A DNA stretch of 64,000 bases from Hydrolagus colliei (lineage: Eukaryota), in NCBI GenBank assembly GCA_035084275.1, contig CM068742.1, forward strand, positions 124,000,001 through 124,064,000. Direction: 5' to 3'. Below, in pieces: positions 1-64,000 of this stretch. The first letter of the stretch is position 1, and each line of letters begins with the position of its first letter. A program made the translations under genes and the position numbers. A model generated the notes under the pieces. That model was not told the origin of the DNA and made no database searches. It was given only the letters and a program-made list of their open reading frames with translations.

Positions 1-1009
1 TGAATTAGGTAAGCAGGATGTGTTTCTCCAATGAAAAGTGGGTAAAATCGTTACAGCAATCTATCAGTGTCGATTTCCATGTGTAGGTGGGTGCATTGAA
101 ATCTCAGCTTGGTTTGCATACTATTAACCATGGCGATGGGTTTCCACATGTGTCAGCCACTCGGCTGACCCCTAAAAATCTAGTTTAAATGACTCCCAAT
201 TGCTGCATTTTTGTTTTCTTACTGCTAGCTTTTGTGTAAATCATCTTTTCCATCCATGTTCCTTTTATTTGAATTTATCTGACGGTTATTTACCAATTCA
301 TTTATGTTCTGCATAATCATTTAAATCAATTTTGCTGATTCAGTAACAACTTTTAAGAGAGTAGATAATTATTTGGGGAGGACAAGTTTGCAGGGCTATA
401 GAGAGTGGGGGAGTAGGATTTTCAAAGAGCCAGCGCATATGTAATAGCAGAATGGCCTCCGGTGCGCTATAATTCTGTGTTCCTGCTCATTCTTTGTAAC
501 CGTCTCTAGATAACACTGGAAGCAAACCAGAGATTATCGCCTTCAGTTGCTGTTATTCATGGACTTTGCCCAAAACCTGCTCACAAGTGCATGTATTCAA
601 GAATTTAAACAGAAGCACTTTTGAATATTAATTTAAACAGTCTGCTCAGAAATGCTCGCAGCAAAATTTCACATATCTTCTGATTGAACAAACTATCTGC
701 TACAAAAGTGTCATTATCTGGAAAGATGTCCCTTTATGGGCAGAGATTCAGCTGCAGAGTTTACCATCATCTTTTGAGCTTGGGTCGCTGGAGCATGCAA
801 TAGGCAATGGGAAATGTCCAATTTGCCACTGGCGCATAACTATTTCTCTAAATTTTTGTATGTTCTTGCATCAGATTTTGGAGACGTGTATCCCCAAAGC
901 AAAATCTTCTGGTTTGTAAGTGGCTAATATTGAAAAACAAATGGTATTTTAAATTTTTGTTTATTGCATAGTAATTATTAGATACGCTATGGCAAAAAAT
1001 TCATGTGAA

Positions 1010-2052
1010 CAATAACAACAAATTTCCATTTGCATAACACCTTTTTGCATCGGAAGAACGGCCCAAGACGCTGGAATAAGTGTTTCGGACCCGAGCCGGG
1101 GGTTGGAATTGAGGAAGGTGGAAGGCAGGGGTGGAAAGGAGGGTGATCAAAGGCATGGTAGAAGCAGAGGGTCTTGAGACTGGTCTTGAAGCAGGCAAGA
1201 GAAGAATATGGCAAAGGGACTGTCGCATGAAGTTCCAGAGGGTTGGGGCAGAGTGGCTGAAGGTCTGCTTGCCAATGTTATGGTGGCAAGGGATGGGATG
1301 TGCAGGAGGCTGGAACCTGCTGAGCAAAGAGAGCAGGCAGGTTGGTAGGAGGTTAGGACGTCACAGAGGTAGGTCAGGCAAGGATGACGGTGATAGGCTC
1401 ACGGAGCCTGGTATAAGAGAGGACACAGTCGGCAGATTTCTGGATGATATCCACAACCCTACCTCCCCCATTCTCACTGACTCCATTGGCACCCCATCAA
1501 CCATAGGAGTCAATTCAAGATCCCGGTCCTCACCTTCAAAGCCGTCCATGGCCTTGCCCCACCCTACCTCTACAACCTCCTAACCCCTACCAACCTGCCC
1601 ACCCCCTCCACCAAGCAGGCTGCTCCATTTCCCCGACCTACCCACCCCACCATCGACAGGCGAGCTTTCAGCCAGTCTTGTCCTAAGCTCTGGAATTCCA
1701 TCCCGCCATCCCTCTGCCTTGCTCCCTCCCTAGCCTCCTTCAAATCCCGCCTCAAGACCCTTCTCTTCAACGGTCCCATCAGTCGCCCCAAATCCCCCCC
1801 TTTCCCTCCGTCGTCCCCAATCCTTCAAAGGATAGATTTCAAAATCCTTGTCCTCATTTTCAAGGTCCTCCATGACCTTGCCCTCTCTGATCTGCTGACC
1901 CCCTATCAACCTGTCCTCTCCCTATGTTCAGCAGGCACCGGCCTGCTCCATGTCTCCCGCCTGACCCACCCTACCATCGGCAGCTGGGCTTTCAGCCTCT
2001 CTGCTCCCTCCACTCTTTGGAATTCTATCCCACAATCCCATTGTCTTGCTCC
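1010..2052. mobile_element. L2-clade LINE 3' fragments (- at ~1010-1450; + at ~1455-1800 and ~1820-2052; the last continues at 4283-4480)
   Basis: Decayed end-of-ORF2 motifs (PIL..LHW.P, FKILVL.FKA, PT.G.RAFS, LWNS.P, FKSRLKT.LF) and (TTG)n tails. Confidence 0.8.
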
Positions 2053-4277
2053 TGTTGCATATTGCTTTAAGGACATAAATGGCAATTGAATATGGATGAT
2101 TCAAGTATAATGGGATTCTGGGAAGAGTGACTTGCAGATTTGAAAGAGAGATTTTGAAAGAGGTTGATTTGTATAGTTTGAATTAAATAACTGAGTGGAT
2201 CTACATTGTGCTTTGTGGATTAAATCATGTTACATGCTGTCTGAAAACTGAACCTGGTATGAAATTGACTATGAGAGGGAATGTGGATTGAAAAGTAAAA
2301 TGCAGAGAGAAGCAGAATTAAGTGCCGTACCAAGGTATGTACAGATACCAAGACCATTGAAGTTGTTTGGAAGTTTAAGGGGCACAATTGGTAACGGTTT
2401 TGAAGGGACGTTAAAATTTTTGAACTAGCAGCAAACATAATGAAACTACCACAGGAACAGCAGTCTGCGATATTGTTGAATGTAGCAGGTGAGGAAGCAA
2501 GTGAATATTTTGCAACCCTAGCAAAAGAGGTGGACGTGCCAATGAATGAGAGAAAGATGTTGTGGAAAATATAATGTGATAATTGAACAATTTAATAAAG
2601 CAGGGACCCACAGAATTACTTAATCAATACTGTGTGGTACTGAGATCTATAAATAAAAATTGCAACTAAGGAACATTGAGAGTCAAAATGATACATGATC
2701 AGATTTTAGATGGTACAAATAATACTAAATGAAGAGGAAAGCTTTTGAAAAATGGGGACCTGACATTAGAATTGGCATTGAGATAATAAGGATTGAAGAG
2801 GTGACAACAAATAAATATGAGAGAGATGGAGAGGGAAACAGGAATGGAAATAGATGAGCTAGCCAAAAGGCTGAGTTGGAATGATGCAGATGAAGAGAAT
2901 AGAGTGCGGAGAAAATACAGGCCAAGAGGGAGACTACACAGAATGGACCAATGTGAATTAGAACATCATATGAGATGTCCTGTAGAAGGAAAAAAAATGC
3001 TATCATAACAAAAGATGTGGGCATCATGCAAGATTATGCAGGAATAGACAACAACATGTAGAGAGATAAAGAATGTATAAAACACAGGAGCAAAGTGAAT
3101 CAGAAAGAAGTGCATACCAGAGGTCATATAACCTGAGAACGAGAATAGGGAAAATTAAATCAGGGGAGTATGAAACGATCAATAACTCAGCTACAGAATC
3201 CAGTGAAAGTGGGCAAGCAGATGAGTTACAACATTGAAACAGTGGAACTCCTAAAGAGTGTCCACACAAAAGAAAAATAAGTGGATGGTATCTTTATGGT
3301 GTGTAAAAACAATAGTAAAGAATGTAATTCAGTGCAAATTAGATACAGGACACGGTTCAGTGTAATGGCATGGGAAGAATATATAACATTGGGAGAACCA
3401 AATATGGGAAAAATAGAGAAAGCAAAAGGTATATAACAAAGAAAAATTTAAACAGTGGGCGGAGTAGAGATAATAGTGCAATACAAAGAGAGACAATATA
3501 GAATAATATAGAATAACATTCTACATTTATAAAACATTTATAACATTCTACATTTATATTTATAAAATTTATAAAATTAAACGATGATACATTATTAGGA
3601 TTGGAAGATATGATAAAAATGGGAATGTTGAAAAGAATTGTGAATGTGAAAATAGAGGAAAGTGAACCAAGGGACACAGAGGAAATAATAGGACAATATA
3701 AACAGGTGTTCGAAAAGAAAGGATTAACAAAAGAAAAAAATGAGATCACAGGTACAGACACAAAGAAATTGGAAGAAATAAGGGAGAGGGACAGAGAAGA
3801 AAAAAAGCTCTCAAGGAAGAGAAGCCTTATGGTTTCGGAGGAAAAACCTAAAAATGGAAGGCTGGATCAAAGGAAAAAATTGGGAGTAGATCAGAACCCC
3901 AGATCCTATTGGATTAAAGATGAAAAAGGAAAGATATATAGACAAACATTATGGGTGATCAATCAAAGAACAATAAAGAAATAACAAGAGATAAAGGAAA
4001 AGCAGAAACTGTGCGAAGAACCAGCTGCAGAAGAGAATTAAAAAGACCACAAAGAATGATAGAGGAAGATTGAAAAAAAGAAAAACTAAAAGAAGGAAAA
4101 TGTTGCATATTTTTCAAGGACGTAAATGGCAATTGAATATGGATGGTGCAAGTATAAAAGGTGAGTGAAGAGTGACTTGCGGATTTAAAGAGAGATTTGG
4201 AAGAGTTTAATTTATAAAGTTTTAATTAAAGGACTGAGTGAATCTACATTGTGTTTTGTGGATTAAATAACATTACG
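2053..4277 (+). mobile_element. Non-autonomous, internally deleted Gypsy-type LTR retrotransposon
   Basis: Direct ~180-bp LTRs at 2053-2234 (TGTTGCA...TACA) and 4101-4277; 5-bp TSD GCTCC at 2048-2052 and 4278-4282; PBS-like TGCTGTCTGAAA after the 5' LTR; purine tract before the 3' LTR; decayed gag (AILLNVAGEEA; Cys/His knuckle ~2976-3042), protease KLDTG (~3336-3350) and integrase C-terminal PRSYWIK (~3898). Confidence 0.88.
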
Positions 4278-5270
4278 GCTCCCTCCCTTGCCTCCTTCAA
4301 GGTCTGTCACAAGACCCTTCTTTTCGACTGCACATTCAGCTGTGCCCCCTACCTCTGCGCCCTCACTCTTCCCAACCCTTCCACTCCCACTCCCGCATGC
4401 TCAGGTCCTGTACAGCGCCTTGGGACATCTTCCCAGTATGAACAATACTCTAGAAATGTAGTTTTTGTGGTTGTTGTTTTGTTAGCTAAATAAATTTGAA
4501 TGGTTGTTTGCTTATTTGAATCGCAAATGCACACAATTTTGGATTTTCAGGTTTGCAAATTGACCACCTGCAGTTTAATATTCAGCATTTGCTAAGAAGA
4601 TTAAGATAAATTTATTACCAACCGTTCTTGAATTGGAATATATGGAAATGGATTGAACCTTTTAACTTTCATTAAAATGTTTACTTTCATTGTTCATTAC
4701 AGAGAAATATATAGTGTCTTTAACAACCATGAAGAATAACCTTTTTGTGTTTCATCCTGACTATAATAAAATCAATACTAAATGCCTATTGTTAGGCAAT
4801 AATTAGAACTTAATGTGCTGACATGTGCTTAACATTACACTGGTGCTTATTCAGCTCTCAGGGGTATGTTTTAATACTGCAGGCCTCTGCAGTAAATGTA
4901 AAGGGACATTTAAAAAAAAATGTTAGTGTTCTCGGTGTTCCAAGGTAATTTTAATTCAGGACCTTTATCAGAGACATTGAACTCATTTCTAACAACATTT
5001 CTGAAGTTAATCTTTTACATTTGTCAACATCTTCAGATGCCAATCAAAAATTAATTCACAGTTTTTGGAAGTGTTTTGCGTAATGTGTGAGATCTTTGTC
5101 ATATCCAAGGATTACTTAACATCTTCAACTGTGGATTATATAAATGCTGATGTGGAACAGTACAGTTCCGTTATGCAAATAGCTACATATAAGGTGTTCA
5201 CAATTTCATCAGAAGCATACGTTTGCTCTCATTTTACTGCATCTAAATTTAAAAATATTTAAAATATTTA

Positions 5271-5599
5271 AAATTCTTGCATTTGATATAGCGCTTTTCA
5301 CATCTTATCGTCCCAAAGCGCTTCACAGAATATACTGTAAAGTGAATTGACTGTGTATATGTGTGGGTGAATCGCGGTAGCCGCTTACTTACAGCAGTGT
5401 CCCACAAACAGTCGTGGATTGAAATGATCAATTTTATTATTGTGTTTTTTTTGGACGGATTATTATTAGGCATGTGGAGTAAAGAAATTTGCCCAAGGTT
5501 TCGCCCTGACCTGCCTGGATTCGAACACAGGTCTCCCCAGCTGGGTCTCCCCAGCTTGACAAGACAAGTGCTCTAACCACTGAGCCACAGGAGCTCCAC
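5271..5599 (-). mobile_element. tRNA-derived Deu-domain SINE (short form)
   Basis: Minus strand: tRNA-like head with A/B boxes, TGTTTGTGGGACACTGCTGT Deu-like core, AAGCGCTTTG...AAAAGCGCTATATCAAATGCAAG tail. Confidence 0.88.
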
Positions 5600-6447
5600 A
5601 TCTATAGCAGAACACCAGCAGAGTTTAAGGATTAAAATTGCAATTTGGGTGCTCTGGTTATCACCATCAATCATTTTAGAGCAAAATTACACCCTGTCAA
5701 TATTTTGACAGGATCCTTCCCCCCACCACCCCCTCTCACACACACATCGGTCAAAATCATTATTTTGCCCCCAAAATACATTCAATTCATCTTACAATAC
5801 ACTCCGAGTGTTTGTTCATGGGATATCATCTTAACTCTGATTTATTTTTATTGCTGAGTTATATTAGCATATCATAATTAGCATTGATGATAGGTTAACA
5901 ATGGCAATAGGATTCAAGCGGCCCAAACTACCCCCAAATGTCTGTGCATTGCCCTTTGGGTTTTGATGCTGATCTCAAAACATTTAATATCAAAAGGGCC
6001 TAACCTACCAATTGAATTAAGCACAGATTTGTTGCCTAATCTCATCATATATAATTGGTGAATCATATATTTTTAACAAACTGATGAGATATTAATTTAT
6101 TGTGCATCATCCTATCTGAGTTGCATGTTTTATGGGCGTGAGGCAACACTTTTGTTAAGTGGGTAGTTTCTCAGTTTTGTTGATGCTCAGCATGGAAAAT
6201 CATCGACATATCCGAGAACAACAATTTATTTTTCTAATTTTAGTTTTGACATGTGGCCTTAAAGTTGTAATTCCATGCTGTATTGAGCTCCGATACTTTC
6301 TGTATTTTTTTGCAGTGGCAAATTCACAATGTTTGTTCAAGTTAAGAAGCCCAAATGGGTGATGAAATGGAAAAAAAAAGTTTTGAACTGTCATTCTGGG
6401 AAACTGATTTCTGGGATGAATTATTTACCCATGTTGAATCCGATATT

Positions 6448-6906
6448 TGTGTAGTATTATTTCTCTATCTATTAGAAAACAACACTTCAAACAGATAATT
6501 AGAATGTGCTTTATTAATACGATACTAGTAAAGGAGAGGAGAATATGCATCTCTCAATGGGAGTCGCTCTTGTCCTCTGAGTTTGGAACAGTCCAACTCC
6601 TCCTTTTATACACTTAAAACAATACACCATGTATTATTTAATTACAGAGGGAATGGACAGAAATGAATGCTATCTTGATACACGTAATTACTTATCAAAG
6701 TCACATGGAGATAGGTATAGCAGCTGGCGTCAGTGGTACCACCCGGCTCAAGGACGCCTGTCTGTTCCCGTGAGAAATGAGTGTTGACCAGACCTTCTTT
6801 GAATACCAAGATACTGAGAGTTCTTTTAGTTCAATTATCACAATATTAGTTCTAATTATAATATAGTTTGATCACACATGGGTATATGTTTAATTATACT
6901 TCCACA
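6448..6906 (-). mobile_element. Probable solo LTR
   Basis: Minus strand begins TGTGGAAGTAT and ends ATACTACACA (TG...CA, imperfect inverted ends), with TATAAAAGG (~6602-6610) followed by AATAAA (~6510-6515) in LTR order; no clear TSD. Confidence 0.45.
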
Positions 6907-7534
6907 CCCAAGAGAAGAAATAAATATCTTTATCTTCTATTTGGACCATTTTCTTCGAAAAATATCACTCAAGCCTACATCTGCTTCACAGAGAACTTTT
7001 TAGACTTGACCCTGTTTCTGTGAAATGCCCCTTATACTGTTCTTCATTCCAACAGTGCAAACCTATCTATGGTATAGATTTGGTTATTATCAAAGACTTA
7101 TCATTTCAGGCATTCAACTTTCTACTCAGTCATTTTTTTTGTGAGGTGCAGGGGAGGGTGTCAGCCACATGTCTGACCAATGCAGAATCCCATCACGGTG
7201 CTTAACAGTATCCACACCAGACACAGCTTCACATTTGTTCACCACCTAAATGTGGAAATTTTGCGATGCTTGGAATGGAATGTGTACTCGCTCCCTGGAG
7301 GAAGGCAAGAGCTAGGCTTGGGGACACAACATTGTGCTTTGGAGTACTGCTAACCTGCACAGTTTCTAATTGAAAGCACTATGTCTGCCAAGATAACTGC
7401 TGATCGTTTAGGACTTTGCCTTGGATGAGTGGAAAGAGATCTTGCCCCATTTCTTTAAATTCATCAAGTTTGCAGCAATTTATTTTGCCACCTTTTCCAA
7501 TAAAAGCAACTTGGGATGATAAAAGCAACTTGAA

Positions 7535-7742
7535 ATTCTCTACTCCAAAGGGCTGTAGATGCTCAGTCCTTGAACATATTCAAGACCGAGATTGATAGAT
7601 TTCTTGTGGATAAAGGAATTAAGGGATATGGGGATAAGGCAGGTAGGTGGAGTTAGAATAGATCAGCCATGATCTTATTGAATGGCGGGTCACGCTTGAG
7701 GGGCCGAATGGTCTACTCCTGCTCCTAATTCTTATGTTCTTT
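7535..7742 (+). mobile_element. CR1 LINE 3' end
   Basis: TTCAAGACCGAGATTGATAGATTT...GGATATGGGGA...GAATGGTCTACTCCTGCTCCTAATTCTTATGTTCT; related pieces at ~345-485 (+), ~8082-8170 (-), ~35811-35955 (-), ~37255-37560 (+) and ~50530-50700 (-). Confidence 0.8.
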
Positions 7743-8258
7743 GATGTTTTGCAGTAGTTACATAGAAACAAGAATTAGATAAGGTAATAAGGACCGCTAG
7801 TGAGTGACAAGTAAATTCTTTGAAGTACTTTGTGACATCCGGAAGACATGATAAAAGTGCTATATCAAATGCAAGGATTATTATTATTATAAGTACTGTA
7901 TATATTAACATTAAGTATCTAGTAACCCGACAAGCTTGAATGATTTACAAATAATTATGAGATTTACTATTTTACAATTTATTAAAGCAGCTGTATTAAT
8001 AAAACCAGCAAGACCAGATAAAATTGGCCATTCACTTCACAGTTGTTTTTTGGATATCAGTATGCACAACTTGGCGGATGCATAGAAACAAAAACAGGAG
8101 TAGGCCATCAGCCCTTTTAGCTCCTCGAGCCTGTTCCGCCATTCTATAAGAACATGGCTGGTCTGTACCTCCAAACTCAAGGGTATACAAACCAAGTTTA
8201 TGCAACCTGTCTTAATAATTTAAGCTTTTAAACGCCGTGGTCACCAACAAAATACACA

Positions 8259-8700
8259 GTGGAGTCCTGCAGCTCAGTGGTTAGAGTACTTGCCTCGCAA
8301 GCGAGACACCTTGGTTCGATTCCCAGCAAGGTGAAACATTGGGCAAGTTTCCTTACTCCATACACTTCTGTTTACCTATCAGTAATTAGGAACCCAGTTG
8401 TAAATCAATTGTTAGATTCCTCTCCGGGGTTAATAATTCCTTAAAAAATAATAATAAACTGGTCAGTCAATCCATGACTGTTTGTGGAAAACTGCTGTGT
8501 GCAATTGGCTGCCGCATTCCACCCACAAAATATCAAATCACTTTAGAGTATATTCTGTGAAGCGCTTTGAGACGTCTCAAAGTTGTGATAGAGCACTATA
8601 TAAAATGCAAGGATTATTATAGTTACAGTATATTCTGTGAAGCCCTTTCAGATGTCTTCTCGATATGAAAGACAGATACCGTATTAAATTAAGAATTATT
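8259..8700 (+). mobile_element. tRNA-derived Deu-domain SINE (long form) with duplicated tail
   Basis: GTGGAGTCCTGCAGCTCAGTGGTTAGAG head, GGTTCGATTCC B box, Deu-like core, (TTA)n tail; second tail copy from ~8623. Confidence 0.88.
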
Positions 8701-8984
8701 AAGAATATGAGGGGAAAAATGGAACAACAACGGCAATTTGATAATCTCTTCTCCAGGCTGTACAATCTGTTCCATCATAAACTTCATTAAATCCAATTTA
8801 TCTCATCAGGAAAGCTTCTGGAAGATTTTTCTCTTATCATAGTGGTAAATCAAGCAAAACTCCAGAATATATTTCTAATTCTGTACAGTTTATTCTTGAC
8901 TGGTTGCCTTCCTCTGGACATTTTGTGTTCCAGCAGGTTAATTCCATTGTGTTATCATGTTCTTTCTGTGATTATATAATAATA

Positions 8985-9262
8985 GTAATAATACTTGCAT
9001 TTGATATAGCGCTTTTCATGTCTTTTTATATAAACGTCTCAAAGCGCTTCGCAGAATATACTGTAAAGTGAAACATGGCAGCCAATTTTTGACAATAGTG
9101 TCCCACAAACAGTCGTGGATTGAAATTATAAATTAAAAAAATGTATATTGAGGGATTATTATTCGGAGTGTAGAGTAAGGAAACTTGCCCAAGGTTTCGC
9201 CCTGCCTGGAATTGAACCATGATCTCTAAGAAGTGCTCTAACCACTGAGCTACAGGACTCCA
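8985..9262 (-). mobile_element. Same SINE family
   Basis: Reverse-complement similarity to 8259-8620. Confidence 0.85.
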
Positions 9263-9942
9263 TATGTGCAAGTTCAAAATCATAATCCTAACTGGATAGT
9301 TACCGAGTGTATTTACTGCTGTTCTTGGGAGATGATTGCCCATATGTAATATTCTGAAATCAAATACTCCATTTTACCCAGGCTTGATTGAAACCTTTTT
9401 TTTACTTCTGTGCTTTAGGCCATGTGATAAACTCAAGTTAAATCATCTCCATGTATCTAAATATTCCTTTTCTGTCAGTCTTTTAAGAATCTGGATCATG
9501 CCCCAATTATTTCTCTAATTAAATCAAATTTAGCTCTGTATCTCTCTTCATACTTCGAGTCCCAAGTAGCAGAATTTATATTTTGTCATTCTTCTCTGAA
9601 TCTTTGCAAATATAATCCATCCACATTATAATTTGCTTTACCAAAGCACAAATTTGCTTATAAAACATTTCTACTGGGGACCCTCATGATTGCATTTACA
9701 GAAAATAGGCTACAAACTGAAAAGCAGTTTGTTTTTTGGATGCTATGAAATGCTACACATATCACTCTATTGTTCCTTTTGTTCTAATGTTTTATTTTTA
9801 CATGCAGGAGTCATCACAATTTTCTGTGCTGAATTTCATTGTGAACATAGACAGTCTTACCTGCTGTATTTGATATTTCCTATTTAAGAGTTTTAATTGA
9901 TTTATTAGCAAGATTCTCACTTTGTGATCCTCTTTATTGCAG

Positions 9943-10070
9943 AAAAACTTGACCTGGAGGTTGGATTGGAATCACTGTTTGTGAAGGATTCAATGGGACG
10001 CCTCAATTCTTTGACTACTGTACTTGGCCAAGAAGTTGACCGCTTTAATGGTCTACTGGATGTTCTGAAG
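9943..10070 (+). CDS. dnah6: Dynein axonemal heavy chain 6, internal exon (first of six visible; upstream exons not found in window)
   Basis: ttgcAG acceptor and GTaaat donor; encodes (E)KLDLEVGLESLFVKDSMGRLNSLTTVLGQEVDRFNGLLDVLK, matching the recalled DNAH6 C-terminal region; ends in phase 0, compatible with the next exon. Confidence 0.93.
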
Positions 10071-11074
10071 GTAAATGATTCATCTGTCAATAACGGACTG
10101 CAAATAGTCTTGTTCTACCATTCTCTATTATATTGATATTGGTTGAAAATGAAAGACAATATTAAACTAATCTTCACCCCGCTTTAATTTCCTTAATAAA
10201 TGCCAATGTGATTTCAGTGGAAAGCTGCTTCTAAAGTGACCTGAAAGAAGATTCAATGATAGGAGTTGACTTCCAAAGGTCTGGGCTGCTTTGCCTGTTG
10301 ATATTTGGTATTCAGTATTCAGTAGAATCAAGAATATTTGCCAATCTCTGCTGTTTGTTTAAATTTGTAGTGAAACATGAGCCGACCCATTACTGTACTA
10401 AGCAAATAATACATCTGAGCCTGATGCATAGAAGTGGTCATGAGGATAGTTCCTTTGCAGTTTTCCAGTACTACTGTGTTGAATATTTGCAATGCCGAAA
10501 ATAAACATAATTAGTTCTTTATGGATAAATGGTGCCCTTTTTGCAAATGAATTCATATTTTGGGTCAAATGCTAAGTTCCACTATGTTTGTTTTCTAATT
10601 TTCCAATTAGAGATGACGCATTTTCATCTTGAATAGCTATTGTGAAGATTGAAATGCTAAGTGTTACACATAGAAAGGTTAGAACATATGAAATATTCAT
10701 AACAGCATTCACTGAATAAAATAAAATTGTAGCCAATTAACATTTTATGATGGACTGCAGGTTGAATCACGTTATCACTCTTACAAGGTTAAATCTCAAT
10801 TGTTTTACAAATCAATGTTGTTGAAGTTCAAATTTGAATCCAAATTTGATGACTGCATGAGCATATGTTATGAATTGTTTTCTTTCCTCCTGACAAAACA
10901 TTTACAAAAATTTCACATAGCAATGTCCCACAATAACTATGAAGCGATGAAGCGTTTTATCTAGAAAAAGTTAACCAGAACACTGTGAGAAATTCCCTTC
11001 TCCTTTTGAATAATAACTTGGAATCTTTCACATCCACCTCAACTGGCAGTCAGGTTTAATATCTCACCTGAAGG

Positions 11075-11797
11075 ACAACAATGACAACATCAACAAAATA
11101 ATTACACTAGTAAAGCACCTTTCACACCAGGAAGACATCCCAGGGCACTGGACAATCATTGTTTCAGACCTGAGCTGAGGATGGGGGGCTGTAGGAAAAG
11201 GGTGGGATTTGAGGTTACCGATGGGACCGTCAAAGAGGAGGGTCTTGAGCCGGGACTTGAAGGAGGTTAGGGAAGGTGCGAGGTGGAGGGCCTGCAGGAT
11301 GGAGTTCCAGAGTGGCTGAAGGCTTGCGCGCCAATGGTGGGGCAGGTAGGTTGGGGATGTGGAGCAGACCGGGGACTGCCGAGCGGAGGCGGCGGACAGG
11401 TTGGTAGGGGGTTAGGAGCTCACAGAGGTAAAGTGGGCCGAGGCCATGGAGGGCTTTGAATGTGAGGCCCAGGATCTTTAATTGAATCCTATGGGTGATG
11501 GGGAGCCAATTCAGCCGAGTAAGGATGTTGGAGTTGGGGTCACAAAGCTTGAAGCGGTAGAGGACACATCCCACAGAGTTCTGGATTATTTGCAGCCTAT
11601 GGAGGGAGGAATTGGGAAGGCTGACAAGCATTGGCATAGTCGAGCCAGGATATGATGAAGGCGTGAATGAGTGTTTCAGTGGCCTGATGGGTGAGGTAGT
11701 GGCAGAGTTGGGCAACTTTATGGAGGTGAGGGAAGGAAGAGCGGGTCATGGCTTGTATGTGGGGGAGGAAAGACAATTGAGGATCGAACAAGACACC
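11075..11797 (-). mobile_element. L2 LINE 3' fragment
   Basis: ORF track shows TLIHAFIISWLDYAN, LQIIQNS, LNWLPITHRIQLKILGLTFKALHGLGPLYLCELL (L2 RT C-terminus), frameshifted. Confidence 0.88.
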
Positions 11798-11949
11798 TAA
11801 ACTTCACTTCTATCAATGCAACACTCCCCCAACAGCCTAGCTGAAAAGGCCTGTGTCCACATTCACTGTGAACCTCATAATACACAGGAATTGCAGCAAG
11901 GCAGTACTTAAAACAATGGTAAGAAGCGAAATGACCTATTATTGGGTCA

Positions 11950-12320
11950 TTATAATAATAATTCTTACATTTGATATAGCACCTTGTCACATCTTCGAGA
12001 CATCTCAAAACGCTTCACAGAATATACTGTAAAATTAATTGACTGCATATTTGTGGACGAAACACAAGTAGCTAGTGGTGCACAGCAGTGTCCCATAAAC
12101 TCGTGGATTGAGGTGACCAGTTTTTAAGCACTTTATTATGGAATTATTACCGCTGAATAGCGATCTGCTAATCAACTAACAATAGGGTTCTTACTTGTTG
12201 CTAGTTATACTGAGGTATATGGAGTAAGGAAATATGCCCAATCTTTCACCCTACCGGGAATCGAACCCAGGTCTCTCGCTTGTGAGTTATTGCTCTAACC
12301 ACTGAGCTACAAGACTCCAC
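11950..12320 (-). mobile_element. Same SINE family (long form)
   Basis: Head ACCACTGAGCTACAAGACTCCAC at the right end, tail at the left end. Confidence 0.85.
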
Positions 12321-14289
12321 TTTATAACATGATGAGTGTGAATAGCACTAGACCACAGTGACTTTCTATTTAATACAATTGAAGAGCAAATAATGGATTT
12401 TAGTGTGTGGTACAGGAAGTACCTGTTCCACATTGCTCTGCTGCTGGTTTTGCTCCCAGTGATGTTCCTTTCTGATAGTATAGCAAAGTGGAAAAGAAGC
12501 TTAATGTATATCTCTTGCTGTTTCTATTATCCAGCAATATATGCATGGTTTAATGGTCTTCACCAGCATGTTGAGTGCAGTGCGAGACGCTAAATGCTCT
12601 ACCAAAGAGAGAGGGGGAACAGAGAAAAACAAATAATCTCAGGCCGTGGCTCACGTAATTCCTTTCAGAAATGGCGAATGGGTAGCTAACAAAATTAATC
12701 CTTAAAAACAAAACAGTGAAAATAGTGACCTGAATGAAGACTCTTGATTTCTGTAGTGTAGATCAGCTAATGAGCATGTCAATGAGTGAATCAATTGGCT
12801 GCCAAGTGAATAGCTGGCTTCAGGCCCAACCATTGCGATGGAGTCGGGGGAATCACACCAGTAGTTTAGTCAATGCGTTCAATCAATAGAGTGGAATTTT
12901 CAACAACTTTAACTTCAGGATTACTCATAATTCATACAATGATGTTTAATACGTCACAAATTGTGATATTTGCCCCAATCTTTAAAGCAGCAGGATTCCA
13001 CATTGAAACATTGAAAAATTCTACTCAGTATCTATAATTAACACCTTTGAAATCTCATTCACCATCAATATCTTTTATGAATTATTAAGCAAAGAAAATC
13101 CAATTCCTTCTATGACCCTGTTTCTAAACAGCCATCCTATTTTCTCCATTCCTTAAAGGTCATCCTGCAGAATATTATGTAGTAATTTACCTTGTACCAC
13201 TAGTCTACCGAGATTGTGAGATGCAGAGATACAGTTTTAAAGATTTTTACATTCAGTAAAGACTTCTGTGGACTTTGTGATCAATTCAAATATTCAGAAT
13301 AGCAACCCATTTTCTCTCAGTAAAATTTAAACTAAAGGCTATTTTCTTTGAAGTTCAGGAAGTCTAATTAATTTCACAAGATCATTCTGAATAAATGTCA
13401 GTGATTACTTCACTACGTTGAACACATTCAAGTATTCGGTACAGCACCTGGTGTTTTACTTGCTCCCTTTTCCCAACTCATCTCTGAAGCCATTTGATCA
13501 ATTTTTCATGGTTCAGGATACAATTCCACAGATAATCCACTTTGCTATACTATCAGAAAGGAACAAATAATACGCATAATCTCTGCTGCGTTGGTCAAGT
13601 GGGGCAGGAGTCACAACCAAACATAATTCTATTTTCATCGATGTTTACCTAAACATGCATGTAGCTGAATATCAATCAGAAGCAGGAAGCTTGCTTGAAT
13701 TTCCTCTCTTAACTCATGGACACAATTGCTTTCCCTGCTCACTATGTTAACTTGGTACAGATTAGAATTCATTGCAATTCTCTGATATAGCTTAGTGGGT
13801 GTGCCTTGACCCACTTGTAAGGAACTGTCTCTGTTGATTCTATTTAATGTTATACTGTACTGCTGTGGACAGGAAACATTTCCACAATCTGTTCATTTTC
13901 ATTCTCTATACTGTCATATTGTTGCTCTTGTCAAATACATTATTCATTGCTCCCGGAAGAGACCAAATAACAATAAATAGCAATGTTGGTTGTGAGTGGT
14001 GATAAACCAAGCATAATCATAGCACAAAACACACATTGCAACAATTACATAAAAATAAACTTTTATAAACTCCTTTAAAACTATTAGATTTATTCATGGT
14101 AGGAACTATTTTAATTATTTTTTGAAGAAAAAATTAAATCTTTCATTTCTTCACTGCAGAGTACTCAAATTTTGTGTGCGTGGTGCAAAAAATTGTATAA
14201 TTAATGCATTTCATTTCTTTCTATGGTAGTCGTGAGTGTCACCTTGGCTCAGGTGGCAGCACTCTCACCTGTGAATCAGAAACTTTAAT

Positions 14290-14720
14290 TATGTCCTAGC
14301 TTGACTATGCCAACTAACTGTTCATTGGACCTCCCAACTCTTCTCCCCATAAACTGTAGATTATTCAGAACACTGTAGCTTGTGTCCTTTTCCGCACCAG
14401 ACTCCAAGACCCTATCACCTCCATTCTTACCCAGCTTCACTGGCTCCCCATTCCTCAGAGAATCAAGTACAAAACCCTTGTTCTTACCTTCAAGGCCCTC
14501 CACAGTCTTCCTCCCCCTACCTCTCTGACCTTATAAGTCTATATCAGTCTGTCCACTCCCGCCACTCATCTGACTCCAGCCTGATTCGGGTTCCTCCCAC
14601 CCCACCATTGGCAGTTCGGCATTCAGCATCTCAGTTCCCGTACTCTGGAACTCTGTCCCGCAATCCCCTCTCAAAAACGTGATAAGGTGCTATATCAAAT
14701 GGAAAAATTATTATTGTATT
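14290..14720 (+). mobile_element. L2 LINE 3' fragment
   Basis: LDYAN...IQN...LHWLPIPQRIKYKTLVLTFKALH motifs. Confidence 0.82.
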
Positions 14721-17700
14721 CCACCTGGTTTATTATACATAGTTATTATTATAATCTTATAGTTTATGTTGATGCTTTAGTGTAGTGTTGAGAGGAGGGA
14801 TTGCACTGTGGGAGGCACATCCTTTGGTTGAGACATTAGAATGCAATTCTGTCCGCCGGTTCAGGTGGATGTCAAAGATCCTGTTGCATGACTTTAAAAG
14901 ACAAGGCTCCACATTGGGACTTTGAACTCAGTGCAGTATTGGAGGAATCTTACATTGGTGAAGCTGCTGTTCTTCAGATAAGATACTAAACTGAGGTCTC
15001 GTCCGCCTGTTCAGGTCGGTGTTCGAGATCCCTTGGCACGACTTGAAAAGAGAAGGCAGTTTCTTCCCATGTGCTAACTTCTTTGACTTATTTGTGGGAC
15101 ATTGATGTGCTCCAGAAAATCCTGTAAATTGTTTTGGGATATCCTTCTGATGTGAAAGGCTCTACAAATGCAAGAAAAAAAGTACTATTAATTGGGGATG
15201 TATTAGAGGTACTTTCCAGGTAGTGGCAACCAGTAATAATTCCACATTATGCCAAGTAATACAGGTAAGAATGGCATTTCTGAGAATGAACTACCTCCAA
15301 GGTAACAAACCTGGTAATGCTAGATGGGTCCACAGTAATTACTTGACCGATTTAGAGATGGAATCATGTCCTCAACCCTGCAAGCTATAGTTTTAATAGC
15401 AATACCAAGTTGAACAAGAATCATGTCACATCTTTACAGTAAAAATTCCTAAAATCTCAACAAATGCATTATTAAAAGAGGTTAGCGATTAATTCCAAAC
15501 AGAAGAGTGACTTATTCTTAACATTGTAGGGATGTTCATTGGTAAAATCCACCTAACCATTCTGCAGATATTCATGGTGGCACTAACTGGCTTGGAATGT
15601 ATAACCGCTGGAAAGAGAGAACTACAATGTGAAAAGATCTGCACTGACAGTTTAGTCGGTGAGCTGAGTTCAAGCTCTTGCATTCAGATTGAATTCTGCT
15701 TAGATTGGATCTTTACTTTATTCTGTCATTTTGCATTCAGTAGGGGAAGGTTGGCTTTAAAAGCCATCCGAAAGGTCAGAGTAAGTAGGCAAAAATATAT
15801 AATCATAGATGTTTCCCTCCAACTTCCTGCTTATATTCATTTCAAATAGTTAAGTTTGAAACATCAGAAAGCACTTGTTCTTCTGAACCACAGAAAATTG
15901 AAAAAAGGTGAAGAGACAATTTAATCATGCAATTCTGCTGGACACAACCAAATAATCAGACCTGTCTGACTCACAATTTTGTTATTCACATATCAGGTTT
16001 CTTTCTGTTTATCAGCAATTTGACTTTACTTATTTGTATTGTTGCTGCATTGTGTCACCAAAGCAGAAAGCACGACACAGAACCTGATTAAAAGGAGCTA
16101 GTCAAAACATGAATTGTTACTTGATAGGTTTTGGCCTATTTTTAATTTTAGGGTTTAAAAATAAAGCTAAATTCTTTGTTTTATGTGATGTAGATTATAT
16201 ATTTATATGCACCTATGACAATGAGAGTAGCTTAGTTTTTGAGCTTTTATTTCTTTGGAAAATGGATTGCTGATGAATTTCTGATACACTTGTTTTAAAG
16301 CTATTCACATATTTAAAACTTTACTGACTATCTGAAATGTATCTCCATCTGAGTATACGTTAGTAGGTAGAAATACGCAGACAGCATACTATAAACAATT
16401 TACTGCTAAGAGATAATAAATAAAAGAGAGAGAATCCTTTGAAAAGATGCATCCAATAATTCATATTGTAGTTATTCACTAATCTACTTTTAGTGTTACC
16501 ATACCATATTATATTAATATTATTTAAGTTTTGCCTTTAATGTTTACCTCTAGTTTTTCTTTCAAGTATATTTTGTTTTTGGATAACTGGCCAATCTTTC
16601 TGTCAGCTGCATTTTCACAATAGGGGCCAATCTTCTGCTCATCTAAGGGAAATCAACTTTTTGCTTAAGCTTTCTTTTGGAATTCATCATTATAAAATTA
16701 TAATGAAAATAAATAGCCTTTTTTTAAAATCAGCATTAGATAGACCTAAATATCTCACTCTACCAATTCTTCCCGGCTTTTTGGACTCTCACCCGTTCCT
16801 CACTGTCAGTATCTCTTCAGAAGCATTAATCACAGGTAGAAGAAAGGTAGTGTATAAAAATGCAAATAACTAAGAACATGATTGATAGAAAATTGAATAA
16901 ATCATAAAATAGTAATATGTATGTAATCATGAAAAGAAACACATTGCTTTTTAGAAGATTAATTTAAATTGTAATTTAGTGTCTATGAGCAATACCATTA
17001 GTAAGGTTCACTAATACACATGTTAAAGGTACCCAATGGTTTATTTTAAGACCATGCAACAATGTGTCATGCCATTGCGCTTCCTGAAACTAAAAATTAT
17101 TCTGCCTTTTGAGGGAAAATCTTTTGGTGAAGTGAACACTTTGGTACAATGAATACTTTCATTCTAAACTAATTTATTTCAATACTTTATAATAATTCAA
17201 TGTTGAAATGTTTGTGTGTGTGTACAAAATCTTGTGTTTGCACCCTTACCAATATATTTTCTCGTGTAAGACTTCAGTTTAATTCAAGTCCCCATTAGAA
17301 AAATGAATATTCCCTTTCTCGGCGATCTGAACATTATCTAAGAGATGTGTATTTATTATAATAATATATACACTTATTCATTTTCTAGGGAGCATGAATC
17401 CATAGAGCAACTTTACTCATAGTATAGAAATAATTAGTATAGATTGTCGATCTTATTCAGAGAGGACACAAAAATAAGTGGTTTGAGAAATAGAAATGGT
17501 GCACAGTCTGGCTGATAGGTGCTGAGGCACATATGTTCAGAGAATGCAGCAAATGCATATTTAGGTTATACCTGACCTGGGAGTTATTATAGCTGAACTG
17601 GATATGAAATAAATTTGGATAACTTATTTTCAAATACCTGTACTATATTAACTTGTTGAAGAAGGTTCAAAAAGTTGCAAGCAGATTAAACATAAGTGGT

Positions 17701-18760
17701 TATGAAGACAACGTTGCAAATTTGGACTTGAAGTCGTAAAGAAGTGGAGATTGAGAATGGACACAGTCCAGAAAAGCTTGAAGGATTCTATGGTTGTAAA
17801 TGGGTTAATGGAAATCATGATTACACAACAGATGCATACTTAACAGGCAGTCAATGATAATAGTTTACAATTAAATCATACAATGTTATATTGATAGCAG
17901 GAGATAATTTGAACCCAGCACAGGATGTCCTCCCGACATGAAAGGCACTCTATAAATGTAACTTTTTTGTTGCTGCTGATGTCATGTAGTCTAAGCTGAC
18001 ATTCGAATGCGGTGCTGGGAGGTTTTGGATTGCCATTGGTGCCATCCATTTGATGAGGGGTTAAAAACAAGGTGCAGCATGCTTTTTCAGTTGAACATTC
18101 AAGATCCATGATAAAAAGAGAAGGCAGTTTCTCCTGGTGTCTGGCCGACAATCTCCCAAATAAAAGCAATAATTTGCTTCTCGTGGGATATTGGTGTGTA
18201 CAATTGTGCTACAATTACCTTCAGATAGTCACACGATTTCACAATAAATCCTGTGAAACGTTTTAGGATGTCCTCCCAATGTGAAATTCGGCATACCAAA
18301 TGAAAAGATTATTATTCTTTGTTCGAATGCCATTGTAGTTGAAAGATTTCCAAAGTGTTCTGGTTCTGCTATTGTAACTCACTCAGAAAATTCAATAAAT
18401 TGTGAGTGTCCATTATAACCGTCCAGATTGTTACAGTTTTCTATTGCAGTGTATATATTGGACACAGAATGGAAATCCTTGTTGAATGTGCACAAATTTT
18501 AGAGGGAATCGCATTTTTATCGACAGTTTATTTGTGCACTTGAGATACTTATTCTAATTGATAGGGCAGGAGGAAGCTCATTTGGAGCATAAACGCCAGC
18601 ACCGACCATTTGGGCCATATGACTGTTTCTGTTCTGCATATTCTAATGTATATTCTCCCAACCAAAAAGGCACTATATCATTGTAAACTGTTCTGTTTCG
18701 TGTAATGTCCAAGTTAGAAATAACAAAAATTATTTGTTTTGGTCTGTAATCTCTTTGCAG

Positions 18761-18946
18761 AACTCTTTACGTATGCTTAATAAGGCCATTGCTGGATTTG
18801 TGGTAATGTCAGAAGAGATGGAAAAAATATACAACAGCTTTATAAACAACCAGGTTCCAACTCTGTGGGCTAATGCAGCTTATCCATCACTCAAGCCCCT
18901 GGCAGGATGGGTGAAAGACTTTTTTCTGAGGACTGATTTCATACAG
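18761..18946 (+). CDS. dnah6: DNAH6 internal exon
   Basis: ctttgcAG / GTgaga; 186 nt; [62 protein letters not shown] with the YPSLKPL dynein C-terminal motif. Confidence 0.96.
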
Positions 18947-19807
18947 GTGAGACATGTTGACATCCATTCTTGAAGAACAATCAACCATTCTTACAGTTCT
19001 AAATGCATTAAAAGCTTTGATGATGTTTATAGTTTTGTTTAAACTATAGTCATCACTTCCTCAGCTTAGAAAGCCATCTTTGATCAATCCATCTCTGACC
19101 TGCTACTGTCCAAATGTCTGACATTTCACCTCACAATTATACTCTGAGTTCTTCCAATATTCCTGGTTTAAGACCCTCCCGTCAGGTTGCCAAATAGTTC
19201 ACAGCATCAAGACATTCCCGGTCAGTTGGTTGTGGTGGTGATTGTCTTTCCAGATGGTTAAAGTGTTGGTATTGTATAAGGATGAGTTTATATTATTTTC
19301 TGTTGTAGAAAGGCTTCTCGTTCTGTTATATATTAATAACTATACATGAGCAAATAAATTGAAGATTTCAGGAACTGGAAGCCTCTGCACTAATTCCAAC
19401 TTCAAGTTTGCAGTTGAATTTATACAATTCACTAAGAAACAGAAGTAGTTTGATTTTTATTTATATTGTTAGATTGATAACTTAAACATTTTCATTGATT
19501 GCTTCTGAGATTGAGGAATACAGATTTCAAAGCTTGCACTTCCATGGAGCTTCTAATGGATATTTTTCTCCCTTCAAGCTTGTTAGGTTTAGGATTGTAT
19601 AATTACGTTGAATGACCCTGATGCCTTTTTCTTTATATTTTGTGAGCCGGGTTATTCAATTCAAGCTCATTTTACACAAATGCAGGAGAAACTGTATCCG
19701 AAACTCACAAATCTGTGTTTAGAAATTATTCATACACAACACACATTGTACTTCCAAACATATTGTACTATTCTACAAAGAGGAAAGGACATCGCTAACA
19801 CTAAATA

Positions 19808-20659
19808 CAGGTACCCCATCCCAACCGCGGCTTCATCAACCGCGAAACTCACACATCCACGGTTTGCTAAATGCGACAACCCTTACCACGGCTTACAACC
19901 CTTGCTTATCCACGGGTTCTAACACTAACACTAGCGTTTAGCACTAGGACCCAGTTGCATCAATCAGCTTTGATATGCTTCGCGATAGCGTATAGCGCTT
20001 GGACCCAGTTGCGATGTTGCAATCAACCAGCGACAACGCTTCTCTCTTAGGATTAAGGTAAATAACATGAATTCATTGTCGCTTCTCTGCATCCCTCTCT
20101 TTCTGTGTGTAAGTGTATCTCTCTCTGACTCACCTCTCTATTTCACCTTCTCTTCCCCCCAGCCCCCCCCCCCCCCCACCCCACTCCCTCTCTGTCTGTA
20201 TCAGTCAGTCACTCAGACAGCCCCCTCAACCCTCCGTGTCACCACCACATCTTCTCCGTTGATTTATTTCCCTCCCTCTCTCTGTAGATCAGTCAGACAG
20301 CCCCCCCAGCCCTCCGTGTCACCCCGCACCCTCCATCTCTCTCTCTATCTCTCTGTAGATCAGTCAGTCAGACAGCCTCGCGGATTGCTGCAGATCCAGG
20401 CAGCCTATGCGCCCAAACTTACTCCCCCTATCCCCATGTATATTATAAATGTATGTTTTTTTTGAGTTTAGTTCTACAAAACGCAAACTTACTTCCCCTA
20501 TCCTCAATGTTTCCCATAGGGCATTTGCCAACCACGAAAAAGCAAACGTACTCCACCTATGCTCATGTTTCCCATAGGGCCCTGCATTTTCCAACAGCGA
20601 TTTTACCAACCGCAGAGGTTCAGAGGAACATGTTCCCTGTGGTTGGGGAGGCATACCTG
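19808..20659. mobile_element. Tc1/mariner (Tigger/pogo-like) non-autonomous element
   Basis: TA on both flanks; imperfect 23-bp TIRs CAGGTACCCCATCCCAACCGCGG and CTGTGGTTGGGGAGGCATACCTG; no transposase ORF; internal short duplications. Confidence 0.8.
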
Positions 20660-20882
20660 TATAGTAGTAATAATAATATTTTCAAAATACAGTAAGTAGC
20701 TTTGAACTTCCAAATGTTGTGGTTGTCTTGAAGCAGAAGAGTTCAGAGCAGTTTCTCCTCTTACTATATTGATTGGGAATGATTCCTGGCTCAGAAAAAC
20801 AAGGTGGCAGTCAAGGAAACAAGACACTAAACATAAACTAACATCATTGTGGTATGTGCTGAAGTAGTAAATATGTTAAAAG

Positions 20883-22072
20883 TAGGGTCCGTCGATACGG
20901 AAATTTTCCGATTTAGATATATCGATGGGCCCATATCGAGATATACCAATATATCGATATTTTGGGGGTTTTCGTACTGCGCATGCGCGCGCGTCGCGAG
21001 GTGCGCACGCATTCGGAGGTGCACGCGAATTTGGGGCCTATCTCCTCAGGAGGTAAATATCTCTCTCTCTCTCTGTGTCTCTCACACTCACTCTCTCCAT
21101 CTCTGTGTTTTTCTGTCCGTGTCTCTCTCCTCTCTCACATCATCCCCATCTCCATCCATCCATCCATCCACCCACCCACCCACCCATCTGTATATTATCA
21201 CATCCACCCCGTCTCCCCCCCACCCGTCTGCACCCCCCCTGCCGCCGTCAGTCTCTCCCCCCACCCCATCCCTCTCTCCCCACCCCCACGCCGCTGTCCC
21301 TCTCTCCCCCCATCCCCCCCGCCGCAGGCCCTCTATCCCCCCACCACCCCCGCTGCCGTCCCTCTCTCCACCCAACCTCCCCCCCACCGCCGTCCCTCTA
21401 TTCCCCCACCACCCCCGCCGCCGTCCCTCTCTCCCCCACCCCCCGCCGCCATTCCTATCCCCCCTCCCCCACGCCACCGTCCCTCTCTCTCCCCCACCAC
21501 CGCTGTCGTCCCTCCCCACCCCCCCGCCGTCTCTCTCCCCCGCCCCCCCGTCTCTCTCCCCCTGACACTCCCCCCACCGTCTCTCTCCCCCCCACCCCCC
21601 CGCCGTCTCTCTCCCCCCACCCACCCCCCCGCTGTCTCTCTCCCCTCCCTCACCCCCCCCGCCGTCTCTCTTCCCCCCATACCCCCTCCGCCGTCTCTCT
21701 CCCCACAACCCCCCCCCCCCCACCGTCTCTCTCTCCACCCCACCCCCCCTGCCGTCTCTCTCCCCCCACCCCCCACCCCCCGCCGTCTCTCTCCCCCCAT
21801 ACCCCCCCAGCCGTCTCTCTCCCCCACCCCTCACCCCTTGTATACCTGGATATTGTATTCGAGGACTATGAATACAATATGGCAGCTTACACCTCGGTCT
21901 GTGCATTGTGTATAGAGATGAGCATTCTGGATCTTGTAGTTCATTGCGCGCGCATTCCGAATTTTTTTTCGATATATCGACTTTTACGATATATCGATAT
22001 TTTGAAAATGCCTATATCGGCATATTGATATGAAAATTATATTGGATATAACCGATATATCGCCGGACCCTA
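20883..22072 (+). mobile_element. hAT-type non-autonomous DNA transposon with internal C-rich minisatellite
   Basis: TIRs TAGGGTCCGTCGATA and TATCGCCGGACCCTA; 8-bp TSD GTTAAAAG/GTTAAAAA; clustered subterminal CGATAT/ATATCG motifs; CpG-rich. Confidence 0.9.
21205..21838 (+). repeat. C-rich minisatellite (~20-22 bp unit, CCCCGCCGTCTCTCTCCCCCA-like)
   Basis: About 30 degenerate tandem units seen directly; source of the Pro-rich and Gly-rich ORFs. Confidence 0.9.
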
Positions 22073-22475
22073 GTTAAAAACATATTTAACAAACATAGAA
22101 AAACGAAAGAGTAGTATAAAAATGGAATTCATGAGTTGCTGATGCAATGCCCTGCTCTCAGATACATCCTATTAATCATCATTTACCTCCACTTCCAGTC
22201 AAAGAATATTTTACCCCAGTCACTGAGCAGCACTGTTCAAATGTAGTGAACTACATAAAACCCCACTGTATGTGCTGGGAGTACTAATTCAACTGAATTG
22301 GATCATAGAAACTGTAATGCTTCTCAGCAGAAGAAAGTATCAGTCTTGTACAACTCTTGTTTAATAAATGCTGTATATTTAAACATGATATAATAGCTAG
22401 CTGTACAAGTGAAATGAATATTGTTATGCATTGACCTTTACTTCAGTATTTGACTGCATTTGCCATATTTTACAG

Positions 22476-22548
22476 ACCTGGATCAAAAAAGGCCTCCCCA
22501 AGAGCTACTGGATTTCTGGATTCTTCTTTCCTCAGGGCTTTCTGACAG
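22476..22548 (+). CDS. dnah6: DNAH6 internal exon
   Basis: tttacAG / GTgtga; 73 nt; [24 protein letters not shown](G) with the [13 protein letters not shown] dynein motif. Confidence 0.95.
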
Positions 22549-22984
22549 GTGTGACCAAACAGAATTCTCAAAAAATTATGTTAATTAACTTGAGCTTGTT
22601 TACAAATTTTGCTTGTAATTCAATGTTCTGTTACTCAGTGAGCATAAAGCTGTTGATGTTAAATCCATAGTTACAGTGGCTGTAAAGTGCTTTGAGATGC
22701 CTCAAAGATATGGTAAGGCACTATATCAAATCAAAGATTATTACTATTCAATTTTGATGTTTAACTCTGTGCTTTTTTTTATGGTCAGTCAGGTGTTTGA
22801 CACATCTGGAAACCAATCACAATGCCTAAGGGTATCCAAACCAACTGAGAATTTCATGCATCCCATCACTGAAGTGATATACGTCTGGCGTATATAAATC
22901 CAAGTTGTTGTTATTATTTACAGAGCAGAGTTGGAATGAAATCACCAAATGCCATCTTGGCAGCAGACAATGCAAGGAGACACT

Positions 22985-23640
22985 GCAGGGAGATTCCACT
23001 CTGGACAGTGTCCCAGAATGCTTAATAATGATGGAGCCTGATAGCGAGCCAGGGGGAGGGGGAAGGTGGCCATAGAGATGGCTGAAGAGGAAGGTTTTCA
23101 GGCATAACCTGAAAACGGGGAAAGAGGGGGCAAAGCGAAGGCTTGGAATGTAGAGGCTGAAGACATGGCCTCCAATGGTGGAGCAGAGGATTCGAAGGAC
23201 AAGGCAGCAGTTTGTGCTGTGAGGAGAGAGACGGTTGGAGAGATAAGGAGGTGCCAAGGAGTTTGGTGTGGTTAAGAATACAGGCGGTAAAATTTTGATT
23301 GAGTTACATTTTGTGAATAGTGGAGGAGGAGAGACTGGCGGGGAGGGTGTTTGAATAGTCCACCTGAGAGATAACGAAGGTGTGGACAAGGGTTTCAGCA
23401 GTTTGTTGAGTGAGGCATTATCAGAGGTGCGCAATGTGGTGGAGGTATAGGAAAGCGGTCTTGGCCAGGGATCGGATGTGGGATATGAAGAATAACTGGG
23501 GATCGAACCTGATGCCTAAGATACGCACGGGTTCAGAGAGTTTTAAGGACAGATCGGGTAGATTGGCAAGGCCTGAACTGCAGAGCAGAAGATGTCAATG
23601 AGCGTCAAAGCGTATCGCTTCCATCTTGTTGATGTTTTAC
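22985..23640 (-). mobile_element. Degenerate L2 LINE fragment
   Basis: LAPPYLS, STIGGHVFS, FRLCLKTFLF motifs in the minus-strand ORF. Confidence 0.75.
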
Positions 23641-24036
23641 TGCAAGTTTGCGCTCATCCAGTCAAATGGTATATAAAAATACAACTTGTCGCTGTTGTAC
23701 TAGATTGTCCACAGTTGCAGATGGCCTGCAAATGTGGAACTCTTAGGTTTGGGTATCCTTCTACATGTTGATGGGTTTCATAAATTAGCTGGCTGACCAA
23801 AAAAAAAGGGAAGGAGCATGGTATTGGGAATAGGATGGATGGTTTATTGGAGGAGCCAATGGTAAGAAAACCTGCTGAATGGCTGCCTAGTTTAAAATAT
23901 AAATTTGAAAGAAAAAGAGAATAATGTTGACAGACTGTTCTCAATTTGTAAGGTTGGAGCTGCCAATAGTAAAGAATCATAACATGTGCCATTGTGACAA
24001 AAATAGCACTGGAATTTTGTTCAATCTGTGTTTCAG

Positions 24037-24188
24037 GCACACTTCAGAACCATGCAAGGAAATACAATTTACCAATTGATGAGCTTCAGTTCCGTTACAA
24101 TATTATTCCTATGTATCTGGATGCAGCAGAAATAGCTGAGGTTATGAAAACCTTAGGATTTGGGCAAAAACATCCAATGGAACAGGAG
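24037..24188 (+). CDS. dnah6: DNAH6 internal exon
   Basis: tttcAG / GTaatt; 152 nt; (G)TLQNHARKYNLPIDELQFRYNIIPMYLDAAEIAEVMKTLGFGQKHPMEQE; phase fits both neighbours. Confidence 0.95.
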
Positions 24189-24984
24189 GTAATTTCACCT
24201 TGGCATTGAGAAGCATTCTTATGTTTACTAGGCTAGGAACACATCTGAGCACCTGATAATATTTTTAGTTGGTGACATATTGTGCAATAAAGGAAATTTG
24301 ATGCTGAGTAATATAATACATTATACCACCTAATACATTTCAGAATAAAAAAATAAAACTTAATTCCCTTATGCCCCTCCAATAATGCTAAGCAAGACCA
24401 GGAAGTATTCAGGTTGAATTACAACCATTTCTTAATTAGTGATAAAACTGGTGAGGGTAATTCTAAATTTCTTTGCTTATGATAAAAATCATAATGAGAA
24501 AATATCTTATTTACAATTTATTTCAGAGTAATAATGAACCAGGTTTGCTCATTTTAATGTGCACAGATCTGTCAAATGCAGTTCCACATTGCTGCCCATC
24601 TTGTGGTCTGAACCCAATCTCACAGGCACAGAGGACCCTGACAGATGCCAGCAAACTTATTATCATGTCTGTCATTCCCTGGAGGGAGATGGTTCCAGAT
24701 GAATTAGAGTTTTATACAGGAATAGACAGAACAAAATGTCAAACCTTTAAAATCCCTTTTCACAGAAACATGACTACATATTAAATTAAATGTCATTTAA
24801 AAAAAATACAATACAGCGAAATAAAAATAAAAGAATTGCTGGTAAGGAATAACATATTGATTTGTACTTTAAAGAGAGAGCTAGATTTGTGTCTCATTGT
24901 GCTTCTTTATTACAACTTTTTTTTCTTTTGCTTAAAATAATTGTTTTTTTCATACTAAAATACACTTTACACTTCCTTCTCTCG

Positions 24985-25255
24985 CCCGCCAATGGTAGGT
25001 CAGGGCTCATGGAGCAGGCGAAAGCCTGCTGAACGGATGGGGCAGGCAAGTTGGTAAGAGTTTAGAAGGTCACAGATGTAGGGCAGGGCGAGGTTGTGGA
25101 GGACTAAATGTGAGGACCAGGATTTAGAATTGGATCCTCTGGATGATGGGGAGCCAATGGAGTCGAGTGAGGAAGGGGGAGGTGTAGTCACAGAATTTGG
25201 AACGGTAGAGGACACTGGCTGCAGAGTTCTGGATCATCTGCAACCTGTGCAGGTC
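24985..25255 (-). mobile_element. L2 LINE fragment
   Basis: LHRLQMIQNSAASVL...LTRLHWLPIIQRIQF. Confidence 0.82.
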
Positions 25256-26546
25256 AACGTCAAAGCTCTCACAAATAATTACTGGAAATTTGTAGAAAAA
25301 TACAGCTAGCATTTCCATTATAATAAAAAAAGACAAAATTGTCCAAAATATGTTTATTATAGTGATACAAAGATACCAATTCCCTGTTCTTTACATAATA
25401 ATGCTCATTTGTATTTGGGCAATTTCCTCCCAGCAAACTCAGTCTTCTGTCCAAATAAACAGGTATGTTCTCCTTTCAGTGCTGGAGATAAATCAATGGC
25501 AGCTGTTCAATTATTCAGTTTGTTCCCAGTACATCATCATTTAAATAAAAATCCATTGTTTCTAATCCGTCCTATACATAAAATAATGTTAAAACTCACT
25601 ACCTCTGACAGATCTGGAGGGTTGAAGACAATCGGGTTCACGATCAGTGTCATGCATTCCCCTCTATGCCTTATTTTTCCTCACAGTCCCCATCTCGCTC
25701 AAAAGTTCTTGCTTTCATGCTCCTTTAGTCTTTCAGACAAGTACTCAACAGCCATAGTATCTTCTCCACAACTACAATAACCAAAACATTTAATTGATAG
25801 AGTGCCTTTCAGATCGGGATGCCTGACCTAAGCCCTAGTGCTCCTTTGTTCTTCTTGGCTGTTCAACCAGCAAGGCCGGAGTAAGAGACCACCAGAGCTT
25901 CAGTAACAGCTATTAATTCAGCCAGGCTTGCAATTTCCTCGCCCTTTTTGACAGATTGTGCAACACATATGTACTTTATTACATTACATCTTGCTCTGTT
26001 AATATGAAGCAAATGCTCATGTTATAATCATCTTAGCTTGAATATAGCTGTGCATCCACTTTTCATTGCCACAGCACATCAATCAATATCATCCTCACAC
26101 AGTGCTGTATTTGGAAGAGAAGACAACCTTTTCCAGTTGTATAACAATATTCCAGGAGTTATCATCATAGCTCCTAATTCTTGCACTTGAAAGCACAAGA
26201 ATAGAGTGAGGAGATCATTCTTGATAATTAAGGAATGGAAGGCCTTAAATTCCACCTCATCTCAGCCCAAGACTATTTTGTCTTGCAACTTGAGGTTTGG
26301 CAAAATTGTGGCAGATTCTCAAATTTGGAAGCTAATTCTGTTTAGGAGCTGCAACATTCATTCCAAATTATGGCTAAATGTTCTGCAATTCTGTGTTAAA
26401 TGTTTAACATCATATTGTCCTATAGCCTAAGACAAGCTGGAATTCCAGGCCTTTAAGGATATTTTAACTAGGAATATTGTAGTTTTTGATGTTCTAACAA
26501 TATATTCATTGGTCTTTTATCACTATTAATATTACTTTTCCATAAG

Positions 26547-26769
26547 CTGCCCTCGCCTAAAGATGGCGTCCTGGTCCACGGTATGTACATGGATGCGTTT
26601 CGTTGGGATAATAAACACATGGTGGTAGATGATGAGCTGCCAAGAGTGATGAATTCACCTTTACCAGTTGTGCACTTTGAGCCTTCCCAGAACTATGTCC
26701 CAGAAACTTTTCTATACCAGGCACCACTGTACAAAACAGGGGAGAGAGCAGGAACCCTCTCAACAACAG
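26547..26769 (+). CDS. dnah6: DNAH6 penultimate coding exon
   Basis: ttttccataAG / GTacag; 223 nt; [21 protein letters not shown]...[11 protein letters not shown]...[15 protein letters not shown](G). Confidence 0.94.
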
Positions 26770-27011
26770 GTACAGTGAAAACAGTAATCCTTATATTTGA
26801 CAAAGTGCTTATAATGTTGAAATATTTTAGGCAAAGGTGGTGGTCAATTTGTGTCCCATAAGGTTCCCACAAACAGTCAGGTAAATGACTAATTTATTTG
26901 GGAAAATTATGGTCAGGGTACCAGAAGTAAATCCCTTCTCATTTTGAATAGAGTCATGGGATCTTTAACACTCAATTCAATAGACAAACTGAACCTTGGT
27001 TTAATGTCTCA

Positions 27012-27358
27012 CCTTCTCTCATCCCCCTCTCCTCTCACACACACTCTCCCACAAACACTCTCTCTATCCCCTCTCAATCTCCCTCTCAACTATCCTCTCT
27101 CAATCTCCCCATTCACAGTTTCTTTCTGTCCCCCTCTCCCTCACGGTCACTTTCTCTCTCCCTCTCTCAATCTCTCTCTGTTATCCCTCTCAATCTCTCT
27201 CTGCTATCCCTCTCAATCAGTCTCACAGTCTCTCTCGGACTCCCTCTTTTTATCACTCACACACATACTCTCTCTCCTCCATTCCCTCTCCTCTACCCTC
27301 AATCTCTCTCCCTCCTTTCCTCTACCCTCTCCCTTCTCTCTTCCACCCCACCCCCCCT
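27012..27358 (+). repeat. CT-rich low-complexity tract
   Basis: Degenerate CCCTCTCAATCTCT repeats; a shorter CT/CA tract lies at ~28105-28195. Confidence 0.85.
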
Positions 27359-28236
27359 AAAACCCTTCACTATCTACAGTGGTAGGAGCCGGAGATTGCT
27401 TGCCTTTCCTGACAGACTGCAGTAAAGGCTCTGCTGTTGCCCTGGGAGGAGGGAGTGCAAGTTAGAATGGTGGAAATAGTTGTGTGCTGTGTGTTGGACC
27501 ATGCTGATATAGTGCATTTGGTATTCCATGTTTATAGATAACCTTGAATCACATTGTTCACTGGATATTATTGACCTCGCTTTGATACAAACATCAGAAT
27601 GCAGCTCCAGAAACTTCCATAATACTTTTCCCATTAGGGTTTTGACCTGCATAGTTTAGTCTATACCTCTAATATCTTTTTGACAACCCAGACTGACTGG
27701 TGTCTTGGATTATTGCAGAACTGCATGAATATGTCTCAACTCTTCTGAGATAATTGAACCTCACCCCACCTTTAAAGGACTGTTTTTACTTTACTGACCT
27801 CCAGCATGTGAACTGCTGAGTGGATCTAACAGAATTCAATGCCATAATCTTATACTTCCAACACTAATGTTTAGCAAGCTTCTAAAATCTCACTATTAAA
27901 GGTATAATAATAACATTAACTGTTTTAATTAATGTATATCAGCGCCTTAGGATGTCCTCCTGACGTGAAAGGCACTATACAAGTGTAATTTTGTTGTTGT
28001 TGTATACCTAATAGTACAGTACAGTAATTCCATTCAAAAAGAGTCCATCTTGTTGGAACTGTTCTCAAATATTTTTGGCTTTATAACTTCTACTGTTATC
28101 CATATAGTCTCTCTCTCTTATTCCCCCTTTCTTACCTCTCACACACACACTCTCTCTCTCTATCCCTTCCCTCTCTCTCTCTCTTTCCCCTCTATTGTTT
28201 GATATGATTGCAGATTTTTTTCTTGTCTGTGTGCAG

Positions 28237-28340
28237 GTCACTCTACAAATTTTGTTGTAACTGTGTTACTGCCATCAGAAAAAGATAATGACTACTGGAT
28301 ATCCAAAGGATCTGCTCTGCTTTGTCAATTGAATGAGTGA
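28237..28340 (+). CDS. dnah6: DNAH6 last coding exon (too short for the ORF track)
   Basis: gtgcAG acceptor; (G)[33 protein letters not shown] then TGA at 28338-28340; matches the dynein heavy chain C-terminus. Confidence 0.96.
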
Positions 28341-28595
28341 AATCACATTTGGTGCACACCATGGCTTGTAATTGTGCAGGTGATGGAGTTATCTTCCATT
28401 TTAAAATAGGAATGAGTCTGAAAAAGAAAATGCTTAGGAATTAACTGCTCAGCTGGAATCTCATTTAAAAACTCTTTGATTTGCACGTTCAAGTAAATGT
28501 TTAGCTTTCAATGCATAATATAATGCATCTAGTGTTGTACTGTTGCAATTTTATCTACTTATACTTTACATAATTGATTAATTTCCTGTTTTTCC

Positions 28596-28601
28596 AATAA
28601 A
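28596..28601 (+). terminator. Candidate polyadenylation signal of dnah6 (a second AATAAA lies at 28675-28680)
   Basis: AATAAA about 255 nt after the stop codon, followed by T-rich sequence; positional inference only. Confidence 0.5.
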
Positions 28602-31600
28602 ACAAAGATTATATTATAGCTTTGCGTTCATGCTAATTCAATTTATGTAAATTGATTCTTTACATGAGTATCTAAATAAAAACATCATTTCCTGAAATGT
28701 ACCTCAATGTGTTTTGAAGACATTTTTTGAATACAGCAACAACAAAATGACATTTGTATGGTGCATTTCATGTTGGGAGGATGTCCCAAGGCACTGAATT
28801 CTTTGAAATTGAACACAAGTTCTCATTTTCAAATGCATGGAACTAAAGTCCTGCCAAATATGATATGCAATGTGTCAACACTACATCCCATATTATTCAA
28901 GTATCTTGCGTCAGGGCCTAAATTAAAACAGATCAATATAACTCAGCCATTGTATATCAAATGAGACACCAACAAAGTTTGCATTAGAAGTTTGCCTCTG
29001 GAGAGGTTCCGCATTGGTATTCACTTTGCAAGCTGACATCCTCACTTTTTATCAATCTCTGCAGGCAGCATTCACAAGGACTGTTTGCTCTCAACTTTTT
29101 GAAAGCATTCCTCCTGTGACAGATTCCTCAATTCATTTACTTGTCATCCTGCTATTTTTCATTAGTACAAATGCCACAAATGGGAGCCAAGAAACAAACA
29201 AATAACACTTTAACACCCTGGCTTCCGGGAGCAGGTTGAGATGGGTTTTGACTTGTAAATGACAAGCCTACAGTGCAAAATCAACAGAGATCAAGGCTCA
29301 TCGCAAACTGACCACTTTAGAATTGAATGCCTTAGTTACCTAGTGGCATTACTGTGAACCATCTTGGGCAGCAGCACTCAAGGTTAAACAAGGTGGAGCT
29401 GCTGCTTTCAGAGGCTGGTGATAGCACCGTGTCAAAAGGTGCTTTTTCCCCTCACCTCCATAGATAACAACCTGGGAATCTGGCGGTCAGAGGAGAATTT
29501 GTGTTTCCTTTGGTGCACACAATTTGCCTAACTGCTGAAGGATTCAGCTCTCTACCTGCTGCAATGCTTGAGCCTGCTACAGTAACCAGGACAGGAGATT
29601 TGTATGAAACAAAATCTTGTCACAAATAATATGTCCACTCTTTTTTTGGAATTAAAACAAATATGTACATAGTTCCAGGTTCACAGCTGGAAAATTAATA
29701 ATTTGAATAATTTATGTGAAAATTCAGGAGAAAAAGAAATCTAAATGATCGCAAATGTGGCTGAGTGGTTGGTTTAAATTGAATTTATTCCTTGAAAGGT
29801 TAAAAAAAACTCCACAAGTATAGCAATAAATCAGTGTGGGACACAGCAGATGATTTATAGATTCAGCAAGGAAAGATTTAATAATTGTCTTATTTCATTA
29901 TTCATGACTGGACATACAAAAGGACCACATTTCAGCACATTCAATTTTGATTTACATGGTTTAATATAACCACTTAATAAAATAAAAATTGAATAAAAAT
30001 CTTAAGCACAAAAATGTGTAGTAAAACATAAACTACAATTTTAGAAAAAAAAAGCTACAATTCATAGCCTTTACCTCCTGAGGTTAGGTCACATTTTGAA
30101 TGTACAGACTGAATATGCATCTTGCACATTGGAACGTGTGATTTAGCAACTCACAGCTTAGATTGACATTATTCTGGAGAATCAAAAGCTCCCTGAGCAG
30201 CAGCGAATTGTGAAGCACTGTAAGGGGCAAGCATCAGCACTCAATTCAAGTGTTGCTTTGAAATGCATTTGGATGACAAAAGTTTCTTGAGTGGATTACT
30301 GATTTTCTGCTGTTCTTTATCACACGATCACTAAGATAATGGAATACAGTTATTTTTCATGATATAACTTCCAAAATAAATCCTGCTTGTTCAAATAAAT
30401 AACTCGGGACAAACGTAGGGGGAGAAACCTATCATTTATAACACTTACCCTCTGAGTTTACTCCTTTTCTATTAAACAAAGATACAAGAATAAATGAATG
30501 CACTTCTTACATTCTTTTGGCATCAAACATCAATTCTGTTGTTATATCAATGAGTTACAGACAGAACACATTCTTTATCAGCCTGAGCATAATTGCAGGA
30601 CAACTGTGACCATTTTAGCATCCTATTTAGTATTTTCTCGGTTGTGTAAACAACATCAGAAGACAAGCAGAACATTTCATAACAAATTATATAATGCATA
30701 TTTATTAGAGTCTGACTGGTCCCACCGTGCCTTTGGAGTAATTGCAGGTCACATATTTTAACATTTGAAATCTGTCACTGAGCTATTGTCAGTGGAGCAT
30801 TAAATTGGGTGGGTAGGTGGCTACTGTGAATCCTATTAAGGAACTAGGATTCATCAGCCCAGCACAGCTCAATCCACCTTCACATTTCAATTCACATATT
30901 GAAAGTTACTTGGTTGAATCATGTACTTCAACATGAAATGATTTTAATCCATAGAAAAAAACTCAAATCGATGAAGGAGATTTGGCATTTAATGGCAAGA
31001 GGCCATCATTTCAGGGCAGGACCAGGATTGATGTGGAGCTGTTTCCAGCAGCTGGGTGTGCAAATAAGTGAACATCAATACATATTATGTCAACATGTAC
31101 AGAAGATTGTGTATTGTCATTTCGAGAATTTTCTGGTGTTATCACTCTGGAGACCACAACCTTGTTTCTTGCCAATCTAATACTCTCTAGAGTTAGGTAA
31201 GCAGGATACTTACCTCGAGGAGGTAGTGCATTCCATTCCAAACAGAGATTTTTCATGTGTAGGTGGCATGCACTGTTAAGCATAGTGATGGATTCCTGCA
31301 TGTGGCGGATACCTGGCTGACTGAAAATAAACGGTGTTATAAACTCAGAATTAATGGTGCATTTGTCTTTAAATCTTTCAAAAGTAACCTTGGCTCTTAT
31401 CACTGAACTGATTTAGATTTTCCTTTACAGTCTCCACTGTGAACCTTGTCAGCAGCATTAATAATAATCCTTGTGTTTGATATAGCAGCTTATTGTATAT
31501 TTGAGCTTATTGTATACATCTCAAAGTGCTTCACAGAATATACTGTAAAGTGTAGTAACTGTATATTTTGTGGGTGAAACATGGCAACCAATTGCACACA

Positions 31601-34110
31601 GCCCCCCACACACTCATGATTTGAGTGACCAAGTTATTATTATTACTATGAATGACAACAACACAGCTTATGCTACTGATTATTTCAGCAGTAACAGAAA
31701 CATTCACACTGACATTGCAAGGAGATATTAACAGCACCAAATGATGCTCTTATCTCCCTTAGAAATGAATCTAACTTGCTCAAACCTTCCTGTCACAACT
31801 TAAATGTTATCTCAAAAATACACAAATTATTACAACATTACTGTACTTCTGAAAATGAATGAAGAATGTATGGTTTAATCTATTAATACAACTTGAAATC
31901 AAGCGCACATTCCAATGCCCCAGGCAATGAAAAATGAAAAGAACTAAAATATTAATAATTAATGTTCTCACTATTGAATTGTAATTAACATTCTCACTGT
32001 GCAATTATACACCATTATCTTTCTTACTATTCAATTGTAAACTATTAAATGTCTATTTTTTTTCCTGTACCAATGAACATCCTAGCTGGCAAGCTTCCTC
32101 GCTGCTTGTCCAGCTAAAAGAACATTCACTACCTGTTAGGGCTTTGGCTTGTGGGGTTAACAGGAGCTGAGTGGAAGGATTCCCTGCCTTTCAGTGCTCA
32201 TCCAGGTTCCTACGATAAGCCAGGCTGGCTTTGCTGTGATAAGCAGTGCCGTGGAATACACATTCATTTTCTGTTCAATAATTTGGATGCTTATAGTTTT
32301 ACAGGCATGCACAATGCAAAGGCTAGGAATTTAGCAGAACCTGATCCCTTTGGGATTCCACACGGTTTTATTGCATTCACTTTTCAGTTAAAACATATTG
32401 TCAAAGGAGTAGGAGGAGACGTTAGAGCCTGTTCCACTATTCTGTTACATCAGGTCAGTTATATTAATAAATGTTTTCTCTCAATATCCGTTAATACTTA
32501 TGTGTTCTCTATCTATCTAACTTTCTTTCAAACATATCAATTGATTCTGCTTTTACAGCCTCCTAGGCAATGCATTGCGCATTTACACAACCATATATGA
32601 GGAAAAATGTTTTCTGAACTAAGTTTTGCCAGTCTTGGTTCTAATTTACTGGGAGTATGGGATCAAATATTGTTATGGTGGCATTCGGCATACTTGCTAT
32701 ATAGTGTGGGTGCTATGTTGAAGTAGGAAGTGAGCTGTGCAAACATCTGGTATCTTTCTCTGGTGTCCAGCTAAGGTATAATGTCTCCACGATTCATAGG
32801 CATCTGTGTCTCCACACCTCTCCCTATCACAGGCCTTACTCCAAAAATGTTGGAGGCCAAAATTGGAAGGCCAAAACTATCCAAAGACACTGGTTTCTAC
32901 CATTCATCACCTCCTCCGTGCATCCCCTTAAGCTCCCTCTATCCTCACATCAAACAGCAAGTACAAAGAGATTCTAGATTGCTTTGTCTCATAGATTGAA
33001 AATATCTAGTTGGCTACATCATCCTCCCACTCTCCACCCCCCATGTCCCCTTCCATTCCACCCAGAAACATCCACACTACTTTCTCCCTCTGCCAGGGCT
33101 CCTGCTAATCCCACCTCCTTACACTCCTTTGCTCCTAATTCTCCCTCCTCCCTATCAGGACAACATCCAGATGAAGTTCACTACCTGCTGCCTCAATTCC
33201 CTCCCCCCACCCAGCTGCTGGTCACTCAACTCCCCTCCTTAAATATAAATTTTGTTATATTTTGTCATTTCTTTGAAATGGAACAAGGAACACAATCAAA
33301 AGTAATCTTAGAAAGTAGATCATGCTAATTCTTTTCTATTTTATTCTTGCGAAATGTTTAAACTTTGTGTTGTATTGGTCACAGGATTTCTCAAATGCAA
33401 CAGAAAAGCAAATTTTATCCTATTGTGCAAATGATTGAATTCAGGTCAATTGATGTAAACCAACTTCAATATTCTTCAATGTGTACACAGCTTTTTCTGC
33501 CTCAGGCAGTGATTCACTGAACAAATAACAAATATTGCATGACTGCAAAATAGCAAAAACAAAACCTCTCCCAACAGTACTGTATAAAGGTTGTTAAGGA
33601 AAGTACTCGCCAAGTGCAACTGAAAAACATTTGAGGAAATTTGTGATCAAATTATTTTCACAAAAAGTTTAAATGAGTGAACAGGACAACATAAAACTGA
33701 CCAAAAATGCTTCTTGATTTACAATAAATTACAATCTGAGCTGTTCACTGGGGGTGGACAGAGAGTAATTTGAATTTGAATCATGCTATTTATCTAAGAT
33801 AAGTTTGTATCATTACACTCAGCGGTAAGAATGGGTTGAACAAATTTGGATGATTTATATAGTACTGTACATACTATTTTAATTTGATAGCAAACATACA
33901 TGATACAGAATTCAAAAACTGGAATGTAAAGGATGCTTCTAAGTATATCTGTCCTTATACAAGATTAGTGCCTGAGAATCAGCTATTTTAATTGCTGATT
34001 TTATATTGTTTTATCATATACGATGTGCCACTCAAATTTGTCTTCACAAACCTGATCTTTACGTGAATAATTAGAGATTCAGGAAAGAATTGAAAAAAGA
34101 TATCAGAATA

Positions 34111-34470
34111 CACAACAACAACTTGGATTTATATAACGCCCTCCTCGCTGGATGGCGTCTCCGAGTGATTCCCAATAACGGAACACGGGGCACTAACCAG
34201 AGGGAGGGGGAAGAAGGTGACCGAAAGCGTGGTCGAAAAGAAAGGTCTTTAGCCGAGACCTGAAAATAGGAAGAGAGGGGGCCGAGGTGAACACAGTGAG
34301 GAAAGGAGTACCAGAGCCTTGGGGCGTGGTGGCTGAAGGCACAGCCGCTGATGGTGGAACGGAGAATTCGGCGGAAAAGGTAGAGACCAGACTCGGTAGA
34401 GCAAAGGCAATGGGTACTGTTGTGAGGAGAGAGGAGGTCAGAGAGATAGGGGGTACAGGAGAGTGGAAGG
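34111..34470 (-). mobile_element. L2 LINE 3' end
   Basis: FRSRLKTFLFDHAF motif, stem-loop tail and (TTG)n end; similar pieces near 35380-35800, 43050-43310, 49120-49320 and 55970-56075. Confidence 0.8.
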
Positions 34471-37400
34471 ATATACTAGATACCATACCTGGTGATCACA
34501 GCACATGAAATAACTATTAACCTAAATCTTTTAGTATTTTATCAGAACTGCTATCTTAAGCACTGCAACAACAACAAAATTACATTTATAGAGCGCCTTT
34601 CATGTCAGGAGGACATCCCAAGGCGCTGAACAGATTATAGAATATATGGAAAATTAAGAAATCAATCAGAAAGCGTTTTGAAAGGTATCTGACTTTTTGG
34701 TAAAAGCAAGCAGAATACATTAGCAGTACAACCACATTGTTTCCTGGGATGGTTGATATTGCGATGGAAAATAAGCTTGAGCATAATGTGTACTCATTGA
34801 TGCATCATGTAATGTAAATATATTGAACACATCCACGATAGACAGCTGTATTTTAACACATATATTCAGTTGGAAAATATAATATTTCATGTTTATTCTG
34901 ACAATCATCTCATTTTATCTGTTATAAAACAAGCCTTTCACTCCACTAATGAACAGTTTAGTCTCCTTCCCAGTGCTGCCACTCATGCGGTATGGAAGAA
35001 TAACAAAAATGGTTTTGAAGCAAGCCACAATTGTCAAACACTGGAAAACAGCAGACATGAGTAAAGACAGCTGACCTATTCCAAGATGATAACATGAATG
35101 AACAGCTTCAAGAATGATGTGGCCTAGATAGCCTAATGGGGAAAGGTGTAGTAACACTGAGCTGCACAGAACACAGTGTTGCTGGTTTGAATATTCATCT
35201 GTACTGCGAATGTTGATACTGTACTATAATAACAATCCTTGCATTTGATATAGTGAATATCATGTCGTCGAGATGCATCAAAGTGCTTCACAGAATAAAT
35301 TGTAAAGTGAATTGACTGTATATTTTGTGGGCGAAAAATGTTGATCCTAACCAGGCAGCAGATAGAACTACATATTTTCAGAGACCTGAAGGGAGAGAGA
35401 GAAGGCGAAAGGATTTGGGGAGAGAATTCCAGATGGTGAAGCGGCTTAGCTGAAAACATGGAGACTGTGGGACAGAGGGCACGAGAAGCAAGCAGCAAAC
35501 TCAAATTGAAGGACCAGAGAGTATAGGCAGGAGGGAATTGCTGCTGCAGAGATGGGGCAAGAGCACAAAAGGATTTATAAGACATGACGACAATCTGGAA
35601 GTCGTTCCACTTGGGATTCACTTGGGAGTCTGGCAAGAATGGATGTGATGAGCATGACATGGGCAGCAAATTTCTGAATCAACTGGAGCCTTTGGAGGAT
35701 GTAGCAATAAAGTCTGGCAATCAGTTGATTGTAGAAATTTAGACTATTTATTGCATTAGGAATGAAATAGAGACCGAGAGAGGTTGTGGAGATGGAGTAG
35801 GCAGCAGGGAACATAGGAACAAGAGTAAGCATCTTTGAGCCTGTTCCGCCATTTGATTAGATCAAGTTGATCAGCACCTCTAATAATCGTTTCAATTCCA
35901 ATTCCCACTTTCTCCCCATATCCCTTAATTCCCTGACCCACCAAAAATTTATCAGGGGTTAAGCAGCAACTCGTTGCAGCTGACTTGCTTGGCAATGCAA
36001 TCTGATAATCAAATCAACTCCATGTCAGATTGTTAGAATCAAGTTAACTAAGATCCAGTTGACCTTGTAGTGAATTGAATTCTGTTAAAATGAGGGTGAG
36101 TAATAATAATAATCCTTCTATTTGGCACAATGCCTGGCCCATCAGAAATAAGTCTCAAAATGGTTCACAGGATATACGGTGAAGTGAAGGTGATTGTGAA
36201 CTTGTAGGAAAATGTGGCAGCTAAATTGCACAATGCTATGGCCCACAAATACCTTAGTATGCAGTGAATAACCAATTTTATTTTGGACATTTTTGGCCAG
36301 GACACTGGAAGAAACTAAGTTCTACTATAAATTAATGCACTCGAAGAAGCAAACAAGACCTCAATTGTATGTCTCAGCCACAGGATCACACCTCTGACAA
36401 TGCAACATCCCCCCAGAGCTGTTTAGAGTCAAACATGAGGTTTAAACCAATAACCCCTGACAGAGATAAGAGAGTTACCATCTGTGCCAGTCTGTCCCAG
36501 AGACACTCTAGCAATAATATTTATTGTGGATTACAACCTCTAGAATCAGTGAGAATAAATAACAACAAACAAGAACAACAACAACTTCGATTTATATACT
36601 CCATCCACGCCGGATGGCGTCTCAGAGCATCTCAAATACCCAGCATTTAAAGATGCAGCATTGTTGGCAATATATTCTGGAGCTTGTTTAGCAAACTAGA
36701 GACATCATCTCATTATCTGCAAGTCTCAAGTATTTACTTATCTGGTTGTTAATCTCATAACATTTTTAAATGACTGAGTTGCTGTGATTTGTTTGTCAAT
36801 AGAAAAAATCCCAGATTAGATTTTAAATCCTCTTGAAATGTGATTGACAATACATAGGCCATTGTAGCACCCATCCTGGTTGATCTCCTCTGAACGTACT
36901 TGTCCATCCCTCTTGTCCAGTGGCCCCTTTGACTTCTTGATGACTCTGGCTTTTCTCTCTATTGCTCACCAATTCGTCGCTAATCCTGCTGTGAAAGAAT
37001 GTCTGCAAAACATGATTCATTTGTCATTATCATATCATTTGCATAGAGTAGTGACACAGCTCTCCAGCTTTACACAAGTTGCTGGTTGTTTAAAAATGTA
37101 ATTAAAAAGTTGGACATCCCTTATGGCTTTTGCGAGCGCTACTGAGAATTAGTTCCACTCCCACACACTTTCTCATTACATTTATTCCCGTTTATTAAGT
37201 CAGATCTATAGCTATTCTTGACTTTTGCACACAGGAGATTGAGAGCAATATGGTAAATGTATTTAAGACTTAAAGGGCCTGAAAAGATGCATGGGGATAC
37301 ACCATTCCAATTGTCAAAGAATCAATGAAAAAGGAGCAAAGTTCAAGATTATTTGTAGAAAATACATGGAGAGGGCGTCGGAAAGAAATTGTTCACGGAG

Positions 37401-37574
37401 AGGGTCGTTAGGGTGTGGGAATCATTACCACAATTGACTAACTAAGCGGGATCAATAGAATTATTCAATGAAGAATTTAATAGGCTTATTCACTTGAGTG
37501 GTAAAAGTAGTCGAGTCGTGGGGGAACAACTGGAAAATTGGATTAATAAAAAGAGCATCTTAAAAATTAGAATT

Positions 37575-38530
37575 AATAATCCTTGCATTTAATATAATAA
37601 TAATCCTTGCATTTGATATAGTGCCTGATCACGTTTTTTAGATGTCTCAAAGTGCTTCACAGAACATACTATAAAGTGAATTGCCTGTATATTTGTGGTC
37701 AAAATGCGGCAGCCAATTGCGCACAGCAGTATCCCACAAACAGTAGTGGATTGAAATGACCAGTTTTATTATTATTTTTGAAGGATTACTATCAGGTGTT
37801 TGGAGTAAGGAAACTTGCCCCATGGTTTCGCCCTGCCAGGAATCGAAGCCAGGTCTCTCGCTTGTGAGTGCTCTAACCACTGAGCTACAAGCCTCCAATA
37901 TAACACCTTACTATGTTATTGAGTCATCTCAATGCACTTCACAGAATGTACTGTAGTGTGGACTGACTGTGTATTTTGTGGAAGCAACACAGAAGCCAGT
38001 TTGCACACATAAACAATGATGAAGAGAGTGACCAATTTTATTTGTGGGATATATTGGCCCGTACAGGGAGAGAGAGAAAACTCAATTCTCTTTTTGAACA
38101 GTACCATGGGGATCATTAACATCCACCTGAACAGGTACATTATTATTAGATGTGTGGAGTAAGGAAACATGCCCAAGGTTTCGCCCTGTCTAGAATTGAA
38201 CACAGGTCCCATGCTTGTAAGGTGAGTGCTCTAACCACTGAGCTACAGGACTCCACAATATACTCCAGAATATATATAAAGTGAATTGACTGTATATTTT
38301 GTGGGTGAAACATGGCAGCCAGTTATGCAACTGTGTCCCACAAGTAGTCGTGGATTGAGTTGAAGAGTTATTTCCCCCGGATAGTGATCCGCCAATCGAC
38401 TAACAACTGGGTTCCTACTTACTACTGAGTAAACAGAGGCGTGTGGACTTGCCTAAGTTTTTGCCCCACCCGGGAATCGAAGTCAGATCCTTGCGAGGCA
38501 AGTGCTCTAATCAATACGCTACTGAACTTT
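37575..38530 (-). mobile_element. Cluster of three same-orientation SINE copies
   Basis: Three successive tail-core-head units with heads ending near 37897, 38257 and 38530. Confidence 0.82.
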
Positions 38531-40254
38531 CTCTGGTGGTGAGACTGGGAATGCTTCTATTCTTGTTCTTGTTCAAACTCGCTACCCCATTAAATGCCAA
38601 ATCAATAGTAAAGTTTCCACAAGACATCGGCTCATTGCTCAGATCTGAACAAGCATTTGAACATTTTAAATAAAATTGGATGTGACACTTGTAATTAAAA
38701 TCATAGAAAACAATAGATTTTCTAACCTCATTAGTAAATATAATAAATACTAGTTAAACTGAATTATTCCGCTCTCAAAATACTAGCTCATATCTACCAA
38801 ATTATTCAAAACATGTATAAATTGGAATAGTTATTTATGTGTAGTTTCTCTCTAACCTGAGCAAACCTTTTAGCTTAGCTTCTGATATGTTTCCACATGA
38901 TACCCAGTGCATTGGGGCGTCCTTCTGACATGAAAGGCACTAGACAACTGTAATTTGTTGCTGTTGTTGTTGTCTGCATTTGGACATCAGATCATCTGAA
39001 TTGCATGGCTGATGCTTAAGCATTTCTGTTTTATACACCCCACCCCCAATATATTAATACATATTTTATATTTGCTTTCAGGAGTGATGCCTCATTTCAC
39101 ATGAATTGAGGCATAAAGACTGAAATCATGGTTCGTATCATAAGAATAATGTTTGCTGTTGCAGATCAAAACGACTGAAATAACTTTATTACAATTGAAA
39201 CAGTACAGAACAGTATGGCTGAATCTGTTTAACCCCCACCGCACGGTATCCAGAAACAAGAGCAATTGTTTCATTACAGCGCAATACATCATTAAACTGT
39301 AGACAAAGACATGTTGTGAATAACCAATAATGCACTGAGCCCGAATAGCAAATCAAATGTATACATTTGTATCTTTCTGACCTTAAGGCATTGATGCAGC
39401 TCTCTGTGTAGGCGCCTGGTGTCATTTACATCCAAGTGGAGCTCAATAGCAGTATAGAATGGAATTTAGTGCTTTAATGCGCATGTGGTAGGCTGACATA
39501 TGACATCAAGCTCTAGACAGTATTGGACAGATTCCTTCTGCTCTTCAGTTGTTAGGTTAGAGAATTTGATGTATGATTGGAAGATTTTATGCTAACTTTT
39601 ATTCCGTCTGAGAAATAGGAGCTTTTAAAGGATCTGAACTCTTCTATGAGTGACCAATTTTTTGTGGGGGAGATTATTGTTATCTGGGATGTAGGGTAAG
39701 GAAATTTGCCCAAGGTTTCACCCTTCCCTGTTCCATCTAATAAACTCACCTACCTAATGAACATGCATGTTAATAGGCATATATACTGTATGCACATTGG
39801 TGACTTCAAGGATAGTCCATGTTTGTGTTGACACTGCATTGCAAATTTACATTGATATGGTGCCTTTCGAAACATAGTGTTATTAATATATTGAAAGGGA
39901 TCCTAAGGTGCACTATACATCATTATGTGGACAAGGGTCATTCTACTGGATATTTCTGCACACATTTTATCTGCAATGCCTTTTGCGATATGCAGCTGTA
40001 CACTTCCACTGAAATAATATTTACAATGAGTAAATAGTAGGCTATGTCAGCATATCATCTGACAGTATAAATCAGATTCAAATATTGACTCAAAAGCCCT
40101 TGTGTGGAGACAGGAGTTTGGTAATGTCAGCATCAAAGGCCATTGCTATTCAGTACACAACCCGGACAAGTGGAAGATTGAACTCAAGCCACTGACCCAT
40201 TGAATCTAAAACGTTTACTGTTGAGTTACACACATTTTCTCTGAGTCTGAATTA

Positions 40255-40903
40255 AAATAATAATTCTTCCATTTGATATGGCATTCTTAATGTTTAAATC
40301 TCCAAAGTGTTTTATAGTATTTTTAAAATTACTGTTAAGCAAAATGATCTAATCTAATCAGCATCTAAATTGTGCACAGCAACATTCCACAGCAGCCGGG
40401 AGATCATGAGATGATGAATGATTGATTTATCTGGAATCTAGAAGATTGTTGTCCATGACATGTTCCAATTGGGGATGCACTCATAAGGAAAGATGAGAAG
40501 AGAGATTTGGGGGTTCAAATTCAAACCAGCCTTTGAGGGTGCCTGATGATGCTTCACCTGTGCTGAAAGGGCTTAGGTATGATGAAAGAGGGGGTGGACT
40601 AGAATTCTATTTCTTTGAACAGGAGAAGTCTCCTCTTGTTTTCAAATGGTCTGAAAAGACTGGGCAAATCCCCCATCCATTTTCAAACAGTGCCTTGGGA
40701 TCTTTAATGTCCACCTGAACAGGCAGACAGAGCTCAGAGACCCTTCCGAAAGATGGCAACTCCAGCAATGCGGCGCACCGGTAGTAACATATTGGATTGG
40801 AGTGTCAGCCTAAACTATACGAGTTGAAGTCCTGAAGTGGAGCTTGAACCCACAACCTTCTGACTCAGAGGCGAAAGTTCTATCTTTCAGCGAGGCTGAC
40901 ACA
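40255..40903 (-). mobile_element. Older SacSINE1-like Deu-domain SINE, interrupted at ~40461-40621
   Basis: Head CTTGAACCCACAACCTTCTGACTCAGAGGCGA, body GGATCTTTAATGTCCACCTGAACAGGCAGAC, degenerate core and tail; related old copies near 14235-15180, 17960-18320, 36110-36490, 47900-48190 and 54985-55290. Confidence 0.7.
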
Positions 40904-43842
40904 TGTTCAATATTAAGATAATGTAGAAGTTCCACAGAGCACAACCTTCTCAATCTGCCAATGGTTTCTCACCTCTCTAGGTCAATTTATTTGGATGGTT
41001 ATTCACCACAATAGGCAATATATACAACAGCAAAAGTGTATTTATAGAGCACTTTTCACATCGGGAGGACGTCCCTGACTATACTTGGTCTGCTGAGGAA
41101 TGCTTGATGGAGGAGATTCTTAAATGATTCTTAACAGATTTGCAAAGAATATACAATACAGAAACAGACCTCTCAGCCCAGCCAGTCCACGTGGGTGTGT
41201 TTATGCTCTCCATCCATTCCTTACTCTCTCCTCTTCTATTCACTTTTCCCTTATGTAAAGGCTCTAGCTTCCTCTTCTATTCAATAGTTCCTTGCCTTAA
41301 TGTTACATTATCCCTAGAAGTATAATATAGTTTTGTATGGGGCAGCCCATAGAACATCAAGGAAAAAGTTTCTTAGGGTTACTTCATAAGTGAAGGGTAC
41401 AACAACAACAACTTGGATTTATATAGCGCCCTCCACGCCAAACGATGTCTCATAAGTGAAGGTTACTACTTGATGGGCATGTTTAGACAATAGAGTGCTA
41501 TCTGTGTACTGTGTATTAGTAGTGTTCCATTTTGTTCTGATAGGAATTGGACTGAAAACTTTGAATAGAATGGCGTTAAACAGCAATACAGTTATTCTTG
41601 TAAACTTTAATTAGAACACTGAATGACTGAGATATCAAGTACAAATGAAATTCACAGTCAATTGAACAGGACATTTGTGACTCCTCTTGAATGAAATGAG
41701 GCACTCAGAAAATGATAAACATTACTTAGAAATCAGAAGATATCAGCCAGTCATCTTCAACTGAAGCTATTGCTTAATCAAATCCTATTTATTATACCAG
41801 TACCAGTACACTGCATGAATAGAAGTCTTCAGCGTCACGTGAGTTACACACATAATGGTCCAGGTTAGCACAACACTGCGGGGTTGATTGTTAGCTACAT
41901 AACTGTACTTAAACCTTTGACATCTATTTAAAGTCACATCAGCCGGAGGAAGTGGACAGAACAAAATTACAAAAAATACATAAAACTTCCGGTACGATCA
42001 CTATTAACGTCACTAAGGATTTAGCAGTTCATCGTGAGTTGATCATTACAGTACACAAAACCAGTACTAGTGCAGGAAAATGTCACACACCTGTTCAGAC
42101 TGGGGATGTGGCCCGAGCTGGGCACAATGAAATAGCGCAAAGGAAACAGCCAGAGAAAATGAATGACAACAAGGCTCGGGACCGAGTCTACCAATCTCAG
42201 TGGTGCAATGCTTGCAGTTAGTCTCGTCAAACCTTGGCTGTAAATGCAACACTAGCTTCCAACCAGAGAATAGTGAGAGCATTTTGTGTGCAATGACACT
42301 TTCATTTCACCTATGGTTGAAGTTACAATATTAAAATATTACAAACTGTACTAATACTGTCTACGATGTGATTTGTGGCAGATATCAAGGGATGATTCTT
42401 ACTGACACTCCAGGTTTTATTGACCATTACTGTGTGCCTCAAGTATTCATCAACCTTTAAAGTAATAAGCTGGCTCCATAAAATTTATACACATTAATTG
42501 CCTCTGTGCAAAACTGCATGCTCTGTTTACTGCTGTCCTTAATATTATTATGCTTGGTTTTCAGCGCGGATATATGAGAGCTGTCATTCTGGCAATCCTC
42601 ACCACCATAATGGAGGCAATCCCATTAGAGGCCAATATTGTTAATGTTATACATTCAAAGTCAACTGGGATTTCAGGCCTGTGTGATCACAGTACCACAA
42701 ATACTCAAGAGATTTGTCACTAGAGCACAAGCCAGTTTGAAGGTCGGCTTCACAAGTGTTAACCAAATCTGAAAATTTCCACTTTACAGAGATGTATTCA
42801 TACAACTAAAAGCAAGCACTTTGACAGCAAATAACTGCGATATATTTATCCCTCATTCCACTGTGATTGTCTTTTTCTTTACAACTCTACTCTGTTTCAC
42901 GATCTGCCTCCTCATCTACATCCATGATGCATTGCTTTCCATTCTATTTGTCAGAGCTTGTAACATCCATTAAACTTTAACGTGAGAGAAAGATTAAGAG
43001 GGCAAATGCTTTATACATTAAAAAAACATAGTTAATATGCCAGATTTGCACAGGTGCTCCAGCGTGGTACCCACTCCACCATCAGTGCCCAGACTTTCCG
43101 TCTGTCTGCCTGAACACTCAGGAACTCCATCTGGGATTCCCTCGGACTCGCTCTCTACTTCACCTCTTTCAAGGTCAATCTCAAGATCTTCTCCTGTGTT
43201 CTATTTTTCTCTCCCCACCCCATCGAATCTCACCTCAGCTGCCAAACTATGACTGCTATGAGACTTGGTCAACCTCCTGATATGAATGGCACTATTTAAA
43301 TGTAAATGTATATTGTGTTGTACAATATACCCTTTGCAATCTTTATGATACTTAAACATGTGAGGATTATTAAGGATTATTATTTGTCAGAGATTATAAC
43401 TTCCAATTGGAAGATAATCTTCTAAAAACTTTCAATTGAAAAGAAGATTGAGAGGGAACGAAAATTTATTAACATTCAAAATTTGCTCCAGTGCGATAGA
43501 TTATGTATGTGTTTGTGTATATGGGTGCGGGGAGGGGGAGTTCCCAGGGGACACCTCACAATAAGGGAACATGTCGCTAGTTCCTCTATCTGGAAACAAG
43601 CCTCTTTCTAACTGATGATTTATGGGGCAATGGAAGCATTTGAAACAAATTGCACCACAGGGTAGAAATTCCACCTGGGTCTAGTTTTACCTTATTAGTC
43701 CAGCCTGCCAGAGAGTCCAGATTCTAACAAATTCATAAATACAGTCTTAATATTGTTGCCTGATGTTCCATAAATTGCATAAGTAAACCAACTTTAAATG
43801 CAAAACTGAATTCAACAACCTGCCAAATTCTGGACACTCTGA

Positions 43843-44172
43843 AATAATCCTTGAATTTTAATACAGCACTTTTCACATCTTCTAGACGTGTCAAAGCGCT
43901 TCACAGAATATACATTCATATTCATTCAGAATAATGAATTGACTGTATATTTGTGGGCAAAACACAGTGGCCAATTGCGCACAGCAGTGTCCCAAAGATA
44001 GTCATGGATTGAGTTGACCAATTTTATTATTGAAGTTTTTTTTTCGAGGGATTATTATTAGCCGTGTGGAGTAAGGAAACTTGCCTTAGGTTTCACCCTG
44101 ACCTGCCTGGATTCAAACACTGCTCTCACGCTTGTAAGGCAAGTGCTCTAACCACTGAGCTACAGAACTCTA
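43843..44172 (-). mobile_element. Same SINE family
   Basis: Full tail-core-head match. Confidence 0.85.
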
Positions 44173-46983
44173 CAAGTGGAAGCATAATGTGACATAAAAA
44201 GAGTAAATAAAGGCCAGATTGAATTATGCCCTGCCTGATGTTAGGCTATGATGATGTGATACTTTGTAAAATTGTACAGCATTGAAATTTGGCCCATCAA
44301 GTCTGAGCTGGTATTTTTCACCATATGGGTCATCGACTTGATAACCACTCACCTGCTCGTTCCTCGTGCCTTACTTACATTTATGTCGAGCATTCATCTA
44401 ATTCCCTTTGAAAAGAAATCAACAATAACTTGCAAAAATAGTTCCACATTCAAGCTATCCTTTGTGTGAATAATGCATCTTTCTGATATTACTTTTAATT
44501 CCTTTTGTGATTATCTTAAATTAGTGCTCTCTAGTTATTGACTCATCGAGCAGTGGAAATTACCAGACTCCGGAATCTGGTGTTTAATTGTCCTAATGTC
44601 ATACAATGAGGAGTGGGGAGTATAAATCCGGCTCACTTATCTGGACTGCTGTAGAAATAATAATAATAATGATAATAATAATCTTTGGATTTGATATATG
44701 TTTGGTACATTGTTGAGACAAATCAAAATGATTCACAGAATATGCTGCAAAGTATATTTTGTGGGCATAACGGCCATAGTGGTGGATGTCAAGAGGCTTC
44801 ACTTACACAGCATTGGTGCAGTGTGAAATTTCTGGCATTGGCAGTGGGGAGAGAAGAGAAGGATGTGACATCACAGCTCCTGGTGGTTTTATGGAAGTAA
44901 GTGGTGTCTGAAGTGAGGAGAATAGTGTTTACACTGAGGAGATTAATATCACATTGTTGCATTGGTTTATTACATGTCCATCCCCAGTTTGTTCTTGGCT
45001 TCAGTGATCACGGCATACAATTATAAATGCAATTGCTGCTTACCAGACTCCAACTCTGGTTATCATTTAGGCATAGCAATACGTTCATTGATGCTGGGTG
45101 CAGGACAGACTAATGCTAAATACTGGAGTTTAAAACATAGCCCTACACTCTGGGTTTTCAGCAATTATCATCAAATGCCTACACAAAGCGCAATACCCCA
45201 GCTCCCTGCGATTAAATAGAGCACATGCTTTAAATGATCTTCTTTTAAAATCAAAACTGCATATTAAGAACAGAATTAAATACACTGCATGATAAGAAGA
45301 CAGATAATATATGTAAATCTGCACTGTAGGATTCATAATGACATTTGGGGTTCCTGCACATTTCATGTGATGCCCCTCATTTTGTGGATTCAATAGACCA
45401 GTTCACCACCCTTGTGACATTGGAGTCATTCATATATTGATCTCTTAAAGTACATCTTAGGTCTGAAAAGTATCATGTTCTTCAATTTAAGATTATTGAA
45501 TGAAAATGTAAGATTTTACAAAATATATATAAACTAACCGTTACTTCAAGTTTAATTTGGAAGATGATTTCTGTTGCGTCCAAAACAAAATATGGAAAAT
45601 TCATTCCCAAATCAAGATTTAAGTTTATTTTCCCATTTTGCTTTCAACGTAGCACATCTCATCTTCTTTCTATTGCCACCTTCCTCTCTGCTTCTGGTGT
45701 CTTCTTTTGGGGATCTGGTTTAATGGGTTCTGGTTGTTTTTTGGTACTCTGTCCAAGTGACCATTGGTCTTTGGCAGGTAAGTATGGGCCAGCTACTGGG
45801 TTGTGGAGGGCATTACAGATGAGCCTGACCTCTCCACACCCAGCTGCCACAAACACAATTAGCAGAGTGCAACAAATGCACTCAAAATTGCACTGTCTGC
45901 TTTTAGTTTCCTATAATGCTGGATCCAATTTGATCTCTGCATGCAGCCCTGATTGAGACCAGCAAATTCAACAGAGTGGAATTGGAACCAGCAAGCTCTC
46001 TGTCTGAAAGTTGCAGCTTTATTCACTTCACCATTAGTGCTGTCTCCAAGCATTATCTTCTGAAATTCAACATAATAATACCTTTAAGACAATAGTTGGA
46101 CACTTAAGAACAACAAGAGAATTTGGGCACCTATATGTTTGTTTGTAATGGAAAGTTTTGATCTAAACAAGTAATAGAAGTATTGCTACTGCACTACTAG
46201 ATATTCACCTCAATCTCACATGAGCACAATCTAAATCGTTACAGAGATCTCATCAGTGACAGTGACTTTCAGGCACTCACTTAAGAGTCACCTCACAGCT
46301 CAATCCATGTACAATGATTATGAGCCTTGGGACCATTGCACTTGCAAAGGAGATGTTTGAATACCCTCCTCTGTCAGTCCACAATTATATAATGAAACAT
46401 ATTCGGATGGCTATGCTCCCCGTTAGAGTAATAAAACATTGACCTATATTGAGGAGCCTCCCAAAAAAGTTTCTGTGTTGAGTCTATATTATAGCTATTC
46501 TATGATGTAGCTTATTTCCTCATGGAAGACAGACATGTTTAATTTTGGTTACACTTTTCCTATTTATAATACAGTATTAGCCTTTGGGTCAGTATATATT
46601 GCGTGACCATTTCATTTATAAAGTCATTCACAGTCTGTGGGGAATTTGCTTTCCTGCGGGCTGTAATTTAGCAAGTAAATACAGAACAACTGGATCCTAC
46701 TGTGACTAGAATTGTTATTTCTTTACGGGTGAGGAGGTTGTGGAGCGAGACAATGCCTGTGTTTGAAATTTACGCAACATGCATTGTAACCTGTCATCAG
46801 GAGGAAAGTAACTAGTTATCGGATATGTGTCAGATGGCCACACACCTAAAGCAAAATGAGCATTGAGAGAGCACGCGAGCAGGAACAAAGATTATGTGTG
46901 CTTGGGACATGTGTGGAATAATTTCCCTTTAACATCCTACGTTCAGCAATGGTGTGTCCGGCTTAAATATTTTTTTTTTGTCT

Positions 46984-46989
46984 TTTATT
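46984..46989 (-). terminator. Possible proximal poly(A) signal of chrna8
   Basis: AATAAA on the minus strand about 55 nt after the stop; the true 3' UTR may be much longer. Confidence 0.25.
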
Positions 46990-47042
46990 ATACGTTAGCT
47001 GACCTTGAGTTTCAATATATTTATTTACTGCTCCACAGCGAC

Positions 47043-47564
47043 TCATGCAAAATCCTTAGACACGGCTTCTATGAAATTAGGGGCGGCCATTAGAATGGCG
47101 AATGTACAAACTATAGAAAAAACCGTGAACGCCACAAGGCAGAGTCTGTCTACCACGGCTGCCGCAAACTTCCACTCGCTGGAGATGGCCTCTCCCTGGT
47201 CCTGGTCTCTGAAGCGCTTGGCGATGAACTGCACCTCCTCGAGGATCTTCAGGATCTCTGGGGAGCTCTCTGGGGGAGGGCTGCTCTGAACCGTGCCGTG
47301 GTCCTCGGTGGTGGAGGAGGTGATTCGTCCACACATGACCCCCGAGTCACTGCTAGGGGGGCAGCAGGGGTTCTCCATGGTGTGGTAGCCAAAGTAGATC
47401 ATGTTGCCATTGATGGTCTGCTGTGCAGAGAGCCCGCTCATCTCCACACTGCTGATGCTCTGTGGTTGCTGCCGGCTGTACCTGTAAGGGATGTCACTCT
47501 TGCCTTCGCCGGGCTTCTTCATTCGCAGGAACCAGGCGCACCAGTTCAACAGGACCACTCTTAC
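47043..47564 (-). CDS. chrna8: Neuronal nicotinic acetylcholine receptor alpha7-subfamily subunit, most likely alpha8; last coding exon (cytoplasmic loop and TM4)
   Basis: tttcccacAG acceptor; [20 protein letters not shown]...[13 protein letters not shown]...[44 protein letters not shown] then TGA. The loop segment [17 protein letters not shown] resembles chicken alpha8 as I recall it, rather than alpha7; alpha11 not excluded without a tree. Confidence 0.85.
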
Positions 47565-48304
47565 CTGTGGGAAACACAAAGCCATGACAAACATTCAGGT
47601 GGATTGCTCAGCCTCACCACAATGTCATAATACCAATTATAATAATCCCTGCATTTCATACAACACCTTATCAAGTCATAAAGATGTCTCAAAACGCTTC
47701 ACAAAATATATTGTAAAGTCAATTAACTGTACATTTTGCGGGTGAAAATATAATTTTGTGGGCAAAATGCATCAGCCAATCGCTCACAACAATGTCCCAC
47801 AAACTGCCATGGTATGGGAAAGCAATATTGCTGCATTAGTCCATGAGCAGTGAAAAACTACACTAATAGACCCATAAAATAGAACTCCCACTCATATTAA
47901 TAATAATCACATTTGGTATAGCCCTTTTCATTTGAGGAGAATGTCCCAAAGGGCATCGCAGGATCCATTGTAAAGTGGAATGATTGTGTTTCTGTTGGTG
48001 AACGCAGCAGCCAATTTGACCACAGCAATGTCCCACAAATAGCCATGAAGTGAATGATTGTTAACTGGGACATTGGAAGAAACTGTTTAATATTCACCTG
48101 AACAGGCAGACTTGGCCTTGGTTTAACATTTCATCTGTCGACATCTAATATCGGCATCTTTAAGATTGCAACACACCTCAACACTGCTTTTGCATGTCCT
48201 AGTGCCATGACTACAACACCAACATGACCTAGCCTTGTCAGGCCTTCCTCTGGGCTCTGGCTTGTGCATTCTGAAATATTTCAAAATGCACTAATAATAA
48301 AAAT

Positions 48305-48512
48305 AACAACACGCCTAATAATAATCCCTGAAAAAACCCACGATAATTAATTGATCATTTCAATCCACAACTGTTTGTGGGACGATGCTGTGCGCAATTG
48401 GCTGCTGTATTTCTCCCACAGTCAATTCACTTTACAGTATATTCTGTGAAGTGCTTTGAGATATCTAGAAGACGTGAAAAGCGCTATATCAAATGCATGG
48501 ATTATTATTATT
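48305..48512 (+). mobile_element. 5'-truncated SINE copy
   Basis: Deu-like core and tail ending GATTATTATTATT. Confidence 0.8.
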
Positions 48513-50159
48513 GTTTCCTCTTTAAAGTTCAAGCTTGAGCAAAATTATGAACCAAAGCACTACAGAGGTTAATTTAAAAATGTCCATGTTACACTCGAGA
48601 CAGCTGTTGAGAAATACCCTTCGTCCACCTCTATCTGATAAAGTAATAAATGATATTGCTTCACAAGTTCATACTCCTTAACTTTCCCTTGAATTAAACA
48701 TTGATCAGTCTGCTGCAATATTCAGAATGAGCCCAAAAATGAGAAAACCTATAAGGATGCATTAAAAAATAATGCTGGTCTTTCTCTGGTTGACTGATCT
48801 AGATGTGGCTGCTCAGCATTTTAAAGTGTTCTCATCAAACTGCAAGGCACATATTTAATTAGATCTGCTGGGCATGGCAACCTGTAATATATTAAAGAGT
48901 CATGTTGTGTGATCATCAAGTCACTAACTATCCTCGGAAAACCTAGCCAGGGATGTCCTTTAAGGGAAGAAAGTCAGATTCCATCTTCGCAATAAAGATC
49001 TTGAAAAGACTTTGTGGGTGTTATAGGATGTATTTCTATGCTTCACATGCTGCAAGGCGATTGCATCGTAAGCATTGCTTGGTGCCTAAATTTGAATGTG
49101 GGGTTGAGATACATGGGAATAAGAATGGGGGGAGGGCAGGGAGGGTGTGTGGTCAAAGGGGCGTGACTTGAAGGAGGCAAGAGAGGTGAAGGGAATGTGT
49201 GTTGGAGTTCCAAAGTGTGGGGGCTAAGAGGCTGAAGGCCTGACCACCAATGGTGGGGCGCGCCAGGTGAGGACATGGAGCAGGCCGGAGCCTGCTGAGC
49301 GGAAGGAGCAGACGGTTGATAAAGGTTTACTTATGGATGGAATATGGCTTTACAAAAGTGGAATATTTATTGCAGGTATTGGTTCAATTCCAGCAGTACC
49401 TCAATGCACTCTCTGGGATTCCCAAACCAGGCTCTTGCCAAACCATGCTTAGTATTCTGCAGGATTGAGTAAGGAAGGTGAGACCCTCAGGGGAAGGTGC
49501 ACATTTCATTTGGGGTATGGAAATTTCCATGTGAAGATAGCATACATATGTGGAACTCTCAGACTGATTTGGATACCCTTAAGCATAGTGAGTGGTTTCC
49601 ACATGTGTCAGACACCCAAATGAGGCTACAGAACAACATCTGACAGAGAGACTCTGGACAGAGAGTGTGGGGTCCACTTTCTGCCAGAAATCTCACATCA
49701 ATATTAAAAAGATGTAGAAGCAGATTCCTCTGCATTACTTATTTTTACAGTCATCCACAAATTATTTTTATCGTGGATTAGTGTGTGTGCAAATGAACTA
49801 CAATTAATGTATATCGATAATGTATTACATGATGAATCAAACTAATATATATATGGTTTGCCCTGAAGATAGGGCAAAGGTCTTTCAAATTTAATGAACA
49901 ATATGGTAATTCTGCTGCTGTTGAAAGGTATTATTCCTTGACCCTCAGCTCTGACAAAGTGAAAATGAAACCAATCAATTTGGTTTTAGTCACAGTCAAA
50001 ATCTCTACCAAACTACTGTATTGACACAAAATGCACAACAGCCCATCATGCAATGACTGTACTTATAGGCAACAGCTGCACCAATTTTACATCACCCAGG
50101 TCCCACCTCATAGCTTACTTTGTCTTGATGATGTGATCATCAAGGCACTCTTAATAAAA

Positions 50160-50387
50160 AATAATTCTTGCGTTTGATATGGTGTTTTTTAAGACTTCTA
50201 GACATCTCAAAGCTTCTCACATAATATACTGTAAAGTGAATTGATTGAAAATGTTGTGGGCGAAATGCAAAATTGCACACAGCAATATCCCACAAACAGT
50301 TGTGGATTGAAGTGGCCAATTCATTATTATTAAAACATTTTTAGGGATTATTAGTCCTGTGGAGTAAGGAAATTTGCCCAAGGTTTG
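50160..50387 (-). mobile_element. 5'-truncated SINE copy
   Basis: Tail and core match; head absent. Confidence 0.78.
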
Positions 50388-52282
50388 GAATGACAAAGGT
50401 GAGAAGCAATTCTATCCAGCTTCTTGAAGAGTAATATCATGTGCATCTAAATTTTACTGGTCTTTGGCAGCATTTACGAATGTGCTGAGATTCTAAATTC
50501 AGTCTCGATTTTTAATTACCGGTATAGAATTAAAGAATCATGCAGATAGAAGGAGGTCATTTGGCCCTTGTGCCTGTGCAACTACTTTGAAAGAGCTATC
50601 CAATTAGACTCCCTCCCCCACTTTCCCCACAGCCTTGTAACTTTTTCCTTTTCAAGTCTGTATCCAATAACCTTTTGAAAGTTATTATTCTCCACCACCC
50701 CCACCCCAGGTGCTGTGTTTCATCATTCCACAGAGGAGTTTGGGTCCTTCTCAACATACTTTATACTTTGCAGCAATAAGATTTTTTTTCCTGTATCAAC
50801 TCCTGTACTAGCTCCTCTCTCTGATTGAGTGATCTTTTATATAATCATTAATAATAATCCTAATACTGTAATAATATAATCTCTGCATTTAATTTAGTGC
50901 CTTATCATGTCAAGACGTCTCATAGCACTTCACATGATATACTGTAAAGTGGTATATCATTGGTGCGTATTTTGCAGGTGATCTGTACCAAAGGAATGCC
51001 TTGCCATTGTAAAACCTAAGTTAGGCACAGTGAATAAAAGTTATATGGGAGTTATTGAGTGATTCAGAAGGCATAGACAGTAGTTTCAGTGAAATATCTT
51101 GCAATATATTTTCATTCTTTTTATCCCAAAGGGACAAATCTGCTTCACGAGAGCATGATATGAGACCATATCATTCTTCAAAATTTTCTTATAGAGTTGC
51201 TTCTTGCTATTTCTTTGGTAATATCTCCAGGACATGCAAGATGTCTTCAGAAAATTCCTCTATGTTAATGGACTTTGGAGATATATAATGGGGAGATGGT
51301 TTCCGAGGTCCCAATTATTGCAACACAATCCTTTTGTAAATATTGTGAATTAGATCTCACTGAGGGCCTAACTCAACTTTGCTCAACATCTGCGGAAAGA
51401 TGTTTTGCTGAACTTTCCCTCAGGAGATTAAATAAGTAGAATGTATGACAGGGTAGATATCACCTGCCGTACAGAAGGATATGGACTGAATATAAATTTG
51501 TGAAACCTTTCCTCTGTTAAGCAGCAACGTTCTTCTCCTCACCTCACCTCATTTCAGAACAAATGTTGAGGTGCTCAGGTACAGTACAGTAGTTGCTGTT
51601 TGCAAGTTTTGCAAAACAAGTAATGCAGTGACATCTAGATTATTCAAATGTTCCATGGAAAATAAGTCACACATCAAGGCTGCACAATTCCAGACAGATT
51701 CTGAGAAAATGTACAACTCGCAATGACCGTTCACTGTACTAAAGAATACATCCAGGCTGGGTGATACATATGCGTCTAGTCATGGATATTTCCCTGTATT
51801 CTCCTGGCAGGGATACACCCTGCTTGTTTAATCCAAGAAAATATCTAACATAACTCAGTGTAAGTCAAGGCATGGGTTTATGCATTGAGGTACTGCTGGA
51901 GTTTATCCGACTATTGTACCTGCCATTCTGAATGGTGTCTGGCAAGCACCTACCTATGTTCTCAAATGAGGAATGTTGGCAAACAGACATTTCGTGAAGC
52001 TATATCCACCCCTAAAGTGCTAGCAACAGATCAATGTAAGCTGGAGACTTCCTCCCTGTTTACCATAAATTCACCTCATTGCTTGCGGTCAATGGAGCAT
52101 GATAGTGATGAAGAGTGTGCGTGGAACCTGGTATGGTTAACAACATTAGCTGGAGAATACAGGGCAAGTGGTTGGGAAAGTCAAATATTGAAGTGGCAAA
52201 GGAATGAATTAGAGGGATTTTAGCAGCAGGGAGTGGTGAAGTAAGGCATTTAATGGGTGATAATGTGGAAATGGATAAAGGC

Positions 52283-52603
52283 TATAATAATAATAATAAT
52301 CCTTGCATTTGATTTTATGCCTTATCACATCTTTAAGACATCTTAAAGCATTTCACAGAATATACTGTATATTTTGTGGACCAAAAAAGGGAGCTAACTG
52401 CACACAGGTGTCTCTCGAACAGTTGTGGATTTATTATTTATTTTTGCAGGAATTATTACCCCCAGAAAAGCGATCCACCAATCTACTAAAAACTGAGTGC
52501 CTACTTACTGCTAGGTAAACAAGTATGTGGAGTAACAAAACTTGCCCTACATTTACAGTCAAATCAAACCCAGTTCTCTAACCACGGAGTTATAAGATGC
52601 CAC
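52283..52603 (-). mobile_element. SINE copy (long form)
   Basis: Tail, core, internal CTACTTACTGCTAGGTAAACA block and degenerate head. Confidence 0.8.
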
Positions 52604-54190
52604 TGTCCAATGGACTAAATTTAAATGATTTAAAGATTAAAGGCAAATTATTTTGAGAATTACTCCGAGAATCCTTCAGCACTTGACCAAATGTAATTTG
52701 TGAAAAGTCATTTCATTTAAAGTCAATGGTTAAGGAAAATCTGCATAAAATGCACACCTTTCATTTCCCTAAGTATATTGTCATGTTTCACCATTTTTAC
52801 TCTTGTTCACTTTGTCACTTAGTGGATTTGAATTAACTATCAATTCTTCCATAGACACCTGGAAAGATTAGAACAAAGAACAATTCTTGAAGGGTGTCTT
52901 AAATCAGCTGGAAACAAATTCACATTTACCTGACAGATCACTAAGGAGCAATTATTACTATTTACTTTCACATATTAAATACAGTACAGTAAATTATGTT
53001 GCTGTTCCAGATGAAAGGTTCTCTCTCTAATGGTACATTACTTGATCGATGTGGATTGAATTAGATCAAGAAGGATGGCAGGGGATTTAGGAATAAAAGA
53101 TTCTCCCACATAAGTGATGAATTGCCAATTAGGAAATTAAATTTAATTGAGAACAAAGAGATTCTGAAATCTCTGAACCACTGTGTTGATCAAGCCAAAG
53201 CATTGGCGATCAGATTAAAACAAATAAATTTAAAACTGAGAGTCAGAGGAGAAAGAACAAGTGGGGCTAAAGCAACCACCAGGAGCTTAACCGGTAGTAC
53301 ATTGTACACTCACACATTCCATGCACGGTATGCGGAGTTACTAATCCTTAGAATATAAACTTGTTTATCCTGATGCATCTTGTTTGTGTATCCCACATGA
53401 TGTGATCTGTCAATTATTATTATAACAATTAGCACCTTGTTGTTTGTGTCTATCTTTTATATTACTGTCAATAAAGATAGTTTAAAATCTGGCTTAAAGT
53501 ATCTGGCCATCAAAGAGAAACCCATCCGATGGTCATTTTGGGGAGAATTGCTTTCTGTGACTCTATGTTTGTCATATCACCATCCCAGTACATTCACTGA
53601 CACATGCAGAAATGCCGTTAACTTCTCTCCAGAGTTTGGCAGCAATATCTATTACCATTGCAGCGCATTGAAATACTGCAAATATTGAGTTTCCAGCTAA
53701 GCAATATTCTCCCACGCTCACACCAATGTCTGCTCCAGCTTAGCTCTTTTACTGATGCCGATTACAATCGGGGCTAAGATGTAATTGCATAAAGTTCATT
53801 ATGTGAGCAGTAACTCAGCATAAAAGCCTTTTGGGAACTGTTGCATAACAATTTTGTATTGAGAATATGAGTGAACAGTGAAACACTCTTCCTTTATCTC
53901 TTCACCTTGTCCCTTCCTTCCCTATCTTCAGGTCGTGCCTGAAGAGCTTCCTATTCGCCTGTGCCTAGAGTCACGTAACCCTCCCCCTCACGGCTCGGTT
54001 GGACAAATTGGCTGAATTATTTGCCTTCAAAAATACACAGCCTCTACAGTGAATCCTGTGAAGCATTTTGAGACATTCTCCTGACATGAAAGGTACTATA
54101 TCAAATGCAAATATTATTATTATAATTAATAATTCTAGATTATAATATTATGAATTGGAAACTCAAGAGTAACCATGCTCCATAAATACA

Positions 54191-54547
54191 CAATAATCCT
54201 TGCATTTGATATATTGCCTTACCATGTCCTTGAGACATCTCAAAGCGCTTCACGGAATATACTGTGACCTCATATATTTGCGGGCAAAATATAGCAGTTA
54301 CTTGTGCACTGCAGTGTCCCAAAAAATGTTGTGAATTGAGTGACCAAATTATTATTATTTTATTTGCTAATTTATTTATTTTTGAAAGGATTTTTGTCCT
54401 GGAAAAGGGATCTGCCAATCGAATAACAACCGGTTTCCTAGGTAAACAAATGGAAGTGGAGTAAAGAAACTTCTTCTGTCTGGGAATCAAACCCAGGTCC
54501 TCTTGCTGGCAAGGTGAGAGCTCTAACCAATACACTACAGGATTCTA
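54191..54547 (-). mobile_element. SINE copy (long form)
   Basis: Tail-core-head match. Confidence 0.8.
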
Positions 54548-56083
54548 TTTATCTCATATGTATTATTTTACATGTAGACAAAAGTTCAGGTCCTAAGAAT
54601 TGATTGCCAATAAAAAAATCTATAAAGGGCCCAAAATTCCGGTATAAGAACAATTTGCATTTATATAGCACTGTTCATGCAGGATAGTGACTCAAAGCTT
54701 TTCTTTAACAAAACGTCAGGAATCATCAGACCGGCTTTTCAAACTGGCATTTCCTTTTGAATTTTTTTTTATTGATCTTGGTAGTGAACCATGCAATTAT
54801 GGACACAAATCCGATTACCTCAGCAACTAATCTGTGAACGTTGCTTTCAAACCCAGCTTCAAACATTGTGCTTCTCATCTACCTGCACAACATCCCAGGA
54901 GATTCCTTTGACATGTACATCACATTATCCAATGCCCCTGAATCTTTTTAACTTGGGACTTGGCGCTTGTGGTTTAGGCTGCACTTCAGTGCTGCAATGT
55001 CAGAGATGCCATTCTTGAGACGAGACTTTGAACCAAGTTTATTTTTGCCTGTTTACTTGGATATTAAAGATCCCATCAAAATATTTTTTAAAAACAGTTA
55101 GTTTGTTCCTTGTTTTAGACAACAATGTTTCAGATGCAATTAATCATTTACCCTTTGGTAGTTTATGGGACACTGATGCATGTAAATTGGTTGCCACATT
55201 TGCTTACAACTACGCAGTCATTACACTTTACCAAAACTCTTTGAGATATTCCGAGTTGATGAGGCACTGTTTCAATTGCGAGCATTATTATTCATTTTCA
55301 GTAGTTTACCTATTGCCTTTTTGAAACTCTTTATGTGCTACAGAAAACCACACAGGAGGAAATCTCGCTTGTAAGTCGAGTGCTCTAACCAATAATTAAA
55401 AGGACTCCACTGCTGTTTAAAACAAGTTTCTGCACCCATCAATTACAGCTCTTCAATATAAATATGAGTTTGAAAGGATTCATCAGTTAATCATAACCTT
55501 ATTAGCCTCAACAATCAGATTAAGTGTGTCAGAGGTGAAGGAGACATTTTATTTGTGAAGCCTCATTAACCTAAATGAATTAAACAAGTGACTGAGGCTT
55601 TTGAGCTCACTAAACACCTCTAAAAACCTGACTTCTATTCCATCCATTAGTACAATACAATTATACGAGATTCCCTTGGTGTTATTAATATCTTATGCAA
55701 GTATGAAACATTTCAATTCACCACACTTTTGAATCTTTACTTACTCTAGAATCTGGAATCCTTAATATTGACTATATATATATAAATGCATCAATTGCTC
55801 AATACAAAGAAATTAAGAACTGAATTATATTAAAAATTCCATTTGCTTTTGAGCAAGCATTTCCAGCATTTTCAGTTGGGTGAGAGCATCTTTTTTTACT
55901 TGTCTCATGTGCGGGCGATGCTGAGAAAGGCCAAAGTTTATATCTGCCAATTGAATCTGTTTATATCTGCTAGCACCAAGCTCTGCGACCACATCACTCC
56001 CACCCTCGCCCGGCTCCATTGGCTCTCCATCCCCCAGAGGATCGAATTCAAGATTCTCATCCTCACTATTAAGGCTATTCACA

Positions 56084-56721
56084 GCCATATTGTATTCATA
56101 GTCCTCGAATACAATATACAGGTTTGCAAGGGGTGGGCGGGGGGAAGGGGAGAGAGACGGCTGGGTGGGGGGAGGGAGGGGGAGAGAGACGGCTGGGGGG
56201 GGGGGAGGTGGAGAGAGATGGCTGCTGGGGGGGGGAGGGGGAGAGAGATGGCTGGGGTGGAGGAGGAGAGACGGCTTGGGGGGGCGCGGAGGGGGAGAGA
56301 GACGGCTGGGGTGTGCGGTGGGGGGAGAGAGATGGCAGGTGGGGGTGGGTGGGAGAGAGGGACGGCAGCGGGGGGGCGGAGGAGAGAGGGATGGTGGATG
56401 GGGGTGGGGGGGGTGGGGGCAGAGACGGGGTGGATGTGATATTTTACAGATAGATAGAGATGGGGGGGATGTGAGAGAGGAGAGAGACACAGAGACACAG
56501 ACAGAAAAACACAGAGATGGAGAGAGTGAGTGCGAGAGACACAGAGAGAGAAAGATATTTACCTCCTGAGGAGACAGGCCCCGAATGCGCGCGCACCCCG
56601 AATGCGTGCGCCGTGCGCGCATGCGCAGTACGAAAAACCCGAAATATCGATATTTTGGTATATCTCGATATGAGCCCATCGATATATCTAAATCGGAAAA
56701 TTGCCATATCGACGGACCCTA
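56084..56721 (-). mobile_element. Second, truncated copy of the hAT element
   Basis: Reverse-complement match to 20883-21883, including the TIR (TATCGACGGACCCTA ending 56721), subterminal motifs and a shorter minisatellite; the other end is missing. Confidence 0.88.
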
Positions 56722-56958
56722 CTGCAAAGTGAATTCACTGTACTTTTTGTGGGCAAAATGCAGCAGCTAATTACGCACAGCAGTGTTTCACAAACAGTGG
56801 TGGATTAAAATGATCAATTTTCTTATTCTTTTTTTTGAGGGATTATTATTAGGTATGTAGAGTAAGGAAACTTGCCCAAGGTTTTGCCCTGCCTGAAATT
56901 GAACCCAGGTCTCTTTCTTGTAAGGTGAGTGCTCTAACCACTGAACTACTGGACTCCA
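56722..56958 (-). mobile_element. SINE copy cut by the hAT element and abutting the palindromic element
   Basis: Core and head present; tail replaced by the hAT TIR at 56721. Confidence 0.82.
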
Positions 56959-56960
56959 TA

Positions 56961-57218
56961 AACAGAACACAAAATACTACAGATGCTGGGAATTGGAAAC
57001 AAAAACAAAAGTTGCTGGGGAAACTCAGTAGGTCAGGCAGAATCCATGGAGAAAGGAAAAAGAGTCAACGTTTTGGGTCTACAACCCTACATCAGAACAA
57101 AGGGTTCTGATGAACGAAGGGTTCTGATGAAGGGTGTAGACCCGAAACGTTGACTCTTTTTCCTTTCTCCTTGGATGCGGCCTGACCTGCTGGGTTTCCC
57201 CAGCAACTTTGTTTTTGT
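56961..57218. mobile_element. Palindromic Penelope-like-element-derived insertion
   Basis: ~100-bp inverted arms (56998-57098 vs 57121-57219); 14-bp TSD TACTGGACTCCATA at 56947-56960 and 57219-57232; hammerhead motif in the arms. Confidence 0.8.
57116..57159 (+). ncRNA. Minimal type I hammerhead ribozyme motif
   Basis: CUGAUGA (57124-57130), extra A, stem II GGGU-GUAG-ACCC, GAAA (57144-57147), palindromic ACGU stem III, GUU triplet ending 57151, stem I GAAGGGUU/GACUCUUU. Activity untested. Confidence 0.7.
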
Positions 57219-58233
57219 TACTGGACTCCATATGCTGTTGAAATTTTTTTTCCAATGTTCTTCATATTGAGCAATATCTACTCCCATCATAAAACATATT
57301 TAAAAAAACTCCCATTATATACCATTCATTTGCATGGAAAATATATAAATATTAAGACAATTGGATTTGGGGGCATCAAACTTGAGATTTTGGGACATTG
57401 TGAGTAAAACCATACATAAAATCGATTACTTCATCCAGACCAATCTTGTGATGTTGTGAATATTCATCAATACTGGGTAAAATATATGACTTGAAACTGA
57501 ACTGTTACCATTCAAAATTTAACTATATATTCAGTAGCTTCTATCTTCCATTCATTCCCTTTCGTCGTTTAAGCTACACCCCTTACCATACCTCTTTGAC
57601 CTTGCTTTGACCCACCTCTCACCCCACCTCAGCTTCAGTACATAACCAGAATTGTCAAGAGCTTTGGGACATCTGCCCGATGTGAAAAGGGCTATATACA
57701 GTACTGTATGTCTATATTGTATTGTTTTTTGCTCCTGCTTTGAAATTCTTTGCCTTTGCAGCATTTCAGAAACAATCTGAAATGATGCAGAGATGGAGGA
57801 TTTCAAAGCAGGGACAAAATAAAATGCATTATAGTTTGTCTAAGTTGATAGCACTCTCAGCCTCTATCAGATATCATTGTGCTGAAACTGGTGTGTGGTG
57901 TGGGGGAGAATAGGAATGAAATTATTTATCTCTCGAATGAGACATGCATGGGTCATTATCAAATCCCCAACCTCTTCATCTGTTTTCTGGAAGATGTTAA
58001 AAACCTACTGAAACTATTCACAGCGAGTTTTTATAGCTTATAGCTGTCTATGGAACCTTTACTGGTGTAACTGACTGCCAGAAAATTCAATGCAATGCGC
58101 TGTTATAAATATGCAAGTTCTTTCTTTATCTTATGAATAACAAGAAAACATCAGGTGATTTGCTAGTTGTTTGATATCCTTTCCTGCAATCTATTAAACA
58201 ACAGTGTTTCTTGGTATTTTATTGGTGACTTAC

Positions 58234-58343
58234 CCACTTGGGCATGTTCCCCGCATGAGGATCGTGATGATGAAACTGAAGAACTAGCACAGTGACAACC
58301 ACAGACAGACCCACGATAAACATTGTGCTTGCGAAGTACTGAG
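58234..58343 (-). CDS. chrna8: Same receptor, penultimate coding exon (TM3)
   Basis: gtgtttcAG / GTAAGT; 110 nt, the size of the equivalent alpha7-family exon; (A)[36 protein letters not shown]; joins in phase 0 to the last exon. Missed by the ORF track. Confidence 0.9.
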
Positions 58344-58671
58344 CTGAAACACAAGACAACACAAAGTATTATTGTCAGGGTGATACTGAATATGGCAGCA
58401 ATTCTCAAAACCTTTCCTCTTCATCTTTCCTCTCATGAATAACTTAAAGAAACAACTGCATTGGATGAAATATTCTATTATGAGTTCACTTCCAATCAAT
58501 TCCTCCAGACATTACAAACGCAGTAAGAAGAGATGACCAGGGCACTGGTATGTGTAAAAAGATTTAACCTTGTAACACTAGCACAGATTTTCCTTCGAAG
58601 AAGAGTTCCCACTGCCTGTATCCCTTGAAAAAACACAATTATAAATAGGCATCATGACCAATTGTAATATA

Positions 58672-59729
58672 CAGTAAAAGCCTGTTTATCCGGCACCCTC
58701 AGGACCTGGCCAGTGTAATTAAACTGCATGTCGCATATTCGGGCGGCCAGCTGCTGAAAATGCACCACAAAAAAATTACCTTTTTTTAAACATATCATAT
58801 TAATAATAGACTAAATAATAACAGAATATTGTATGAATACTTACCAATAGAGCAATATATTTTGTTTACTTTCTATAAACAGCACACAATCACAAAGCAA
58901 ACTTCTACAATGGTTTACTTCTTAAAGGGCAGGCATTGTCAGTTTTTCCTCCTTTTTTTTTCTATCTTTCTCTCCTTCCCCCCTCTCTCTTTCACACACA
59001 CACTCAGTCAGTCTGGCATCTCAGTGGCTCCAAACTCAACCCACCTCCACTCTTTCCCCCCTCCACTCTTTCCTCCCTCCACTTTTCCCCCTCCCCCCTT
59101 TCCCTCTCTCCCCCTCCCTCTCTCTCCTTCTCCCACCCCCACCAAAACAGTGTATAAACCCACGATACTGGCAGGCTACAAAGGCCTGTANNNNNNNNNN
59201 NNNNNNNNNNNNNNNNNNNNNNNNNNNNNNNNNNNNNNNNNNNNNNNNNNNNNNNNNNNNNNNNNNNNNNNNNNNNNNNNNNNNNNNNNNNNNNNNNNNN
59301 NNNNNNNNNNNNNNNNNNNNNNNNNNNNNNNNNNNNNNNNNNNNNNNNNNNNNNNNNNNNNNNNNNNNNNNNNNNNNNNNNNNNNNNNNNNNNNNNNNNN
59401 NNNNNNNNNNNNNNNNNNNNNNNNNNNNNNNGGGAGAGATAGACAGGAAGGAAAGAGAGGGAGAGAGAGCAAGAAAAAGAAAAAGGAGAGAGAGAAAAGG
59501 GAGAGGAAGAGAAAAAACAGTGCCCCTTTAAGAAGAAAGACTGGAAGTGTACTACATGCAGCATTCAGAACTAATCGTACTGTACTCTAGTGCAAAATTC
59601 GACTCATTAAATGCACCACAGCGATTGTGCCGGATAAGATCCGGTTAATCGAATGGGTACCATTTTTTTGAGGTGCCGGTTATACAGAAGTTACGGTTGA
59701 TTGGGTCATGGATAAACAGGCTTTTACTG
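58672..59729 (+). mobile_element. Tigger/pogo-like non-autonomous element spanning the assembly gap
   Basis: Perfect 20-bp TIRs CAGTAAAAGCCTGTTTATCC / GGATAAACAGGCTTTTACTG with TA on both flanks. Confidence 0.85.
59191..59431. other. Assembly gap (run of N)
   Basis: Seen directly. Confidence 1.
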
Positions 59730-60700
59730 TACTATAGTAAACTTTACAGTCATATGGTGAATGACTAAACCATGAGGTCACATTAGAGAGTACTTTGGTA
59801 ATGACGGAAGGGTTGTAGTTTAGGATTGCATATTACAATACAACAACAAATTAGAAGAATTTCATTTGGCACTGGATAGGTGAGGATTTGCACCCTTAAT
59901 GCAATACAATTGACACTTATATGTAATTTGATGTATTTTACTTTGGGAGGATGTCACAAAGTGTTTGCCAATTCTGGCTGGGCATGGGAGCTGAGGGTAT
60001 CTTTGACTGATAGCGAGGTTGAAGTTGTTCATTTTGAGGTATACGGTATCTCGAAAGATGGTCAGGTCGACGTGATAGGCCACTGTATGAAATGCTAGGA
60101 TTATTATTATTATTACAACTACTCCTACCAAAAATCAGTAAGCCTTTGTTTGTCTCACTGGTGTCTGGTGTTTTACTTTCTAACACAGCTCATTGTATGA
60201 TTTTGCAACTGCTCTATGATCTCAATTAAAACTACATACCACAGCTGGATAAGTGCACTTGTAGCTGTTATTATGGTCAAACGGCTTGTGCAGATATTTA
60301 ACAAGCGTGATACACGCTCTACTGAACTTGCTTTTTTGGTTGCCTGCTGGCTTTATATAGAGGTGAAATAAATTTCTGTCACTGAGCAATATTGACCTCT
60401 TGTGAGTTTTGCTTAGTGTTACTTTGGAAATCTCTTTAAAGAAGGGGTAATAAACATGAGGGATTGTGCTGCCCATTGTATCATGTTATTATTTTTTTAA
60501 AGAACAATGGGGGGAAATTTGCAGAATGCATTGGCTGAATAAACCATTGAATAATTGAATAAACTGGCCAGGGCACTCAGAGAAACTATCTTCCCTTTTT
60601 GGAATAGTGTCATCGATTTTCTTTTCCAATTTCCAATGAAGTTTCTGAAACCCTTCACTGAATGATTGACTATTACACCCCAATAATGGTCTTTCTATAC

Positions 60701-60885
60701 CAAAACTGGAGATCACTGAGAAACCTCAGCAGGTCAGGCAGTATCCATGGAGAAAGGAAAGCAGGTCAACCATTTGGGTCAATGACCTTTTGTCAGAACC
60801 CAAATGATGTTTACTCACTTTCCTTTCTCCATAGATGCTGCTTAACCAGCTGAGTGTTCTCAGCGATCTCTGTTTTTGTTTCAGA
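60701..60885. mobile_element. Older degenerate copy of the same palindromic element
   Basis: CTCAGCAGGTCAGGCAGTATCCATGGAGAAAGGAAA ... TTTCCTTTCTCCATAGATGCTGCTTAACCAGCTGAG inverted arms, homologous to 56998-57219; hammerhead core decayed. Confidence 0.75.
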
Positions 60886-61131
60886 TTTTTGGCAAATATC
60901 CAACAGCAGCAAAATTACCTTTCATATCAGGAGGGCATCACAAGATGCTGAACAGTCAGTGGTTGATGTTCAACTGAAGAAAGTTAGCTCTCATCCAGGA
61001 CTTGATGACTGACAGACATTCTATCACGACAGCAGTGGTCCTGGAGTCAAGGATGGAGGCAGAGAGATACAGTTGTGTATCTTCCGCATACATGTGGAAC
61101 TTGACCACACTTGGAGTCAATTTCCACATGT

Positions 61132-61535
61132 TGGGTCCTGTAGCTCAGAGGTAAGAGAACTTGCCTTGCAAGCGAGAGACCTGGGGTTCGATTAACGGCT
61201 TGGCAATACCCTGTGAAGTACAGTACCCTTACTCCAGATGCCTGGTAATAATCCCTGAAAAAAAATTGGTCTTTGCATTTGATGTAGCGATTTTCACATC
61301 TTCTAGATGTCTCAAAGTGCTTCACAGAATATACTGTAAAGTGAATTGACTGTGTATATCTGGGCGAAATGCGGCAGCCAATTGCCCATAGCAGCGTCCC
61401 ACAAACAGCTGGATTGAAAAATTACCAATTTATTATATTCTTTTTGAGGGATTATTATCAGGCATCTAGAGTAAGGAAACTTGCCCAAGATTTTGCCCTG
61501 CCTGGAATCGAACCCAGGTCTCTCGCTTGTAAGAC
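61132..61535. mobile_element. Two SINE copies in opposite orientation (+ head ~61132-61270; - copy ~61272-61535)
   Basis: GCAAGCGAGAGACCTGGGGTTCGATT on + and AATCGAACCCAGGTCTCTCGCTTGT further right. Confidence 0.8.
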
Positions 61536-62299
61536 AAGAAGGATACCTGGGGATTGAACCTGATGCCAAGGTTTTGTAGAGGTTTGGTGAGTCTGCAGGA
61601 TAGGCAGGAAAGGTTGTAGGTGAAATAATGAAGCAACTGCGACTGAAATCATATTAAAAACATTGAATCCATATGCATAGATCCATCTGCTTTGCTTTAA
61701 CTTGTCACTGGGGGAGACAGTGTGCAGTCTGTTGTTGCTCAGCAGTGCATGTCTGTGCACAAACCATAAAAAACATACTATCTGGCTGACAATTATTGCA
61801 GCCATTGCTTAAAAGTCTGGGGCAGCACAGATTCAGTTTGGCTTTTACAATATTAATATTTCAGAACAATATTACGGTCAGGAAAACACAAAGTCCGCTC
61901 TCTGATTAAAGATGGCCCAATCTGCTCTAAGCACTGGAGCCTTCAGTTGGAGTTTGGAGATTGCATTTCAGGTTTCTTTGCTAGATGCAGGTTTAAGAAA
62001 AAGTTGTTTCAAAAGTAAAATTTTAACATTGAAAAGGTCATATTAACAGTCGGGGTTTGAAAAAATGAATAGCATTCTAATTGGTCATAAGAAATCTGAG
62101 GAAGGAATTATTTTTCTAAAGTCAGAGTGTGTTCAGTCCCTTCCTGTCATTACGGGTATGTTTAGAAGGGCACTGATAATAATAACAATAATCCTTGCAT
62201 TTGATATAATGCTTTTCACATCTTATTGATGTCTCAAAGCGCTTAAATGATGAACTGAAGAACAGAATGTGTTTGGGAATATCTTAACAAATCTGTATA

Positions 62300-62432
62300 C
62301 GCGTGCGTATATGTGTGGTGTGCATATATTTATGTAAATGTACCTACGTGTGTTTGTGTGTAATTCTGTGTGTGTGTATTCATCTGCATTTATGTGTGTA
62401 TAAATGTGTGTGTTATGTGTGCCTGTGTGTAT
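62300..62432 (+). repeat. Degenerate (TG)n/(TA)n microsatellite
   Basis: Seen directly. Confidence 0.85.
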
Positions 62433-63065
62433 TTATCATTGAGCATTTAAAAGTGGCTGTTAGTGTTTTAGTTGTCTGTTTAAAGGCTGTCTTGTAGGAT
62501 AACACATGAATAAAATATAAGATAAAATATAAACCATTGGTTTATTAGAACCACAAGATTACAACAGGATTACAAGATTGGTTTGGATAAAGAAGGTCCT
62601 TTGGCTTATCTGATCTCATCCTTCCAGAACACCCATCCTACTGTTCCCTCCATCACAGCAACAAGATGCGTTTTAAATGAATCCAGCGACCTGGTTTCAA
62701 GAATTGATCTGAGTTTACTTTTTCAATCATTATGTCCACAAAATATATCGTCAATTCACTTTCAATTATATTCTGTGAAGCGCTTTGCAACGTCCATCTG
62801 AGTCATCTTTTCTCAAGACTAAGCTTGTTTAATAGTTACTCGTAGCTCATTCCTCTATCACTGACGATCTTCCTCCTTGTTCTCTTCCTCATTACCTTTC
62901 TGACCTGTTCATTCCCCTTACTCCAAGGTGATCACAACTGTAAGCATCATATATCAGGAAAATCAAACAGCTACATCCCTGACAACAGAACAAGAGATAG
63001 TTCATTGCGTGCCAAAAAGGACAATGTTTTATCTGAAAGAGTTTGGAATTATGAATCCCTAAATA

Positions 63066-63806
63066 CAGTAAAAGCCTGTTTATCCGGCACTGTGGGACCT
63101 GGCCAATGCCGGTTAAAGCGCCTGCCGGATATTCGGGCGGCCAGCGGCCGAAAACCCACTGCAAAAAAGTTAAAGTTCTTTTAACACACACCGTACACAC
63201 CAGACTAAGTAATGGCAGATAATAACAGAATATTATATTGGCACCCACCGTCAAAACTACTCTTCTGCGCTTCCTGCTCCCACTGAATAAGGTTTACAGT
63301 CCAGCGACCCTTCCCCAAATGGAGGACGCCAAGCGGGAGAAAAAAATGGCAGCGCGATCTTAAAGTTGCGCGACTTTACTAGCTGCAAGCCGAAGCCCTA
63401 GACTCTACTAGTGGCAAACCAAAATACTGCACCTGCACGACAATGTGGGTTATTGGCTAGCGTTATCGGCTTGCCGCTAGTATGATTTTAAAGTCATACA
63501 TGCTTCGTTTCTTTCACCCGCCTGGCGTGCCCCATTCCAAAAAGAATCGCTGGACAACAAACCTCAACCGCAGCATCATGGCTTCAAGCACAGCATCTAC
63601 CAGCAAAGATAACAAGCGCAAGAGAGAAGCTCCAACAACAAGCACCAATACAATATTCTGTCACTGCTATTATTTATGCATTTACAAATGCTCTACTGCT
63701 ATTGTTCCGGATAAGTTCCGGTTTATCGAATGGGGACTTTTTTTTTGTCGTGCCGGTTATGCGGAAGTGCCAGTGCATCGAGTCACGGATAAACAGGCTT
63801 CTACTG
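63066..63806 (+). mobile_element. Tigger/pogo-like element of the same TIR family, internal-deletion derivative
   Basis: Same TIRs (one mismatch), TA flanks, shared subterminal sequence with 58672-59729; CpG-rich interior with MASSTASTSKDNKRKR, resembling a basic transposase N-terminus. Confidence 0.85.
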
Positions 63807-64000
63807 TACTTGGTTGTTACTATTATTGCCTTATGTCAGAGAGATATAAAAACCTAATGTGAAGACCGGTGAAATTGAATGAAACTTCATGCAGGATTCA
63901 GTTGCAAACAGCCATAATACATTTTATGCTCTATTTATTCTGACTGAACTGGTTCTGTGCTCCCAGCCCATTACTCAAAGAGAACTAGAGTGCTTAACTT

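Follow-up and report, generated by a model that had tools for sequence, protein, structure and literature searches.

Minimal hammerhead ribozymes (min-HHRs) of metazoan Penelope-like elements (PLEs) have been described as opposite-strand pairs lying 100-700 bp apart and, predominantly, as solitary motifs tied to truncated PLEs (Cervera & De la Pena 2014, PMC4209133). In the same account, min-HHR monomers do not cleave and dimers cleave at a low level, and dimer cleavage by PLE hammerheads is also cited in a review (PMC6765202). An inverted truncated copy together with a one-sided tail of 30-40 bp is presented as the standard layout of PLE insertions (PMC8557442, PMC8969392), and the PLEs of Adineta are reported to carry head-to-head inverted pLTRs, a 31-bp tail, and target-site duplications (TSDs) of 8-10 bp (PMC3846280). 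For Anolis, the tail is described as the span between two reverse transcriptase start sites, uncleaved RNA as the main template in vitro, ribozyme cleavage as requiring protein, and insertion as having no need of cleavage (PMC11167929). Retrozymes are described as monomers arrayed in tandem, whose hammerheads are canonical or repeated (PMC7229834; bioRxiv 10.64898/2026.07.22.740005). PLEs have been reported from all vertebrate lineages studied, the elephant shark genome included (PMC4350176).

The window analyzed here, a single 64-kb stretch of chimaera DNA, contains a short ribozyme-bearing insert that is very probably a decayed, extremely 5'-truncated PLE fold-back stub and that is predicted not to cleave host RNA. 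The coordinates of its parts and of the features around it are collected in Table 1. The host is an alpha7-like nicotinic receptor gene of the - strand, and the insert lies in its last intron (47565-58230). An initial annotation had placed the insert in a chrna8 intron; the intronic position stands, supported by the tblastn exons, and in a 21-row tree the last exon clusters with the bird 511-aa alpha7-like paralogues, a clade that goes by the name of chrna8, apart from mammalian CHRNA7. The 98% identity of this exon to its Callorhinchus milii counterpart points to a chimaera or a close relative as the source of the window. Elsewhere in the window, exons for a dynein heavy chain C-terminal domain (PF18199) lie at 9909-26858 (+), tail-to-tail with the receptor gene, and an assembly gap of about 240 N is present inside the receptor gene at about 59190-59430, in a low-complexity stretch.

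Table 1. Positions, within the 64-kb window, of the insert, its parts, and the features around it
Feature	Position	Strand	Basis or remark
Last coding exon of the host alpha7-like gene	47043..47564	-	98% over 47564-47046 to Callorhinchus milii P0001 alpha7-like subunit; Pfam PF02932
Older tRNA-derived SINE copy (host repeat)	56720..56957, left edge approximate	-	5' head is the insertion target
Left target-site duplication	56947..56960	.	SINE head (11 nt) and flank (3 nt)
Tail of left arm, a 3' extension of 37 nt on one side only	56961..56997	-	No right-arm partner
Left arm (inverted copy), on the host pre-mRNA strand; hammerhead broken	56998..57098	-	Gapped alignment
Junction, holding part of a third arm copy (5' end, CUGAUGA only)	57099..57115	+	Repeat search, 94%
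Right arm, without tail	57116..57218	+	Repeat search, gapped alignment
Intact minimal type I hammerhead motif	57116..57159	+	Descriptor match; fits the consensus in Fig. S3 of PMC4209133
Right target-site duplication	57219..57232	.	First T also complementary to left arm
Penultimate exon of the host gene (alpha7-like, chrna8 clade)	58231..58344	-	tblastn, 97% to P0001 aa 296-333
Older second copy of the family: arms head-to-head, junction unlike that of the insert, decayed hammerhead core	60694..60885	.	Repeat search

Both edges of the 258-bp insert carry TACTGGACTCCATA, the exact 14-bp direct repeat that the initial annotation had reported and that was recovered by repeat search; by chance, a repeat like this would be expected at both ends, to within 20 nt, with a probability of about 7e-6. 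Because the inverted match between the arms continues into T57219, the TSD is 13-14 bp long, and it encloses the whole unit as in PLE insertions. Its length, compared with 8-10 bp in Adineta (PMC3846280), counts against the PLE reading. The duplication begins with 11 nt of sequence from the adjacent SINE, which gave a tRNA-like match in Rfam at 56884-56955 (- strand) and has many copies in the window, and since the TSD copies the head of this SINE, the insertion must be the younger of the two. The right copy of the duplication carries a T where nine of the ten other aligned SINE heads show an A, and this repetition of a variant of the SINE head supports a true target-site duplication. None of the 15 listed of 3,477 joints, from 4 of 13 runs, skips the insert in the manner of an empty site, and a flank contig from organism B starts inside the TSD. 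The SINE is itself abutted by a repeat whose long interior is rich in C and which ends in a palindrome near 56639-56658, giving a nest of three insertions; this repeat is present in two copies, at 56084-56723 and 20881-21883, that are about 74% identical.

Between the duplications lie the two inverted arms of about 100 bp and the partial third copy in the spacer that had been recognized from the outset. Without gaps, 57002-57086 and 57132-57216 are 89% complementary, and gapped alignment of 56998-57098 (reversed) with 57120-57218 yields 91 of 102 identical columns; the third copy is located at 57101-57114, inside a 17-bp tandem duplication. The arms have head-to-head polarity, with the inverted copy truncated at its 5' end, and the left arm exceeds the right by 37 nt, a one-ended tail within the 30-40 bp typical of PLE insertions. 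Measured from C3 of the hammerhead, the 3' end of the arm lies 135 nt away on the left and 95 nt away on the right. The tail, the broken hammerhead of the left arm, and the antisense orientation of the intact motif are features beyond those given in the initial annotation. Endonuclease-positive PLE units are likewise described with a head-to-head truncated copy, a tail of 30-40 bp, a TSD around the whole unit, and a short partial-tandem piece (Arkhipova 2013, PMC3846280; Craig 2021, PMC8557442), and the insert differs from the units described there in that no ORF lies between its repeats and both copies are about 100 nt long.

An insert that is short, non-coding, hairpin-forming, and present in high copy might also be a MITE that has captured a PLE end, or a single PLE stub that, once inserted, underwent an inverted duplication locally and by chance. 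Both possibilities are very unlikely given that the inverted repeats are not terminal, with a 37-nt overhang on one side, that the TSD is 13-14 bp long, and that a second copy in the window has the same polarity with another junction. Neither terminal inverted repeats, nor a fixed structure, nor a short superfamily-typical TSD, by which MITEs are recognized, was found for this insert, and the elephant shark mobilome is described as consisting almost entirely of retroelements (PMC4350176).

The intact motif in the right arm agrees letter for letter with the consensus of metazoan PLE min-HHRs (CUGANGAH G..C GAAAN palindrome NU H), down to the extra base that separates 9 from 10.1, the G10.1-C11.1 pair, and the palindromic 15.2-16.2, and neither the left arm nor the second copy conforms to it. 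Stem I (57116-57123 with 57152-57159) has 8 bp, of which three are G-U; the core consists of CUGAUGA (57124-57130), an extra A at 57131, and GAAA (57144-57147); stem II is GGGU/ACCC, of 4 bp; stem III is the palindrome ACGU; and the cut is predicted to fall 3' of U57151, at a GUU site. The type I hammerhead was thus found as originally proposed, with its boxes, stem II, ACGU, and wobbled stem I. A scan with a motif descriptor agrees with this assignment, as the right-arm motif is the sole match in the window and an equally strict match occurred in none of 60 simulated 64-kb sequences (a loose match occurred in two). The Rfam hammerhead model, which the initial annotation had also put forward as a check, did not recover it: across 55000-59000, Rfam gave no hammerhead family at E<=5, the output consisting of the tRNA-like match at the SINE and of miRNA-type hairpin models below their gathering cut-offs, which matched because the element forms a hairpin. 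The bare CUGANGA..GAAA pattern is not above chance either, with 10 matches against 5.95 expected and 8 of 100 shuffles as high.

In the left arm, the hammerhead reads CUGAUGU and AAAA, so that A9 is replaced by U at 57089 and G12, the general base of the hammerhead, by A at 57074. Covariation across the three arms, a small set, gave values that 131-317 of 500 shuffles also reach, and the inner three of the eight stem I pairs are the only ones kept in all three. Among the 40 listed of 355 rows of differences from public contigs, none lies at a hammerhead core position. At 57134, one extra T is present in 52-68% of the depth (4/4 runs), as it is in the left arm, and stem II of the right arm therefore likely had 5 bp before a base was lost. 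The metazoan PLE min-HHRs resemble the insert in the extra base 9/10.1, the G10.1-C11.1 pair, the loopless palindromic CG stem III, and the NUH site (PMC4209133). Stem II has 4 bp in the insert (likely 5 bp in most of its relatives) versus 7-8 bp in Schistosoma, and stem I can be drawn to 8 bp versus 4-5 bp (PMC4209133).

It had also been suggested that the insert possibly belongs to a retrozyme-like family, which in its strict form would mean a non-LTR retrozyme that cleaves itself as a dimer into circular RNA monomers. The animal non-LTR retrozymes described to date are, like the insert, short, non-coding, related to PLEs, and equipped with a type I hammerhead and a long TSD (Cervera & De la Pena 2020, PMC7229834; Li et al.). 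The palindromic stem III of the motif would suit such an element, retrozyme TSDs are given as longer than 4 bp (PMC7229834), and retrozymes have been found in one chondrichthyan (bioRxiv 10.64898/2026.07.22.740005). However, where retrozymes are described with head-to-tail monomers, at least two complete ribozymes on the same strand, and circular RNAs, the insert is a head-to-head pair with a one-sided 37-nt tail, one complete motif on the + strand, and none on the - strand. Because it has no tandem monomers and a single intact ribozyme, the insert should not be classed as a retrozyme; its motif is also of the minimal PLE type rather than canonical and is sequestered by a hairpin, and the retrozyme interpretation is accordingly extremely improbable.

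This hairpin comprises the whole element, which folds as one long structure (-180.6 kcal/mol, z = -19.8, with none of 200 shuffles as stable). Against this long hairpin, the hammerhead fold of the complete element is at a disadvantage of 43.9 kcal/mol, with pair probabilities of 0.00 for stems I and II; the isolated 44-mer does form both stems. Cofolding of two motifs with ViennaRNA did not return the active dimer as the best structure, a result that is given no weight, as tertiary contacts lie outside the model. Relative to the chrna8-like pre-mRNA of the host, the intact motif lies on the antisense strand, and the motif on the sense strand is without A9 and G12. With the intact motif antisense, the sense copy broken, and a hairpin predicted to bury both, action of the hammerhead on chrna8 RNA is unlikely, and we predict that the ribozyme has no activity at this locus. 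We also considered a regulatory intronic ribozyme acting on chrna8 RNA and rejected it in view of the strand, the broken core, and the folding. The same intron contains a second, unrelated long hairpin at 57715-57830 (-57.6 kcal/mol over 116 nt), with a bin depth of about 20-40x single copy, weak sub-cut-off matches to miRNA models, and no hammerhead boxes; an old palindromic repeat may underlie it, or it may be a hairpin of miRNA-like type.

The second copy of the family, 3.6 kb from the insert, is about 80% identical to it over 82 columns (66/82) and has the same polarity; no TSD was found for this copy. The abundance of the family was gauged from contigs of 4 of 13 sequencing runs over 55800-61400, as depth relative to the single-copy flank, and in all four runs this summed depth, a rough ratio rather than a copy number, with contigs fitting two places partly skipped, was about 16,000-23,000x at 56994, 700-1,400x at 57179, 300-800x at 57134, and 2-10x at 57107-57116. 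The arm is thus a very abundant repeat that is commonest at its 3' end, and the junction is near-private. The fall in depth from the 3' end to the hammerhead fits a pattern of 5' truncation, and the 17-bp stutter private to the 258-bp insert could be a partial cause of the low central depth.

The very high arm depth would also be expected of a dedicated non-autonomous mini-element, either a short RNA beginning at stem I or the whole palindrome, mobilized in trans by PLE protein. The longest arm of each window copy ends no more than a few bases from the stem I 5' edge, an end point that would suit a template with a fixed 5' end; PLE proteins are described as able to act in trans on pLTR-bearing RNA (PMC3846280), and non-autonomous PLE derivatives are known (PMC8557442; bioRxiv 10.64898/2026.07.22.740005). 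However, the two copies (n = 2) have different junctions, the near-unique center and the steep drop in depth from the 3' end to the hammerhead are what random truncation predicts, and an internal promoter was not identified, all of which makes such a mini-element quite unlikely. Of the TSD-flanked, ribozyme-bearing retroelement proposed at the outset, the retro-insertion and the Penelope-type min-HHR therefore hold up, and the dedicated non-autonomous family is the less likely part, given the differing junctions and the near-unique center. With n = 2, the coincidence of arm ends with the stem I edge is only a lead, whether for a family with a fixed start or for stalling.

A link to reverse transcriptase or GIY-YIG proteins was not found: the open frame of the arm drew 0 matches when searched by phmmer among 1.84 billion proteins, two word-indexed protein searches were blank as well, and 0 of 148 window ORFs matched a reverse transcriptase or GIY-YIG Pfam family. 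The Pfam set comprised 148 of the 188 ORFs of at least 65 aa that passed the low-complexity filter, leaving aside the 38 ORFs of least length and two frames that overlap the last exon, and its only clear matches were the dynein and receptor exons. The best Atlas match (score 0.78) was rejected for low recognition and unrelated taxa. The blanks in the protein searches are weak, because little power can be expected of a 34-49-aa query taken from an arm that is decayed and probably non-coding. As the linkage to these proteins was not found, membership in the PLEs rests on architecture and motif. The frame in question is open for 34 codons in the left arm, up to the end of the tail, and is possibly the start of the parent ORF. 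Both arms also show, downstream of the hammerhead at 57154-57176 (+) and 57040-57064 (-), a pyrimidine tract followed by a near-AG/ATG context resembling a 3' splice site.

Scans of viral contigs (0 and 0) and of prokaryote genomes (0) returned no matches to the element, and nine metagenome-contig loci were treated as chance, with all nine matching over only 19-23 nt. The terms shark and Callorhinchus are absent from the text of supplement file 2 of PMC4209133, and none of the papers listed in the literature search, which was conducted on papers rather than on Repbase, Dfam, or the supplements of the preprint reporting one chondrichthyan, concerns this chimaera family.

How a PLE might leave such a stub can be outlined from the Poseidon PLE of Anolis carolinensis (Frangieh 2024, PMC11167929), which is described, like the insert, with two 3' end points that follow a hammerhead at about 100-150 nt and with copies that hold an uncleaved ribozyme. 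In a comparison with the same element (PMC11167929), the ATG inside CUGAUGA meets a stop after 8 codons in the insert, and the chimaera element may be of either the Poseidon or the Neptune clade. We propose that a PLE GIY-YIG endonuclease would have made a staggered cut of 13-14 bp at the head of the tRNA SINE and that reverse transcriptase may then have started at either of two points, about 95 and 135 nt downstream of C3 of the hammerhead, whose spacing of 37-40 nt would account for the tail. Both copies hold sequence on either side of the cleavage site, and the template was therefore probably uncleaved RNA, which would have been copied only up to the 5' edge of the hammerhead before a fold-back or template switch added the inverted copy and the 17-bp stutter. 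Afterwards, the arms would have diverged by about 10%, with the left-arm ribozyme losing A9 and G12, and in read-through RNA, they are predicted to form the one long hairpin that buries the motif. The TSD, arms, 37-nt tail, motif anatomy, strand, repeat depth, and SINE-head target are directly observed, and the cut, the two starts, the truncation at the hammerhead, the switch, and the later decay are the steps that we infer from them.

On this reading, the insert most likely adds a chimaera example to the known PLE fold-back stubs, as an ordinary truncated insertion. The single locus matters little, being a decayed intronic stub with its intact motif on the non-transcribed strand. PLE fold-back stubs of this kind are easily mis-annotated as MITEs or miRNA hairpins, as the matches to Rfam miRNA models illustrate. 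The family is of modest value: an abundance of very short fold-back insertions in a chimaera genome would allow their junctions to be mapped against the ribozyme, which bears on how PLEs build inverted repeats and on the role of the hammerhead (PMC8557442, PMC11167929). It is conceivable, though on balance unlikely, that the 5' ends of the stubs cluster where the hammerhead begins on its 5' side. The cause would be either that the Penelope reverse transcriptase stalls on the folded ribozyme, which sets off the fold-back, or that a hammerhead-headed RNA of ~140 nt is mobilized as a non-autonomous family of its own. If this were true, thousands of chimaera copies would constitute a natural record of the formation of PLE inverted repeats, and the ribozyme would gain a role other than cleavage.
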